In this document: piece by piece, positions 1 through 32,000 of the stretch
Position numbering within the stretch: the stretch's first letter is position 1
Layout of the letters: the number at the start of each line of letters is the position of its first letter
Source of the DNA: Nitrososphaerota archaeon
GTDB taxonomy: Archaea > Thermoproteota > Nitrososphaeria > Nitrososphaerales > Gagatemarchaeaceae
NCBI GenBank assembly: GCA_029785195.1
Contig: JAFMAD010000004.1
Location: forward strand, 69,329 to 101,328
DNA: 32,000 bases
Reading direction: 5' to 3'
Position numbers and translations under genes: made by a program
Notes under the pieces: model-generated
Database searches by the model: none
What the model was told of the DNA's origin: nothing
Seen by the model: the letters and a program-made list of their open reading frames with translations, nothing else

Positions 1-3000
1 CGAGGGCCTCCTCTCTGTCCTTGTAGAGCTGCGAGAGCATAGGAGCCATCCCTTGCTCCCTATCGGGTCCCAGCCCCTCTCCCACGGCCCAGGACACCAG
101 GGCCCTTGCCCCTGACTCGTCGAGGCCTTCCATGCCATCCCGAAGCAGCAGGGCCAGACGGCCTCTGCCCAATGGGACCACCGAGGGGACCGAGAACGGC
201 CCGTGGTGGTCGCCCAAGGAGTATCGCTGAATCGCCTTGGGGACCTTCCAGACCTCTATCCCATGCATCCAGGAGAGGGCATCTAGGTCGCCCGAATTGA
301 ATGCCACGACCCTGGTGTACACCTCGTTCATTATCGCTTCTATGTCATTGGCCCTCGCTTCGGGTCTTTGCGGGAGGTCGGGATAGGAGACGCCATCCAA
401 GGGCCGCGCCTTCCATCGTGTCGCCAGAGACCTAAGGCTCCCTTGGTGGCGCCCATTCACCGTCGTTATCGCCTGCGGGATTGAAGGGAAGAGCTTGACG
501 AGCGACTGGTTCCCTACGAAAGCCTCCACCGGCATCTTCAGGCTAATCGAGTTCGATTCGCCCACCGGCCACGGCACCGCGTCCATCGCAACGGCCCACC
601 CCTTATCTTCTGCAATCGACAGCAACACCAGGACGGCTTCCGTCTGCTGCGAATCGACTGCCATCCCCTTGACGAGCATGCGCAGGAACCGGCGTGTCGC
701 ATCACCGTCCAGGCGCGAGACCCTGAGGGCTCCAAGCCTCTCCGATGCCGACTGTGCGCCGGTCGTCATCGGGATTACCGCCCAGGCGCCGAGGCTCACG
801 GGTTGGTCGATGACACCTCCGTCGTCCAACAGGACGTCCCCCGGTCTCAGCCAGCTGCCCGCGACGAAGACCACCCTCTTCTCGCCGAAGAGCTCTTTCG
901 CCTCGGGTGGGACCTCCTCCGAGTGGGAGTCTAGCACCTTCCAGATGGCCTCGTAGCTTGCCCTGGACCTCGGCCAGCTCGACCCGTCCGACCTCGCCTT
1001 GTCGGACATCAGGACCAAGGCATCTAGCAGGTCCACCGTCTGCATCCTCGAGGTCGCTCCAAGCGCGTCGAGCAAATCTCTCAACGGAGAGGCTTCGTCG
1101 GGAGATAGCACGAGGAGCCCTATCGAGTCGGGTGGGACCGGGAACGCTTCCGGCTTGGCGACAATCCTGACCTTGGCCCCGTCGTACCATCTTTCACCCC
1201 AGTACATGGCAGGCTTCGCCAGCGCGGACCTCCATCTCTCGCGTTCCTTGAGGGGTAGTTTCCTCAAAGATGCCGACAGGCCAACCAGGAGCGAACCGGG
1301 GGGTTCTCGACCGTTCGCGGCGCACTTGGAGTACACCTCCGTCATCTGTCCTAGGGACGGCGAGATTGCGAGGCCCAGGTACATCGCCTTGGCCCCTCCC
1401 TTGTCGCCTAGCGCTTCGACCTTGGCGCGCACGTCGTCGTCCATCTCATCGAGGTCGACGTATGACGCATTGGTCTGCCCCAGAATCGAGACTTTTTCCG
1501 GCGTGGGAAGCATCGCAAGACCCGGCTGGGCGACGCCGGTGATGCCGACGGGCACCCAATCGACCTCCGCCAGTCCGCCTCGGATGGACTCGAGTTGGTT
1601 GGAGTCGTACTCGACCAGGAGGGTGCCGAAGATGTTCGAGAGCAGGCGTCTGTCCGGAGGACGCTCCCTCGACAGGCCCTTGATTATCTGGACGACCTTG
1701 GCAAGGTCCAGCTGGACCACGGCGCCGAGCGCCTCGAGGGTCGAATTCTTCCATCTCTCCGAATCGAAGTCCGGGCTGAGCTGGTGCAACCCCAAGCTTG
1801 CGAGAATTGGACCTGCACCCCGCGCCATCCTGCCGGCCGGATACCAGTCCCCTTTCGGGTCGTAGAGGCATGGCACCTTGGCCATGTCGTCCGGCTCCAC
1901 TCCCCTCTCCGTCTTCTTCTTGTCGAAGTAGACCTGGATGGCAGCCAGCATGGCCTTCTTCTGGGCCTTGAGGACCTCCTCCTTCTCCACGCCAAGGAAG
2001 TCCCTAAGCATCTTGTGCTCGAAAAGCGATCCTAGCCGGGGCGAGATGAAGCTGCGCACGAAGTTCGTCGGGTCGCCAGGCTTCTCCGCCAAGGCCACTA
2101 TGTCGAGGCGGCTCGCCACCCTACGCTTGTCGGAATCGGAGTAGCCCTTCAAATCGAAGATTCTAATTTTCCGCTGCATCTCCGCTGTCAATCCGGGTAC
2201 GGCGAAGGGCATCACGAAAATCCACTCCCTCCGGTAGTTCTCACCTTCGTGCCCCCGATGATCGCGGACGTCTGGAGGCGGGCCCAACGTCCTGACCCCG
2301 TCCAGCACGAACGGGACGAAGCTCTTGCCTATTGCCTTGTCCAACGCCCACGACTCGTGGGTGACCACCTTGAAGACGAGGCGAGAAATCAACCTGTAAT
2401 CTTCGTCCTTGATGTCCTCGAATCTCTGGGGGTCATCGTGGAACTCGGTGTCTATCCATTGCGGGACCTCGTTGAAGGCCACGTCGTGGCGCCACGAGCC
2501 GTCCCTCTCCAGCTCTGTAATCACTCGTTGGATTTCGGGATGGATTCGACGGGTCGGCGAGAGTATCGAGTCCAACTCCGACAGTTCGGACGGCAGACGT
2601 GGGAATGAACCCATCGTCCGGAAGGTGCCTTCAGCGTCCGGGACCAGGGACAGTCCCCTTAGCGCCTCGCCTCCCTTCGCGGTAAGCGCGTACCTGAGGA
2701 CCGACTCGGTGTTGGGCCTGTCGAGCCGCACAGAGTTCGCGCCTGTCGTCCTTCCGTAGCGCAGCGGGCCCTTCGTCTCGAGCACCTTCCAGGCGTCGAC
2801 GAAGTGTTGTACCCCGAAGCTCACTGCCTCGGCCCTGTCCTTCAGCCAGTGAATCTCGTCGAACTTTGAGGTGAACGCCGCTGGCATAGCCGCCTTTCCG
2901 AGTAGCTCGACCACCCTTCTCTCGACTTCGTTTGAGACGTAGTACGACTGCCGTGGCGGGTGCCACGTCCCATCGCCTGTGACGAGTATGGGTTGGCCGA

Positions 3001-4474
3001 ACAGCCAGTCCCTGAGCTCCTTGCCTTCCTCGACTCCCCATGAGATATCCTCCTTGTCAGGTCGCATCCACTCGCGAATCTCCCCTATGGGGAGGGACTG
3101 GAGCACCAGGGCTTCGGCTTCCGCTGGCATTTGGCCAAGGGACCTGACAGATGCAAGGAAGGCGGGGAACGTGTCCTTGTATAGTCTGGCTATCGAACGC
3201 ATGCATTCTCGGTACCACTCCCCGTTGACCTCGTCGTTCCCTTGGATGTCGACCCCCGTGCGGTTCTCTACAGGGAACAGGTGGGCAGAGAACGCGAACC
3301 TGTTCCGGCCCCTCGAAGGCAGGGGAATGACGCTGTAGAGGTACTGTTTCCTGGCAGGGAAGAGGGGGAATAGGATGTGCACGTGGTTCTTCTTTATCGG
3401 CAAATCGGTGGGCCCCTTCTTCAGGTCTATTCGGATCACGCCTCTGCTGCCCCTCAGCAGGAAGAGCGCCTTCCCTTCATCGTCCTTGACCGACGCCGAG
3501 GCCGCGAAGTACCTCTTCGCATCAGGTGTCTGGTAGTCCCACCCGTTGGAGTCGAAGGAGGGCGGGCAGGTGCCTATCTCCACTGCTTCGTGTGGGTCCC
3601 AGCGGTACCACGTCTTCCCTGAGGCCGCCAATCCCTGCTTGACTTCGACGACCCGCGCCTTCTCGAGAGGCATGTTCAGGCCGAAGTCTCTTTCGGCCTG
3701 GTACGCTTCAGGGCGGTTGTCAGCGTTCCAGACGATTCGAATCGCCTTGAGCCTCTGGCAGCACAAGAGGACGTCGCAGAGGTAGCCCTTCAGGTCGTTG
3801 TAGAACGACCTCACGTCCTCAGGGCCCCATCGAGGGAAGTCCTTGGCCGCGAAGGGCCTTTCCCGCGCACCAATCACCTCCTTCGCGGCCGTCTCGTCTC
3901 GCCAGGGGAGCCTGAAGAGCACACCCTTCGCCTTCTCGTCTTTGCTTCCCGCGTACGGGGAGTGGAGATGTCCCTCCAGGTTGTTCCACTCCATGCTGAG
4001 CGGGTTCAGGGCCCTGGAGACGACGTTCGAGTGCACCTCCGGGTGGTTCGTGATTGCGTACACCGTCTGGAACCCGCTCCCGAAGTGGCCGGTCGATTCC
4101 AAGTCGTATTCCTTGAAGCGCTTGAGGACCCTCGACGACCTGTCGAAGTCGCACCCCTCATATGACCCCTTTGGCCCGATGGTCGTGAAGGCCCTCCCGT
4201 TGTTTGCGATGTAGAGGGCGTCCTTCTCGAACCTGAGTACCAGAATAGTCGCCCCGGCGTCGTCTGCGTTCTGCACCAGTTCCCGGATGACGAACTTGCT
4301 CCTGTCCTCGTCCTCCGTCCGCGTGACAGCTATCCTCGTCTTGATCCAGTCGAGGAAGTTCAGCGAGTAGCCCTTGTCCATGTCGTCCTGGCACATCCAC
4401 CTGCCATCGGGCGCGGTAACTTCGTCAGGGAAGGGTGGCTCTTTCCCGCAAACGACACACACGACCTTTGCCAA
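1..4474 (-). CDS. Giant sacsin-like GHKL (Bergerat-fold) ATPase with an N-terminal Cys-rich zinc-ribbon-like segment. Partial: the C-terminus lies beyond the window start.
   Basis: My own reverse-strand translation from TTG 4474-4472 has no stop down to base 2 (1491 codons). That TTG lies 2 nt after the helicase TAG stop at 4479-4477. The ORF is absent from the supplied track, presumably because it has no stop inside the window. Motifs read: CVVCGKE..(18)..WMCQDD; FVIRELVQNADDAGA (ExxxNxxD N-box); STGHFGSGFQTVYAITNHP (Gly-rich ATP-lid box); YSVIPLPSRGRNRFAFSAHLFPVENRTG...EWYRECMRSIARLY (resembles the sacsin repeat region). The start is uncertain: GTG 4462 or downstream ATGs are alternatives. 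Confidence 0.85.
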   Translation of the reverse strand, partial: MAKVVCVVCGKEPPFPDEVTAPDGRWMCQDDMDKGYSLNFLDWIKTRIAVTRTEDEDRSKFVIRELVQNADDAGATILVLRFEKDALYIANNGRAFTTIGPKGSYEGCDFDRSSRVLKRFKEYDLESTGHFGSGFQTVYAITNHPEVHSNVVSRALNPLSMEWNNLEGHLHSPYAGSKDEKAKGVLFRLPWRDETAAKEVIGARERPFAAKDFPRWGPEDVRSFYNDLKGYLCDVLLCCQRLKAIRIVWNADNRPEAYQAERDFGLNMPLEKARVVEVKQGLAASGKTWYRWDPHEAVEIGTCPPSFDSNGWDYQTPDAKRYFAASASVKDDEGKALFLLRGSRGVIRIDLKKGPTDLPIKKNHVHILFPLFPARKQYLYSVIPLPSRGRNRFAFSAHLFPVENRTGVDIQGNDEVNGEWYRECMRSIARLYKDTFPAFLASVRSLGQMPAEAEALVLQSLPIGEIREWMRPDKEDISWGVEEGKELRDWLFGQPILVTGDGTWHPPRQSYYVSNEVERRVVELLGKAAMPAAFTSKFDEIHWLKDRAEAVSFGVQHFVDAWKVLETKGPLRYGRTTGANSVRLDRPNTESVLRYALTAKGGEALRGLSLVPDAEGTFRTMGSFPRLPSELSELDSILSPTRRIHPEIQRVITELERDGSWRHDVAFNEVPQWIDTEFHDDPQRFEDIKDEDYRLISRLVFKVVTHESWALDKAIGKSFVPFVLDGVRTLGPPPDVRDHRGHEGENYRREWIFVMPFAVPGLTAEMQRKIRIFDLKGYSDSDKRRVASRLDIVALAEKPGDPTNFVRSFISPRLGSLFEHKMLRDFLGVEKEEVLKAQKKAMLAAIQVYFDKKKTERGVEPDDMAKVPCLYDPKGDWYPAGRMARGAGPILASLGLHQLSPDFDSERWKNSTLEALGAVVQLDLAKVVQIIKGLSRERPPDRRLLSNIFGTLLVEYDSNQLESIRGGLAEVDWVPVGITGVAQPGLAMLPTPEKVSILGQTNASYVDLDEMDDDVRAKVEALGDKGGAKAMYLGLAISPSLGQMTEVYSKCAANGREPPGSLLVGLSASLRKLPLKERERWRSALAKPAMYWGERWYDGAKVRIVAKPEAFPVPPDSIGLLVLSPDEASPLRDLLDALGATSRMQTVDLLDALVLMSDKARSDGSSWPRSRASYEAIWKVLDSHSEEVPPEAKELFGEKRVVFVAGSWLRPGDVLLDDGGVIDQPVSLGAWAVIPMTTGAQSASERLGALRVSRLDGDATRRFLRMLVKGMAVDSQQTEAVLVLLSIAEDKGWAVAMDAVPWPVGESNSISLKMPVEAFVGNQSLVKLFPSIPQAITTVNGRHQGSLRSLATRWKARPLDGVSYPDLPQRPEARANDIEAIMNEVYTRVVAFNSGDLDALSWMHGIEVWKVPKAIQRYSLGDHHGPFSVPSVVPLGRGRLALLLRDGMEGLDESGARALVSWAVGEGLGPDREQGMAPMLSQLYKDREEAL

Positions 4475-4476
4475 GT

Positions 4477-7278
4477 CTAGGAGCCTGACCTCTCTGCCGC
4501 GCTCGGGCGGATTGTCGCTATATACTCTAAGGACGCATGCGGTCCCGCCGATTCTTCGGTGTCGTCATGCCCTCCCTTTCTTGTCTTGACCCATCTTTCG
4601 AAGTCGGCCTCCACCTCCGTGCTGACGTGTCGGGGTAGGAGAATCGAAGGCGCGAATCTGAGCGGAGCAGTCTCCAGGGAAGAGACTGTCTCTGCGAGGA
4701 GAGTTCCCGTCAGCTTCTCGGCTCTACCATGGGAGTCGGACCAATACGTGATGTTGGCCTCTGTGCCCAATCGGCCTCTGCAAGAGTACCTACAGATTGT
4801 GACTCCAGAGGTCATCCCGTTCCATTCGAAGCCGAGAGGTTTTCCGCTGTCAGGGGGGTCGTTGAACGAATTCAGCGTCACGACGGAAGCCAGCTTCACG
4901 AGCGGGCTCAACGGCGTCGCGAACAAGCCCTCGCGCGCGGCGTGCTTCGCAAGAGTAATCATCAGTTCCTTGTCCCGGTAGGAAAGGAGCTGTGCCCTGA
5001 CCCGCTCCTCTAGGCCGTGTCCGGTGGCGTCTTTGATGGCTATGACGTCGTCGTCGGCGACGGGCCCGATTACTACGCCCCCTTCGTCTTCGAGGGCGAC
5101 TTTGGCTCTCCCACCAGAGAACACGGAAAGCAGCCGGAGCACTGGCAACCAACTCAACCTTCCGAGGTCGCCCGACCGCTGGGCCCTGAGCGTCCTGGTC
5201 TGCTCGTCGAGTAGGTCCTCCACCCCTGCTAACGGTCCAACTTCGACGAGTTCCTTTTCGGTCGCAGCCCGCCTCTCTTCGACGATTCTGGCTTCTGCTT
5301 CGCCAGTCCCAGTAGCGGCCGACTCGAGTACCGCAGGGGAATCACCGATGGCCCTTGCGAAAATCTCGAGCCTCGTATATAATGTTCCGAGTATGTGTTC
5401 GTCCAAGGAGCCCTCGACGACTAGGTTGTGGATGGAAACCTCCTTCGAAGCCTGTCCTATCCTGTCGATTCTCCCGATGCGCTGCTCCACCCTCTGCGGG
5501 TTGTATGGGAAGTCGTAGTTCGCAAGCGTGTCGGCTGCCTGGATGTCCAACCCTTCGGAAAGGAAGTCGGTCGAAATCAGCACCGCAGGCCCCTCCCAGG
5601 ACTTGAAGGCACTCAGTGTCTCCTCCACCTTGAAGTCGCTGTCGTCGCCAGAAAGCGCGAAGGCCCTCATGCCGTCCAAGTCGCCGAGCCTGCGGGTGAG
5701 GTAGCCCCAAGTGTGCCTCCATTGCGTGAAGACGATTGCCTTGTGGGGCCTCCCATCGGACCGAGGTTCTCTCAGCTGAAGAAGAATCGAGCGCAGCTTC
5801 TCCAGCTTGCTGTCGGTCCTTAGCAGCCCGAACTTGGCGACCAACTCCGAGCATTTCTCCCGGGCCCCGGGCGGGAGGGAGCCTCGGACCACGTGGAAGC
5901 CCTCGGCGTCGTCCCTCTCCTTGACAGAGAGGGGGCTCTCGATTTCATCCCCATGCTGCCAGACGTCGAAGCCCTCCATGCCCCCGTTGAGTAGCTCGAC
6001 CGTCGCGGGCAGGCAGGAGGAGAGCTGCATCCTGTGCACGTGGCTGAAGTGTGATTGCAGCAACGAGTCGACCTCGTGGTACAGGCTCGACTCCGACACT
6101 CTATTCTTCCCTCGATTGCCTGTCCTCGAGCGGGGACGTCTGTTTAGGGCCACCGAGTGGTTGGTCACGACCCGGGTCCGGGACTCCCCTACGTCGCTCC
6201 TGCGAGCCCTCGTCATGATGGCTTCGAATGGGTTCAGAAGGGCCAGTCGTTGGGCGAGGCCGGCCCTCAGGTTATGGGACGATTCGGTACCATAGCTTTC
6301 GAGCAGGGATCCGACTTCGCCGTCGTTGGCACCTTCCGCGAGGGAAATCAGCCTCTCGGTCACGCTAATCCCTAGTGGCCGGCCAGCCAGTACGTCCCGT
6401 ATGGTAGTGTTGACGAGGGCTGCCGAGGATGCGTCCCGGTCGAACTCGGCCTTCTTCACCTCCCTCCCGAAGATGACCTCGAGCACGCGGCGGAGATCGT
6501 CCATCTCGAGATGGACTGGGGTCGCGGAGAGACCCACGGCCGCCTTGGCGATGGCCGATATCTGGAACGCCATCGTCCTCCTCTGAGTGTCCCCGCCCCG
6601 GCCAATCAGGTTGTGGACCTCGTCGATTACCACCAGGTCGATGGACGGCGGCGTGCGTGCCTCGGCTGCGGTGCCTTCCCAATTCGAGTCGTAGGAGACG
6701 ATTGCCCTGAACCCGCCCTTCGTGAACAGCAGTTCCTTGAGCCGTCTGCCGCTCGTTATCTCGAAGTACAGCCCGAACCTGCGCCACAGCTCGTCTCGCC
6801 ACTTCAGTCTCAGGCCGCCAGGGCATAGGACTAGGACCCTGGCCGAAGGCTCCGACGTGAGTTCCTCCACCAGTATGTACGCGGATTCGATGGTCTTGCC
6901 CAGGCCTACTTCGTCTGCGACCAGGATTCTACGCGAAGGCGACCGCAGGTACTTCAGCAGAGGGCGGAACTGGTAGGCGTTGAAATCCACCTTAGCGTCG
7001 AACGCCGCCCACGTCCCGACGGCCTTCGACGACATCCTCGCTACGATTCGCATTAGCCCGTCCCTCGGTGAGGAGATTCCCTCGAGCGCGCAGATTTCGA
7101 GCCCGGACTGCTGCAGGGGTTGTGCCAAGGACGGAGGCAAAGGCTTGACTCTTCTCAGGTGGAAAGTGTCTGCGCGCTCGGCGACGCTATATCCTGTCCC
7201 CGTGACGACGTAGATTGGCCCTTCCTTCCCTTTCGGACACACTAGTCTTCCAATCTTGGAGTCTTCGGGCCCAATCAT
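4477..7278 (-). CDS. SNF2-family (SF2) DNA-dependent ATPase/helicase, 933 aa, with an uncharacterised C-terminal extension of about 280 aa
   Basis: Track ORF. Motif I LVADEVGLGKTIES; motif II DLVVIDEVHNL (DExH); motif III GLSATPV; motifs V/VI LISTDFLSEGLDIQAADTLANYDFPYNPQRVEQRIGRIDRIGQ. I saw no recognisable nuclease or methyltransferase motif in either terminal extension. Confidence 0.93.
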   Translation of the reverse strand: MIGPEDSKIGRLVCPKGKEGPIYVVTGTGYSVAERADTFHLRRVKPLPPSLAQPLQQSGLEICALEGISSPRDGLMRIVARMSSKAVGTWAAFDAKVDFNAYQFRPLLKYLRSPSRRILVADEVGLGKTIESAYILVEELTSEPSARVLVLCPGGLRLKWRDELWRRFGLYFEITSGRRLKELLFTKGGFRAIVSYDSNWEGTAAEARTPPSIDLVVIDEVHNLIGRGGDTQRRTMAFQISAIAKAAVGLSATPVHLEMDDLRRVLEVIFGREVKKAEFDRDASSAALVNTTIRDVLAGRPLGISVTERLISLAEGANDGEVGSLLESYGTESSHNLRAGLAQRLALLNPFEAIMTRARRSDVGESRTRVVTNHSVALNRRPRSRTGNRGKNRVSESSLYHEVDSLLQSHFSHVHRMQLSSCLPATVELLNGGMEGFDVWQHGDEIESPLSVKERDDAEGFHVVRGSLPPGAREKCSELVAKFGLLRTDSKLEKLRSILLQLREPRSDGRPHKAIVFTQWRHTWGYLTRRLGDLDGMRAFALSGDDSDFKVEETLSAFKSWEGPAVLISTDFLSEGLDIQAADTLANYDFPYNPQRVEQRIGRIDRIGQASKEVSIHNLVVEGSLDEHILGTLYTRLEIFARAIGDSPAVLESAATGTGEAEARIVEERRAATEKELVEVGPLAGVEDLLDEQTRTLRAQRSGDLGRLSWLPVLRLLSVFSGGRAKVALEDEGGVVIGPVADDDVIAIKDATGHGLEERVRAQLLSYRDKELMITLAKHAAREGLFATPLSPLVKLASVVTLNSFNDPPDSGKPLGFEWNGMTSGVTICRYSCRGRLGTEANITYWSDSHGRAEKLTGTLLAETVSSLETAPLRFAPSILLPRHVSTEVEADFERWVKTRKGGHDDTEESAGPHASLEYIATIRPSAAERSGS

Positions 7279-7298
7279 CTATCGTGTTGCCGCGCGTC

Positions 7299-7323
7299 GA
7301 ACGGCGCCGTTCTCGATATAAGA
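7299..7323. promoter_or_regulatory. Perfect 14-bp palindrome GAACGGCGCCGTTC (7299-7312) abutting a TATA-like ATATAA (7316-7321), in the divergent intergenic region
   Basis: Read directly. The palindrome equals its own reverse complement. The TATA-like element is about 40 nt upstream of the helicase ATG (7278, minus strand) and about 49 nt upstream of the GTG at 7367 (plus strand). This is consistent with a shared bidirectional archaeal promoter plus operator. Confidence 0.4.
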
Positions 7324-7366
7324 TTGGCAGTGTTCCCGTCGGATTTGTCTGGACAATCCCGAAGGT

Positions 7367-8260
7367 GTGCTGTGTCATGACAGCTCCGTTCGACAAAATC
7401 GCATCAATCTGACGGACGCGTGTTTCACGTTCTTATGTCGCGACCGAAATCCAAAGAGCGTGGCGACATGGCTGGCTGTCGGCCATCCTGACGACTGGCG
7501 GACGGCCAGAGAAAGAGGGATTTGGGGCCTCGCCGAAAGGCACGTCCGACTCTGGCAGGAGACCGCTCCGGGCGACGAAATCGTCTTCTACGCGACATGG
7601 CCCGTGCGAGGGATAATAGGTCACGGGCGGATTGAGTCCAAGTTCAGGTCCGGCGAGACGGTCTGGCCTCGGGAGCTGGCCGAGAACAGGGTGATATGGC
7701 CCTACAGGCTCAGACTCAGAATAGAGTACCTACTTCCGGAGGAGCTGTGGGGGTTCCGGCGCGTTGAATCCGAGCCGGCCAAGAGGAGGGCGCAGGGAGG
7801 GTTCCAACGTCTCGAAGAGAAACTCGCCAGCCGTGTAATCGCCGAGCTGGTTGAGCGAGAAACAAGCCCAGAGTTGACTCCCGTGCTCCAGGGCTTCTTC
7901 CGAAGCGTGCAGAGCGTGCTGGAAGCATCCAGTGGAGCTATCAGATGGCCCGAAGATGAGTTCAGAACTCTCCTTAAAGGCATGACAGAGGTGCTAATGG
8001 ATAATGCGTTCATGATAACCGAGAGAGGCGACCGTTATGGAAGGAGTCATCAAGTGACGCTGCTGGTCATGAAGGAGGTCGAGGTATTCACCTCAGCGGT
8101 CGAAAGGGACTCGAATCAACCGATGAATCCCGAGCTCGTCCGCTCAAGGGCCGGGCAGGCGAAGACCATCAAGGACACGTTAGAGGCGCACCTGAAAATC
8201 CCCTCCTTCCTGAAGGGCGTCTTCGAAATCGTCAATGAACTCCTCAACATGGTCAAATGA
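7367..8260 (+). CDS. EVE/PUA-like (ASCH/EVE superfamily) N-terminal domain protein with an unknown, probably helical C-terminal half of about 160 aa
   Basis: Track ORF. WLAVGHPDDWRTARERGIWGLAERHVRLWQETAPGDEIVFYATWPVRGIIGHGRIESKF...VIWPYRLRLRIEYL follows the pattern of archaeal EVE-domain proteins (W..n.W....g.WG...GD.i.FY....i.G.g.i...yP.R..i). The true start may be the in-frame GTG at 7460 (MATWLAVG...). Confidence 0.65.
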   Translation: MLCHDSSVRQNRINLTDACFTFLCRDRNPKSVATWLAVGHPDDWRTARERGIWGLAERHVRLWQETAPGDEIVFYATWPVRGIIGHGRIESKFRSGETVWPRELAENRVIWPYRLRLRIEYLLPEELWGFRRVESEPAKRRAQGGFQRLEEKLASRVIAELVERETSPELTPVLQGFFRSVQSVLEASSGAIRWPEDEFRTLLKGMTEVLMDNAFMITERGDRYGRSHQVTLLVMKEVEVFTSAVERDSNQPMNPELVRSRAGQAKTIKDTLEAHLKIPSFLKGVFEIVNELLNMVK

Positions 8261-8326
8261 TGGGGACGGTTAGACACTCAGGTCTCTCGAGTCTCCAAGC
8301 CTTAATATTCGAGATTCGAATCACGA

Positions 8327-9652
8327 GTGATGGACTCTGAGCACGAGTGGCTAACGGGTCTCAGGTACGAGGACTTGTGGGCATACATCAAAACACAGAA
8401 GGGGAACAATGAAGCCCAAAGGAGTTACAACGCGGGGATAGGGGCGCTACTAAATGAAATCAACAAAGTCCCGCAATTCAGGGGCAAAATCTCCCCAGAC
8501 GACGTAGATTACGCCTTCAAGGAGGCGCTCGAAAAAATCAAGGAACCTCTGAGTAGGACGGGCAAGAGAAAGCTGGAAGCCATCCTGCGAAAGTGGATGG
8601 GAGTGGAGCGTGACTACGACTTCCACTTTGACTTGGGCTGGCTGATTGGCTTCCCTGTGGGCTTCCAGTTCGGCTATGGAGAGTTGAGGCCCTTCTCCAG
8701 GTTGCCAAGGATGAACAGGCCTTACGTCGAACGGGGCTTTGAGATGGCAGCGGCGAGGCTGAAAACGCCAGCCAGGATTGATTTCGCTCCTAGTGAGGTC
8801 GAACGATGGTTCCTCTGTATAAGACAGCGGACGATTGGATGGCATAACGCGGCAGAGAGAGCAGATTTTCTCGCTACCCGGAGCCTCGCAGCGTACGAGC
8901 TCGTGACTGGAGTCGCAGAAATCGAATCCTGGTCTTTGGCAACTCCTCCTCGCCACGACCTTGTCGTTGTTTGTCACGACAGGAAGCGGACGGGAGGCCG
9001 CTATCACGCTCGCCCACCCCTCCAACTCGTCATTAATTTCCCCGGTTCAGGTTTCGATGAACTGATGAACAAGATGACTAGGCTGATGAGGAATGAGAAC
9101 CGCACCGAAATTGAGAACAGGATAATGGCTGTAGTCGAAATCTTCGCTATGCTCCAGGGAGGGGTGCAACTGGAGGCAAAGTACCTGCTGAAAGTAATCT
9201 CGCTTGAGGCCCTTTTCCTATCTGAGGACGACCGTGACTATCTCGGGTACAGACTGGCCGAAAAGATTGCGTTCCTGCTTGGTGACGACAAGCTCTGGAT
9301 GGCCATAACCTACGAAAGGCTACCACACTTGGGGTTCAGCGGGAATCTGAGAGAACTGGGAGACCAATATATCGACGACAAATTCGCGGAGACCAAGAAG
9401 TCAGACGCGCGGCGCCGTTTGAACAGAGAGGTCGTTAGGCTTTATCGCAAGAGATCGGCATTCGCTCACCAGCAACGAAGGAACTTGGAGAGCCTCATAA
9501 CCCCGTACGATTACGATATGGTCTCATGGTTGCTGAGACTTTCAGTGGTCAAGATGCTTTCCCTTACAGAAAGAGGAGTAACCCACCTCAGGAAGCGGAG
9601 CGACGACGACCCTTCGAGCTTCGACCAACTCGTTGAGAAGCTGAAGTACTGA
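8327..9652 (+). CDS. Hypothetical 441-aa protein with a C-terminal HEPN-like Rx4H motif (Apea/Abi-like arrangement, tentative)
   Basis: Track ORF. The C-terminal region reads VISLEALFLSEDD ... VVRLYRKRSAFAHQQRRN. RSAFAH is an R-x4-H motif, preceded upstream by a conserved-looking acidic helix, as in HEPN RNases. I did not recognise the N-terminal 300 aa. Confidence 0.7.
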   Translation: MMDSEHEWLTGLRYEDLWAYIKTQKGNNEAQRSYNAGIGALLNEINKVPQFRGKISPDDVDYAFKEALEKIKEPLSRTGKRKLEAILRKWMGVERDYDFHFDLGWLIGFPVGFQFGYGELRPFSRLPRMNRPYVERGFEMAAARLKTPARIDFAPSEVERWFLCIRQRTIGWHNAAERADFLATRSLAAYELVTGVAEIESWSLATPPRHDLVVVCHDRKRTGGRYHARPPLQLVINFPGSGFDELMNKMTRLMRNENRTEIENRIMAVVEIFAMLQGGVQLEAKYLLKVISLEALFLSEDDRDYLGYRLAEKIAFLLGDDKLWMAITYERLPHLGFSGNLRELGDQYIDDKFAETKKSDARRRLNREVVRLYRKRSAFAHQQRRNLESLITPYDYDMVSWLLRLSVVKMLSLTERGVTHLRKRSDDDPSSFDQLVEKLKY

Positions 9653-9755
9653 GGAGGATTGCTTCATCGTCAAATCATCGGCGAAGCATGTTCGAAGCGC
9701 GCGGTAGTCAAGCGGTTGAAGGCGGAATGTCTTTTATCATCCAACAGATTCGGCC

Positions 9756-10862
9756 TTGCCTGCTACTTTGTCTGAAACCGATGAGGATTCTGGTTTTCTG
9801 GAGCCGCTTGAGGACGAATTGGAAGACATGCGCAGAGCAGTACGAATCGAGAGCAAGCTGTACTCCTATCCGGCGGACTTCCCCCTGCAAGTCCTCCATG
9901 AGAAGATAGACAGCGGAGAGATAGACTTCCCTCCGTTCCAAAGGAAGTACGTCTGGACAAAGGAGAAGGCGTCCATGCTGATTGACTCTTTCATGCGACG
10001 CCTTCCTGTGCCTCCCGTGTACTTGTTCACCACGTCCAAGGGTACTCTGCTTGTGGTAGACGGCCAACAGAGATTACGAACCATCAAGCGGTTCTTCGAG
10101 GACAGGTGGGAAGACGGTGAGGAATTCGAACTCGTCTTAGCAGACGACAACCCTCTGAACAACAAGCGATTCCAAGACCTCGACGAAGCAGATCAGAAGA
10201 AGCTCAAGAATGCTGTGATGAGATCCATGGTGATAGAGCCCAAGTCCGGCAGATATGACAATGCGATGTACGACATCTTCGAGAGGTTGAACACGGGTGG
10301 GATGCTCCTGATGCCTCAGGAAATCAGGAACTGCGTGTACCACGGAGCCTTGAATGACTCGATTATCAGACTAAACAGACTGGCTGATTGGAGGACTATA
10401 GTCGGCACCGCAGAGGAGGACAAGCGCCTCAGAGACGTCGAGCTCATTCTGAGAGGGGTGGCCCTGTCGAATCTGGGGAAGGACATCGGCCCCGAACCTC
10501 CTTTGAGGTATAAACCATCCATGAAACAATTCCTCAACGACTTCATGAAGACTATGCAGGATCCGAGCAAGGAATGGGTTGGTGACATGGAATCGACTTT
10601 TACGACGACTGCTCGGCTTATTGTCAAGACTTTGGGTGAAACGCCGTTTCATGTCACACGAGCGATGAGGGCGCCCACATACGACGCTGTGTTCGTCGCC
10701 TTCGCCAAGCACCCCGAATCAATCCCCCCGGATATCAAGGAAAGGTACGAACTGCTTAAGGCAGATGCCGATTTCAAGAAGTATACCGAAGAGCGTCCAA
10801 CCGGTGCGAAGAGTGTCAATGGACGGCTCGACCTAGCGGAGAAAGTGCTTTTTGGGGGATAG
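9756..10862 (+). CDS. DUF262 (ParB/Srx-like, GmrSD N-terminal type) protein without a DUF1524/HNH nuclease domain
   Basis: Track ORF. IDFPPFQRKYVWTKEKASMLIDSFMRRLPVPPVYLF...LLVVDGQQRLRTIKRFF carries the FQRxxVW and DGQQR signature motifs. The C-terminal 170 aa has no H..N..H-type nuclease motif. The TTG start at 9756 is uncertain. Confidence 0.88.
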   Translation: MPATLSETDEDSGFLEPLEDELEDMRRAVRIESKLYSYPADFPLQVLHEKIDSGEIDFPPFQRKYVWTKEKASMLIDSFMRRLPVPPVYLFTTSKGTLLVVDGQQRLRTIKRFFEDRWEDGEEFELVLADDNPLNNKRFQDLDEADQKKLKNAVMRSMVIEPKSGRYDNAMYDIFERLNTGGMLLMPQEIRNCVYHGALNDSIIRLNRLADWRTIVGTAEEDKRLRDVELILRGVALSNLGKDIGPEPPLRYKPSMKQFLNDFMKTMQDPSKEWVGDMESTFTTTARLIVKTLGETPFHVTRAMRAPTYDAVFVAFAKHPESIPPDIKERYELLKADADFKKYTEERPTGAKSVNGRLDLAEKVLFGG

Positions 10863-10864
10863 CG

Positions 10865-11356
10865 ATGCCCTTCAGCGACGTGACGGACCGGCTCAACGAA
10901 GACAGCTTGGTCCTCGACATGCTCCGGAGAAGCAGGATCGACCTACGAACTATCTCGAAACTCGAGAACATGATGGTAAGAGACCTGCTTATCGTCATGT
11001 ACACGACCTACCAAGAACACGTGGTCGAGGTGGTGCTGAAGAAGGTGAAACGCCACAGCGATAATCACGAAGCCATTGTGAACTTCGTCCGGCGCAAGAT
11101 TGAGGAAACCAACATCGACACCTTCGCTTTGAAGAAGCTGCTGAAGCAACTACTTCCGAGTTATGCGTCAAACTTCGAGTTCGCATTGAAAGACAGAGAG
11201 ACCACTTCCGCTTACATGAACATAATCACAGGGAGAATAGATGTAGCTCATCACCAGGGGAACAACCTCCAGATTGGTTCCCTCGTCGAAATCGCAGAAG
11301 CTCACGTCCATGCTCAACGATTGCTACAATCATTCGAGAGTTGCATGTATGCATGA
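10865..11356 (+). CDS. Small (163 aa) HEPN-like protein with an Rx4H motif, of the kind associated with DUF262 (MAE_28990/MAE_18760-like, tentative)
   Basis: Track ORF. Its ATG lies 2 nt after the DUF262 stop, so the pair is tightly coupled. NIITGRIDVAHHQGN contains R-IDVA-H (Rx4H) in the C-terminal third of an all-helical-looking protein. Confidence 0.65.
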   Translation: MPFSDVTDRLNEDSLVLDMLRRSRIDLRTISKLENMMVRDLLIVMYTTYQEHVVEVVLKKVKRHSDNHEAIVNFVRRKIEETNIDTFALKKLLKQLLPSYASNFEFALKDRETTSAYMNIITGRIDVAHHQGNNLQIGSLVEIAEAHVHAQRLLQSFESCMYA

Positions 11357-11441
11357 TTCGCATGCTGGATTCTGTGTTCCATCTCAATCGTCGGGTTCGG
11401 GTACGTACCATTAAGTAAGTAGCCTGCCGCCAGTTTGAGAA

Positions 11442-12143
11442 TTGGAATTTCAAAGGATAGATGACATCCAGGCAAGCACCGTGAAGGTATCCAGCGATGC
11501 GGGGGAAGGAAGCGGTGTGCTTCTCGGAAAAAGTGGGCATGTAGCTACTTGTGCCCATGTCGTAGGAGAGAACAAGAAGGGTGAAATCCTATGGTTCGGC
11601 GCCCCCGACCTCAACACAGCTTACCAAGTCGAAGCAATCGACGAGGAATGGGATGTCGCTGTCCTCAGAACGGACCCCAACCTGTTCGAGCAACTGAATG
11701 GGACCGTCAAGGTCAATCCGCTAACTTTCGTCACAACCAGGGGTGAAATCAAAGCAGGAATGGTAATCGGTATCTGTGGCTATCCGTGGGTGACAGGATT
11801 GCGCGAGAAGCCGGACATATCTAGGCATCCTCCTTCGATTACACTTGGAATCGTATCCCTTTGGCGAGGCGAACTCAGCGAGACAATCATGCTCGGCGCG
11901 AATCTTCACCAGGGAAATAGCGGCGGTCCGGTGTTTAACGAATTCGGTCTGGTTCTGGGGCTTGCTTCGCAGAGCACGGTGTACAAGAAGGAGGAGATTG
12001 GAAGCGTGCTTTCGATGGGTTTGCCGCTGGGCTACGGCGAAATGGTCCCGATGCAATTGGTAAACATCCTGATAGTGAGGGAGAGGCTCAAGGTCGAGTG
12101 GACCCCAACGAGTCGGATAGGTAGTCATTTCAGCAAATCGTAG
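11442..12143 (+). CDS. Trypsin-like (chymotrypsin-fold, Trypsin_2/DegP-protease-domain type) serine protease with no signal peptide and no PDZ domain
   Basis: Track ORF. Triad contexts: GSGVLLGKSGHVATCAHVV (His), WDVAVLRT (Asp), HQGNSGGPVFNEFGLVLGL (Ser). The N-terminus MEFQRIDDIQASTVKV is not hydrophobic. Confidence 0.85.
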   Translation: MEFQRIDDIQASTVKVSSDAGEGSGVLLGKSGHVATCAHVVGENKKGEILWFGAPDLNTAYQVEAIDEEWDVAVLRTDPNLFEQLNGTVKVNPLTFVTTRGEIKAGMVIGICGYPWVTGLREKPDISRHPPSITLGIVSLWRGELSETIMLGANLHQGNSGGPVFNEFGLVLGLASQSTVYKKEEIGSVLSMGLPLGYGEMVPMQLVNILIVRERLKVEWTPTSRIGSHFSKS

Positions 12144-12166
12144 TGCTAGATTACCTTCATCGCAGG

Positions 12167-12586
12167 TTACCCTTGCACCAAGGGCCTCCCAAATATCTTG
12201 CTTTGGTGCCACATGAGGAACCTCTTCGCAGGTGCCCCTTTCCCTAGCTTCCTGAAACTCAGAGTGACCAATCTAACCTGTCTCAGGGTCGCCGGGGTGA
12301 AGGCCTTTCGGCAATAACTCACCCGGTAAGACGGGTACTCTAAGGTGATGAATCCCTCCCCGAAAAGGTTGTCATGAAGGGAACACATGAGGATGACATT
12401 CTCGTCCTGTCCTCGCTCCTTCTCACCTTTTGCCCAGCCCTTGATATGGCCGGCTATCAGGAGCGGTGGGGAATCTATTTTGCAGAGTGCACATTGGGTG
12501 CCATAACGAACAAGGGCACGTCTCCTAATTTCTCTCCTAGGACTGTTTTCGGTCCGAGTCCCGTCGGAATCGAGTCTGACTCGTTC
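12167..12586 (-). pseudogene. HNH endonuclease (HNH_2-like, of the kind found in type IV restriction proteins), 5'-truncated remnant
   Basis: My translation of the stop-to-stop frame reads ...RRRALVRYGTQCALCKIDSPPLLIAGHIKGWAKGEKERGQDENVILMCSLHDNLFGEGFITLE... This gives CxxC, then the HI and N motifs, then LHDNLF. There is no ATG, GTG or TTG between the upstream in-frame TAG (12589-12587) and the CxxC. The first canonical start (12388, the track's 73-aa ORF) falls after the first catalytic His. Confidence 0.5.
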
Positions 12587-12720
12587 CTAACCTGACAGCG
12601 GACTAGCGTTCAACCCCGACTTGCGTCTGCGGCAATCAAAGCTTGGTTGTCGATTCGAATCGCAAAGTTCTCCGGAATCGTCATTAGTTGTGCGATTGTT
12701 CGGCTTTTGCCTTATGCGAA

Positions 12721-12756
12721 TCGGATTTGAACCCACCTAGGTAGTGATAAATCCGA
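12721..12756. repeat. 36-bp imperfect palindrome: 8-bp outer arms TCGGATTT/AAATCCGA around a central ACCTAGGT
   Basis: Read directly. Arms at 12721-12728 and 12749-12756 share a centre with the CCTAGG core (12736-12741). 13 of 18 half-site positions are symmetric. It lies in a gene-poor stretch of about 470 bp (12596-13067) between the island and the core genes. Confidence 0.5.
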
Positions 12757-13067
12757 CCCGCAGCAAGCGGTCAACGTTCGGAGAGGCGGCTTTGTGTGCC
12801 GCAACGGGGAGCGGTTCGCAGACAGACCACAGTTCGACGACCAACTCAAGCAGCGTCCGGGCAAACTCGCCGTACGCGATTGCTGTAATAGGGCACTTCC
12901 AAAGGGGTCATCGAAGGTCGATGAAAACGGCACCTTCGCTTCGACAAAAGAACGCGCTGACAACGACGTGCCTTCTCCCAACACGTGTTGACTAGACTAG
13001 CTTTGTCTTCCCAAGTCTCACGCCTAATCCCAAGACAATCCGCGCCTCCGATCCTATTCGACTCATC

Positions 13068-13565
13068 ATGATTCTGCCTCAAGTCCTGAACGCCGTCATT
13101 CTCTGGGTCCACCTCCTCATGGCTGTCCTCTTCGTGGGCGGCTCGTTCTTCATGTGGCTGGTGGTCGTGCCTTCGTCCCGGCTGACGACGGCCGACGAGT
13201 CGGAGCGGACTCGGATTACGGGGGTGATTGCAAAGCGGTTCGGAAGAATGACCAACATTGTCCTGGTCATACTCGTCCTCACAGGCATCTACAACGCGTC
13301 CTGGTACCTCCCCTCGACCGCTGCCCTCTTCGACACCCCCACAGGGAACATCCTTCTCCTCAAGGTGATACTTGTAGGCGCGCTCGTTCTCCTCATCTAC
13401 GTGCATAACGTCTACTTTGGGAAGAAGATCATCCAACTCGCCAGGGAGAAGAGGCTCGAAGAATTGAAAGCGCTCAGGAAGAGGAGCCGGTTGGTCTCGG
13501 CCGCCAACCTAGTCTTGATGCTGGTGATTCTACTCCTCGCAGTCATGTTGCAGATGCCCTTCTAG
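13068..13565 (+). CDS. Small polytopic membrane protein, CopD-family-like (tentative)
   Basis: Track ORF with 4 hydrophobic segments. VILWVHLLMAVLFVGGSFFMW resembles the CopD HLLaaalWvGG motif. Confidence 0.65.
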   Translation: MILPQVLNAVILWVHLLMAVLFVGGSFFMWLVVVPSSRLTTADESERTRITGVIAKRFGRMTNIVLVILVLTGIYNASWYLPSTAALFDTPTGNILLLKVILVGALVLLIYVHNVYFGKKIIQLAREKRLEELKALRKRSRLVSAANLVLMLVILLLAVMLQMPF

Positions 13566-13679
13566 CTATGCCGCCAAGACACGGGCGGACATGCGGGGTC
13601 CGACGCCAGTTAGCCCCGCGGATTCCTCTATCGCGTTTTTCGACAGGGACCCGGGGCGCTGCTCTCGGCTACGTGTAGC

Positions 13680-13994
13680 TCAAGTCGTCTTGAGCAGGAT
13701 GTGCTCTCCTTCAACCCGCACCTCGTAACATGGTTGGGGCTTTTCCGCCGGCGACCGGACCACTGCTCCCGTCCTGACGTCGAACTGCGAGCCGTGCCAC
13801 GGGCAGGTCACTACGTGGCCCTCCAATCTCCCTCGTGCAAGAGGTCCGCCCATGTGGGTGCACGAGTTTCCCATCGCGAAGAACTCTCCTCCGACATTCG
13901 CCAGCATGATTTTGTTCGCACCCACGCTGACTTCCTTCATCTTGCCTTCTTGGACTTCGTTTCTGCTTGCGACCCTCACGAATTCGCCAGGCAA
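13680..13994 (-). CDS. Rieske [2Fe-2S] ferredoxin
   Basis: Track ORF. It carries CTHMGGPL and CPWHGSQFDVRTG, the CxH...CxxH Rieske ligand boxes. Confidence 0.9.
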   Translation of the reverse strand: MPGEFVRVASRNEVQEGKMKEVSVGANKIMLANVGGEFFAMGNSCTHMGGPLARGRLEGHVVTCPWHGSQFDVRTGAVVRSPAEKPQPCYEVRVEGEHILLKTT

Positions 13995-13997
13995 CTT

Positions 13998-14309
13998 TCA
14001 CTTACCCCGCCGCGACGTCTCGGCCCTGCTGTGCGCTAGTCCTAGTTCCTCTTCTGCCTTCATAGCCTTCTCCTGAAGGTCATCGATGTTTTGCCGTGTT
14101 GTCTCCTCGAAGAGATTGCACCAGTCGCGTCCTGAGACTATCAGGTTGTACTCCCTTAGCTTCGGATGAACGCACTTTCCGCGCTCCAGCAAGTCGGCGT
14201 TGATCGGATCGTTGGGTGAGAACCATGCACACGCCAGGCAATTCTCGTCCTGCCAAGCCAGCCTCCTCAGGCTTCTCCGGAGCTCTGGTTCCGTTCCTTT
14301 CGTTCGCAT
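13998..14309 (-). CDS. Small 4-Cys protein, HiPIP-like (tentative)
   Basis: Track ORF spaced 3 nt from the Rieske gene. ENCLACAWF...ERGKCVHP...VSGRDWCNLF gives a C-x2-C-x18-C-x17-C pattern with GxC and (G/D)WC contexts like high-potential iron-sulfur proteins. Confidence 0.45.
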   Translation of the reverse strand: MRTKGTEPELRRSLRRLAWQDENCLACAWFSPNDPINADLLERGKCVHPKLREYNLIVSGRDWCNLFEETTRQNIDDLQEKAMKAEEELGLAHSRAETSRRGK

Positions 14310-14313
14310 GAGA

Positions 14314-14667
14314 CTATCCAGCCCTCGAGGTCCCCTCTATCGCGTCTTTCAGGAGAGACCTGTGGCAGATTGTCGGGTCCTTCTCTGTACAAAGCAGCGT
14401 GATCGTTCCCTTTCTGGACTCTTCCGCCAAGCCCCTGAGAAGCCCCTCTTTCCCTTTCAGGCTCTCTTTGTATTTGGCCGCGAATTTGTTCCAGGAAATC
14501 TTTCCGTCCTTCCATTGCCTTATCAGCTCCTTCGGGGTCCCGAGATCCCTCATCCAGACATCGACCTTGCTTTTCGAGATGCCTCTCGGCCAAATCCTCA
14601 TCACGAGGATTCGTTTTCCGTCCGAGGGCTCGGCTTCGTCGTAGATTGACTTCTGTATTCTTATCAT
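14314..14667 (-). CDS. DUF488 family protein (short YeaO-like form)
   Basis: Track ORF. DGKRILVMRIWPRGISKSKVDVWMRDLGTPKELIRQW...ITLLCTEKDPTICHRSLL matches the YeaO/DUF488 pattern (RiLVDRlWPRG...W.k.laPS.eLr.w). Confidence 0.8.
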   Translation of the reverse strand: MIRIQKSIYDEAEPSDGKRILVMRIWPRGISKSKVDVWMRDLGTPKELIRQWKDGKISWNKFAAKYKESLKGKEGLLRGLAEESRKGTITLLCTEKDPTICHRSLLKDAIEGTSRAG

Positions 14668-15891
14668 CTATCTCAGGGCCCTCGATTCATCCCCGACCGC
14701 CGAAGGGTCGGCAATCGCCTTTCTCCGCTCGACCAGGGCCTTGGCCTTCTCTATCTCATCCCAATCCCGATTTATGGAGAGGACCCCGTCGAGGACATTC
14801 CCGTTGAAGTAGAATTGTAAGAAACCCGCGCTGGAATTCAGGCCCCCCCTGAGGACTGTAGACGTCCGGCTGGACAGGTCTCCGTACGCGTTTATCTCGA
14901 GGTCGTACTGGTTGGAGAAGAAATAGGGAAGCTCCTCGAAAGTAGCCCTTCTGCCCGCCATGTTCGACCCAGCGACGGCGCCCTGCCTCTCTGCCAAGTC
15001 GTAATGCTCCACCCTCATGACGCGCTTGAGGATTGGGCTGTAGAACCTTGCGACATCCCCAGCGGCATACACGCCCGTCGCGCTCGTCCTGAGGCGCTCG
15101 TCGACGACGACGCCCCTGTCCACCTTGAGGCCCGCCTCTTGGGCAACCTCAATATTCGGTATTATGCCCACCCCCACAACCACGAGGTCTGCGGGGACCA
15201 CGAGGCCGCCCCCTAGCTTCACGCCCGTCACCCGCCCGTCCTTGCCAACGAATTCGTTGACAGTCGTCTTGGTCAGGACCTTCACACCCTGTTTGGCGTG
15301 ATATCCCTGAATCCAGCCGGCGGTCTTTTCGTCGATCGCTGCCCCTAGCAGATGGTCGGCCAGTTCCACGAGGGTAACCTTCAGGCCCCTGCCGCGGAGC
15401 GTCGCAGCGACCTCACATCCTATGAACCCACCCCCGACGATTACGGCCTCGCCGGCCCCTGACGAAGCATTCCTTATGGCGTCGCAGTCTTCGAGCGTCC
15501 TCAGGTAATAGATCCCAGCGAGGTCCGACCCGGGCAACTGCAGCTTCCTGGGGCGCCCCCCTGTCGCAAGTAGCAGCCTTTTGTAAGAGAACGCCTGCCC
15601 GTTGTCAAGCCGCAGTGTCTTGCTCGAAATGTCGAGCGCCTCGGCTCTGCGCTCCCTGATTACCTCCACCTTGTTCCTTGAATAGTACGAGTTCCCCTTG
15701 AAGAAGAGCTCCTTTCTCTTCCTCTTCCCCGCAAGGAATTCCTTGGACAGAGGGACGCGGTCGTACGGGAACTGCCTCTCATCGGAGACGACCACTATCC
15801 TCCCAGTCCTGTCGTGCTTCCTAATCGCATAGGCCGCATGCCCTCCCGCCACGCCTCCGCCGACGATCAGGTAATCCGCATGATCTGGCAA
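14668..15891 (-). CDS. FAD/NAD(P)-dependent ferredoxin reductase (pyridine nucleotide-disulfide oxidoreductase family, AIF/putidaredoxin-reductase-like)
   Basis: Track ORF 14668..16113, trimmed to the in-frame TTG at 15891 because the longer form overlaps the OFOR beta gene by 190 nt. Motifs: DYLIVGGGVAGG (FAD GxGxxG), AVIVGGGFIGCEVA (NAD GxGxxG), VYAAGDVA, and a C-terminal reductase dimerisation region. Confidence 0.88.
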   Translation of the reverse strand: MPDHADYLIVGGGVAGGHAAYAIRKHDRTGRIVVVSDERQFPYDRVPLSKEFLAGKRKRKELFFKGNSYYSRNKVEVIRERRAEALDISSKTLRLDNGQAFSYKRLLLATGGRPRKLQLPGSDLAGIYYLRTLEDCDAIRNASSGAGEAVIVGGGFIGCEVAATLRGRGLKVTLVELADHLLGAAIDEKTAGWIQGYHAKQGVKVLTKTTVNEFVGKDGRVTGVKLGGGLVVPADLVVVGVGIIPNIEVAQEAGLKVDRGVVVDERLRTSATGVYAAGDVARFYSPILKRVMRVEHYDLAERQGAVAGSNMAGRRATFEELPYFFSNQYDLEINAYGDLSSRTSTVLRGGLNSSAGFLQFYFNGNVLDGVLSINRDWDEIEKAKALVERRKAIADPSAVGDESRALR

Positions 15892-15923
15892 TCGGGCTCG
15901 CCCTGCCTCTCGTTCACGCGACC

Positions 15924-16901
15924 TCAACCCCCTATGGTCAACTCCTTCAGGAGGCTGGAGAGGTCCACCGCCGACTTCTTGTTCTGAAGCTGGATCTGTT
16001 GGGTGGCGGGGGGTTGGTCGAGGTAGAAGGGGACCCTGCGCATTATCCTGTCTTCGTAGGTGGGGACGTTCTCGTTCTGGTAGAAGACGCCGACGGGTAT
16101 CCTGTCCCCCCATTCATTGGATATCCTGATTACTTCCAGCGTCTTCTTGTCCACGTCTTCGTTTGTCATGTCTGTCGTGATCAACGGGTTGTAGCCTGTC
16201 TTCTCGATGTCGTAGACCCGTGGTACCGGCCTGTGAGTAGACGGGTCGGGCCTATCCTCCCCGCTGTAGAAGGCCTTGGTCTCGATGTCGTTGTACGTGG
16301 GGCAGGGCTGAAGGACGTCCACAAGGGCTAAGCCTCGGTGGGCGACTGCTCGTTTGATTGTGTCCTTCAGGTGCCTGTTGTCGAAGGCGTAACTGCGAGC
16401 GATGAAAGTGTACCCCGCCGCGAGAGCGAGCATTATGGGGTTGACGGCGCTGTTTATGTTCGGCTGGGGGAGGGATTTCGTCTGCTCGCCTAGCTTCTGG
16501 GTCGGAGAGGCCTGCCCCTTGGTGAGCCCGTAGACTCCGTTGTCGTGGACGATGTACGTCATGTCCACATTCCGCCTCCCCGAATGAACGAAGTGCCCCG
16601 CCCCGATGCCGTAGCCGTCCCCGTCCCCGCTAATGGCGATGACCTCCAACCCGGGGTTGGCGAGCTTCGCGCCCTGCGCGAAGGGGAGCGTCCTCCCATG
16701 AAGTGTGTGAATCCCGAAGGCGTTGGTCCAGTGGACGATCTTGCCATGGCAGCCTATCCCTGAGAAGATGACGACCCTGTGTATGTCCACGTTCATCTCA
16801 GTCAGCGCCATCTGAAGCGACGCCTCGATCCCGAAGTCACCGCAGCCGCTGCACCAGTCGTTGTGTAGGTCCGTCCGGACGTCGGCCAGCTTAAGCGCCA
16901 T
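15924..16901 (-). CDS. 2-oxoacid:ferredoxin oxidoreductase, beta (TPP-binding) subunit
   Basis: Track ORF. WCSGCGDFGI and ISGDGDGYGIGAGHFVHSGRRN (the TPP GDG motif). It overlaps the alpha subunit stop by 11 nt. Confidence 0.93.
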   Translation of the reverse strand: MALKLADVRTDLHNDWCSGCGDFGIEASLQMALTEMNVDIHRVVIFSGIGCHGKIVHWTNAFGIHTLHGRTLPFAQGAKLANPGLEVIAISGDGDGYGIGAGHFVHSGRRNVDMTYIVHDNGVYGLTKGQASPTQKLGEQTKSLPQPNINSAVNPIMLALAAGYTFIARSYAFDNRHLKDTIKRAVAHRGLALVDVLQPCPTYNDIETKAFYSGEDRPDPSTHRPVPRVYDIEKTGYNPLITTDMTNEDVDKKTLEVIRISNEWGDRIPVGVFYQNENVPTYEDRIMRRVPFYLDQPPATQQIQLQNKKSAVDLSSLLKELTIGG

Positions 16902-18861
16902 GTGTGAGGATCACCCTTTCGTTAGCTTCAGGTCTTGCCACGATCTGTCTAACCGAATCATAGATTTCGTTACACGATATCGGCCGTCCGTTGAACTTTA
17001 CAACCCTGTGCTTGATGTTGATCTGTGTCTTCTCCGCTATGACGGCCGCCATCTGGGCCGAATAATTCTGCTCTATGTCTATGACCAGCTTCGCCTCTGA
17101 CAGCCTCTCGCGCACCGCCTGCGCGGGGAACGGGCTTGCGAGCCTGATCTGGAGGAACTCTGCCTTGATCCCCCTCTTCTCCAGCAGTTCCATCCCTTCG
17201 AGGATGGCGCCCTTCGACGACCCCCAACTGACGAGGGTGACGTCAGGACGCCCCGCGGCAGCGTAGAAGCCGACCTTCTCGGTCACAGGTATCTCCCTGT
17301 CTGCGGTTTCCAACTTCGACATCCTCTTCTTCATCATCCTTATCCTGTTCTCGGAGTTCTCGTTTATGTGGCCGAGCTCGTCGTGCTCGTCTCCGGTATT
17401 CCAGAACCTGTACCCCTTGAGACCCAACACTGCCCTCGGCGAGATACCATCCTCGGCGGGCGCGAACCTCCTGTATTCCCCGTCCTTGGGCGCACCACCG
17501 CCGCTAGTCAGGATAAGCTTCCCCCTCTCGATGTCTACCAAGTTCGGGTCGGGGGGCAGTATCGTCATGTTGCTGTTGGCGAGCCCCTTGTCGACCAAGT
17601 GGATGACTGGGAGCTGATACCTCTCCGCGTAGTTCATGGCCCTGAAGGCGTCGTAGAAGCACTCCTCCATGTCCCCCGAGCAGAGGACCATCCGCGGAAA
17701 CTCCCCGTGAGAGGCGTTCAGGACGAACTTCAGGTCGCCCTGCTCCGTCCTGGTCGGCATGCCGGTCGATGGTCCGCCTCTCTGGTACAAGGTAACCACC
17801 ACAGGCACTTCGTTCATCCCCGCCCAGCCCATTCCTTCGACCATCAGGGAGAAACCTGGCCCGGAGGTAGAGGTGGCCGCCCTGGTACCGGCGAGCGCCC
17901 CGCCTATGGCCATGGTGACGGCTGCGATTTCGTCTTCCGTCTGCACGACCACGATCGAGCCTTTGCCGTCGTTGGACTCCCCGCCTAGCAGGTCGAAATT
18001 CTCATGGGCTTCGAGGAATTCGCTCTCGTCGCTCGCCGGGGTGATGGGATAGTAGGTCTGCAGCCTGCAGCCCCCGGCCATCTTCCCCAGGGCGACGGCC
18101 TGGTTCCCCACCACGAACATCCTGGGTTTGTTCTGGATGGGAGCGAGTCTGATAGGAAGGCCTCCCTCGCCGAACTTCTCTTTGGCGAACTCGTAGGCCC
18201 TATCTACCCCGGCCAGGTTCATTTCTACAAGCTTCTGCTTCCTTGAAGCTGCGAAGGCCTGGCGCACCGATTCCTCCATGTAGCGCCTGTCGAGACCTAA
18301 CAGAGAAAGAGAGACGGAGACGGCGAGGACGTTCACAATCCTGTTGAGTCGAGTGAGCTCTGACGTCTCCAGGCGCTTGGCAATCTCTTGGATCAGGGCG
18401 CCGTACGGGATGGCGAAGAGCTTGACCCCCCTCCCTTTCGCCTCCTCCAGAATCGCGTCGACGTCCGAACCGAGTCCCTCCTGGGCGAGCCTGGCCTGAA
18501 TCTGCCTCACCTCGTCCTTGTAGAGCGTATCGACCTTCTCGATGGGCGTCTGGGAGACCGCAGGGTCGTAGATTATCCCGCCATCCGGATTGACTGCGTC
18601 TGCGTGCCTGACTACGGTTTCAGCGTCGAAAGTCGCGAGAAGGTCCACCCCCTCGACCTTGGACCTTATCTGCCGGCCGCTCGTTCTGATCTCGAAGTAG
18701 CTGTGCAGGCCCTTGATGTTCGAGTAGTACTCCCTAGTCCCGTAAACCCAGAGGCCCGCGAGGGCGCACGACCTGGCGAACGAACTGGCTGAGAGGTCGA
18801 CCCCACTCCCCTGGGCCCCCCCGATCATCCAATTGAGTTCGTTCACAGTCTTCGAGCTCAT
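16891..18861 (-). CDS. 2-oxoacid:ferredoxin oxidoreductase, alpha subunit (fused gamma-alpha type of two-subunit archaeal OFORs)
   Basis: Track ORF, 656 aa. The N-terminus IGGAQGSGVDLSASSFARS looks like a gamma-domain. The central YYPITPASD and GGALAGTRAATSTSGPGFSLM are typical of alpha subunits. Confidence 0.93.
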   Translation of the reverse strand: MSSKTVNELNWMIGGAQGSGVDLSASSFARSCALAGLWVYGTREYYSNIKGLHSYFEIRTSGRQIRSKVEGVDLLATFDAETVVRHADAVNPDGGIIYDPAVSQTPIEKVDTLYKDEVRQIQARLAQEGLGSDVDAILEEAKGRGVKLFAIPYGALIQEIAKRLETSELTRLNRIVNVLAVSVSLSLLGLDRRYMEESVRQAFAASRKQKLVEMNLAGVDRAYEFAKEKFGEGGLPIRLAPIQNKPRMFVVGNQAVALGKMAGGCRLQTYYPITPASDESEFLEAHENFDLLGGESNDGKGSIVVVQTEDEIAAVTMAIGGALAGTRAATSTSGPGFSLMVEGMGWAGMNEVPVVVTLYQRGGPSTGMPTRTEQGDLKFVLNASHGEFPRMVLCSGDMEECFYDAFRAMNYAERYQLPVIHLVDKGLANSNMTILPPDPNLVDIERGKLILTSGGGAPKDGEYRRFAPAEDGISPRAVLGLKGYRFWNTGDEHDELGHINENSENRIRMMKKRMSKLETADREIPVTEKVGFYAAAGRPDVTLVSWGSSKGAILEGMELLEKRGIKAEFLQIRLASPFPAQAVRERLSEAKLVIDIEQNYSAQMAAVIAEKTQINIKHRVVKFNGRPISCNEIYDSVRQIVARPEANERVILTHGA

Positions 18862-18865
18862 CCTT

Positions 18866-19006
18866 CTATCCTCCCGTCGCCATGTCTCGTCCTATGGCGC
18901 AGTCGCACCCCTCGACCTGGCCGCACGACGGACAAGCGCACCTGCACTGGTCGATGGGGTCCTGGCAGCCGGGACAGACGTCCAAGCGCGTTTCGTCAGC
19001 AACCAA
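18866..19006 (-). CDS. 46-aa Cys-rich mini-protein (8 Cys), a possible metal-binding accessory of the OFOR operon
   Basis: Not in the track (under 60 aa). My translation from TTG 19006 reads (M)VADETRLDVCPGCQDPIDQCRCACPSCGQVEGCDCAIGRDMATGG*. Its last codons (GGA GGA TAG) supply a GGAGGA Shine-Dalgarno-like box 5-10 nt upstream of the OFOR alpha ATG (18861). It fills the gap between the ferredoxin and OFOR genes. Confidence 0.4.
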   Translation of the reverse strand: MVADETRLDVCPGCQDPIDQCRCACPSCGQVEGCDCAIGRDMATGG

Positions 19007-19032
19007 TTAGTCTATTCACACCTCTAATCGCT

Positions 19033-19461
19033 TTAGGGCTGGGTGATCTTGATGGCTTGGGTTGGACAGCTGGTTTCACACGCCATGCAGAAGATGCAGT
19101 CCGGCTCCCTTATCGGTTCTGACTTATCGGTCCGGTAGCTTTTCCACTCGTCCGTGTTCTGTTCGATTATCTTGTCCTTCCCCGTCCCTGCCTGGCCGGG
19201 GGTGAGGGCCCATTCGAAGACGAAGACGGGACAGACATCCATGCATACTCCGTCGGCGATGCACGTCTCCCAGTCCACCGCCACCTGACTGCCATGTATC
19301 CCCTGGGTGGTGGGATAGGGGCTGCCATCGCCGCTCGTCCTCGAAAGCCCCTGCGCCCTGACCTTGTGGCCGTTATGCTCACCGGTGATCGGGAACTCGT
19401 CTGGCTTTGAGAGGAAATCAGGGTCGATGGGTTTCGTCTTGTAATCTACTGGTCTTACCAT
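19033..19461 (-). CDS. Zinc-containing dicluster ferredoxin (Sulfolobus/Thermoplasma type, with N-terminal extension)
   Basis: Track ORF. ITGEHNGHKV...GIHGSQVAVDWETCIADGVCMDVCPVFVFEW and CIFCMACETSCPTQAIKI. The pair of cluster motifs plus the His-rich N-terminal extension match the zinc ferredoxin architecture. Confidence 0.88.
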   Translation of the reverse strand: MVRPVDYKTKPIDPDFLSKPDEFPITGEHNGHKVRAQGLSRTSGDGSPYPTTQGIHGSQVAVDWETCIADGVCMDVCPVFVFEWALTPGQAGTGKDKIIEQNTDEWKSYRTDKSEPIREPDCIFCMACETSCPTQAIKITQP

Positions 19462-19473
19462 GCTCCTCTCCCC

Positions 19474-19800
19474 TCATCTCGAATCCGAAAGCGCTCGGCT
19501 TACGTTTCCCAGCGACTGCAAGATTGCTTTCTTCTGGTGGCTCTCTGTGAAACTCGTCTCTCCGAATCGCCTTCCCATCGCGCCGTAGGCGAGGCGGTAT
19601 CTGCCCCCGTAGTAGGTAGTGAGGTTGTTTTCCACCGACTCGAACAACGACTTTATGTCTCGCGGTGAGACTCTGTATGTCGACATGAGCTTGTTCACGC
19701 ATCGACTCAGGCTGTGCTCGTCTGTCCCTCCGTAGAGATACGAAATGACCTGCCCCTCAAGCCATTTCGTCGCGCTCTTCGCATCATGGATGCCCTGCAC
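19474..19800 (-). CDS. Hypothetical protein (108 aa)
   Basis: Track ORF with a GTG start. It sits 12 nt upstream of the ferredoxin gene on the same strand. I recognised no motif. Confidence 0.5.
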   Translation of the reverse strand: MQGIHDAKSATKWLEGQVISYLYGGTDEHSLSRCVNKLMSTYRVSPRDIKSLFESVENNLTTYYGGRYRLAYGAMGRRFGETSFTESHQKKAILQSLGNVSRALSDSR

Positions 19801-19837
19801 GGCCCAAGGTATGTCCGGAGCAGATATGGGAATTTTA

Positions 19838-19885
19838 CCTAATCAGAATTAGGCATATTCGGCCTTCGTGTCAGGCTTTAAGTTT
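19838..19885. promoter_or_regulatory. Divergent control region: inverted repeat CCTAAT-caga-ATTAGG (19838-19853) and TATA-like CTTTAAGTTT (19876-19885)
   Basis: Read directly. The TATA-like box is centred about 29 nt upstream of the TTG start of the HTH_10 regulator gene (19909), which suggests a leaderless or short-leader transcript. The 6-bp arms are perfect. Confidence 0.3.
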
Positions 19886-19908
19886 CGGAAGGCTGAAGGC
19901 ATTGAGGC

Positions 19909-20556
19909 TTGGATCTAATCGAGGCCACGATTCTTGTAGAGGGTCACCAGAAGTGGATCGACGCGGTGACGGGACGGTACGGAGCGAGGTTGAGGCTGCT
20001 GAACTCCAAGGGGACGCGGAGGCGAGACGAGATACTCGAGCTGTTCGAGATTACAGTCGACCGGAAGCTGGAAAATCGGCTACTCAGGTACCTTCGGAAC
20101 AGTCCGGACATATCTGAGCTCGAGATAACGAATTCGAGCCACGGCAGACTTGTCGGCATAGTGCGAGCGAAAGGAGTGGTCATGAGGTGCGTGGCGGACT
20201 CGGACTGCTTCCTTGTTTACGCATCGAACGGGTCGGGCAGGGAGATCGCGTGGAGGGTGCTTGGGACGAAACATTCCTTGAGAGAGCTCATGGCGAGGTT
20301 AAGGAGGCTGAGGGTCGATTTTAGGGTGAGCGACATTTCAGAGGTGAAGAGGACGAGGGCGCTTACCACGCGACAGGAATGGCTCATCCGCTCTGCCTAC
20401 GAAAACGGATACTTCGACTACCCAAAGAGAATCCGCATCGGACCCCTAGCAAGAATGATGGATGTCGCGCCTCCCACGCTTTACGAGTCGCTGCGGAAGA
20501 CGCAGAAGAAGCTGTTGGAAGAGCACTTCAGAGGAGGCCCTCCCCTAGGCATGTGA
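19909..20556 (+). CDS. HTH_10 (Bat/DmsR-like) archaeal transcriptional regulator
   Basis: Track ORF. The C-terminal LTTRQEWLIRSAYENGYFDYPKRIRIGPLARMMDVAPPTLYESLRKTQKKLLEEHF is the canonical HTH_10 module. Confidence 0.85.
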   Translation: MDLIEATILVEGHQKWIDAVTGRYGARLRLLNSKGTRRRDEILELFEITVDRKLENRLLRYLRNSPDISELEITNSSHGRLVGIVRAKGVVMRCVADSDCFLVYASNGSGREIAWRVLGTKHSLRELMARLRRLRVDFRVSDISEVKRTRALTTRQEWLIRSAYENGYFDYPKRIRIGPLARMMDVAPPTLYESLRKTQKKLLEEHFRGGPPLGM

Positions 20557-20588
20557 GGAGCCCGCTTCGGAGAGGGACGCCACAAGCG

Positions 20589-22265
20589 CTACGGCGAAGG
20601 GACGTAAACGCTCACCGCCACATCCGTCCGGTCTCCGAAGAAATTCCTGCAGTTTCTGTCCCCGTATTTGTCCCTGAAGATGTCCATCACCTGCTTCACC
20701 TTCTCCTTCTCCCGAGTGGACTGCGCAGTGCCAAGGTAGACGTGCCCGGCTATTGTGATCTTCACGCCCGGGTTCTTCGAGACGTTCCTGTACCACCTTG
20801 TCGAGGAGCCGTTGACGGGCAGGAGATGGATTAAGCCATCCGCAACGACGAACCAGACCGGGAACGTCACCTCTCTGTTTGTCGTTCTAGTGGAGACTGT
20901 GAGCTGCCCTTCCGCAATCCCCCGAGACTCAGCGAGGCTGAACTTCCTTGACACGCTGCTCTGCGCAGCCGCCTGTTTCGGCCTTCCTATCCCTCGGATC
21001 ATCACCAGGAACCACCCCATCGCCACCAGCACCAGGGGGCCAGACACGGACTCCCAGAGGGGTGGGGCTCGCGCTGTCAGTGTCTGGAAATCACCGACGA
21101 TTCTGACCAGTACCCCGGCGTTCAGGATGACGATGGGACCGAACGACAGTCCCGTAACCGGCCCCTTGTGTCCCAAGAGTCCGGGCAGGAGCATAGGCGC
21201 GAAACAGGTTATGGTTGACCCCACGAACCCGATGGCTATGGCGTGGATGAAAGAGTCCTTGACAAAGAAGGTGCCCGTCCCGGTCGCCAGCCAGACCATC
21301 CCCATCAGCGACCCGAACACCAGCCACCCGGAAGCCAGGAGCATGCAGACCTCGTTGTATCTCATGATTCTGAAGTGCATCTTGGTCATCGCGGGTCTGT
21401 ACATCAGCGGGTGCGCCAGCTCCAGGATCTTGATGGACACCAGCTGGCTCAGGGCCGCACCGAGGAGGAGGACCGCTCCGAGCAGTGAGAAGAGGTTGCT
21501 CCTCGTCACCACCCCCGTGAACATGCCGCCTATGCCCAGCCCCTGCAGGACCCAGCACAGGTTCGCGACCTGCTTCCTGTAGTTGCACTGCCTGAAGCTG
21601 ACCGACCTGATTTCGACCGCATAGATCATGGAACCGGCGAACCCAACGAGCGCGAGATAGACCATCTGCGGAGAGAACGTCCCGCCCGGGAGCGGGTATC
21701 CCGCCGATCCGGCGACCAGGAGGAGCGATATCATGACGAGAGAAATCGACGACAGCATGATCAGAGGATTGGCCTCTGGGAAGCCTCCTGAGGGCCTCGT
21801 GACCAGGATGACCACCTGTGAGAGAGAGATCGCCGAGCCAGCGAGCATGAGCAGGGCGCCGGCCGTCACGTACTGAAACGAGCCGAGTGGAAGGATAGAG
21901 TAGAGCAGAAAGAAGGCATTGGCTGCGGTGATCGAGGCATAGGCGGCATACCCGAGGACCAGCGAAGGGAGTCTCCCCACCTTGAAGCGGGGCAGGAGGG
22001 AGTAGTCGACGCCCATGACGAAGAGCGCGATGAAGCCATAGATCTGCAGGAAGGGGTGGCTGGGAAACAGGCTGGCTCCTGTTTCGATGGGCAGCCCGGA
22101 CAGCTGGCCCAAGAAAAGGGCGCCGACCGTGCTGCCGATGAACGCGAACAGTACTCCGGTCGAAACTGAGAGGAGAGTGAGCGTCCGCTCTGGCCTCTGC
22201 GCGGCTTTCGGCTGTGTGGAGGGGACAGATCCCTGGCCGGTGCCTGCCTGACTCCGATTCAACAT
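20589..22265 (-). CDS. Fusion protein: polytopic (about 12 TM) NnrS-like membrane domain plus a C-terminal PNPOx/FDOR-like (deazaflavin-nitroreductase-type) split-barrel domain
   Basis: Track ORF, 558 aa. The hydrophobic N-terminal 430 aa includes SHPFLQIYGFIALFVMG, compare NnrS H.HemlFGf. The C-terminal FPVWFVVADGLIHLLPVNGSSTRWYRNVSKNPGVKITIAG matches the W(Y)RN..(N)P.V motif of F420H2/flavin-binding DUF385-type domains. Confidence 0.8.
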   Translation of the reverse strand: MLNRSQAGTGQGSVPSTQPKAAQRPERTLTLLSVSTGVLFAFIGSTVGALFLGQLSGLPIETGASLFPSHPFLQIYGFIALFVMGVDYSLLPRFKVGRLPSLVLGYAAYASITAANAFFLLYSILPLGSFQYVTAGALLMLAGSAISLSQVVILVTRPSGGFPEANPLIMLSSISLVMISLLLVAGSAGYPLPGGTFSPQMVYLALVGFAGSMIYAVEIRSVSFRQCNYRKQVANLCWVLQGLGIGGMFTGVVTRSNLFSLLGAVLLLGAALSQLVSIKILELAHPLMYRPAMTKMHFRIMRYNEVCMLLASGWLVFGSLMGMVWLATGTGTFFVKDSFIHAIAIGFVGSTITCFAPMLLPGLLGHKGPVTGLSFGPIVILNAGVLVRIVGDFQTLTARAPPLWESVSGPLVLVAMGWFLVMIRGIGRPKQAAAQSSVSRKFSLAESRGIAEGQLTVSTRTTNREVTFPVWFVVADGLIHLLPVNGSSTRWYRNVSKNPGVKITIAGHVYLGTAQSTREKEKVKQVMDIFRDKYGDRNCRNFFGDRTDVAVSVYVPSP

Positions 22266-22275
22266 GGATGTCCCC

Positions 22276-22587
22276 TCAGGTCCCGAGCTCTGTGGCGGGC
22301 TTACTGTGCTTTCCGTCGCCCTCCTTCTGCATCATTTCGCAGTCGGCCCTCGAAGGCAGGGAAACCCTGAAGGCGAATCTTTTCGACGCGTTCGCGTAGT
22401 CTTCCAGCGAATAGGCGTGGCTCCCAACACGCCCTCGCATGAGCCAGTAGTGGAAGGTGCAGTACTCCAGCTGCGTCGCGCGGTACCACTCCGACGGGGT
22501 GACGACGCCAGAAGCCGCGCACAGGGAACAGAATCTCGGCTGCCTAGCCTTTGGCCCTGAATGTCGAGGGTCGGCCATAAGGAGCAC
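22276..22587 (-). CDS. Hypothetical small protein (103 aa) with a CxxC...CxxH pattern
   Basis: Of several overlapping track ORFs, this one fits snugly between neighbouring minus-strand genes (4 nt and 11 nt spacers). FCSLCAASG...EYCTFHYW. Confidence 0.4.
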   Translation of the reverse strand: MLLMADPRHSGPKARQPRFCSLCAASGVVTPSEWYRATQLEYCTFHYWLMRGRVGSHAYSLEDYANASKRFAFRVSLPSRADCEMMQKEGDGKHSKPATELGT

Positions 22588-22590
22588 CCC

Positions 22591-23010
22591 TCAACCCGTC
22601 GCGAGCGGGAAAACCTTCTCTTCTTCTGCAGGCTGGTGCTCGCGCAGGACGGCGGCGAGCTCTTCAAGGGCCGCTTGAAATTCTATGAAGTTCCCCAAAC
22701 GAAGGGAAAGCTCCATCTTGCCGAGCGAGGATGTCACGTCGTGATGCTGCTGCATTATGGAGCTTATCGCCGCATCGAATAGGTTCTTTCGCATGAGTTC
22801 GGGATAGACTTCGAATTCCTCCACCAGCATGTGATCGGTCAGGCTGTCCTGCAACCGAATGAAGAGCTCTTTGACCAAGTCGGCTTCGTCTGCCTGGACC
22901 TTTGCTTCGAGTCCGTCGATGTCGGACGCGAACTTCTTGTGTTCCCTTTCCAGTTGACTAACCAGCGCACGGAGTTCCTGCAGATGTTCTATCGGCTCGA
23001 CGACGCTCAA
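22591..23010 (-). CDS. Hemerythrin-like (HHE cation-binding) domain protein
   Basis: Track ORF. DHMLVEEFEVYPEL, MQQHHDVTSSL and LREHQPAEEEKVFPL are H...E / H..EE..(V/L)FP repeats typical of hemerythrin-like domains. Confidence 0.78.
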   Translation of the reverse strand: MSVVEPIEHLQELRALVSQLEREHKKFASDIDGLEAKVQADEADLVKELFIRLQDSLTDHMLVEEFEVYPELMRKNLFDAAISSIMQQHHDVTSSLGKMELSLRLGNFIEFQAALEELAAVLREHQPAEEEKVFPLATG

Positions 23011-23513
23011 GAGACCTTCGCCTTTGCCTTGCCGCTCGCGAACGCTCCGACCAGCATGGCGGCCGGGTAGAGAACCTCTTCTTCCACTTTGGCGTGGTGC
23101 TCGAGTTCGTCCATCGCCGCTACAACGCCGCCTTTGCCTTCCTTCCTTGCCGCCGTCCGAACGCGCTCGATGAGCTTCTTCACCTGTGCATGTTCCTTTA
23201 GCATCATCGGATAGTCTGACGAGAACCTCTCGTGAAGAGATATCGCTTCGGAATAATCACGTATCGCCTTCCCTTCGGAGAGCGGCCTTAGGGCTCCGAG
23301 AAGGGGCATCACAGCTTCCTCCTCCTTTTCGAAGTGCGGCTCAAGGACCGCCAAAAGCTCGTTGACGGCTTTTCCTGTCTTGCCTCCCTCCGACTCCAGT
23401 TCCACGAGTTCGCGGAAAAGCCCGCGGTGTTCCTCCGCAAGGGAACTCGGAGCTTGCAAACCACTCATGAGGACAGAAGGGAAGGGGGTGGAGTTAGCGT
23501 TAACCCCAAACAA
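23007..23513 (-). CDS. Hemerythrin-like (HHE cation-binding) domain protein
   Basis: Track ORF. EEHRGLFRELVELE, LEPHFEKEEEAVMPLL, LKEHAQVKKLIE and LEHHAKVEEEVLYP. It overlaps the downstream paralogue by 4 nt. Confidence 0.8.
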   Translation of the reverse strand: MFGVNANSTPFPSVLMSGLQAPSSLAEEHRGLFRELVELESEGGKTGKAVNELLAVLEPHFEKEEEAVMPLLGALRPLSEGKAIRDYSEAISLHERFSSDYPMMLKEHAQVKKLIERVRTAARKEGKGGVVAAMDELEHHAKVEEEVLYPAAMLVGAFASGKAKAKVS

Positions 23514-23633
23514 TTATGGCATCAGAGCTGCTATTGGCTTACCCTATGGCTGGCCCCCGGAAGGGGGTTTGTCAACCGGAAGCATTGCCGACCCCACGAT
23601 GGCCCGCGGCAGGCGGAGCCGAAAGCTGAGACG

Positions 23634-24260
23634 TCATTCCCTGGCGGTGCCGAAGTGGTTCGAGATGATGTTCTTCTCCGCTCTCCTGAGGATTTCGGAG
23701 AGGGTTCCAGGCGTTATTCCAAGCTTTTCCGCCAGTTCTTCAAGATGCATCCTCTTCGGGAATTCAAAGTATCCGAGGTCAAGGGCCACCCTCAGGATCT
23801 CCTCCTGCCTCGCGGTAATCTCCTTCTTCTGCGCATGGCGCGAAACCTCAAGGATATCGTACTTGACCCCGTTGGCATCGAGCCTCCCGCAGAGCTTTTT
23901 GAGGTCGGTGTCGCCGCCGATGAAAAGCCTCCACTCCATCTTCCCGTCATCCCTGGTGTTTGCCGAGATGAGAAAGCAGTTCAGTCCGGCGAAGGTGGAG
24001 CAGATGGGGCAACTGTGTGTAGAGACCATGCCGATTACCCTGTTCCTGTCGACCTTCGTCATGTCGGCCGAGAGGACCCCCGCCGTCGCCCTCAGGTGAG
24101 AAAGTATCTCCTCTGGTGAAAGGCTCTCCGACGAGAGCTCCACGAAGTCTTCCACGACTCCCTTCCTTTCCTTTACGTCGACTATCTTGACGCGGGCAGA
24201 CTCGGCCAGACTCCCTACCCAGTTCGCCGGGTTCTGGATTGCCAACCGGACCTCTATCAT
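23634..24260 (-). CDS. HTH_10 (Bat/DmsR-like) archaeal transcriptional regulator
   Basis: Track ORF. ITARQEEILRVALDLGYFEFPKRMHLEELAEKLGITPGTLSEILRRAEKNIISNHF. A TATA-like AAATATA on the minus strand lies roughly 20 nt upstream of the ATG. Confidence 0.85.
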   Translation of the reverse strand: MIEVRLAIQNPANWVGSLAESARVKIVDVKERKGVVEDFVELSSESLSPEEILSHLRATAGVLSADMTKVDRNRVIGMVSTHSCPICSTFAGLNCFLISANTRDDGKMEWRLFIGGDTDLKKLCGRLDANGVKYDILEVSRHAQKKEITARQEEILRVALDLGYFEFPKRMHLEELAEKLGITPGTLSEILRRAEKNIISNHFGTARE

Positions 24261-24366
24261 TCCAAAAGAGGAGGCATCATGTCCTATATTTCAGGTTGAA
24301 TCCTAACCAGAGGAAAACTTTCGGTGGCCCGGAATCGTGGGAAGGCAATCCACAGCGACCACTACC

Positions 24367-24588
24367 TCAATCAAGAGCGCGGTTCCAGTACCCGTAACTC
24401 CCGCCTCTGCCATTGCAGCGCTTGCAGGGGAGCTCGATGGACCTGTTCGTTGCGGTGTATCTCTGAGGGGCTGCGTTCGGGTCAGACCATTCGGCGATGA
24501 CGAGATTGAACTCGCCACGCCCCCCGCACACCGTGCACGTGGTGCCCAACTCATGTCTATCTCGAGGAGATTGCACTCGTACATACAT
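24367..24588 (-). CDS. Small protein (73 aa) with two DnaJ-type CxxCxGxG zinc-finger motifs
   Basis: Track ORF. CTVCGGRGEF and CKRCNGRGGS. I prefer it over the overlapping 117-aa and 191-aa ORFs, which have low-complexity translations. Confidence 0.5.
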   Translation of the reverse strand: MYVRVQSPRDRHELGTTCTVCGGRGEFNLVIAEWSDPNAAPQRYTATNRSIELPCKRCNGRGGSYGYWNRALD

Positions 24589-24682
24589 GTCACCCTACGG
24601 TGTTCGGGCCCGCCGATAATCCGTGGACGCACCCGCCAGGTTACCAGTGGTGCCACGGAGGAGATGTCGCTCTCGAGAGAAA

Positions 24683-25552
24683 ATGGTAAATACGATTCCC
24701 GAATTCAGGCGGCTTATGCCCGCAGAGAAGAAGGCGTTCGACTTCATCAGGATAGACATGCCGCCCAAGAAGCCCAGGCAGGTGGGCGTCGTCGAGATGA
24801 GGGGGCCTTACTACACTTCCATCAGCTACGGTTACCTCAAAGACCTCCTGGACGACTGGAGCGACTATGTGGATGGGTACAAGTTCGCCGGCGGGTCGAT
24901 GCGGCTTCTTAACAGAAGCAGGGTGAAGGAGACCATCAGAGCCTGCCACGCGCACGACCTCTACGTGTCGACTGGCGGGTTCGTAGAGCGGGTGATAGTC
25001 CAAGGGAAGAGGGCCGTCGACCGGTACCTAGAGGAGTGCAGGAAGCTGGGGTTCGACGTGGTCGAGGTATCGAGCGGCCTCGCACCCATCCCCCTCAAGG
25101 ACAAGTTGGAGATCGTCGAGCGCGTCAAGAAGCTAGGGATGAAGCCCAAGCCCGAGGTTTCGATGATGATAGGCGCGGGGGCAGGCACCCACGTGACAGG
25201 CTACGATGAGTCCATGAGGATGAGAGATTTCGGCGAGTTCTCGGACGAGGTCCAGGCCCATTTGAAGGCCGGCGCCAAGATGATCATGGTGGAGTCGGAG
25301 GGTCTGACCGAGGACCTCCCCCCCGAAAAGTGGAGGAAGGACGTGATCAAGAAGCTCGTTGACAGGTTCGGGCACAAAGTGTTCATGTTCGAGGCGTCCG
25401 ACCCTCCGGTCTTCAAATGGTACCTGACCACCTTCGGGCGCGACGTTAATCTGTTCATCGACCACTCCCAGGTCGTCGAGTTCGCGGCCTGGAGGACCAG
25501 GCTCTGGGGAGACAAGGAGATCTGGGAAGGGAAGAAGGTCGAATACGCCTGA
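24683..25552 (+). CDS. comA: (2R)-phospho-3-sulfolactate synthase (ComA family)
   Basis: Track ORF 24623..25552, trimmed to the in-frame ATG at 24683 (MVNTIPEF...). VVEMRGPYYTSISYGYLKDLLDDWSDYVDGYKFAGGSMRLL...YVSTGGFVERV...GFDVVEVSSG matches the ComA family pattern. The longer start remains possible. Confidence 0.85.
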   Translation: MVNTIPEFRRLMPAEKKAFDFIRIDMPPKKPRQVGVVEMRGPYYTSISYGYLKDLLDDWSDYVDGYKFAGGSMRLLNRSRVKETIRACHAHDLYVSTGGFVERVIVQGKRAVDRYLEECRKLGFDVVEVSSGLAPIPLKDKLEIVERVKKLGMKPKPEVSMMIGAGAGTHVTGYDESMRMRDFGEFSDEVQAHLKAGAKMIMVESEGLTEDLPPEKWRKDVIKKLVDRFGHKVFMFEASDPPVFKWYLTTFGRDVNLFIDHSQVVEFAAWRTRLWGDKEIWEGKKVEYA

Positions 25553-25611
25553 TGCGGCGGCTGACCCGACGCCGGTGAGGACAGGAACCTGACAACAGGG
25601 AAGGCGGGCCT

Positions 25612-26988
25612 ATGACCCTAGTCGAGGAGATGGCTGAATTCGTTTCATCTTCTACGTACAAGGCTCTCTCAGACGAAGCCGTCCTTCAACTGAAGGTCCG
25701 GGTCCTGGATGCCATCGGCTGCGCGATAGGCGCTCTGTCGGCAGAGCCCGTGGCCAGGATACGCGCTTTCGAAGACGACTTCGGGGGCTCGCCCCTCTGC
25801 ACCCTGATAGGAGGCGGGAAGACGAGCCCGGACAGGGCCGCGCTCTATAACGGGGCACTGATCAGGTACCTCGACTTCAACGACAGCTTCCTCGCGAAGG
25901 GCGAGACCTGCCACCCCAGCGACAACGTCGCCCCTGTTCTCGCCGCCTCTGAATACTCGAAGGCTTCCGGCAAAGACTTCCTCACGGCGCTGGCTGTAGC
26001 CTATCAGGTCCAGTGCAGGATGAGCGAAGTCGCGCCTGTGAGGGCGAAGGGGTTCGACCACACGACCCAGGGGGCTTACGCAGTGGCCGCGGGCGCCGCA
26101 CGGGCCCTCTCCCTCAGCCCTGCGAAAGCAGCCAATGCGATCGCCATCGCCGGCACCACGCTGAACGCCCTGAGGGTGACGCGGACGGGAAGGCTCTCGA
26201 ACTGGAAGGGGCTCGCCTATCCGTTCGTGTCGTTCGGCGCGTTGACGGCTGTCTTCATGGCCATGAAAGGGATAACGGGCCCCCTGGAAGTCTTCGAGGG
26301 GAACAAGGGGTTCATGGACTCGATCGCTGGCAAGTTCGAGATTGACTGGGAGCGGGAGAATCTCGAAGCCGTCACCCGCACGATAGTGAAGAAGTACAAC
26401 GCAGAGGTCCATTCCCAGTCCGCGATAGAGTGCATCTTGGCCATGCAGGCAGAGTCCAAGTTCAAGGCCGAGGACGTCGAATCGATCGATTTGAGAATCT
26501 TCGACGTGGCGTACAACATCATAGGGGGCGGCGAAGAGGGGAACAAGAAAGTGGTAGAGAACAAGGAGCAGGCTGACCACAGCCTTCCATACATCCTCTC
26601 AGCGGCTCTCCTCGATGGCGAAGTCATGCCGCGCCAGTACCTGCCAGAAAGGATCGCCAGGGAAGACATACAATCCCTCCTCAGAAGGGTCGAAGTCCGC
26701 CCGGACGAGCAGCTCAGCTCCAAGTTTCCGAACGCCATGCCATGCATCGTAGCCGTCCGTCTGAATGATGGGAGGTCTCTTGAAAGATCTGCAGATGACT
26801 ACGAAGGGTTCTTCACTCGACCCATGAGCTGGGAAAGGGCCGCCGAGAAGTTCCACAGGCTGGCGTCCTCCCGTGTCCCCGAAGGCCTGAGGATGAAAAT
26901 CGAGGACGCCGTGAGGCGCCTCGACCAGATGGAAATCAAAGAGCTGACTCCCCTCCTCGGGAGAGCGGGCAGGAGAGGGAAGGGCTGA
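25612..26988 (+). CDS. MmgE/PrpD family protein (2-methylcitrate dehydratase-like)
   Basis: Track ORF, 458 aa. LKVRVLDAIGCAIGAL, CHPSDNVAPVLAASE and GFDHTTQGAYAVAAGAA are typical PrpD-family blocks. Confidence 0.88.
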   Translation: MTLVEEMAEFVSSSTYKALSDEAVLQLKVRVLDAIGCAIGALSAEPVARIRAFEDDFGGSPLCTLIGGGKTSPDRAALYNGALIRYLDFNDSFLAKGETCHPSDNVAPVLAASEYSKASGKDFLTALAVAYQVQCRMSEVAPVRAKGFDHTTQGAYAVAAGAARALSLSPAKAANAIAIAGTTLNALRVTRTGRLSNWKGLAYPFVSFGALTAVFMAMKGITGPLEVFEGNKGFMDSIAGKFEIDWERENLEAVTRTIVKKYNAEVHSQSAIECILAMQAESKFKAEDVESIDLRIFDVAYNIIGGGEEGNKKVVENKEQADHSLPYILSAALLDGEVMPRQYLPERIAREDIQSLLRRVEVRPDEQLSSKFPNAMPCIVAVRLNDGRSLERSADDYEGFFTRPMSWERAAEKFHRLASSRVPEGLRMKIEDAVRRLDQMEIKELTPLLGRAGRRGKG

Positions 26989-27023
26989 GCAAGGCGCCTG
27001 CACCCTTACCGAAAATTACTAGG

Positions 27024-28193
27024 TCACTTTGGCGCTTGGACGGCGCCTAGGTGGCGCTCCGCCCCGCTTCGCCTGGTCCCGCGGAGAATCTCAACGAAAA
27101 AGGCCGCGACGGCGAGGAGGACCAGCCACCCTGAAACCGCAACGGAGAGATTGAGCAGCCAAGCACCATCGTACAGAAGCGCAAGCTCAGAACCTATCCT
27201 TGTAACGAGGGCGACCATGAGGATTGCGAGTGGGATGGAGGAAAGCTTCGCGTTGTCGAACTGCCTGCGGGTCACCATGGGGAGTATTATCGGGCCGTGC
27301 GCCAGGAACATCAGCCCGATGAAGCCCAACGCGAGCGAGTGGATGAAGGCATCGTAAAAAACGAACAAGGGAGAGAGCGAATAGGCTACCCCAAACACAG
27401 ATCCAGCCAGACCCCAGACGTAGGCGAGCTCGACGTGGTTGCGCACATATTTCTGGAAGGGCAAGGCTGTCGCGTTGGGACGCGCCTTCCTCTCATTAAC
27501 CAAGAAGAACCCGAAGGTGAGGCCGGTCAACCCGAACGCGACGAGGGTCATCGAAGTCAAGGACCACGCATCCAGTCCGAACAGGCCGAGCGCCACCGCG
27601 ACCATGATGAGCGCGGGGACGAACCTGTCCGAAGAGCTCTTGGTCGCCAGGCTGGTCAGTTCCACTCTTTCGCCGAGTACAAAGACGACCGGGAACAGGA
27701 GAAGGGTCATCACGAAGCCCACGTTCCCAGCAGGGAGCGAGAAGGCCGAGAGGAGGGCAGAGAGCAGCAGAGCGACGCCGGAAACGACCATGAATAGGAC
27801 CGACATCTTCTCGCGCCCCATCGTAAGGAACGAGCGCAGCAATGAAAGGAAGAGGAGAGATGCAACCACGAGCAACGCCGCGCCGACATAGCTAGCCAGG
27901 GCAAGATCGAAGAGAAAGCCTAGCATTTCAACCGCCATCCCTACGAAGATGAACGGAGGTATTGCGAGGGAGAGGCGAGTCTGCTTTGTATGTGGCAGGA
28001 GTTCGACGCCTGCTATCCTCTCAGTGACGATCATCCCCGCTATGAAACCGAAGACCATCAGCAGAGGGTGTAGAGCGAAGAGGTTGCCCAGCACCACGGG
28101 ACCGACCCCGTTCTGGGCCATGAGGCGGAAAATCCCCGCCATCAGCGCGAGGAGCATGAAAGCAATGGAGGCGCCCATGAAGGGGAGGGCCAT
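27024..28193 (-). CDS. Polytopic membrane protein (about 12 TM), NnrS-like (tentative)
   Basis: Track ORF, 389 aa and almost entirely hydrophobic. ALHPLLMVFGFIAGMIVTER resembles the NnrS H.HemlFGf..a.i.GFllTA motif. It appears to be a paralogue of the N-terminal domain of 20589..22265. Confidence 0.75.
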   Translation of the reverse strand: MALPFMGASIAFMLLALMAGIFRLMAQNGVGPVVLGNLFALHPLLMVFGFIAGMIVTERIAGVELLPHTKQTRLSLAIPPFIFVGMAVEMLGFLFDLALASYVGAALLVVASLLFLSLLRSFLTMGREKMSVLFMVVSGVALLLSALLSAFSLPAGNVGFVMTLLLFPVVFVLGERVELTSLATKSSSDRFVPALIMVAVALGLFGLDAWSLTSMTLVAFGLTGLTFGFFLVNERKARPNATALPFQKYVRNHVELAYVWGLAGSVFGVAYSLSPLFVFYDAFIHSLALGFIGLMFLAHGPIILPMVTRRQFDNAKLSSIPLAILMVALVTRIGSELALLYDGAWLLNLSVAVSGWLVLLAVAAFFVEILRGTRRSGAERHLGAVQAPK

Positions 28194-28223
28194 GTTCCTA
28201 GGCGTTCATCATCCCTCGGGTGG

Positions 28224-28859
28224 TCACTCGAAGGAGCCGGCCGCTATCTTCCGGGAGACCTCTTCGTGATCAGAGTCGCCGGGAGGAGGAGAGACCACAT
28301 GGAGCGCTTCCATGTCGGTCTCGGCCAAGATCCCGCGCCTGACTCCTTTGGGGACAATTATCACGTCTCCAGGGGATATTCTCTGTCTCTCGCTCCCGGC
28401 AACCACCGTGCCTTTCCCTGACTGCACCACAAAGATCAGGTCGATGTTAGGCGTATGGACAGGGATGAACTGCCCGGCCCTGATGTAGGTGAGCAGCACC
28501 CGATACGAGGGCGTCGCATAGACCGGAACCGGCGAAAAAGAGGAGTCACTGTATTGCCTTTCTCTTCCAAAGCTCGTCATGACCGGACCAGCCCTGTCTC
28601 CAGCCACGCCCACGCGTTTTGTGAACACCCCCACCCACTCACCCGACCTCCTTTCGTAGGCCCTGTACGCTTCAGGGTCGAAGTCCCTGCGCTCATGCTT
28701 CATGAACGCCACCAGGTGCACCGGCTCGTGGTCGTTCACCACCGAAAGAACCTCTCCTGGCTTCAGTGAGTCGAAGAGCTCTAGCACCTTGCCATGTCTC
28801 TCATGCGGTGGAAGGCCCCGGACGTCTATTTCCTGCCGGGTCGGCTTCTGGGAAGACAT
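28224..28859 (-). CDS. DUF2249 domain plus C-terminal cupin domain protein
   Basis: Track ORF. IDVRGLPPHERHGKVLELFDSLKPGEVLSVVNDHEPVHLV matches the DUF2249 pattern (lDvR.l.p..rh..i...f..L..Ge.l.l..dHdP.pL). The C-terminal beta-rich region PVHTPNIDLIFVVQSGKGTVVAG...GDVIIVPKG is cupin-like. Confidence 0.8.
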   Translation of the reverse strand: MSSQKPTRQEIDVRGLPPHERHGKVLELFDSLKPGEVLSVVNDHEPVHLVAFMKHERRDFDPEAYRAYERRSGEWVGVFTKRVGVAGDRAGPVMTSFGRERQYSDSSFSPVPVYATPSYRVLLTYIRAGQFIPVHTPNIDLIFVVQSGKGTVVAGSERQRISPGDVIIVPKGVRRGILAETDMEALHVVSPPPGDSDHEEVSRKIAAGSFE

Positions 28860-28955
28860 CCGCCACCCTCGTCCCGGCCTCTTCTGTTATTGGTTGGCCC
28901 AAAGATGTTTGGGGTCGGCCGCCTCTGTCCCTTGCCGAGGCCAACGCAGGTCCGC

Positions 28956-29510
28956 TCAGCCTTTCGGACGAATCCTTGGTTCAGCTGCTTCCGCGGGATA
29001 GGACAGAGCAGTTCCCTTGACTCGGGCGAACGGGGTGAGTCTGTGGGGTCGACCCTCCCCTCTGTTCGCAATGTGGATGACCTTCCCGCCGCGCACGGTG
29101 AGGGCGTCGGCCACAAGCGACCTGTGGCACCTGAAGGGGTTCCCCTCGGCGCACATCATGGCGATTCTCTTTTCCTTTGCGAGGCGCCCGAGCTTCTCCA
29201 AGCCGGCCTCAAACCCCTCAGTCTGCATGTAGTCTGCGAAGCCTCGGAAGCTCGCGTTGCGCCACCCTGTGTTCTTCGAATCCTTGGCAGGACGGCGGAG
29301 GCCCCCCAGTTCCTTGAGGTGGATGTATCCGATCCCTCCTTGGCAGAGCGAAAGCGCGAGGTCGTTCCCGTTGAATTGCGGGTTGTGCCTTGACTTTGGA
29401 ATCGTACGTATGTCGACCAGAGTGTCCACGTTGTGGGCTCGCAGTATTCCGATGAATTCCTGGATTTCCCTCGTCGAATGCCCTACAGCGTAGACCGTCG
29501 TTCCTTTCAA
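28956..29510 (-). CDS. DUF488 family protein (long form)
   Basis: Track ORF 28956..29675, trimmed to the in-frame TTG at 29510 ((M)KGTTVYAVGHSTREIQEF...). LVDIRTIPKSRHNPQFN and RIAMMCAEGNPFRCHRSLVADAL are DUF488 signature blocks. The 55-aa upstream extension is R/G/S-rich and not family-like. Confidence 0.8.
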   Translation of the reverse strand: MKGTTVYAVGHSTREIQEFIGILRAHNVDTLVDIRTIPKSRHNPQFNGNDLALSLCQGGIGYIHLKELGGLRRPAKDSKNTGWRNASFRGFADYMQTEGFEAGLEKLGRLAKEKRIAMMCAEGNPFRCHRSLVADALTVRGGKVIHIANRGEGRPHRLTPFARVKGTALSYPAEAAEPRIRPKG

Positions 29511-29708
29511 GGCCTGCCGGCCACCGGTTTCCCGACGAGCGTCCCTCGTCCCCAATGGTCCTTCTCCAGCCCCTGGGGGAGCCAGGAGCTCCCTTATGCT
29601 CTCCCCCAAAGCCCTTCGGGACGTCGAGCTTACATGGGTATGGCGAGATCTGCCCCGAAGTCCTTTGGCGCACATCTTATAGAACCGAAGCGGCGCGGTC
29701 CCAATCCT

Positions 29709-30200
29709 ATGAAAGCGAGGTTGAGCTATGGAAAAGTCGCGCCCGGCGTCCGTGAGGCGATGTTGGGCCTTGAGAAATACGTCGAATCCAGCGGCCTAGG
29801 ACCTGGGCTCCTGAACCTGATCAAGATCCGCGCGTCGCAGATCAACAGGTGTGCCTGGTGTCTCGACATGCACACGAAGGACGCCCGAGCGGCCGGCGAG
29901 ACAGAGCAGCGGATTTACGCCCTTTCGGCGTGGAGGGAGACGCCATTCTATACCCCCAAGGAGCGTGCTGCGCTTGCCTGGACAGAGGCGGTCACACTTG
30001 TGGCCGCTTCGGGTGTCCCTGAAGATGTGTTCGAAGAGGCGCGCAAGCATTTCGCCGAAAAGGAACTCGTCGACCTCACAATGGCCGTGATCGCAATTAA
30101 CGGATGGAACAGGTTCAATGTCGCCTTCGGCACCGTGCCCGGCGACTACCGGCCGACCCCCTCGCCCAGAACCGGAGTCCCGAAGGCGAAGGCAGATTGA
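29709..30200 (+). CDS. Carboxymuconolactone decarboxylase/AhpD-like family protein
   Basis: Track ORF 29433..30200, trimmed to the in-frame ATG at 29709 (MKARLSYGK...). LIKIRASQINRCAWCLDMHTKDA carries the AhpD-core CxxC..H motif. The longer form would overlap the divergent DUF488 gene. Confidence 0.85.
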   Translation: MKARLSYGKVAPGVREAMLGLEKYVESSGLGPGLLNLIKIRASQINRCAWCLDMHTKDARAAGETEQRIYALSAWRETPFYTPKERAALAWTEAVTLVAASGVPEDVFEEARKHFAEKELVDLTMAVIAINGWNRFNVAFGTVPGDYRPTPSPRTGVPKAKAD

Positions 30201-30547
30201 AGGTCAACGGGATAGAGCATCACCCCCCGCCAGTCCGAAGATCTGTGGGCTCGATTTCATGCCGGTCCCGCACGAGGATGCACGGAGTGGCGCTCGTTCC
30301 TGCGTTAGTTGCTATCCCCTGGCGGGGGCGGTCGCCTCTATCGATGTGTGGTAAGAACAGAGGTAAGAGTACAAACCAGCTTGGGCGAACGTGAAGGACC
30401 ATCCCTGCTGCGCTCAGCGTTCAATTTCGACCTCCAATCGACAGCGAATCAAAGGTCAGGTAAGAGATTACCCTGAAATCCCCAGTGGAATCCTAGTACA
30501 AAACCGGGGAGGATGAGGACACGTGGTTCTGGTCAGACCACCGTGAC

Positions 30548-31516
30548 TCATCCTTTGTATTGGAGATAGAAGTTGGTCGAGTTCACCGTGAAGTGCTCGA
30601 AGAGGTTCGTGTTGGCGTTGTTGAGTTGGACCGCCGTAGCTGCGCCGGGGACTACCACCTGAGTGGTCGGCCCTCCGAGCGTCTGCCAGATGGGGTTGTT
30701 GGCGTCTATCTGGGAGATTGCGGAGTTATGAGTCGTCAGAGCGTTGACCAGCGCTGAATAGTTGTTGAGGCAGTCGGCTGTGGCGTTGGCGAGGGACGAA
30801 GGCACGATTTCCGAGCACTGCCCAGTGACAGGGTTCGGCTGGATGTTGGGATCGAAGTTCAGGACGACGACGGTGTACCAGGGGATGACCTGGAAGCAGC
30901 AGTTTATCAGGTGGTCGTGGGCCGGAGTGGGCAAGACCCCTTCAGGGAGGCCGCCGTAGCCGTTTGTAATGCCGAGGTGCTGTTCCACGGCTGTGAAGAA
31001 CGGAGAGTACAGGAGCAGGGGGTGGTCGGGGCAGCCGGAGGGCGTCCCGCTCGCGCCACAATCGGTGATTATCGTTTGGTTGTCGAAGACTGGATACCCC
31101 TGCGGAGAAGCGCCCAGGGCTTTGACGCCGAATACGGATAGTCCTGCGTACGCAGGGACGACGACCCACAGCGGAACGGCCCCCGCCTCAGCGTTGCCGT
31201 TGCCAGCGCCCACTTCACAGCTCGTCTGGGATGCTGCAGCCGTCTGGTTGGGGAAGAAGGTCAGCAGGCTGGGTGTGCAGGCGTATTGACGCGGATAGAC
31301 GAATGTCACGACCTGCCCGTTATAGAGACCGCCCGTTTCGAACCAGACTGACCGGTTCGACGTCAGCGTGGTAGTTTCGACCGATGTGGCCGTTGTGGTC
31401 GTGACGGCGCCCTGCTTGGTTGTGTACAGAGCGAATCCACCGGCGGCAATCACCAGGAGGATTATTGTGACAGATGCGAAGATGACGTTCGAGATTGCGA
31501 TTTTACCTTTGGCCAA
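30548..31516 (-). CDS. Secreted or membrane-anchored protein with an archaeal class III (type IV pilin-like) signal-like N-terminus and a Thr-rich linker
   Basis: Track ORF with a TTG start. MAKGKIAISNVIFASVTIILLVIAAGGFALY is followed by TTKQGAVTTTTATSVETTTLTSN. An A/T-rich TATA-like sequence (ATAATATAC on the minus strand, about 31543-31552) lies upstream. Confidence 0.65.
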   Translation of the reverse strand: MAKGKIAISNVIFASVTIILLVIAAGGFALYTTKQGAVTTTTATSVETTTLTSNRSVWFETGGLYNGQVVTFVYPRQYACTPSLLTFFPNQTAAASQTSCEVGAGNGNAEAGAVPLWVVVPAYAGLSVFGVKALGASPQGYPVFDNQTIITDCGASGTPSGCPDHPLLLYSPFFTAVEQHLGITNGYGGLPEGVLPTPAHDHLINCCFQVIPWYTVVVLNFDPNIQPNPVTGQCSEIVPSSLANATADCLNNYSALVNALTTHNSAISQIDANNPIWQTLGGPTTQVVVPGAATAVQLNNANTNLFEHFTVNSTNFYLQYKG

Positions 31517-31617
31517 TTATCTTCGTAGTGGACGTCCAGAACTTCGTATATTATGAGGACGTGTAAACCGTAGCATAATATAACAAAGTGTAACCTGAGA
31601 AACTTCCTGACCGAACT

Positions 31618-31974
31618 TCAGAACTCGATGGTGACCGAATGGTCGGTCGAGGAATACTTGGCTCTTATGCCGACCTGCTCGAGGACCCCTCCCGCATAGT
31701 GCATCAGGAACAGGGAGCCTTTCGGGCCTAACTCGTGCATCAAGGTCAGCGTCCTCACCCCTCCCTCTCCGATTTCGCTGTACTTGTAGAGGTTCGCGTA
31801 GTCCCCCATCATCCTCAGGAAGTCTATCGCTGTATGCAGGGTCATGGAGCCCTGTTTGGCCGAGATTATGGCCTTCGGCACGTCCTTTCCAGCATTCCTC
31901 CCGGCGTTGACAATCTCCTCCTCGGAAGCTGACTGCAGGAGGTGACTGAAGGTGGGGTGAGCGATCTTCATCAA
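31618..31974 (-). CDS. Hypothetical protein, possibly the C-terminal part of a longer protein starting beyond the window end
   Basis: Track ORF, 118 aa. The reverse frame stays open upstream of the TTG at 31974 to the window edge (...DRYFEKLGL-MKIAHP), so the real start may lie outside the window. I recognised no motif. Confidence 0.5.
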   Translation of the reverse strand: MMKIAHPTFSHLLQSASEEEIVNAGRNAGKDVPKAIISAKQGSMTLHTAIDFLRMMGDYANLYKYSEIGEGGVRTLTLMHELGPKGSLFLMHYAGGVLEQVGIRAKYSSTDHSVTIEF

Positions 31975-32000
31975 TCCGAGTTTCTCGAAGTATCTGTCGA

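What the first reader, a model, noticed from the sequence alone, without database searches (positions are those of the whole stretch)
1..4474. A 1491-codon ORF that is missing from the ORF track: a giant sacsin-like GHKL ATPase
For the first 4.4 kb the supplied track lists only short, overlapping, low-complexity ORFs of 288 aa or less. Translating the reverse strand myself from TTG 4474 gives an unbroken frame all the way to base 2. An open frame of this length cannot arise by chance.

The product has:
- a Cys-rich N-terminus, CVVCGKE...WMCQDD;
- a Bergerat-fold ATP site, RELVQNADDAGA followed by GHFGSGFQTVYAITNHP;
- a downstream block, IPLPSRGRNRFAFSAHLFPVENRTG...EWYRECM..ARLY, that parallels the sacsin repeat region (ELLQNADDA / GxFGxGFNSVY / LPLP..G.P.H.NG.F....R).

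The remaining 1100-plus residues are unassigned and the C-terminus, where an effector domain could sit, is outside the window.
Basis: seen in the sequence. Interest (0 to 1): 0.8.

Follow-up and report, generated by a model that had tools for sequence, protein, structure and literature searches.

The report
Tiamat-like giant ATPase in DISARM-like operon
The open frame is a real archaeal gene for a 1659-residue sacsin-type ATPase related to the bacterial anti-phage protein TmtA (Tiamat), and it sits inside a conserved four-gene helicase, nuclease and methylase operon that I did not find described in the searched literature.

Summary
Window 2..4474 (minus strand) is 1491 codons with no stop. It was missing from the ORF track only because it runs off the window edge. 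The same DNA on a longer public contig (L084) completes it at 1659 aa.

The sacsin/GHKL reading is supported by Pfam SACS and NCBIfam above their cutoffs, and by a pLDDT 88 model whose best fold hits are human sacsin SR1 crystal structures.

More precisely, the protein is homologous to TmtA of the Tiamat defence system over about 1035 aligned columns (hhalign E 4.5e-53). TmtA's C-terminal PD-(D/E)xK-type region is absent. In its place is an HNH_2-like zinc module with no conserved catalytic His.

It is the second gene of a tightly packed operon: SNF2 helicase, this giant, a 1938-aa YprA/MZB/PLD helicase-nuclease, then a 606-aa C5 methylase. This order recurs in every close archaeal homologue locus examined.

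Proposed role (inferred): an ATP-driven clamp or sensor that works with the helicases, with DNA cleavage left to the partner's PLD domain.

Verdict: new variant of a known kind; moderately interesting.

The parts
2..4474 (-). First 1491 of 1659 codons of the giant sacsin-type / TmtA-like GHKL ATPase. Start is TTG 4474; alternative starts are GTG 4462 and NCBI's ATG 4381.
   Evidence: Open frame. 100% match to P0001. Completed on L084 5014..9993. The family alignment is conserved end to end.
4382..4459 (-). N-terminal zinc-ribbon-like motif, residues 6-31: C6-x2-C9 ... W26-x-C28-x2-D31. The fourth ligand is Cys or His in relatives and Asp here.
   Evidence: N-termini of 76 homologues. C6 is invariant; C9, W26 and C28 are at least 90% conserved. 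P0002 (66% identical) starts MAKVVCVVC, in register with TTG 4474.
3575..4357 (-). GHKL (Bergerat-fold) ATPase domain of sacsin SR1 type, about residues 40-300. Motif I is R64-E65-x2-Q68-N69-x-D71-D72. The G-box is G129-x-F131-G132-x-G134-F135.
   Evidence: Pfam SACS and NCBIfam P_loop_sacsin above cutoff. PADLOC TmtA 83.6 bits. Foldseek top hits 5V44-5V47 at E about 5e-8. Invariant columns.
3230..3523 (-). Beta-rich domain after the ATPase, about residues 318-415. It carries the invariant block IPLP(384)...F-S-A-H-x-F-P401-x-E-x-R405.
   Evidence: Model secondary structure. Invariant P384, P401 and R405. Aligned with the TmtA block LPTE...INADFFPxxDRK. Full-length Hsp90 aligns over about 580-600 columns at low TM. 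The role of R405 as an ATP-site arginine is inferred.
713..3229 (-). Mixed alpha/beta body, about residues 416-1254, homologous to the body of TmtA.
   Evidence: hhalign of family against TmtA: probability 100%, E 4.5e-53, 1035 columns. A local TmtA HMM hits P0001 at 875-1223. The exhaustive search with the body profile finds genuine TmtA proteins.
2..712 (-). Start of the family-specific C-terminal region, with no counterpart in TmtA. It continues off the window. The HNH_2-like zinc module lies about 80-230 nt beyond the left edge (L084 about 9565-9717).
   Evidence: The hhalign match ends near family position 1276. C-terminal model at pLDDT 93.4. TagI SRA-HNH is the only credible fold hit. 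HNH_2 is matched by 10 of 25 members.
4477..7278 (-). Upstream operon partner: SNF2-family helicase, 933 aa, DrmD/DpdE/BrxH-like. Its TAG stop is 2 nt before the giant's TTG.
   Evidence: Pfam Helicase_C, ResIII and SNF2-rel_dom. PADLOC DrmD 223 bits. NCBIfam DrmD 246 bits, far below its cutoff of 610. Junction sequence. The same gene sits upstream in L001, L002, L004 and L005.
7279..7366 (.). Divergent intergenic region, likely the operon promoter. A TATA-like TTATAT at 7316-7321 lies about 40 nt upstream of the SNF2 ATG (7278).
   Evidence: Read by eye from the sequence. No archaeal promoter tool was available, so this is an inference.

Best explanation
The frame encodes a 1659-aa archaeal relative of TmtA, the protein of the Tiamat anti-phage system.

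Architecture, in order:
- an N-terminal zinc ribbon;
- a sacsin-type GHKL ATPase;
- a beta-rich domain carrying a conserved arginine;
- a body of about 850 aa shared with TmtA;
- a family-specific C-terminus ending in an HNH_2-derived zinc module with no conserved catalytic histidine.

Operon. It is the second gene of a translationally packed four-gene operon: SNF2 helicase (DrmD/DpdE-like), this giant, a 1938-aa YprA-type helicase with MZB/DUF1998 and (in homologues) PLD nuclease domains (a DrmA-B-C or DpdJ-K-like fusion), and a 606-aa C5 cytosine methylase.

Proposed mechanism (inferred):
1. The methylase marks host DNA.
2. The giant uses ATP-driven closure of its GHKL domain, as in MutL, MORC and Hsp90, together with its zinc modules to engage DNA or its partners. 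It acts as sensor, clamp or licensing factor for the SNF2 and YprA motors.
3. DNA cleavage is done by the PLD domain of the YprA partner, because the giant's own nuclease-type module looks inactivated.

Shown here: gene reality, fold, homology to TmtA, operon structure and its conservation. Inferred: defence function, ATPase activity, clamp or sensor role, and loss of nuclease activity.
For: Fold and family.

Homology to TmtA:
- PADLOC TmtA matches the N-terminus.
- The exhaustive body-profile search over 1.84 billion proteins pulls in proteins of 1430-1570 aa. These score 1133-1292 bits end to end on PADLOC TmtA.
- hhalign gives E 4.5e-53 over 1035 columns.

Operon in the window's own genome: L084 is the same DNA. 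It shows SNF2 2210-5011, the giant to 9993, YprA 10001-15817 and the methylase 15810-17630. Domains were checked.

Conservation:
- The SNF2, giant, YprA order recurs with abutting or overlapping genes in L001, L002, L004 and L005, at 32-54% identity of the giant.
- 33 of 49 family clusters on contigs of at least 15 kb share an exact contig length with a YprA-giant hit.
- A sister subfamily of about 2060 aa sits next to clear DrmD, DrmA (735 bits), DrmB and DrmC genes.

Nuclease placement: in the bacterial loci, the nuclease region is found either on the GHKL protein (strong TmtA, mostly no SNF2 neighbour) or on the neighbouring helicase. The sacsin-type proteins next to a long SNF2 match lack it.

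Degenerate HNH: C-x2-C ... N ... C-P-x-H is invariant, but Lys/Arg-Ser sits at the end of beta-1 where the general-base His should be.
Against: - No experiment supports a defence function for this family or operon.
- The HNH_2 link is weak: best Pfam E 0.003, the window's own copy gives no hit, Foldseek E 0.32, and the PDB profile search found nothing.
- Inactivity of the module rests on motif reasoning. Invariant E, S, N, H and R residues could form a non-canonical active site.
- GHKL motif II is non-canonical (A-N-N-G-R-A-F here, N-D-G in most relatives), and ATP binding is untested.
- The window genome's own YprA protein (P0080) shows only weak MZB and no PLD hit at E 0.05 or better. PLD is seen in its homologues.
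- The SNF2 gene falls far below NCBIfam's DrmD cutoff, and the YprA gene matches DpdJ better than DrmA. The system is therefore DISARM-like or Dpd-like, not DISARM proper.
Confidence: 0.6

Rival explanations
1. The giant is a stand-alone, Tiamat-like single-protein defence. It lies beside a separate DISARM-like system only because defence genes cluster in islands.
For: TmtA is classified as a single-gene system (PADLOC; bioRxiv 10.1101/2024.10.26.620412). The window is clearly a defence island, with a GmrSD_N/NsnA-like gene, a HEPN-like gene and a protease next door. Most strong bacterial TmtA loci have no SNF2 neighbour.
Against: The fixed gene order, with 2-nt gaps or overlaps, is retained down to about 32% identity in five independent archaeal loci. 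Contig-level co-occurrence is 33 of 49. Unlike TmtA, the protein lacks the PD-(D/E)xK region.
Confidence: 0.12
2. The giant is itself the nuclease effector. Its C-terminal HNH_2-like module is an active, non-canonical nuclease gated by the GHKL ATPase, in parallel with TmtA's ATPase plus PD-(D/E)xK arrangement.
For: It has the same overall layout as TmtA, with a nuclease-type fold at the C-terminus. The fold hit is the HNH domain of TagI restriction endonuclease, at probability 0.97. Several residues around the module are invariant: T-P, E, N, C-P-x-H and R.
Against: There is no conserved His at the general-base position. The only conserved His (C-P-x-H) is best read as the fourth zinc ligand, which leaves no catalytic metal ligand in the helix (motif reasoning). 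The operon already encodes a PLD-type nuclease domain in the YprA partner's homologues.
Confidence: 0.2
3. The giant is an Hsp90/sacsin-like protein chaperone that folds or assembles the very large helicases of the operon, with no direct action on nucleic acid.
For: The best structural matches are sacsin SR1 and Hsp90, both chaperones. Its partners are unusually large proteins (933 and 1938 aa).
Against: It is homologous to a defence protein (TmtA) that carries a nuclease domain. It has two zinc modules of nucleic-acid-binding type, a zinc ribbon and an HNH-like module. GHKL ATPases in restriction-modification operons have precedent as DNA-acting factors (PMC2292703).
Confidence: 0.07

Closest known systems
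TmtA, the single protein of the Tiamat anti-phage system (PADLOC models PDLC03964-03972; Millman et al. 2022, recalled from my own knowledge and cited in PMC13321033)
   Same: Giant size (1300-1780 aa against 1659 aa). Sacsin-type GHKL ATPase at the N-terminus. The beta-rich domain has the same conserved LP...FFPxxxR(K) block. About 850 aa of the body is shared. hhalign gives probability 100%, E 4.5e-53 over 1035 columns. A nuclease-type fold sits at the C-terminus.
   Different: PADLOC's TmtA models align only to residues 64-198 of this protein. TmtA has no N-terminal zinc ribbon. TmtA's C-terminus is a PD-(D/E)xK-type region (consensus PGYDIES...RYIEVK, which also matches HmaA's nuclease region); this family has an HNH_2-like zinc module without the catalytic His instead. 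TmtA is described as acting alone, whereas this protein is locked into a four-gene operon.
DISARM (DrmA/B/C plus DrmD or DrmE plus methylase) and the restriction half of Dpd (DpdE, DpdJ, DpdK): YprA-helicase defence systems
   Same: The operon supplies an SNF2 helicase (best PADLOC hits DrmD and DpdE), a YprA-type helicase with MZB/DUF1998 and PLD (DrmA+B+C or DpdJ+K fused), and a C5 methylase (DrmMII/DruM-like). A sister subfamily of the giant sits in a locus with clear DrmD, DrmA, DrmB and DrmC.
   Different: No described DISARM, Dpd, Druantia, ARMADA, BRIGADE or TALON component is a GHKL ATPase. The YprA census has no mention of sacsin, GHKL, HSP90 or MORC. The SNF2 gene scores 246 against NCBIfam DrmD's cutoff of 610. 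No 7-deazaguanine (dpdA-C) genes were seen among the called genes in L084.
Eukaryotic sacsin, SR1 sub-repeat of the SRR supradomain (PDB 5V44-5V47)
   Same: Best sequence and structure match in the PDB for the ATPase domain. They share motif I (ELxQNADDA), the GxFGxGF box and an N-N at the motif-II position.
   Different: Sacsin has three such repeats plus UBL, DnaJ and HEPN domains and acts as a chaperone (PMC3710099). This protein has one repeat, zinc modules and a defence-operon context. Identity is only 16-18% in the structural alignment.
MORC/paraMORC GHKL ATPases of restriction-modification operons (Iyer, Abhiman and Aravind 2008, PMC2292703)
   Same: The same logic of gene association: a GHKL ATPase with a SWI2/SNF2 or other SF2 helicase, HNH or RE-fold nucleases, cytosine methylases and Vsr. 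Vsr genes flank L002 and L003.
   Different: That paper does not mention sacsin-type ATPases or YprA/DUF1998 partners. The best fold and sequence matches here are sacsin and Hsp90, with MORC3 only at rank 31. The MORC-specific motif was not tested.
Hma (HmaA SNF2 helicase-nuclease, HmaB methylase, HmaC ATPase)
   Same: A helicase, methylase and ATPase triad. The window's SNF2 hits HmaA at 131 bits. Some bacterial sacsin-type genes sit beside a helicase ORF that also matches the TmtA nuclease region, which is an HmaA-like layout.
   Different: HmaC is a DUF499 AAA+ ATPase, not a GHKL (PMC11232893). No HmaC model matched the giant.

Membership tests
GHKL (Bergerat-fold) ATPases | Motif I (N-box): E-x3-N-x2-D with catalytic Glu and Mg-binding Asn | tested here: met
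   R64-E65-L-V-Q68-N69-A-D71-D72. E, N and both D are invariant in 62 sequences.
GHKL (Bergerat-fold) ATPases | Motif II (G1-box): D-x-G-x-G with the adenine-contacting Asp | tested here: inconclusive
   The family has A-N-[D/N]-G-R-A-F, and the window protein has N-N-G. Vertebrate sacsin SR1 also shows N-N at this place (YVYNNAIF, alignment). This is a sacsin-type variant, and ATP binding is untested.
GHKL (Bergerat-fold) ATPases | Motif III (G2-box): G-x-x-G-x-G | tested here: met
   G129-H-F131-G132-S-G134-F135 is invariant.
GHKL (Bergerat-fold) ATPases | Bergerat fold of the N-terminal domain | tested here: met
   The pLDDT 88 model hits sacsin SR1, Hsp90/Grp94 N-domains, GyrB, MORC3 and Topo II ATPase domains at probability 1.00.
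Sacsin-type ATPase domain (Pfam PF25794 SACS; NCBIfam NF047352) | Score above the curated family cutoffs | tested here: met
   SACS 46.3 against 32.8, covering profile positions 17-122 of 247. NF047352 52.8 against 50. The sister protein P0068 covers positions 18-234 of 247.
Eukaryotic sacsin (orthologue) | Three SRR repeats with UBL, DnaJ and HEPN domains | tested here: not met
   There is one ATPase domain only. Pfam finds no DnaJ, HEPN or UBL in the protein.
Tiamat TmtA | Homology over the ATPase and body | tested here: met
   hhalign probability 100%, E 4.5e-53, 1035 columns. A local TmtA HMM gives 128.6 bits in three segments.
Tiamat TmtA | Full-length match to PADLOC TmtA models | tested here: not met
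   The best model (PDLC03969) aligns residues 64-198 to profile positions 34-166 of 1563 only. Genuine TmtA proteins align 3-1507 to 7-1502.
Tiamat TmtA | C-terminal PD-(D/E)xK-type nuclease region | tested here: not met
   No match beyond TmtA HMM position about 1190 in any family member. The family C-terminus is HNH_2-like instead.
Tiamat TmtA | Single-gene system that protects against phage | not testable with these tools
   The gene is embedded in a conserved four-gene operon.
DISARM | DrmA helicase, DrmB (DUF1998/MZB) and DrmC (PLD) core | tested here: inconclusive
   All three functions are fused in one 1938-1972-aa protein. DEAD scores 46-52 bits. MZB scores 15-21 bits, below its cutoff. 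PLDc_2 scores 29.6 bits, above its cutoff, in L002 only. The best PADLOC hit is DpdJ, not DrmA. The sister-subfamily locus L003 does have DrmA at 735 bits and DrmB at 210 bits.
DISARM | DrmD equivalog (NCBIfam NF038317) | tested here: not met
   246 bits against a cutoff of 610.
DISARM | Associated DNA methylase | tested here: met
   A 606-aa C5 methylase overlaps the YprA gene's end in L084 (DNA_methylase 169 bits). Equivalent genes occur in L001, L002 and L004.
Dpd | 7-deazaguanine insertion genes dpdA, dpdB and dpdC | tested here: not met
   None among the called genes within 10 kb on either side in L084, nor among the window ORFs scanned.
HNH_2 endonucleases (PF13391) | Family HMM match and beta-beta-alpha-Me fold | tested here: inconclusive
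HNH_2 endonucleases (PF13391) | Conserved general-base His at the end of beta-1 | tested here: not met
   The family has [K/R]-S at the end of the predicted beta-1, and the preceding column is variable. The alignment to the HNH consensus is my own motif reading.
Hma | HmaC-type (DUF499 AAA+) ATPase | tested here: not met
   No HmaC model matched. HmaC is a DUF499 AAA+ protein (PMC11232893).

The most novel reading that the evidence does not exclude
The four-gene cassette (SNF2 helicase, TmtA-like GHKL giant, YprA-MZB-PLD giant, long C5 methylase) is a distinct archaeal defence-system class that has not been described: a Tiamat/DISARM hybrid. In it, a sacsin-type ATP clamp senses or licenses attack on unmethylated DNA by the helicase-nuclease. 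On this reading, sacsin-type GHKL proteins, SF2 helicases and a nuclease form a modular triad whose parts are fused in different ways: TmtA alone, an HmaA-like helicase-nuclease plus GHKL, an SNF2 plus a short GHKL, and this operon. That would give the first mechanistic handle on Tiamat.
Probability: 0.45. Interest if true: 0.75.

Novelty: new variant of a known kind. Interest (0 to 1): 0.6.

Why it matters
- I know of no published mechanism for Tiamat, and the searched papers only list it. Finding its protein family wired into YprA/SNF2/methylase operons, with the nuclease module swapped or moved to a partner, predicts what TmtA-type ATPases work with and how they might be gated.
- It adds a GHKL component to the DISARM/Dpd/Druantia/ARMADA family of systems. 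A recent census says this family still holds many uncharacterised classes.
- It extends the sparse catalogue of archaeal defence systems. All named or placed members are archaeal: Nitrososphaerota/Thaumarchaeota, Bathyarchaeota, Thermoplasmata and Methanonatronarchaeum.
- The family gives well-predicted models of a prokaryotic sacsin-type ATPase. These may help in thinking about the origin and chemistry of the sacsin, Hsp90 and MORC-like ATPases of eukaryotes.
- It also corrects a public annotation: NCBI's start codon removes a conserved zinc ribbon.

Tried and rejected
**Systems considered and rejected**
- Hma (helicase-methylase-ATPase): HmaC is a DUF499 AAA+ protein, not a GHKL.
- ARMADA, BRIGADE, TALON and Druantia: none has a GHKL component, and the defining paper never mentions sacsin, GHKL, HSP90 or MORC.
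- Strict DISARM: the DrmD cutoff is not met, and the YprA gene matches DpdJ better than DrmA.
- Dpd: no dpdA-C genes seen.

**Analyses that led nowhere**
- Tandem-repeat structure of the body. The secondary-structure pattern suggested about eight similar modules. All-against-all hhalign gave only weak in-register signals (R1-R4 68%, R1-R7 60%). Every comparison involving module R6 was an obvious artefact (score 140 at 9% identity), so this stays tentative.
- A PDB sequence-profile search with the C-terminal module found nothing meaningful.

**Lookups and libraries that were unavailable**
- Exact-sequence contig lookups for P0001 and P0053 were not on record. The window's flank was recovered through its YprA neighbour P0080 instead.
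- The species-representative genome scan did not contain the window's own MAG.
- tRNA and Rfam scans of the window were empty.
- The original Tiamat paper is not in the searchable library.
Full report
**1. The observation**

At about 60% GC roughly 3% of random codons are stops, so chance would give such a frame with probability near 1e-21 (my arithmetic). The mechanical ORF list omits it only because it leaves out ORFs that run off the source.

**2. Source, full length and start codon**

- A 100% identical protein is public: P0001, 1628 aa, 'hypothetical protein JRN59_03835', Nitrososphaerota archaeon MAG.
- The exact-sequence contig lookup for P0001 found nothing. I recovered the flank another way. 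A homologue search with the downstream neighbour seen in related loci returned P0080, on a contig of the same length as P0001's (104,867 bp). The P0080 locus, L084, is identical to the window (window 1..9487 = L084 9487..1, 100%).
- The gene is therefore 1659 aa from TTG 4474, with 168 aa beyond the window edge.
- Nearly all of the 76 homologues carry C-x2-C ... W-x-[C/H]-x2-C before the ATPase. P0002 (66% identical) begins MAKVVCVVC, in register with TTG 4474.
- NCBI's start therefore cuts off a conserved zinc-ribbon motif. In the window protein the fourth ligand is Asp (CQDD against CQEC).

**3. Anatomy**

*ATPase domain*
- Pfam SACS scores 46.3 bits (cutoff 32.8) and NCBIfam P_loop_sacsin 52.8 (cutoff 50).
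- A family profile hits only sacsin SR1 among PDB sequences.
- An AlphaFold2 model of residues 1-1200, built on 62 family sequences, has mean pLDDT 88.
- Its best Foldseek matches are the human and lizard sacsin SR1 crystal structures (E about 5e-8; TM 0.5-0.56 on the target). Hsp90/Grp94, GyrB, MORC3 and Topo II follow.
- Motif I (E65, N69, D71, D72) and the GxFGxGF box are invariant.
- Motif II is the sacsin-type variant N-[D/N]-G.

*Beta-rich domain and body*
- A beta-rich domain follows the ATPase.
- By analogy with the catalytic Arg/Lys supplied by the second domain of Hsp90, MutL and GyrB (PMC2292703), R405 may complete the ATP site. This is an inference.
- Residues from about 416 onward form a mixed alpha/beta body with recurring beta-hairpin plus helix units.
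- My test for true tandem repeats gave only weak signals plus one clear artefact, so I leave that open.

*C-terminal region*
- The C-terminal 511 aa model well (pLDDT 93.4).
- They contain an invariant pattern: Y-x2-C-Q-I-C-G-x2-T-P ... E-x3-S ... N-S-L-Y-L-C-P-R-H-x2-L-x2-R-G-L-V.
- The only credible fold hit is the HNH-bearing restriction enzyme TagI (6GHS): probability 0.97, 73 columns, 25% identity, but E 0.32.
- Scanned one by one, 10 of 25 family C-termini weakly match Pfam HNH_2 (best E 0.003). No other family recurs, and the window's own copy is below detection.
- The predicted beta-1 strand ends in [K/R]-S rather than the general-base His. The single conserved His (C-P-x-H) most simply completes a CCCH zinc site.
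- I therefore read the module as HNH-derived but probably not a canonical nuclease. This is motif reasoning, at moderate confidence.

**4. Closest known relative: TmtA (Tiamat)**

- PADLOC matched TmtA, but only at residues 64-198.
- I searched 1.84 billion representative proteins with a profile of the non-ATPase body (residue 551 to the end). Only 134 proteins matched at E 0.001 or better, about 30 of them full-length family members, so the family is rare.
- Weak hits to profile positions about 365-720 were proteins of 1430-1570 aa. These turned out to be genuine TmtA, scoring 1133-1292 bits end to end on PADLOC's model.
- A profile-profile comparison of the archaeal family with those TmtA proteins gives probability 100%, E 4.5e-53 and 1035 aligned columns: family positions 39-1276 against TmtA 12-1099 of 1486.
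- The two differ at both ends:
  - TmtA lacks the zinc ribbon.
  - TmtA's C-terminus has a PD-(D/E)xK-type consensus (PGYDIES...RYIEVK). That region also matches the nuclease region of HmaA (PMC11232893). Tiamat is listed among PD-(D/E)xK single-gene systems.
  - No member of the archaeal family or of its 2060-aa sister subfamily matches that region.

**5. Genomic context**

In the window's own genome (L084) the order is as follows:

| Gene | Size | L084 coordinates | Note |
|---|---|---|---|
| SNF2 helicase | 933 aa | 2210-5011 | window 4477-7278 |
| Giant | 1659 aa | 5014-9993 | 2-nt gap after the SNF2 stop |
| YprA-type giant (P0080) | 1938 aa | 10001-15817 | DEAD, marginal Helicase_C, weak MZB |
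| C5 methylase | 606 aa | 15810-17630 | overlaps the YprA gene's end |

- Homologues of the YprA giant also show PLDc_2 (29.6 bits in L002), and their best PADLOC hits are DpdJ and DpdK.
- The same SNF2, giant, YprA order recurs with abutting or overlapping genes in L001, L002, L004 (Thaumarchaeota) and L005 (Bathyarchaeota, where the genes are split by frameshifts). Identity of the giant there is 32-54%.
- A long C5 methylase lies nearby in L001, L002 and L004.
- Using exact contig length as a fingerprint, 34 of 62 family clusters share a contig with a YprA-giant hit, and 33 of 49 on contigs of at least 15 kb. This is a lower bound.
- A sister subfamily of about 2060 aa shares the ATPase and mid-body but not the C-terminus. 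It sits directly upstream of clear DrmD, DrmA (735 bits), DrmB (210 bits) and a PLD gene.

**6. Wider comparison**

In 185,579 species-representative genomes only two loci, both archaeal, hold a full-length relative. The other 78 loci returned share only the ATPase core. I scored their ORFs with local HMMs and tblastn:
- Strong TmtA proteins that include the nuclease region mostly lack an SNF2 neighbour.
- Eight loci pair an upstream SNF2 helicase (28-30% identical to the window's over about 600 aa) with a shorter sacsin-type protein of about 1040-1130 aa. That protein matches only TmtA positions about 30-850, so it has no nuclease.
- Seven loci pair a sacsin-type protein with an upstream helicase ORF of about 1200 aa that itself matches TmtA's nuclease region, an HmaA-like layout.
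- The nuclease region therefore sits either on the GHKL protein or on the neighbouring helicase. This fits the idea that the window protein has handed cleavage to its partner.

**7. Mechanism**

- *Shown:* a real, conserved gene; the sacsin-type GHKL fold; homology to TmtA; membership of a conserved operon with two SF2 motors and a C5 methylase, plus a PLD nuclease domain detected in homologues of the YprA partner.
- *Inferred:* the methylase marks self DNA. The giant binds and hydrolyses ATP. N-terminal closure, as in MutL, MORC and Hsp90, lets it clamp DNA or gate its partners. The zinc ribbon and the HNH-derived module provide contacts with nucleic acid or with partner proteins. The PLD domain of the YprA protein cuts.

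I put 0.6 on this overall. That is about 0.9 on identity and operon membership and about 0.4 on the specific sensor or clamp role with outsourced cleavage. The rivals are a stand-alone Tiamat-like protein (0.12), an active non-canonical HNH effector (0.2) and a chaperone for the giant helicases (0.07).

**8. Novelty**

- The general theme is old. GHKL ATPases with SNF2 helicases, HNH nucleases, cytosine methylases and Vsr in restriction-modification operons were described for MORC and paraMORC families in 2008 (PMC2292703).
- Tiamat is known, including sporadically in archaea (PMC13321033).
- In the searchable library, no paper links a sacsin/TmtA-type ATPase to DISARM, Dpd or YprA systems. 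[quoted passage not shown]
- I therefore rate it a new variant of a known kind.

**9. Caveats**

- The library lacks most subscription papers, including the original Tiamat report.
- The HNH assignment is weak.
- No function has been tested.

Noticed in passing
window 4379-4474: NCBI's annotation of this gene (P0001, JRN59_03835) starts at the internal ATG 4381. That removes 31 residues which form a zinc-ribbon motif conserved across the family. A gene call on the same DNA in ENA uses GTG 4462.
   Followed up: yes
window 7367-12143 (+ strand): Divergent from the operon lies a second defence-type cluster: an EVE-like protein (weak, 20.8 bits), an unassigned 441-aa protein, a GmrSD_N/DUF262 protein that matches PADLOC NsnA (200 bits) and PD-T4-2_A, a weak HEPN-like 163-aa protein, and a trypsin-like protease. 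GC drops to 0.51-0.54 across 8000-13000 against about 0.60 on either side, which suggests separate acquisition.
   Followed up: partly
L084 18168-21705 (8.7-12.2 kb beyond the window's left edge); also L003 449-3813: Just past the operon are a second C5 methylase (372 aa), a Schlafen-group-3 helicase (439 aa, 274 bits) and a MazG-like protein (136 aa). The same trio (MazG-like, SLFN-g3/nSTAND3 helicase, C5 methylase) also flanks the unrelated DISARM-linked locus L003. It may be another conserved module.
   Followed up: no
L013, L017, L027, L034, L041, L065, L067, L079 (about 5-13 kb in each locus): Bacterial two-gene modules: an SNF2 helicase directly upstream of a sacsin-type GHKL protein of about 1040-1130 aa. 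That protein matches only the first 850 or so positions of TmtA and lacks any nuclease region. L067 has two such GHKL genes in tandem.
   Followed up: partly
L046, L051, L053, L062, L072, L077, L080 (about 6-14 kb in each locus): Another bacterial arrangement: a helicase ORF of about 1200 aa that also matches the C-terminal nuclease region of TmtA (an HmaA-like layout). It abuts a sacsin-type GHKL protein of 1390-1460 aa with low TmtA scores (58-88 bits).
   Followed up: partly
L005 6925-15057: In the Bathyarchaeota MAG both the SNF2 gene (314 + 408 aa) and the giant (763 + 903 aa) are split into two ORFs. The cause could be frameshift decay or long-read assembly errors; I did not resolve which.
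   Followed up: no
proteins P0191, P0201, P0203, P0205, P0206, P0208, P0210 and others: The C-terminal HNH_2-like module (profile positions about 955-1107) also turns up in small proteins of about 140-290 aa in metagenomes. These could be stand-alone versions or merely fragments of truncated gene calls. One of them (P0208) weakly hits Pfam HNH_2.
   Followed up: partly
window 3575-4357 (residues 91-93) and 4382-4384 (residue 31): The window's copy departs from the family consensus at two functional-looking positions. It has N-N-G instead of N-D-G at GHKL motif II, and Asp instead of Cys or His as the fourth zinc-ribbon ligand. Several close relatives share the N-N-G form.
   Followed up: partly
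L084 15810-17630 (beyond the window): The operon's C5 methylase is 606 aa, but the methylase domain ends near residue 338. The conserved C-terminal extension of about 270 aa (also present in L001, L002 and L004) has no assigned domain.
   Followed up: no
window 14668-18861 and 24623-26988: Ordinary metabolic genes flank the island. They include a 2-oxoacid:ferredoxin oxidoreductase pair with a pyridine-nucleotide-disulphide oxidoreductase, a ComA-like phosphosulfolactate synthase and an MmgE/PrpD protein. No tRNA or Rfam RNA gene is present anywhere in the 32 kb.
   Followed up: no

Follow-up and report, generated by a model that had tools for sequence, protein, structure and literature searches.

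A sacsin-type GHKL ATPase in a predicted four-gene operon related to DISARM and Dpd in a Nitrososphaerota archaeon

Does a SNF2 helicase gene that abuts the gene for a very large sacsin-like ATPase form a defence system of two genes, as an earlier note on this DNA had proposed, or is the pair part of a larger arrangement? On the reverse strand of the window (the whole 32,000-nt stretch of DNA that was analyzed), gene 1 (4477..7278) encodes a 933-aa SNF2-family ATPase, as translated from the window ORF, and gene 2 (1..4474) encodes a sacsin/Hsp90-type GHKL ATPase; the window contains 1,491 of its approximately 1,659 codons, counted from the start. Upon re-reading, the junction of these genes (4474..4479) was found to be exactly as first described; the TAG stop codon of the helicase gene (4479-4477) and the TTG start codon of the GHKL gene (4474) lie 2 nt apart, with AC between them, and the two genes are probably co-transcribed. 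The divergent intergenic region 5' of gene 1 (7279..7366), an 88-nt segment whose sequence was read directly, contains a TATA-like TTATAT at 7316-7321, ~40 nt before the gene 1 ATG, and may serve as the promoter.

Four genes at the native locus

An identical public contig (L001/L032) revealed that the window edge falls 506 nt short of the GHKL gene end and that two further genes on the same strand follow outside the window. Public versions are the NCBI MAG contig with the proteins MDG6920636-38, of which MDG6920636.1 is the YprA-family protein, and ENA ERZ27237285 k141_126025. The native locus L032, which spans 25.8 kb, contains the genes for the DrmD-like SNF2 ATPase (2210-5011), the sacsin-type GHKL ATPase (5026-9993; 1,655 aa as called), a YprA-family helicase-DUF1998-PLD protein (10001-15817; 1,938 aa) and a C5 cytosine DNA methyltransferase (15810-17630; 606 aa). 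An 8-nt gap separates the GHKL gene from gene 3, which in turn overlaps the methylase gene by 8 nt. This arrangement of four same-strand genes contradicts a two-gene system at the locus. The statement that DUF1998, PLD and methylase are lacking is correct inside the window and incorrect for the locus, where the next two genes carry them; the apparent two-gene system resulted from the window ending before the GHKL gene does. We consider it likely that the four genes constitute one operon, of which the window shows gene 1 and about 90% of gene 2.

The assignment of gene 1 to the SNF2 family was borne out by Pfam, which identified Helicase_C (4.5e-19), SNF2-rel_dom and ResIII, and motifs I (GLGKT), II (DEVH), III (SATP) and VI (QRIGRIDRIGQ) are intact. 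In PADLOC, the top match was DrmD (1.1e-66), and DpdE and BrxH also matched. The NCBIfam scores for DrmD (246 bits; cut-off 610) and DpdE (154 bits; cut-off 500) are both below the cut-offs, indicating that the SNF2 protein is kin to both families and an equivalog of neither.

Gene 3 matched Pfam DEAD (1e-12) and Helicase_C, with intact helicase motifs. The DUF1998-type MZB was weak in the native protein (Pfam E 0.037) and clearer in orthologues (9e-7 and 4e-6), and a DUF1998-like Cys/His cluster is present in the sequence. PLDc_2 was significant in the orthologues (4e-6), and most family members carry a precomputed PF13091 annotation; the motif IHPK...GSANLT (HxK...GSxN) is aligned and intact in gene 3, although the Asp found in classical HxKx4D motifs is missing. 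The best PADLOC match was DpdJ (4.8e-44), followed by DruE and DrmA, the last at only 5.7e-11. In NCBIfam, gene 3 scored 132 bits for DpdJ (cut-off 800) and 27.5 bits for DpdK (cut-off 100; aa 1816-1910), with no match to DrmA. As judged from these profiles and motifs, gene 3 appears to be the equivalent of DrmA+DrmB+DrmC, or of DpdJ+DpdK, in one chain. Gene 4 matched Pfam DNA_methylase and the NCBIfam dcm superfamily (128 bits), and contains methylase motifs I, IV (PPCT), VI, VIII and X. The PADLOC families MTase_II, DruM and DrmMII all matched gene 4; DrmMII reached 2.9e-34, and the generic MTase_II scored higher.

The sacsin-type GHKL protein

The full-length GHKL protein comprises about 1,655-1,659 aa, according to the identical public contig. 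No start codon lies between the upstream in-frame stop and TTG 4474, the ORF runs to window position 1, and this start yields the family N-terminal consensus M-x4-C-x2-C-G. The NCBI gene call (1,628 aa) cuts off the conserved zinc ribbon, a zinc-ribbon-like motif at aa 6-33 (4376..4459, reverse strand) of the form C-x2-C-G ... W-x-C-x2-D/C. Two homologue alignments gave the family consensus MxxxxCxxCG...GxWxCxxC, and the window protein has Asp at the fourth ligand position. The GHKL (Bergerat-fold) ATP-binding domain follows at aa ~58-250 (3725..4303, reverse strand), with the N-box RELVQNADDA (4259-4285), G1 (ANNGRAF) and G2 (GHFGSGFQTVY). Residues R64, E65, Q68, N69, D71, D72, N91, G93, F96, G129, F131, G132, G134 and F135 are invariant in 32 homologues.

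With these ATP-binding motifs intact, the sacsin-like call of the earlier note was confirmed by both sequence and fold. Pfam SACS (PF25794) matched at 6e-12 (46.3 bits; cut-off 32.8) and NCBIfam P_loop_sacsin (NF047352) at 52.8 bits (cut-off 50), and in a profile search sacsin SR1 (5v44-47) was the sole PDB sequence match (E 1.5e-13). AF2 models showed a pLDDT of 86.3 for aa 1-1150 and 90.7 for aa 1156-1655; a Foldseek search revealed sacsin SR1 as the top match (E 3.6e-8), followed by Hsp90 N+M, the topo II ATPase and MORC3, which appeared at rank 38 (E 6e-4), after sacsin and Hsp90. The closest structures to the domain are chaperones (sacsin and Hsp90) and not DNA clamps, an observation that counts against the clamp role considered below. 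The likeness to sacsin is confined to the GHKL core, ~100 residues in sequence and ~270 alignment columns in structure. The protein is a member of the sacsin-type GHKL domain family, which concerns the domain only and not the sacsin protein architecture. The SR1 ATP-binding domain of eukaryotic sacsin is the closest solved structure; in contrast to sacsin, the window protein lacks UBL, DnaJ and HEPN domains, and its context is predicted DNA defence, not proteostasis.

Of the GHKL branches that had been invoked, sacsin holds and MORC does not; a MORC-type assignment was rejected on the basis of no Pfam HATPase_c_3 match, PDB sequence matches to sacsin only and the weak MORC3 fold match. The protein was also not DrmE, as none of six sacsin-like proteins matched PADLOC DrmE, nor DpdG/H/I, for which NCBIfam gave no match. 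TmtA was the only PADLOC family that matched, over the N-terminal ~130 aa only. Tiamat (TmtA) is similar in being a large protein (1,300-1,800 aa) with an N-terminal sacsin-type GHKL domain, but it is a single-gene anti-phage system, whereas the window GHKL protein invariably has SNF2 and YprA-PLD as neighbours. Tiamat membership was rejected, since aa ~60-200 align to positions ~34-166 of TmtA profiles that are 1,300-1,780 positions long.

An HNH_2-like zinc domain is located at the C-terminus, beyond the window and outside the residues visible to the earlier note. Its motif, CQxCG..E..S..GG..N.LYLCPxH, is conserved. The top Foldseek match was the HNH enzyme TagI (E 0.34), and Pfam HNH_2 was found in 3 of 10 fragments with a best E of 0.0026, under the cut-off. 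Ser, Arg or Lys occupies the position expected for the general-base His, and the lack of this conserved residue makes a nuclease role for the GHKL protein doubtful.

These features bear on an alternative in which the system has four genes and the GHKL protein is a sacsin/Hsp90-type chaperone or switch that assembles the ~1,900-aa helicase-nuclease or holds it inactive. The ranking of sacsin SR1 and Hsp90 N+M ahead of topo II and MORC3 agrees with such a role, as do the missing MORC/HATPase_c_3 family match and an HNH-like domain apparently devoid of its general base. However, the zinc ribbon, the HNH_2-like domain with TagI as its top fold match and the obligatory SNF2 dsDNA-translocase partner point to nucleic-acid contact, and an action on DNA has been proposed for the GHKL proteins of R-M-like operons (PMC2292703); we regard the chaperone role as unlikely.

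Relation to known defence systems

DISARM, Dpd and Druantia are widespread. The earlier note had excluded DISARM, which does not agree with the helicase, DUF1998 and PLD triad of gene 3, the C5 methyltransferase of gene 4, or the occurrence of a paralogous sacsin-like gene inside a near-equivalog DrmABC locus (L035). The locus fits neither PADLOC DISARM definition. No component of the window locus reached the NCBIfam equivalog cut-offs for DISARM or Dpd. From its gene content, the locus is best described as a putative rare variant of the DISARM/Dpd family, with a GHKL component that we found undescribed for such systems.

DISARM classes 1 and 2 contain DrmA, DrmB and DrmC together with DrmD/DrmMI or DrmE/DrmMII, respectively. 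The window locus resembles DISARM in the triad and in its defence-island context; the DrmD-like SNF2 recalls class 1 and the C5 methylase class 2. Both a PLD nuclease (fused to gene 3) and an operon DNA methyltransferase are present. The differences are that the triad is fused in one 1,938-aa chain whose helicase matches best as DpdJ and not DrmA, that neither DrmE nor DrmMI is present, and that an extra ~1,655-aa GHKL gene lies between the SNF2 and helicase genes. DrmE had no PADLOC match in any protein tested. A separate DUF1998 (DrmB) gene is reported to be typical of DISARM (10.1101/2025.09.15.676423); at the window locus this module is not a separate gene, whereas it is in L035.

Among named families, gene 3 scores best against DpdJ and, at the C-terminus, against DpdK; the SNF2 protein also matches DpdE, and, as in Dpd, the helicase is not split from the DUF1998 module. 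In contrast, the gene list of L032 (25.8 kb) contains no 7-deazaguanine DpdA/B/C and no DpdD/F/G/H/I, with a C5 methylase instead, and the scores are far under the cut-offs (DpdJ 132 versus 800). Canonical Dpd has lost the DUF1998 Cys/His cluster (10.1101/2025.09.15.676423), whereas gene 3 keeps a DUF1998-like cluster.

A giant YprA helicase with a C-terminal nuclease, a SNF2/BrxHII-like helicase and a methylase are also shared with Druantia, ARMADA, BRIGADE and TALON. ARMADA consists of YprA with a C-terminal Vsr nuclease, a BrxHII-like helicase and a PglX-like methylase, and the paper on YprA-family systems names no GHKL or sacsin partner (10.1101/2025.09.15.676423). The window locus differs from ARMADA in its PLD nuclease, its C5 methylase and the absence of a PglX-like gene, and from Druantia in the absence of DruA-D, DruH, DruF and DruG. 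The best mechanistic analogy, with the same functional theme, is found in the MORC/paraMORC R-M operons, which combine GHKL proteins with SWI2/SNF2 helicases, HNH/HKD nucleases, cytosine methylases and Vsr (Iyer, Abhiman and Aravind 2008, PMC2292703). In contrast, the window protein belongs to the sacsin/Hsp90-like GHKL branch, and none of those operons is described as containing a YprA/DUF1998 helicase (PMC2292703).

Taken as a whole, the locus is probably a four-gene, restriction-modification-like defence operon of the DISARM/Dpd family, with roles assigned by analogy with DISARM and with a GHKL clamp added. The methylase would mark host DNA, and the YprA helicase-PLD protein would engage and degrade unmethylated incoming DNA (analogy with DISARM, PMC9142583). 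Most speculatively, the GHKL protein would dimerise on ATP binding to form a DNA-bound clamp, which together with the SNF2 translocase might scan or loop DNA and license the helicase-nuclease; MutL and MORC/paraMORC, which work alongside helicases and nucleases, would offer parallels for this step. Further work on DrmD and DrmE has been called for in the DISARM structural paper. The conserved, obligatory GHKL partner provides a concrete hypothesis for the accessory SNF2 (DrmD/DpdE), namely an ATP-driven clamp working with a translocase, and would link the sacsin ATPase fold (human ataxia protein, Tiamat) to helicase-based immunity.

Conservation and recurrence of the GHKL-SNF2 pair

Homologues of both genes were syntenic elsewhere, in line with the earlier expectation; a co-oriented, abutting SNF2-GHKL pair repeats in order and strand in six loci (L002, L003, L004, L005, L008 and L038); identity is 27-39%, and the two genes overlap by up to 11 nt or are separated by up to 10 nt. 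This adjacency is far beyond chance. The order of the SNF2-GHKL-YprA/PLD trio is kept in 8 independent loci from Nitrososphaerota, Thermoplasmata and MAGs labelled Thermotogae and Chloroflexi, and the trio is syntenic in the same six loci and in L036/37. The YprA-PLD gene directly follows the GHKL gene in every archaeal-type locus with enough sequence, and a YprA-PLD match co-occurs with 35 of the 53 sacsin-homologue clusters (contigs ≥14 kb; equal contig size was used as the proxy). In the native locus and in L003, L004, L005, L008 and L038, an orthologous ~600-aa C5 methylase is encoded close to the trio; the sole methylase of L037, truncated at the end of the locus, is a possible orthologue. 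Vsr is present in L002, L003 and L038, with L002 containing no methylase within the available sequence.

The genes around these loci include GmrSD_N, AIPR, AAA_5/McrB-like, SLFN-g3 helicase and MazG-like genes, which supports the variable, defence-type archaeal neighbourhood that had been suggested for the pair. At the window locus itself, the reported DUF262 neighbour is solid (DUF262/GmrSD_N, 1e-28), EVE (Pfam 4e-4, under the cut-off; PDB 2p5d, 9e-6) and HEPN (2.7e-4, under the cut-off) are weak, and the HNH gene was not recovered, with none in the Pfam-scanned neighbours and the rest of the EVE-like and DUF262 proteins read by eye only. The divergent EVE-like gene at 7367-8260 has no conserved place beside the trio in other loci. 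Since the EVE-like, DUF262, HEPN-like and trypsin-like neighbours are unconserved beside the trio and partly lie in a low-GC islet, they were not counted as parts of the system.

The family is rare (57 clusters at E<=1e-30 in a set of 1.84 billion representatives) and patchy, occurring across unrelated phyla with variable defence-type neighbours. A homologue is encoded by the isolate Methanonatronarchaeum sp. AMET6-2 (WP_247139939.1). A search of IMG/VR revealed no relatives, and one of a plasmid collection gave distant GHKL-domain matches only. A Haematobacter plasmid locus, with a RecB-like nuclease and two giant hypothetical proteins, was uninformative. This rare and patchy distribution among defence-type genes argues against a housekeeping DNA-repair operon, in which a YprA/MrfA-type helicase and a MutL-like GHKL protein would take part, in connection with Vsr, in repairing deaminated 5mC. 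A branch of the YprA family is linked to repair (10.1101/2025.09.15.676423), Vsr and Dcm-type methylases accompany several loci, and GHKL with a nuclease and a helicase recalls the MutL/UvrD arrangement (PMC2292703); however, the best matches of gene 3 are defence YprA proteins (DpdJ, DruE and DrmA), gene 3 includes a PLD nuclease, and we consider a repair operon very improbable.

At least three architectures pair a sacsin-type GHKL protein with a DrmD-like SNF2, one of them a two-gene cassette that stands alone in bacteria; the order of the two genes is not fixed, and the YprA cores that accompany them differ. In L035, a 2,066-aa paralogous sacsin-like protein is encoded beside SNF2 in a DISARM locus with split DrmA, DrmB and DrmC; the NCBIfam scores were 939 bits for DrmA (cut-off 950), 408 for DrmB (above 240) and 107 for DrmC (cut-off 133), and the locus also contains a C5 methylase and Vsr. 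A published Freyarchaeia locus was described as "DISARM class II with an extra drmD"; in the passages searched, this description makes no reference to the sacsin-like gene next to it (2,134 aa). An unannotated giant gene is thereby added to loci, such as this Freyarchaeia DISARM, that current tools would call incomplete or assign to the wrong class. In bacteria, the gene directly before a DrmD-type SNF2 encodes, in 80 metagenomic loci, a protein of ~2,550 aa that contains two GHKL domains of the sacsin type, and the SNF2 of this set is almost always preceded by the double-GHKL protein. The two domains are reminiscent of the SR1/SIRPT repeats in eukaryotic sacsin. The flanks of 15 long loci were unconserved, with no DrmABC or methylase, indicating that a free-standing pair exists in bacteria, though not at the window locus.

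Both this bacterial pair and the recurrence with different YprA cores would be expected if SNF2 and GHKL formed an autonomous two-gene surveillance system, with the downstream helicase-nuclease and methylase of the window locus belonging to a separate neighbouring system. Such a division is improbable in our assessment, as it conflicts with the close packing of the four same-strand genes, the YprA-PLD gene that directly follows in archaeal-type loci, its co-occurrence with the sacsin-type clusters, and the fact that the bacterial giants have only a ~90-aa GHKL core in common with the window protein. The four-gene operon thus remains our preferred description of the window locus. More tentatively, sacsin-type GHKL and DrmD-type SNF2 may represent an ancient, portable DNA-surveillance module, which would occur alone in bacteria (hundreds of metagenomic relatives) and joined to fused Dpd-like or split DISARM YprA cores in archaea and some bacteria; it could even be the prokaryotic source of the eukaryotic sacsin ATPase repeats, parallel to MORC. 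We found no description of this two-protein module, and the simple bacterial cassette brought to light here is open to direct study in E. coli.

We also observed that the close SNF2 clade comprises about 35 clusters, after which similarity falls sharply to generic SNF2 proteins of ~1,040 aa. The partner in this next clade (Ramlibacter and another genome) is not sacsin-like and is an unrelated protein of ~600 aa.

An operon extending past the window edge

The SNF2 helicase gene (gene 1, DrmD/DpdE-like) occupied the minus strand at 7278..4477 as a 933-aa ORF with its TAG stop at 4479-4477, and two bases, AC, separated it from the TTG at 4474 that opens the GHKL gene (gene 2), of which 1,491 codons were visible on the same strand down to window position 1. 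This TTG was the earliest available start past an in-frame stop, and the resulting N-terminus, M-AKVV-C-VV-C-G, agreed with the family consensus M-x4-C-x2-C-G; both public calls were shorter, that of NCBI starting at Met28 (1,628 aa) and that of ENA at a GTG, 4462 (window 4393-4474), and the NCBI start loses the conserved zinc-ribbon cysteines. The gene 1 protein was an SF2/SNF2 ATPase with intact motifs, and the sacsin-type GHKL domain of the gene 2 protein exceeded the Pfam and NCBIfam cut-offs. Since the ORFs, TTG start, SNF2 motifs and GHKL scores all agreed, the coordinates, 2-nt gap and domain calls of the earlier note were correct for both genes.

Public contigs identical to this DNA, namely ENA ERZ27237285 k141_126025 and contigs of two Logan assemblies, also encoded the gene 1 protein, and NCBI gives the source as a Nitrososphaerota archaeon MAG (proteins MDG6920636-38). 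On the public contigs, the full-size gene 2 protein had 1,655 aa as called and 1,659 aa with the TTG start; gene 3, encoding a 1,938-aa YprA-family helicase, began 8 nt past gene 2, and gene 4, encoding a 606-aa C5 DNA methyltransferase, overlapped gene 3 by 8 nt, with all four genes on one strand. The gene 3 protein contained DEAD and Helicase_C domains and gave a weak MrfA-Zn-binding (DUF1998) match with the Cys/His cluster present. DUF1998 and PLDc_2 were both significant in its orthologues, and the native protein itself aligned with an intact PLD motif, IHPK...GSANLT. In the gene 4 methylase, motifs I, IV (PPCT), VI, VIII and X were found. At the sequence level, a four-gene operon was shown, with catalytic motifs intact in the SNF2, GHKL, YprA helicase, PLD and C5 methylase components. 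DISARM had previously been excluded for want of DUF1998, PLD or methyltransferase because the window stops 506 nt short of the gene 2 end; genes 3 and 4 overturn that exclusion.

Conservation of the trio and the bacterial pair

The GHKL protein had 78 word-indexed homologues, and 1.84 billion representatives, scanned exhaustively, gave only 57 clusters at E<=1e-30; named sources included Nitrososphaerota, Thermoplasmata and Methanonatronarchaeum, and an IMG/VR search returned zero relatives. The order SNF2-GHKL-YprA/PLD was kept on a single strand, with genes abutting or overlapping, in all loci long enough: L002, L003, L004 (Thermoplasmata), L005 (a Thermotogae-labelled MAG), L008, L038 and, more divergent, L036/37 (Chloroflexi/TARA). 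Conserved synteny of this trio was shown from the compared sequences. Of 53 clusters of GHKL homologues whose contigs were 14 kb or longer, 35 had a YprA-PLD match on an equal-sized contig, and 14 of 22 close SNF2 clusters had an equal-sized contig with a sacsin or YprA-PLD match, either being counted. An orthologous C5 methylase of ~600 aa lay near the trio at variable positions in the native locus, L003, L004, L005, L008 and L038; a possibly orthologous methylase gene in L037 was truncated at the locus end. Vsr was near the trio in L002, L003 and L038, and L004 had an additional Dam-type methylase. Other neighbours varied and were often defence-like (GmrSD_N, AIPR, AAA_5/McrB-like ATPase, SLFN-g3 helicase, MazG-like). 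In L038, a 652-aa ORF directly 3' of the YprA-PLD gene (16147-18105) was a paralogous copy of its C-terminal third, with 34% identity to the DUF1998-PLD region (E 4e-116).

In several bacterial genomes (L017, L018, L020, L021, L024, L028, L030), a 2,540-2,650-aa ORF with a sacsin-type N-terminus was directly followed by an SNF2 gene of ~895 aa, whose product matched the PADLOC DrmD model PDLC02634 end to end (914 bits). This two-gene cassette is widespread and recurs in metagenomes (L043-L122, e.g. L051 2310-12691). A metagenome scan with this SNF2 protein revealed 472 relatives, 80 loci of which were kept; the giant gene was directly upstream in all but one locus having at least 600 nt upstream. 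The ~2,550-aa giant contained two sacsin-type GHKL domains, one N-terminal and one at ~aa 1590-1715, and its C-terminus matched the PADLOC candidate PDC-S68. Conserved flanks, DrmABC and a conserved methylase were absent around the pair in 15 long loci, and a large YprA-like helicase came next in a minority of the cassettes (L091, L112, L064). A portable sacsin-GHKL and SNF2 module, free-standing in bacteria, is plausible but unproven. The two-gene system proposed in the earlier note seems to exist as a bacterial class with unconserved flanks, but the window locus, as a four-gene operon, is no example of it.

Relationship to DISARM and proposed mechanism

The best named relatives of gene 3 were DpdJ, DruE and DrmA in PADLOC and DpdJ and DpdK in NCBIfam, all far under the equivalog cut-offs. 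The window locus belongs to the DISARM/Dpd branch of YprA-family systems; it failed the gene-set definitions of DISARM I/II, Dpd, Druantia and ARMADA, and Tiamat and MORC identities were also rejected. Within the searchable literature, which excludes subscription papers (among them the first reports of DISARM and Tiamat), no publication was found that links a prokaryotic sacsin/GHKL protein to DISARM, DUF1998 or SNF2.

A paralogous sacsin-like class of ~2,060 aa, with ~32% identity to the native GHKL protein across the first ~610 aa, forms a link to canonical DISARM, as in L035 it lay in the order C5 methylase, Vsr, sacsin-like, SNF2, DrmA, DrmB and DrmC. DrmB exceeded its cut-off (408 bits; 240), while DrmA and DrmC scored 939 bits (cut-off 950) and 107 bits (cut-off 133). 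In Freyarchaeota CP147778.1 (L007, 9962-20992), a 2,134-aa sacsin-like gene directly preceded an SNF2 (drmD-like) gene and a C5 methylase; its product matched only TmtA in PADLOC, with no match to DrmE. This chromosome appears to belong to the genome of a Genome Research paper, which classes a Freyarchaeia system as "DISARM class II" and notes a drmD as unexpected; the passages searched make no mention of the sacsin-like gene. A Promicromonosporaceae MAG (L012, 4840-20306) carried two C5 methylases and a 1,626-aa TmtA-like GHKL protein that ends in a helicase region, followed by DrmA and DrmB, which is a further association of a sacsin-type GHKL with a DISARM core.

The N-box, G1 and G2 residues were invariant in the GHKL family alignment, which argues for an active ATPase. 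Sacsin SR1 was the only PDB sequence match (E 1.5e-13) and the best match of the AF2 model of aa 1-1150 (pLDDT 86.3), followed by the Hsp90 N+M domains and, more weakly, the topo II ATPase and MORC3 folds. The C-terminal model (aa 1156-1655, pLDDT 90.7) gave a single weak PDB match, to TagI, a restriction enzyme of the HNH type (E 0.34, probability 0.96), and the conserved motif CQxCG...E...GG...N.LYLCPxH gave weak HNH_2 matches in three of ten homologues. Because the general-base His expected of HNH was not conserved, we took this domain to be a zinc or DNA-binding module derived from HNH, with uncertain activity.

Unmethylated DNA stimulates the DrmAB ATPase of DISARM, whereas 5mC dampens it (PMC9142583). 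By analogy, the C5 methylase would mark self DNA and the YprA helicase-PLD protein would attack DNA without the mark. In the most speculative step, ATP binding would close the GHKL protein into a dimer clamp, which with the SNF2 translocase might scan or loop DNA and license the nuclease. Such a role has already been put forward for GHKL proteins of the MORC/paraMORC type whose R-M operons contain SNF2 helicases, HNH nucleases, cytosine methylases and Vsr (PMC2292703); an Hsp90-type chaperone or switch is a live alternative for the GHKL protein.

Genomic surroundings

An EVE-like gene (7367-8260; PDB 2p5d, E 9e-6) was divergent to gene 1, followed by an unassigned 441-aa ORF (8327-9652), DUF262/GmrSD_N (9756-10862), a weakly matched RiboL-PSP HEPN (10865-11356) and a trypsin-like peptidase (11442-12143); the HNH gene listed earlier was not found at 7367-12143. 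None of these genes was kept beside the trio in other loci, and GC was 0.51-0.54 across 8-12 kb of the window compared with flanks at about 0.60. The window yielded no tRNA genes. Positions 14668-31516 contained ordinary metabolism and regulation genes, including 2-oxoacid:ferredoxin oxidoreductase subunits, a pyridine-nucleotide-disulphide oxidoreductase, ferredoxin, two HTH_10 regulators, two hemerythrins, ComA (phosphosulfolactate synthase) and MmgE/PrpD. Left of the window, a module of MazG-like, SLFN-g3/DUF2075 helicase and short C5-methylase genes adjoined the operon (native contig L032, 18168-21705). The same module adjoined the DISARM-like operon of L035 (2449-5813), the loci being otherwise different, and the module could be a second system that travels along with these operons.

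Follow-up and report, generated by a model that had tools for sequence, protein, structure and literature searches.

Five consecutive plus-strand open reading frames, g1 to g5, separated by gaps of 66, 103, 2 and 85 nt, were verified in the window, the 32,000-nucleotide stretch of a Nitrososphaerota archaeon contig analysed here, and homology matches support each of them as a real gene (Table 1). The initial annotation had described the same genes and gaps, together with a DGQQR motif in g3 and Rx4H motifs in g2 and g4, and these were reproduced; its identification of an EVE-like reader (g1), a DUF262 protein (g3), a mini-HEPN (g4) and a cytoplasmic trypsin-like protease (g5) likewise agrees with the matches given below. 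The genes are located in a low-GC stretch, 50–53% versus about 60%. The g2–g5 block has a GC content of 0.50–0.53 and a GC3 of 0.61–0.67, compared with 0.60–0.61 and 0.75–0.80, respectively, in the flanking genes, and g1 differs in composition from g2 (GC 0.58 vs 0.53). Outside the set, and considered as context only, are a DrmD-like SNF2 helicase (PADLOC DrmD, 1.1e-66; NCBIfam DISARM_DrmD, 6.9e-73, which is under the model's cut-off) and, next to it, a giant sacsin/Tiamat-like ATPase protein (PADLOC TmtA, 1.7e-24, N-terminal region only). Because of the low GC and these two neighbours, the setting appears to be a defence island.

Table 1 Coordinates of the genes, domains, motifs and neighbouring features (window positions).
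Feature	Position	Strand	Remarks
Giant sacsin/Tiamat-like ATPase protein	<1-4462		next after the DrmD-like helicase; Pfam SACS 6e-12
DrmD-like SNF2 helicase	4477..7278	-	divergent to the set
g1 ORF	7367-8260	+	probable start 7460, giving 266 aa
g1 EVE/UPF0310 (PUA-like) domain	7460-7849	+	N-terminal
g1 orphan helical C-terminal region	7850-8257	+	about 135 aa
TATA-like box TTAATATT	8302..8309	+	about 24 nt 5' of g2 ATG 8330
g2	8327-9652	+	441 aa; ATG at 8330
g2 Rx4H, R376-H381	9452-9469	+	both residues invariant in family
TATA-like box before g3	9730-9737	+	-22
g3	9756-10862	+	368 aa, DUF262
g3 motif QRKYVW	9939-9956	+	read from translation
g3 motif DGQQR, residues 102-106	10059-10073	+	read from translation
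g3 motif FERLN	10278-10292	+	read from translation
g4	10865-11356	+	163 aa, small HEPN
g4 Rx4H, R124-H129	11234-11251	+	invariant in alignment
TATA-like box before g5	11410-11417	+	-28
g5	11442-12143	+	233 aa, trypsin-like protease
g5 catalytic triad H39, D71, S160	11556-11558, 11652-11654, 11919-11921	+	invariant in 5 sequences

The criterion for a TATA-like box was an 8-mer in which 7 or more letters are A/T; 0.4% of window positions satisfy it, and a random 14-position span contains one with a probability of 3%. Such boxes occur in the gaps before g2, g3 and g5, the strongest of the region being that between g1 and g2, and none is found upstream of g4. They may be archaeal promoters of leaderless transcripts, and their placement suggests separate promoters.

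The g3 protein matches Pfam GmrSD_N with an E value of 1.1e-28, with all three DUF262 motifs intact, and has no DUF1524 match. Its best PADLOC match is NsnA (1.4e-59, residues 41–364), and PD-T4-2_A is matched at 2.5e-45 over positions 56–360 of 363; the SspE and HEC-05/06 matches are restricted to short DUF262 motifs. The nearest relatives found are only 31–36% identical, near-identical contigs of the same locus aside. From these profile matches, g3 is predicted to be a ParB-like DUF262 NTPase whose C-terminal region is of the NsnA-C/ParBDB type, and to serve as A subunit in a PD-T4-2-type pair.

The g4 gene begins 2 nt past the g3 stop codon. Its product alone matches PF18735 with an E value of 2.7e-4 and 21.3 bits, vs a Pfam cut-off of 28.4, has no match to PADLOC PD-T4-2_B, and gives a low probability in hhalign when used as a single sequence. 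With a profile built from 21 syntenic partners, g4 gives a match at E=1.3e-5 in which the Rx4H motifs are in register. Residues R124, A128 and H129 are invariant over 20 aligned sequences (g4 and 19 PF18735 partners), and 19/19 of the aligned partners match PF18735 (best 5.9e-22) and PADLOC PD-T4-2_B. The g4 protein is thus assigned by alignment as a probable small RiboL-PSP-type HEPN protein, with the conserved Rx4-6H near the C-terminus of a ~150-aa domain.

Conservation of the pair was assessed in 64 g3-homologue loci, and enough downstream sequence (at least 480 nt) is available in 56 of them. A HEPN partner gene (~165 aa) lies downstream in 51/56, and it is adjacent and on the same strand in 48/56. 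The two genes are tightly conserved as a pair, and they are the only ones of the five that travel together.

The combination of DUF262 with a PF18735 HEPN protein defines PD-T4-2 (PMC10952713), for which protection has been validated only with the E. coli ECOR65 system, against T4 (Vassallo et al. 2022; PMC9519451); no published account of its mechanism was found within the literature searched. The g3–g4 pair also fits the entry 'RiboL-PSP-HEPN, operon with ParB' (PMC3710099). Like PD-T4-2, g3–g4 comprises two translationally coupled genes in a defence island, the first encoding a protein with intact QRxxxW, DGxQR and FxxxN motifs, a full-length PD-T4-2_A match and no DUF1524, and the second a probable HEPN protein, about 165 aa long, whose Rx4H falls in the same alignment column. 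The differences are ones of divergence: g4 is too distant for the PADLOC PD-T4-2_B models and carries isoleucine in place of the usual asparagine after the arginine, and g3, at the low identity given above to its bacterial relatives, is encoded by an archaeon. Judged from sequence, g3–g4 is classified as a divergent archaeal relative of the already described PD-T4-2 kind. The initial annotation knew of no described system with the five-gene combination; the g3–g4 part of it has the published PD-T4-2 architecture.

The ranking of the PADLOC matches raises the alternative that g3–g4 is instead a reduced or variant Menshen, with NsnA and a substituted effector. Menshen is a three-gene association, NsnA-NsnB-NsnC, and NsnA has a ParB-DUF262 + ParBDB architecture (PMC12065111), which g3 shares along with its full-length best match to NsnA. 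However, NsnA outscores PD-T4-2_A also for bacterial DUF262 proteins whose partners are bona fide PD-T4-2_B, and because the order is the same in those pairs the ranking of the two models is not discriminating. Moreover, neither of the other Menshen components is present anywhere in the locus. The position after g3 that would hold the NsnB ABC-ATPase (AAA_15 + DUF3696) is occupied by the 163-aa HEPN-like protein, and none of the five proteins has an ATPase match in Pfam or PADLOC; NsnC (inPIN-like N-terminal and toxin domains) has no match, the third gene encoding the trypsin-like protease. A variant Menshen is therefore extremely unlikely.

The DUF262 NTPase domain with DGQQR is also shared with GmrSD, BrxU and SspE, in which DUF262 recognizes modified DNA and switches on the nuclease attached to it. 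Unlike these, the 368-residue g3 contains GmrSD_N only and lacks the DUF1524 His-Me nuclease; its predicted effector, a HEPN protein, is encoded separately, making RNA, not DNA, the predicted target.

The g5 protein matches Pfam Trypsin_2 with an E value of 1e-16, and neither an N-terminal hydrophobic segment nor an obvious signal peptide is seen. Only four homologues were found, at 47–55% identity. A DarT-macro fusion or an integrase is found in their surroundings, and in three contexts there is no DUF262 or HEPN partner and none of the other four genes. PADLOC matches are to RT-Protease_XI, LmuA and Avs1b, and the best NCBIfam matches are HtrA/MarP-type proteases. Together, these data characterize g5 as a trypsin-like (S1/HtrA-type) serine protease, a solo gene whose product is predicted to be cytoplasmic.

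The g1 start is most likely the GTG at 7460, because archaeal UPF0310/EVE proteins (2p5d and 1wmm) align from that residue onwards and the gene callers chose it; the open reading frame may extend upstream to 7367. The protein matches NCBIfam PRK00809 (E=1.7e-8) and, just below the cut-off, Pfam EVE PF01878 (E=4e-4). In the PDB it matches 1wmm (E=1.6e-3) and 2p5d (MJECL36; E=4.5e-6), the latter from the first residue encoded at 7460. The 238 relatives of the EVE domain all match residues 1–130 only; 137 relatives have E<=1e-10, and several match PF01878. These matches place the N-terminal domain in the EVE/PUA-like family. The C-terminal part has no match among the relatives searched except a fragment of itself, contains no nuclease motifs, and shows no relationship to the PD-(D/E)xK-like domain at the C-terminus of the usual EVE proteins of ~290 aa, a domain carried by about 36 relatives. 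Thus g1 resembles the EVE-nuclease type IV enzymes (EVE-HNH VcaM4I; EVE + PD-(D/E)xK) in that its N-terminal EVE/PUA-like domain is joined to a second one of ~135 aa, but differs in that this second domain is helical and an orphan. It is possible that g1 reads modified bases, and it is probably an independent gene.

Some of these genes may have no defence role, for example if g5 were a protease with a housekeeping function and g1 a protein of UPF0310 type that binds RNA or DNA, both lying beside the defence pair. UPF0310/EVE proteins are common in archaea as stand-alone proteins of about 135 aa, and the HtrA/MarP-type matches of g5 are in keeping with such a function. Nonetheless, both families are sparse and patchy, as judged by the four g5 homologues and the orphan domain of g1, and both occur in variable, low-GC regions full of mobile-element and defence genes, which makes this reading unlikely. 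Any defence role of g1, g2 and g5 is putative.

The g2 protein has only 10 homologues, the named members being archaeal, and the family is small and unannotated. In g2, an alpha/beta N-terminal part precedes ~200 C-terminal residues that are all-alpha and HEPN-like; the pLDDT in the AF2 model is 79 overall and 85 in the C-terminal domain. In the model, a long helix ends with the Rx4H, a loop then leads to the final long helix, and shorter helices are inserted upstream. Canonical HEPN domains likewise carry the motif at the end of a long helix, helix 3 (PMC3710099) of a four-helix core that has an insert between helices 2 and 3. The HEPN assignment made by the initial annotation is retained in part: the invariant Rx4H and its location at the helix end stand, but neither profile nor fold searches returned a match. 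This applies to Pfam, PADLOC, NCBIfam and the PDB, to Foldseek against the PDB and BFVD (no significant match), and to hhalign against the PF18735-type alignment. A HEPN-like C-terminal domain is plausible but unproven, the case for it being the invariant Rx4H and the modelled helix topology only. In at least 6 distinct contexts, the neighbourhoods of g2 homologues lack the other four genes, including an EVE neighbour, and show no conserved partner of any kind; g2 is a solo gene. In size (about 440 aa), in combining one HEPN-like Rx4H domain with a second, non-catalytic domain, and in being a solo gene of defence islands, g2 resembles the single-protein HEPN defences ApeA and DARNA/PD-T7-3. 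The HEPN domain is C-terminal in ApeA, as in g2, and N-terminal in DARNA, unlike g2, and g2 matches neither ApeA nor DARNA nor any HEPN family by sequence, profile or fold.

The proximity of g1 and g2, same-strand neighbours 66 nt apart, could indicate a two-gene DNA-modification-dependent module, an EVE reader with a HEPN-like effector, apart from g3–g4. EVE domains do accompany type IV restriction effectors, as in the relatives with a PD-(D/E)xK-like domain. However, no EVE gene neighbours any of the g2 homologues, g1 has an orphan C-terminal domain, the two genes are separated by the strongest TATA-like box of the region, and their GC contents differ. We regard such a module as highly improbable.

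The initial annotation proposed that all five genes form a single system, and this was not borne out by co-occurrence, which is negative for g1, g2 and g5. Profile HMMs of the EVE, g2 and g5 families gave no match in the 64 g3-homologue loci, nor did tblastn at E<=1 for relatives of g1, g2 and g5, such that a protease, EVE or g2-family neighbour is present in 0/64 DUF262-HEPN loci. Elsewhere, the g2 and g5 families are not accompanied by the other genes, and about 310 kb separates their homologues in one complete archaeal genome (CP066694.1). Thus, g1, g2 and g5 appear to be independent genes. One modification-sensing, RNA-targeting system with proteolytic activation, formed by all five genes or at least by the DUF262, mini-HEPN and protease genes, would be consistent with the shared strand, the short gaps and the shared atypical GC of g2–g5. 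Trypsin-like proteases are part of known defence systems, as the PADLOC matches of g5 illustrate, EVE and DUF262 are fused in P0055 (EVE + DUF262 + SLFN_AlbA_2), and NsnA proteins can carry a PUA-like sensor at the N-terminus (PMC12065111). The absence of co-occurrence, the separate distribution of the families and the TATA-like boxes in the gaps nevertheless render a single system very unlikely.

The region probably forms the right-hand side of a defence island acquired by horizontal transfer and holds four independent units, with g3–g4 as a divergent PD-T4-2-type pair. Counting against this arrangement are the sub-threshold Pfam score of g4 and its missing PD-T4-2_B match, the higher score of g3 with NsnA than with PD-T4-2_A, and the similar atypical composition of g2–g5, which is compatible with joint acquisition. 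Because the nearest g3 relatives are so distant, near-identical contigs aside, a lineage-specific coupling is compatible with the data: the pair may have recruited its neighbours in this lineage, the protease as a second effector or HEPN activator and the EVE protein and/or g2 for sensing modified nucleic acid. If true, this larger circuit would sense modification, target RNA and include a proteolytic step, and it would have no described counterpart. All the comparative evidence is contrary to such recruitment, and we consider it very unlikely.

In the favoured arrangement of four units, the DUF262 NTPase g3, with its C-terminal DNA-binding region, would be the likely sensor of invading DNA, and the translationally coupled small HEPN protein g4 the likely RNase effector, released or activated upon sensing. 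The expected outcome would be RNA cleavage leading to growth arrest or abortive infection. The second unit would be g2, a stand-alone HEPN-like protein with a layout resembling ApeA or DARNA, the third g1, an EVE protein that may read modified bases and has an orphan C-terminal domain, and the fourth g5, a stand-alone protease predicted to act in the cytoplasm.

A shared strand and adjacency within a defence island are not evidence for a single system. The g2 family, with about 11 members, an invariant Rx4H and always defence-like surroundings, provides a cheap candidate for a new stand-alone archaeal HEPN-type defence protein. A pair of PD-T4-2 type on an E. coli IncF plasmid is missed by current defence-finder HMMs. 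The DUF262 and small-HEPN module of g3–g4 appears to extend PD-T4-2-type pairs to Nitrososphaerota archaea, in a form that the same HMMs would likewise miss, and therefore the B-subunit models need broadening.

Five consecutive plus-strand ORFs, designated g1 to g5, were re-read from the window with gaps of 66, 103, 2 and 85 nt, identical to those in the initial annotation, which had proposed that they form one modification-sensing, RNA-targeting abortive-infection system with a proteolytic step. The contig bearing these genes recurs in ENA metagenome assemblies, and its proteins carry the name Nitrososphaerota archaeon in source records. The g2–g5 genes have a GC content of 0.50–0.53 and a GC3 of 0.61–0.67, compared with 0.60–0.61 and 0.75–0.80, respectively, in the flanking genes, and on this ground the g2–g5 block looks like acquired DNA. 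The composition of g1 is intermediate between the two. No tRNA gene marking an island was found.

ORFs of the five-gene set, with their closest family assignments
ORF	Position	Strand	Assignment
g1	7367-8260	+	EVE/UPF0310 match
g2	8327-9652	+	unannotated family
g3	9756-10862	+	DUF262 (GmrSD_N)
g4	10865-11356	+	PF18735-like HEPN
g5	11442-12143	+	Trypsin_2

The g3 protein matches GmrSD_N (1e-28) with the QRKYVW, DGQQR and FERLN motifs all intact, in agreement with its earlier assignment as a DUF262 protein, and its full-length PADLOC matches are NsnA (1.4e-59) and PD-T4-2_A (2.5e-45). The g4 match to PF18735 (HEPN_RiboL-PSP) is below threshold (2.7e-4). The aligned partners of g3 homologues all match PF18735 (19/19, best 5.9e-22) and PADLOC PD-T4-2_B, and a profile of these syntenic partners recovers g4 with an E value of 1.3e-5 in a single comparison, placing R124, A128 and H129, which include the Rx4H RNase motif, in invariant columns. 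The small-HEPN assignment of g4 is upheld by these matches. PD-T4-2 is counted among the DUF262 systems that lack DUF1524, its second domain being a PF18735 HEPN (PMC10952713); its source is E. coli ECOR65, and it confers protection against T4 in the native strain as well as in K-12 (PMC9519451). A survey of HEPN proteins contains the entry 'RiboL-PSP-HEPN ... operon with ParB' (PMC3710099). Menshen is told apart from PD-T4-2 by its conserved neighbours, the NsnB ABC ATPase and NsnC both being required (PMC12065111), whereas both are missing at the g3–g4 locus. Although g3 scores the NsnA model above PD-T4-2_A, this order is not diagnostic because bacterial DUF262 proteins whose PD-T4-2_B partners are clear-cut give that ranking too. 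Thus, by its likeness to the published PD-T4-2 make-up of DUF262 plus PF18735 HEPN, g3–g4 is probably a divergent PD-T4-2-type pair, which current HMM-based finders would miss. The earlier view that the gene combination is undescribed is not supported for this pair.

Two further loci bear on the PD-T4-2 family. On an E. coli IncF plasmid (CP057779.1; locus L082, 3471–5066), 1 nt separates a DUF262 gene from the downstream gene of a 180-aa 'hypothetical protein' with the Rx4H sequence SRHAFAH, for which there is no PADLOC match to the PD-T4-2_B models, and HMM-based finders would likewise miss this pair. Matches to g3 exist in more than 500 plasmid records of Escherichia, mostly over part of the protein, CP057779.1 being the single record inspected. 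In Sutcliffiella halmapala (locus L020, 9028–10320), a PD-T4-2_B-type HEPN domain occupies the N-terminus of a 430-aa protein that has an additional C-terminal region; upstream of its gene lie those of a DUF1156 methylase and a PLD-helicase.

Scans with g3 of JGI metagenomes and of a one-genome-per-species set yielded 64 loci, all with 27–41% identity, 56 of which continue for 480 nt or more past the match on its downstream side. The HEPN-partner profile matched at 51 of these 56 loci, and at 48 the partner is the immediate neighbour in the same orientation. Relatives of g1, g2 and g5 are absent from all 64 loci, both by tblastn (E ≤ 1) and with profile HMMs built for the g2 and g5 families and the EVE domain. 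Elsewhere, the g2 and g5 families occur without the other genes, and their homologues lie ~310 kb apart in the complete archaeal genome CP066694.1. These distributions make a multi-gene integrated system at this locus very improbable. A small probability is nonetheless retained for it, because a natural EVE-DUF262 fusion exists (P0055, described below), PUA-like sensors at the N-termini of NsnA (PMC12065111) make a functional link between EVE and DUF262 biologically reasonable, trypsin-like proteases form parts of known defence systems, and the comparison is with distant g3 loci, none of them closely related to the present one. The observation behind the initial annotation and, largely, its domain reading stand, whereas its system-level interpretation is not supported.

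In GmrSD, BrxU and SspE, modified DNA is sensed by the DUF262 NTPase and an attached nuclease is switched on (PMC12065111, PMC10952713). HEPN domains are RNases that need no metal and work as dimers via Rx4-6H (PMC3710099; DARNA preprint 10.64898/2026.02.22.705581). By analogy, the role of g3 would be to bind invading DNA, using its DUF262 and ParBDB-like regions, and to activate g4 via NTP hydrolysis, the expected output being cleavage of tRNA or mRNA and growth arrest. A literature search found none of these steps demonstrated for PD-T4-2 itself.

Pfam, NCBIfam and PADLOC contain no match to the g2 protein. Its family alignments retrieved nothing from PDB in profile searches, Foldseek searches of PDB and BFVD with the full model and the C-terminal domain gave noise only, and the profile–profile comparison with the PF18735-type alignment was negative. 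R376 and H381 of the Rx4H motif are invariant (11/11 sequences), with a polar residue right after the arginine. The AF2 models (pLDDT 79 for the full protein and 85 for the C-terminal domain) predict an all-alpha C-terminal domain in which the motif is located at the end of a 30-residue helix, after which come a loop and a second long helix, with shorter helices inserted upstream. The motif and its predicted placement favour the original HEPN call, which no profile or fold match backs; a HEPN-like C-terminal domain is thus likely but unproven, and g2 is a candidate solo HEPN defence protein with a layout like that of ApeA and DARNA, though it belongs to neither family. Only 10 homologues were found. 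Inspection of at least 6 distinct neighbourhoods showed C5-methylase/Vsr, HNH, Schlafen/AlbA_2, UvrD-PDDEXK and McrB-like AAA_5 genes, with no DUF262, small HEPN, EVE or protease gene and no conserved partner. The ~290-aa neighbours in L026–L028 and L080, and several others, were rejected as g2 partners, being unrelated to one another and to g1. Upstream of the g2 homologue in L029 (2309–9266, archaeon CP066694.1) and L076 (1–8317, metagenome contig) lies a conserved trio encoding two proteins of ~615 and ~300 aa together with a UvrD-PDDEXK/Cas4-like helicase-nuclease, which may be another uncharacterised system.

The trypsin-like protease assignment of g5 was borne out by a Trypsin_2 match (1e-16) and a triad of H39, D71 and S160 that is invariant among five family members; the protein has no N-terminal hydrophobic segment. 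Its four homologues have as neighbours a DarT-macro fusion, an integrase or uncharacterised genes. In CP066694.1 (L072, 6068–8663), two genes lie directly before the g5-family protease, one for a DarT-macro fusion and the other a DarT-like ORF of 221 aa; the upstream ORF in this genome, considered as a conserved partner, is DarT-like and not HEPN. A convergent 283-aa gene was dismissed as a g5 partner, as it is common to two close relatives only.

The EVE-like assignment of g1 is confirmed for N-terminal residues 1–130 by matches to PF01878 (E = 4e-4), NCBIfam PRK00809 (1.7e-8) and two archaeal UPF0310 proteins of solved structure, 2p5d and 1wmm. Since the UPF0310 alignment and the gene callers both begin at 7460, g1 is probably 266 aa long. 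An exhaustive HMMER search of a representative library with this form yielded 238 relatives, every one aligned to residues 1–130 only; the sole match to the C-terminal ~135 aa was a fragment of this same protein. Some 36 of the relatives, each ~290 aa long (among P0019–P0159), form a coherent family with a common C-terminal domain of ~150 aa (consensus LDVVW...YVFEVEVSG) that is unrelated to the g1 C-terminus, has no Pfam annotation and, from its sequence, looks like a PD-(D/E)xK nuclease. Another relative, P0055 (923 aa), combines an EVE-like N-terminus, DUF262 (GmrSD_N) and a C-terminal Schlafen/AlbA_2 domain.

A/T-rich 8-mers occupy 0.4% of window positions. They occur as TTAATATT at 8302–8309, 24 nt upstream of the g2 start, TCTTTTAT at 9730–9737, 22 nt upstream of g3, and ATTAAGTA at 11410–11417, 28 nt upstream of g5; a weaker one is located at 7429–7436, 27 nt before position 7460 of g1, and none precedes g4. 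This arrangement fits putative archaeal TATA boxes, which would give g1, g2, g3–g4 and g5 separate transcripts with short leaders or none. A scan for bacterial sigma-70 promoters and terminators was uninformative, that model not being applicable to an archaeal host.

The left flank encodes, on the opposite strand, a DrmD-like SNF2 helicase (4477–7278) and, 14 nt downstream, a giant sacsin/Tiamat-like HATPase (the two genes spanning 1–7278) that is 1655 aa long when read on the full contig. PADLOC TmtA (Tiamat) matches of the latter are weak and confined to the N-terminal ATPase region; the two genes may form a separate defence module. A tie between the SNF2 helicase and g3–g4 was rejected, as the upstream SNF2-type genes at three bacterial loci each belong to an unrelated system (R-M, PLD-helicase, type I restriction). 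The right flank comprises ~0.9 kb nearly without ORFs and then housekeeping-type genes (CopD, Rieske, FAD oxidoreductase). The 924 nt that close the low-GC block on the right (12144–13067), where the sole called ORF (73 aa, 12167–12388, minus strand) has no family match, may be decayed gene remnants or an island boundary. The locus is a defence island in which poorly characterised solo genes flank a core g3–g4 pair, probably a new and divergent archaeal representative of the known PD-T4-2 system type.

Follow-up and report, generated by a model that had tools for sequence, protein, structure and literature searches.

Positions 9756 to 11356 of the window, as we call the whole 32,000-nucleotide stretch of DNA analyzed here, very likely encode a defence pair of the PD-T4-2 type. 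Both genes lie on the + strand. The first (gene A) encodes a DUF262 protein and the second (gene B) a small HEPN protein. PD-T4-2 of E. coli ECOR65 is described as 'DUF262, HEPN' (Vassallo et al. 2022). It was validated against phage T4 both after transfer to E. coli K-12 and in its native strain, where deletion of the system restores T4 plaquing. PD-T4-2 has since been included in PADLOC and cited in reviews, and its E. coli copies already carry the name "HEPN domain-containing protein" in RefSeq. No biochemical studies of the PD-T4-2 proteins were found in the literature searched. The original prediction held that a DUF262 protein paired with a HEPN protein had not been characterized experimentally. 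That was wrong, since the combination of DUF262 with RiboL-PSP-HEPN is PD-T4-2, which protects E. coli against T4. Because the cassette belongs to this named and phage-tested system, the pair in the window is a divergent archaeal copy of something known rather than a new system.

The resemblance to PD-T4-2 extends over the whole cassette. In both, a DUF262 protein of about 365 amino acids that lacks DUF1524 is followed on the same strand by a RiboL-PSP-type HEPN protein of about 160–190 amino acids with an Rx4H motif, and the genes are adjacent or overlapping. The two ORFs together span 1540 bp in PD-T4-2 and 1601 bp in the window. The A proteins are homologous over their full length (32% identity), the B families are related at the profile level, and copies of both occur in defence islands as well as on mobile elements. 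The differences are that the host of the window copy is an archaeon (Nitrososphaerota), whereas antiviral protection has been shown for the E. coli system only, that its B protein is too divergent to be recognized by the PADLOC PD-T4-2_B models or the Pfam cut-off alone, and that it belongs to a B subclade with Q50 and I125 beside the active site.

Gene A (9756..10862, + strand) starts with TTG, ends with a stop codon at 10860-10862 and encodes 368 amino acids. The GenBank version of the protein, from a Nitrososphaerota archaeon MAG, has 364 amino acids and is 100% identical. The product consists of a DUF262 (ParB-like NTPase) domain followed by a C-terminal helical domain, is homologous to PD-T4-2_A and NsnA, and is predicted to act as a sensor or switch. 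The DUF262 domain occupies residues 48-195 (9897..10340; Pfam GmrSD_N PF03235, E=1.1e-28). All three DUF262 motifs defined by Li et al. 2025 can be read in it: motif I (QRxxxW type) as FQRKYVW at residues 61-67 (9936-9956), motif II (DGxQR type) as DGQQR at residues 102-106 (10059-10073) and motif III (FxxxN type) as FERLN at residues 175-179 (10278-10292). All three are intact, and the first two had been noted in the original prediction of a 368-residue DUF262 protein. Among 24 homologues Q62, R63, W67, D102, G103, Q105, R106, F175, R177, L178 and N179 are invariant.

The remainder of the protein, residues 196-368 (10341..10859), is all-helical, with helices predicted at 198-366 in the structure model. 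It is the counterpart of the 'ParBDB' DNA-binding domain that accompanies DUF262 in NsnA-type proteins (Li et al. 2025). When the protein was searched with PADLOC, NsnA was the best match (1.4e-59, residues 41-364). PD-T4-2_A also matched (2.5e-45), with residues 59-364 aligned to positions 56-360 of the 363 in the profile, so that both models cover nearly the full length of the protein through residue 364. An E. coli protein positive for PD-T4-2_A (1.8e-55) aligned with the gene A product by BLASTP at 32% identity over 353 amino acids (E=1e-58).

The type IV restriction-like enzymes GmrSD, BrxU and SspE likewise begin with a DUF262 NTPase domain that carries the QRxxxW, DGxQR and FxxxN motifs and leads into a helical middle domain, but they continue into a C-terminal DUF1524 His-Me nuclease that gene A lacks. 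BrxU and SspE are 560-590 amino acids long; the gene A protein ends at residue 368, after the helical domain. GmrSD_N was its sole Pfam match at E<=1, and at the same threshold neither DUF1524 nor HNH was detected in any of the 24 family members, nor did the C-terminal domain of any of them match a Pfam family. A sequence search of the PDB gave no matches outside the N-terminal DUF262 region. In the structure model (pLDDT 82) the top fold matches were BrxU (7p9k) and SspE (6jiv), along with ParB proteins, and no nuclease fold was among the significant matches. A conserved P-F-H...D stretch at residues 297-310 was considered as a possible His-Me site and rejected, as the near-invariant Asn305 is Arg in the window protein. 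The missing DUF1524 domain thus stands as originally proposed, and these searches found no nuclease signature in the C-terminus. The proposal that a HEPN RNase has taken the place of the DNase holds in part. The DNase domain is absent and a conserved HEPN partner is present, and the effector in the window is a separate gene whose predicted target is RNA, not DNA; the RNase activity is itself a prediction. A GmrSD with a swapped nuclease is not the best description of the pair, since the NsnA and PD-T4-2_A models align with the whole 368-residue protein, its C-terminal helical domain included.

The strong NsnA match raises the question of whether gene A is what remains of Menshen (NsnABC) after loss of NsnB and NsnC, with an unrelated small ORF downstream. 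Gene A does share the NsnA architecture (ParB-DUF262 plus ParBDB) and scores best on the NsnA model. In Menshen, too, most of the predicted effector domains are RNases encoded apart from the sensor. The NsnA model is not specific, because it is also the top match of E. coli proteins with HEPN partners, including a pair that matches both PD-T4-2_A and PD-T4-2_B. Menshen further contains the NsnB ABC ATPase transducer (DUF3696) and the inPIN-effector NsnC; in the window a single small HEPN partner directly follows gene A, and no NsnB, NsnC or ATPase model matched any gene adjacent to the pair. The decisive evidence came from the small ORF. At 79 of 82 evaluable loci in bacteria and archaea, a relative of gene A is followed on the same strand by a member of the same small-protein family. 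This linkage effectively refutes a Menshen remnant, which we regard as extremely improbable.

It also confirms that the 163-residue protein regularly follows this DUF262 subfamily. The pairing is far beyond chance and the linkage nearly obligate. The spacing between the two genes lies between -17 and +21 nt at 74/79 loci. Flanking genes vary from locus to locus, which indicates that the pair itself is the conserved unit. The upstream gene for a 441-residue protein and the downstream protease gene were rejected as parts of the cassette, because nothing similar flanks the closest homologous pair; comparison of the 441-residue protein with the gene B HEPN family by hhalign gave a probability of 0.3%. 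In the window, the 2-nt spacer CG (10863..10864, + strand) separates the stop codon of gene A from the ATG of gene B (...GGA TAG CG ATG...), exactly as first noted. This distance is compatible with translational coupling, and gene B is probably coupled. Among the archaea, PD-T4-2-type pairs were found in Nitrososphaerota, Bathyarchaeia, Thermoplasmata, Methanosarcinaceae and Aenigmatarchaeota.

Gene B (10865..11356, + strand; ATG start) encodes 163 amino acids and is assigned to the RiboL-PSP-HEPN family as a minimal HEPN protein of the PD-T4-2_B type. This family (PF18735) was listed as 'in operon with ParB' and as distantly related to AbiD/AbiF (Anantharaman et al. 2013), so the association that the original prediction mentioned from surveys of HEPN domains was already on record in 2013. 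As points of difference, the window protein is a solo minimal HEPN without an L-PSP fusion and scores below the family threshold (E=2.7e-4; 21.3 bits against a gathering cut-off of 28.4 bits). Its relatives leave less doubt about the family: PF18735 matches 70/73 members, the best at 5.8e-19, and it matches a homologue 85% identical to the window protein. The published PD-T4-2B protein itself matches PF18735 by HHpred (97.8%, residues 23-162).

PADLOC returned no match to any model, PD-T4-2_B included, for the window protein (E<=1), and the PD-T4-2_B models gave weak matches (about 2e-3) to only 2-3 of the 73 family members. These models are narrow, because the partner encoded on an E. coli IncX1 plasmid was missed as well. 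Profile comparison did link the families. With hhalign, the gene B family profile aligned with an E. coli protein positive for PD-T4-2_B (1.4e-8) over 146 columns with a probability of 98.1% (E=8.7e-14), and with two E. coli plasmid partners at 96.8% and 98.4%. The Rx4H motif was aligned in every case. At the level of sequence profiles, the gene B family and PD-T4-2_B are related.

The Rx4H motif of gene B reads R124-I-D-V-A-H129 (RIDVAH, residues 124-129; 11234..11251, + strand) and is the predicted HEPN catalytic dyad. H129 is invariant (73/73), and position 124 is R in 66/73 and K in 7/73 sequences, which together with the PF18735 matches upholds the original reading of the downstream ORF as a mini-HEPN. 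An AlphaFold2 model, for which the alignment was built from database proteins, has a pLDDT of 87 and seven helices: 3-22, 27-64, three short ones within 68-108, 111-129 and 140-162. In HEPN domains Rx4-6H is located where core helix 3 ends and the loop leading to helix 4 begins, and helices 2 and 3 are separated by an insert. The penultimate helix of the model (111-129) ends with the motif and is followed by a loop and the last helix (140-162). The order of secondary structure elements therefore fits a HEPN domain, including the motif at the helix-3/loop position. Foldseek comparison of the model with PDB and BFVD yielded nothing significant; the list held generic helical bundles, the best at E=0.46, with the HEPN toxins 7ae6 and 7ae9 at E about 4. 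A sequence-profile search of the PDB with the gene B family also gave nothing significant.

The surroundings of the dyad differ in the window. Position 50 is E in 62/73 family members, and position 125, immediately after the Arg, is H or N in 55/73. At these positions the window protein and its near relatives carry Q50 and I125; E34 and E51 occur nearby. Catalysis in HEPN domains is thought to be supported by a helix-2 acidic residue and by a polar one (N/D/H) following the Arg, both of which are typical but not obligatory. Because the Arg and His are kept while the helix-2 acidic residue has become Gln and the polar residue Ile, the window subclade could be a functionally shifted form of PD-T4-2. 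It might use another RNA chemistry or specificity, or its HEPN protein might need the DUF262 protein to complete an active enzyme; more broadly, the family as a whole may represent an NTP-dependent DNA sensor of the ParB type that allows an RNase to act in trans. We offer this as a possibility and think it rather unlikely.

The same substitutions bear on a reversal of roles, in which the DUF262/ParB-like protein would cleave nucleic acid and the HEPN protein would be a non-catalytic subunit that is regulatory or binds RNA or nucleotides, at least in the archaeal subclade of the window. Comparative surveys treat ParB-like domains as DNases ('ParB nuclease'), and HEPN domains without catalytic activity exist. 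The Gln and Ile in place of the acidic and polar residues also speak for such a reversal. Against this, R124 and H129 are kept in the window protein and its subclade, and the His is invariant family-wide. Moreover, in the characterized DUF262 systems (GmrSD, SspE) DUF262 serves as the NTPase sensor, with a separate domain acting as the nuclease. We consider a DUF262 effector quite improbable, and the gene B product is predicted from its family to be the effector, a metal-independent RNase.

The genomic setting is that of defence genes. In the window the pair lies in a defence island of lower GC content (0.53, compared with 0.59 for the remainder of the window), with a DrmD-like SNF2 helicase, a TmtA-like ATPase, an EVE-like protein and, downstream of gene B, a trypsin-like protease as neighbours. 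Copies in E. coli were found by tblastn on plasmids and then by blastn. On conjugative IncX1 plasmids, related pairs adjoin the replication gene, and one pair makes up a large part of a 3.9-kb plasmid. Another sits in a P2-like prophage hotspot; its A protein is 32% identical to that of the window and its partner matches PD-T4-2_B at 1.4e-8. The copy from a 'Klebsiella' MAG, used as a DNA query against E. coli genomes, gave no match.

Such locations speak for a rival reading of the pair as an addiction or stabilization module resembling a toxin-antitoxin system, with the DUF262 protein restraining a HEPN toxin, maintenance of mobile elements as the main role and any phage defence as a side effect. 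There are HEPN toxins that a partner neutralizes, such as HepT/MNT, and tight coupling of the kind seen between genes A and B is typical of toxin-antitoxin pairs. At three loci the two genes are separated by inserted IS elements, which is also in keeping with such a module. Conversely, it was for phage defence that PD-T4-2 was selected and validated, and its deletion was obtained in the native strain. The A protein, an NTPase of 360 amino acids with a DNA-binding domain and invariant NTPase motifs, also exceeds what an antitoxin needs. Addiction as the main role is on balance improbable. The two roles are not mutually exclusive.

The identification as PD-T4-2, taken together with a mechanism in which the A protein senses DNA and controls the HEPN RNase, is the explanation that we favour and consider probable. 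The specific sensor-to-RNase mechanism, taken separately, is put forward tentatively, at somewhat less than even confidence. The analysis shows how the genes are arranged, which families both proteins belong to, that linkage and motifs are conserved and that a DNase domain is absent; we infer DNA sensing, the NTP switch, physical contact between A and B, and the RNase activity and its target. The gene A protein, which joins a ParB-like DUF262 NTPase to a helical 'ParBDB' domain, would bind invading, possibly modified, DNA. Binding or hydrolysis of NTP at the DGxQR motif would then serve as a conformational switch, as in GmrSD, BrxU and SspE. Rather than activate a fused DUF1524 DNase, the switch would release or assemble the B protein, most likely as a HEPN dimer. 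The B protein in turn would cleave RNA (tRNA, rRNA or mRNA) without metal ions. Such cleavage would stop virus production, probably through growth arrest or abortive infection.

The value of this result lies in annotation and in the choice of candidates for mechanistic work; it opens no new category of defence system. Standard defence-finding models would miss the copy in the window, because its B protein escapes both the PADLOC PD-T4-2_B models and the Pfam threshold. Compact, well conserved and with obvious sites for mutation (DGQQR, R124/H129 and Q50), the pair is a reasonable choice for studying how an effector is controlled in trans by a DUF262 NTPase.

Gene A, the DUF262 gene, occupies nt 9756-10862 on the plus strand (368 aa, TTG start) and gene B, the HEPN-family gene, nt 10865-11356 on the same strand (163 aa, ATG start), as given by the ORF listing. 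The spacer in the window sequence is 2 nt (...TAG CG ATG...). The gene A protein carries FQRKYVW (aa 61-67), DGQQR (aa 102-106) and FERLN (aa 175-179), while the gene B protein carries the Rx4H motif R124-IDVA-H129. Both ORFs, their spacing, FQRKYVW, DGQQR and Rx4H had been predicted, and all were read in the sequence as described. A GenBank protein of 364 aa from a Nitrososphaerota archaeon MAG is 100% identical to the gene A product, which marks the window as archaeal.

The sole Pfam match of the gene A protein at E<=1 is GmrSD_N/DUF262 (aa 48-195, E=1.1e-28), and an NCBIfam search returned no match. Nearly full-length alignments were obtained with the PADLOC models NsnA, a component of the Menshen system (aa 41-364, 1.4e-59), and PD-T4-2_A, from a two-gene E. 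coli anti-phage system (aa 59-364, 2.5e-45). The full-length PHROGs family phrog_2598 matches at 3.5e-65. Every residue of the three DUF262 motifs is invariant across 24 homologues (42-83% identity). The original prediction had read no His-Me nuclease in this protein and proposed an HMM search for DUF1524. The search bore this reading out: DUF1524 is absent from the gene A protein at E<=1, and neither DUF1524 nor HNH was found by Pfam at this threshold in the homologues (0/24). In the AlphaFold2 model (pLDDT 82) the N-terminal domain is alpha/beta and the C-terminal half is entirely helical. Its top PDB matches are BrxU (7p9k) and SspE (6jiv), followed by ParB/Noc/KorB proteins, with no nuclease fold among the significant matches. 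Li et al. 2025 describe such an architecture as ParB-DUF262 with a C-terminal 'ParBDB' DNA-binding domain, which also forms the middle domain in GmrSD, SspE and DndB. A truncated GmrSD was considered and rejected because the NsnA and PD-T4-2_A models align with almost the whole protein. Judged by these profiles, the gene A protein is of the NsnA/PD-T4-2_A type.

Queried alone, the gene B protein matches HEPN_RiboL-PSP (PF18735) below threshold (E=2.7e-4, 21.3 bits; cut-off 28.4 bits), and a PADLOC search gave no match. Close relatives are scarce: a word-indexed search found 4, and 78 were found at E<=1e-3 (130-241 aa) when a profile was run against 1.84 billion representatives. A B family was built from the ORFs downstream of each DUF262 relative, and the profile iterated over these ORFs united 72 of their products. 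In the alignment of 73 sequences H129 is invariant and R124 is arginine in 66/73 and lysine in 7/73. PF18735 is matched by 70 of the 73 members (best 5.8e-19), HEPN_MAE_28990 by 17 as well, and the Apea, Swt1, AbiU2 or DUF4145 HEPN models by a few. In databases, members appear under the name 'HEPN domain-containing protein' or 'RiboL-PSP-HEPN domain-containing protein'. The gene B model has seven helices (pLDDT 87, pTM 0.80), with Rx4H at the end of helix 111-129, then a low-confidence loop and a last helix (140-162). Anantharaman et al. locate Rx4-6H where core helix 3 ends and the loop to helix 4 begins, and the HEPN insert between helices 2 and 3; the predicted helix order agrees with this topology. 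Foldseek of the model against PDB and BFVD gave no significant match, which speaks neither for nor against the fold. HEPN membership of gene B, the mini-HEPN of the original prediction, rests on profile matches, the conserved R/K-x4-H motif and topology.

Two residues distinguish the window's subclade. Position 50 is Gln in the window and its nearest relatives and Glu in 62/73 family members; position 125, immediately after the Arg, is Ile in the former and His or Asn in 55/73 members. The polar residue in this subclade is displaced by one position (GRI-N/D-VAH). Positions equivalent to 50 and 125 are regarded as auxiliary to HEPN catalysis (Anantharaman et al.), and Q50/I125 is a caveat for the subclade. 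These residues favor a rival reading in which DUF262 is the true effector and the HEPN protein is non-catalytic.

To quantify the linkage, one genome per GTDB species was scanned, yielding 560 gene A relatives, and the best 80 of the 560 loci were kept. These 80 are spread over many bacterial phyla and, among archaea, Bathyarchaeia, Nitrososphaerales, Cenarchaeum, Nitrosopumilaceae, Methanosarcinaceae, Thermoplasmata and Aenigmatarchaeota. Four loci from look-ups of encoding contigs brought the set to 84. In 79/84, gene A has a B-family gene downstream of it on its own strand. Two of the five loci lacking it end 18 and 218 nt past gene A, leaving 82 evaluable, so the proposed count of this DUF262 subfamily with its small partner is 79/82. 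Most pairs are tightly spaced: 74 of the 79 fall within -17 to +21 nt (18 overlapping, 40 at 0-10 nt). At three of the more widely spaced loci, L008 (6257-7684), L011 (4512-5675, minus strand) and L050 (6251-8596, minus strand), a transposase insertion (DDE, or IS21-type IstA/IstB) lies exactly between the genes, giving gaps of 1.2-2.6 kb. In L017, from a Vicinamibacterales genome, a 589-aa protein with an AIPR (abortive infection) domain (6053-7822) overlaps the DUF262 stop in place of the mini-HEPN, a natural case of effector exchange within this DUF262 clade. Flanking genes vary by locus (MmeI-like methyltransferase/restriction gene, Mrr, CHAT/STAND, integrase), and the window's 441-aa and protease genes have no counterparts beside the closest homologous pair. 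Because the flanks differ, conservation is confined to the A-B pair.

The same architecture is found in E. coli. PD-T4-2 from ECOR65 comprises two ORFs (1540 bp) annotated 'DUF262, HEPN', the second lacking GenBank annotation and matching PF18735 by HHpred (97.8%, residues 23-162); cloned PD-T4-2 protects K-12, and its deletion from ECOR65 restores T4 plaquing (Vassallo et al. 2022). PD-T4-2B and the window's B protein share family and size. The pairs on an IncX1 plasmid and a 3.9-kb plasmid of E. coli are named 'DUF262 domain-containing protein' and 'HEPN domain-containing protein' in RefSeq, and on the chromosome a further pair is flanked by cI and integrase in a P2-like prophage. The prophage proteins match PD-T4-2_A (1.8e-55) and PD-T4-2_B (1.4e-8). 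The window's A protein aligns with the prophage A protein over 353 residues, C-terminal domain included (32% identity, E=1e-58). The window-family B profile matches the prophage B protein with Rx4H aligned (98.1% probability, E=8.7e-14) and also the B proteins of both plasmids (96.8% and 98.4%). NsnA is also the top match for these E. coli A proteins, so an NsnA best hit is no sign of Menshen. ORF listing, Pfam and PADLOC revealed neither NsnB nor NsnC in the window; with the NsnA model not specific, Menshen membership was rejected and a Menshen remnant is effectively excluded. Plasmid and prophage locations of related pairs favor another rival, a toxin-antitoxin-like addiction module. The 3948-bp plasmid NZ_AP027509.1 (L086) is non-mobilizable, and its only four annotated genes are the DUF262-HEPN pair, one for a VbhA-family antitoxin and one for replication initiation, a content that bears on a possible addiction or stabilization role of the pair.

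In the window the pair lies in a plus-strand block (~7400-12500) of an EVE-like gene, a 441-aa gene, the pair and a protease gene. GC content is 0.53 in 7367-12143 versus 0.59 in the rest of the window, a difference suggestive of an island gained by horizontal transfer; the window contains no tRNA gene, and no integrase stood out among its listed ORFs. The EVE-like gene (7367-8260, plus strand, 297 aa) encodes a protein whose N-terminus weakly resembles EVE/PUA domains (Pfam EVE 4.2e-4, NCBIfam PRK00809 1.7e-8). Modified bases are the ligands of EVE domains. In one DUF262 relative of 518 aa (P0078) DUF262 and an EVE domain are fused, and the DUF262 ORF of locus L057 is also 518 aa. The 441-aa ORF (8327-9652, plus strand), directly upstream of the pair, has no match in Pfam, PADLOC, NCBIfam or PHROGs. 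Its Rx4H-like RSAFAH near the C-terminus (aa 376-381, nt 9452-9469) makes it a possible further HEPN-type protein; comparison by hhalign found no relation to the partner-HEPN family (0.3%). The standalone trypsin-like serine protease (11442-12143, plus strand, 233 aa; Trypsin_2 E=1e-16) begins 85 nt past the HEPN gene, weakly matches in PADLOC the protease portions of RT-Protease_XI, LmuA and PDC-M35A, and is not conserved beside the pair in other loci. A divergently oriented minus-strand gene pair (2-7278) encodes a 933-aa SNF2 helicase most like DISARM DrmD (PADLOC 1.1e-66; below the NCBIfam equivalog cut-off) and an ORF of at least 1493 aa running past the window edge. The N-terminus of the latter matches a Sacsin/Hsp90-like ATPase domain, and TmtA of Tiamat over the N-terminal ~135 aa only (1.7e-24). 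These two genes may be another defense system; no methylase or DrmA/B was seen with them in the window.

Gene A encodes a DUF262 NTPase with intact motifs, a DNA-binding-type helical domain and no DNase domain, and gene B a small protein of the HEPN family that conserves the Arg/His dyad and is linked to A tightly and almost obligately. DUF262 in GmrSD, BrxU and SspE senses modified DNA, and its NTPase activity activates the nuclease (Li et al. 2025 and a review). Rx4H HEPN domains are metal-independent RNases, usually dimeric and restrained by partners (Anantharaman et al.). By this scheme A would sense invading DNA, an NTP-dependent switch in A would activate or release B, and B would then cleave RNA and block virus production. 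Reviews group PD-T4-2, Menshen and Dazbog as mechanistically uncharacterized DUF262 systems without DUF1524, and a search of a literature library found no later mechanistic paper on PD-T4-2.

The window pair is of PD-T4-2 architecture. The original prediction of a DUF262 protein without DUF1524 coupled to a mini-HEPN stands, while its novelty does not. Contrary to its claim that the association was experimentally uncharacterized, the architecture was predicted in 2013 in the survey of Anantharaman et al., where RiboL-PSP-HEPN is listed 'in operon with ParB' and ParB/DUF262-HEPN fusions are recorded for other HEPN families, T4 defense was demonstrated in 2022, and the system is in PADLOC and RefSeq naming. 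What the window adds is a divergent archaeal member whose B protein escapes current models, together with a quantified A-B linkage (79/82 loci).
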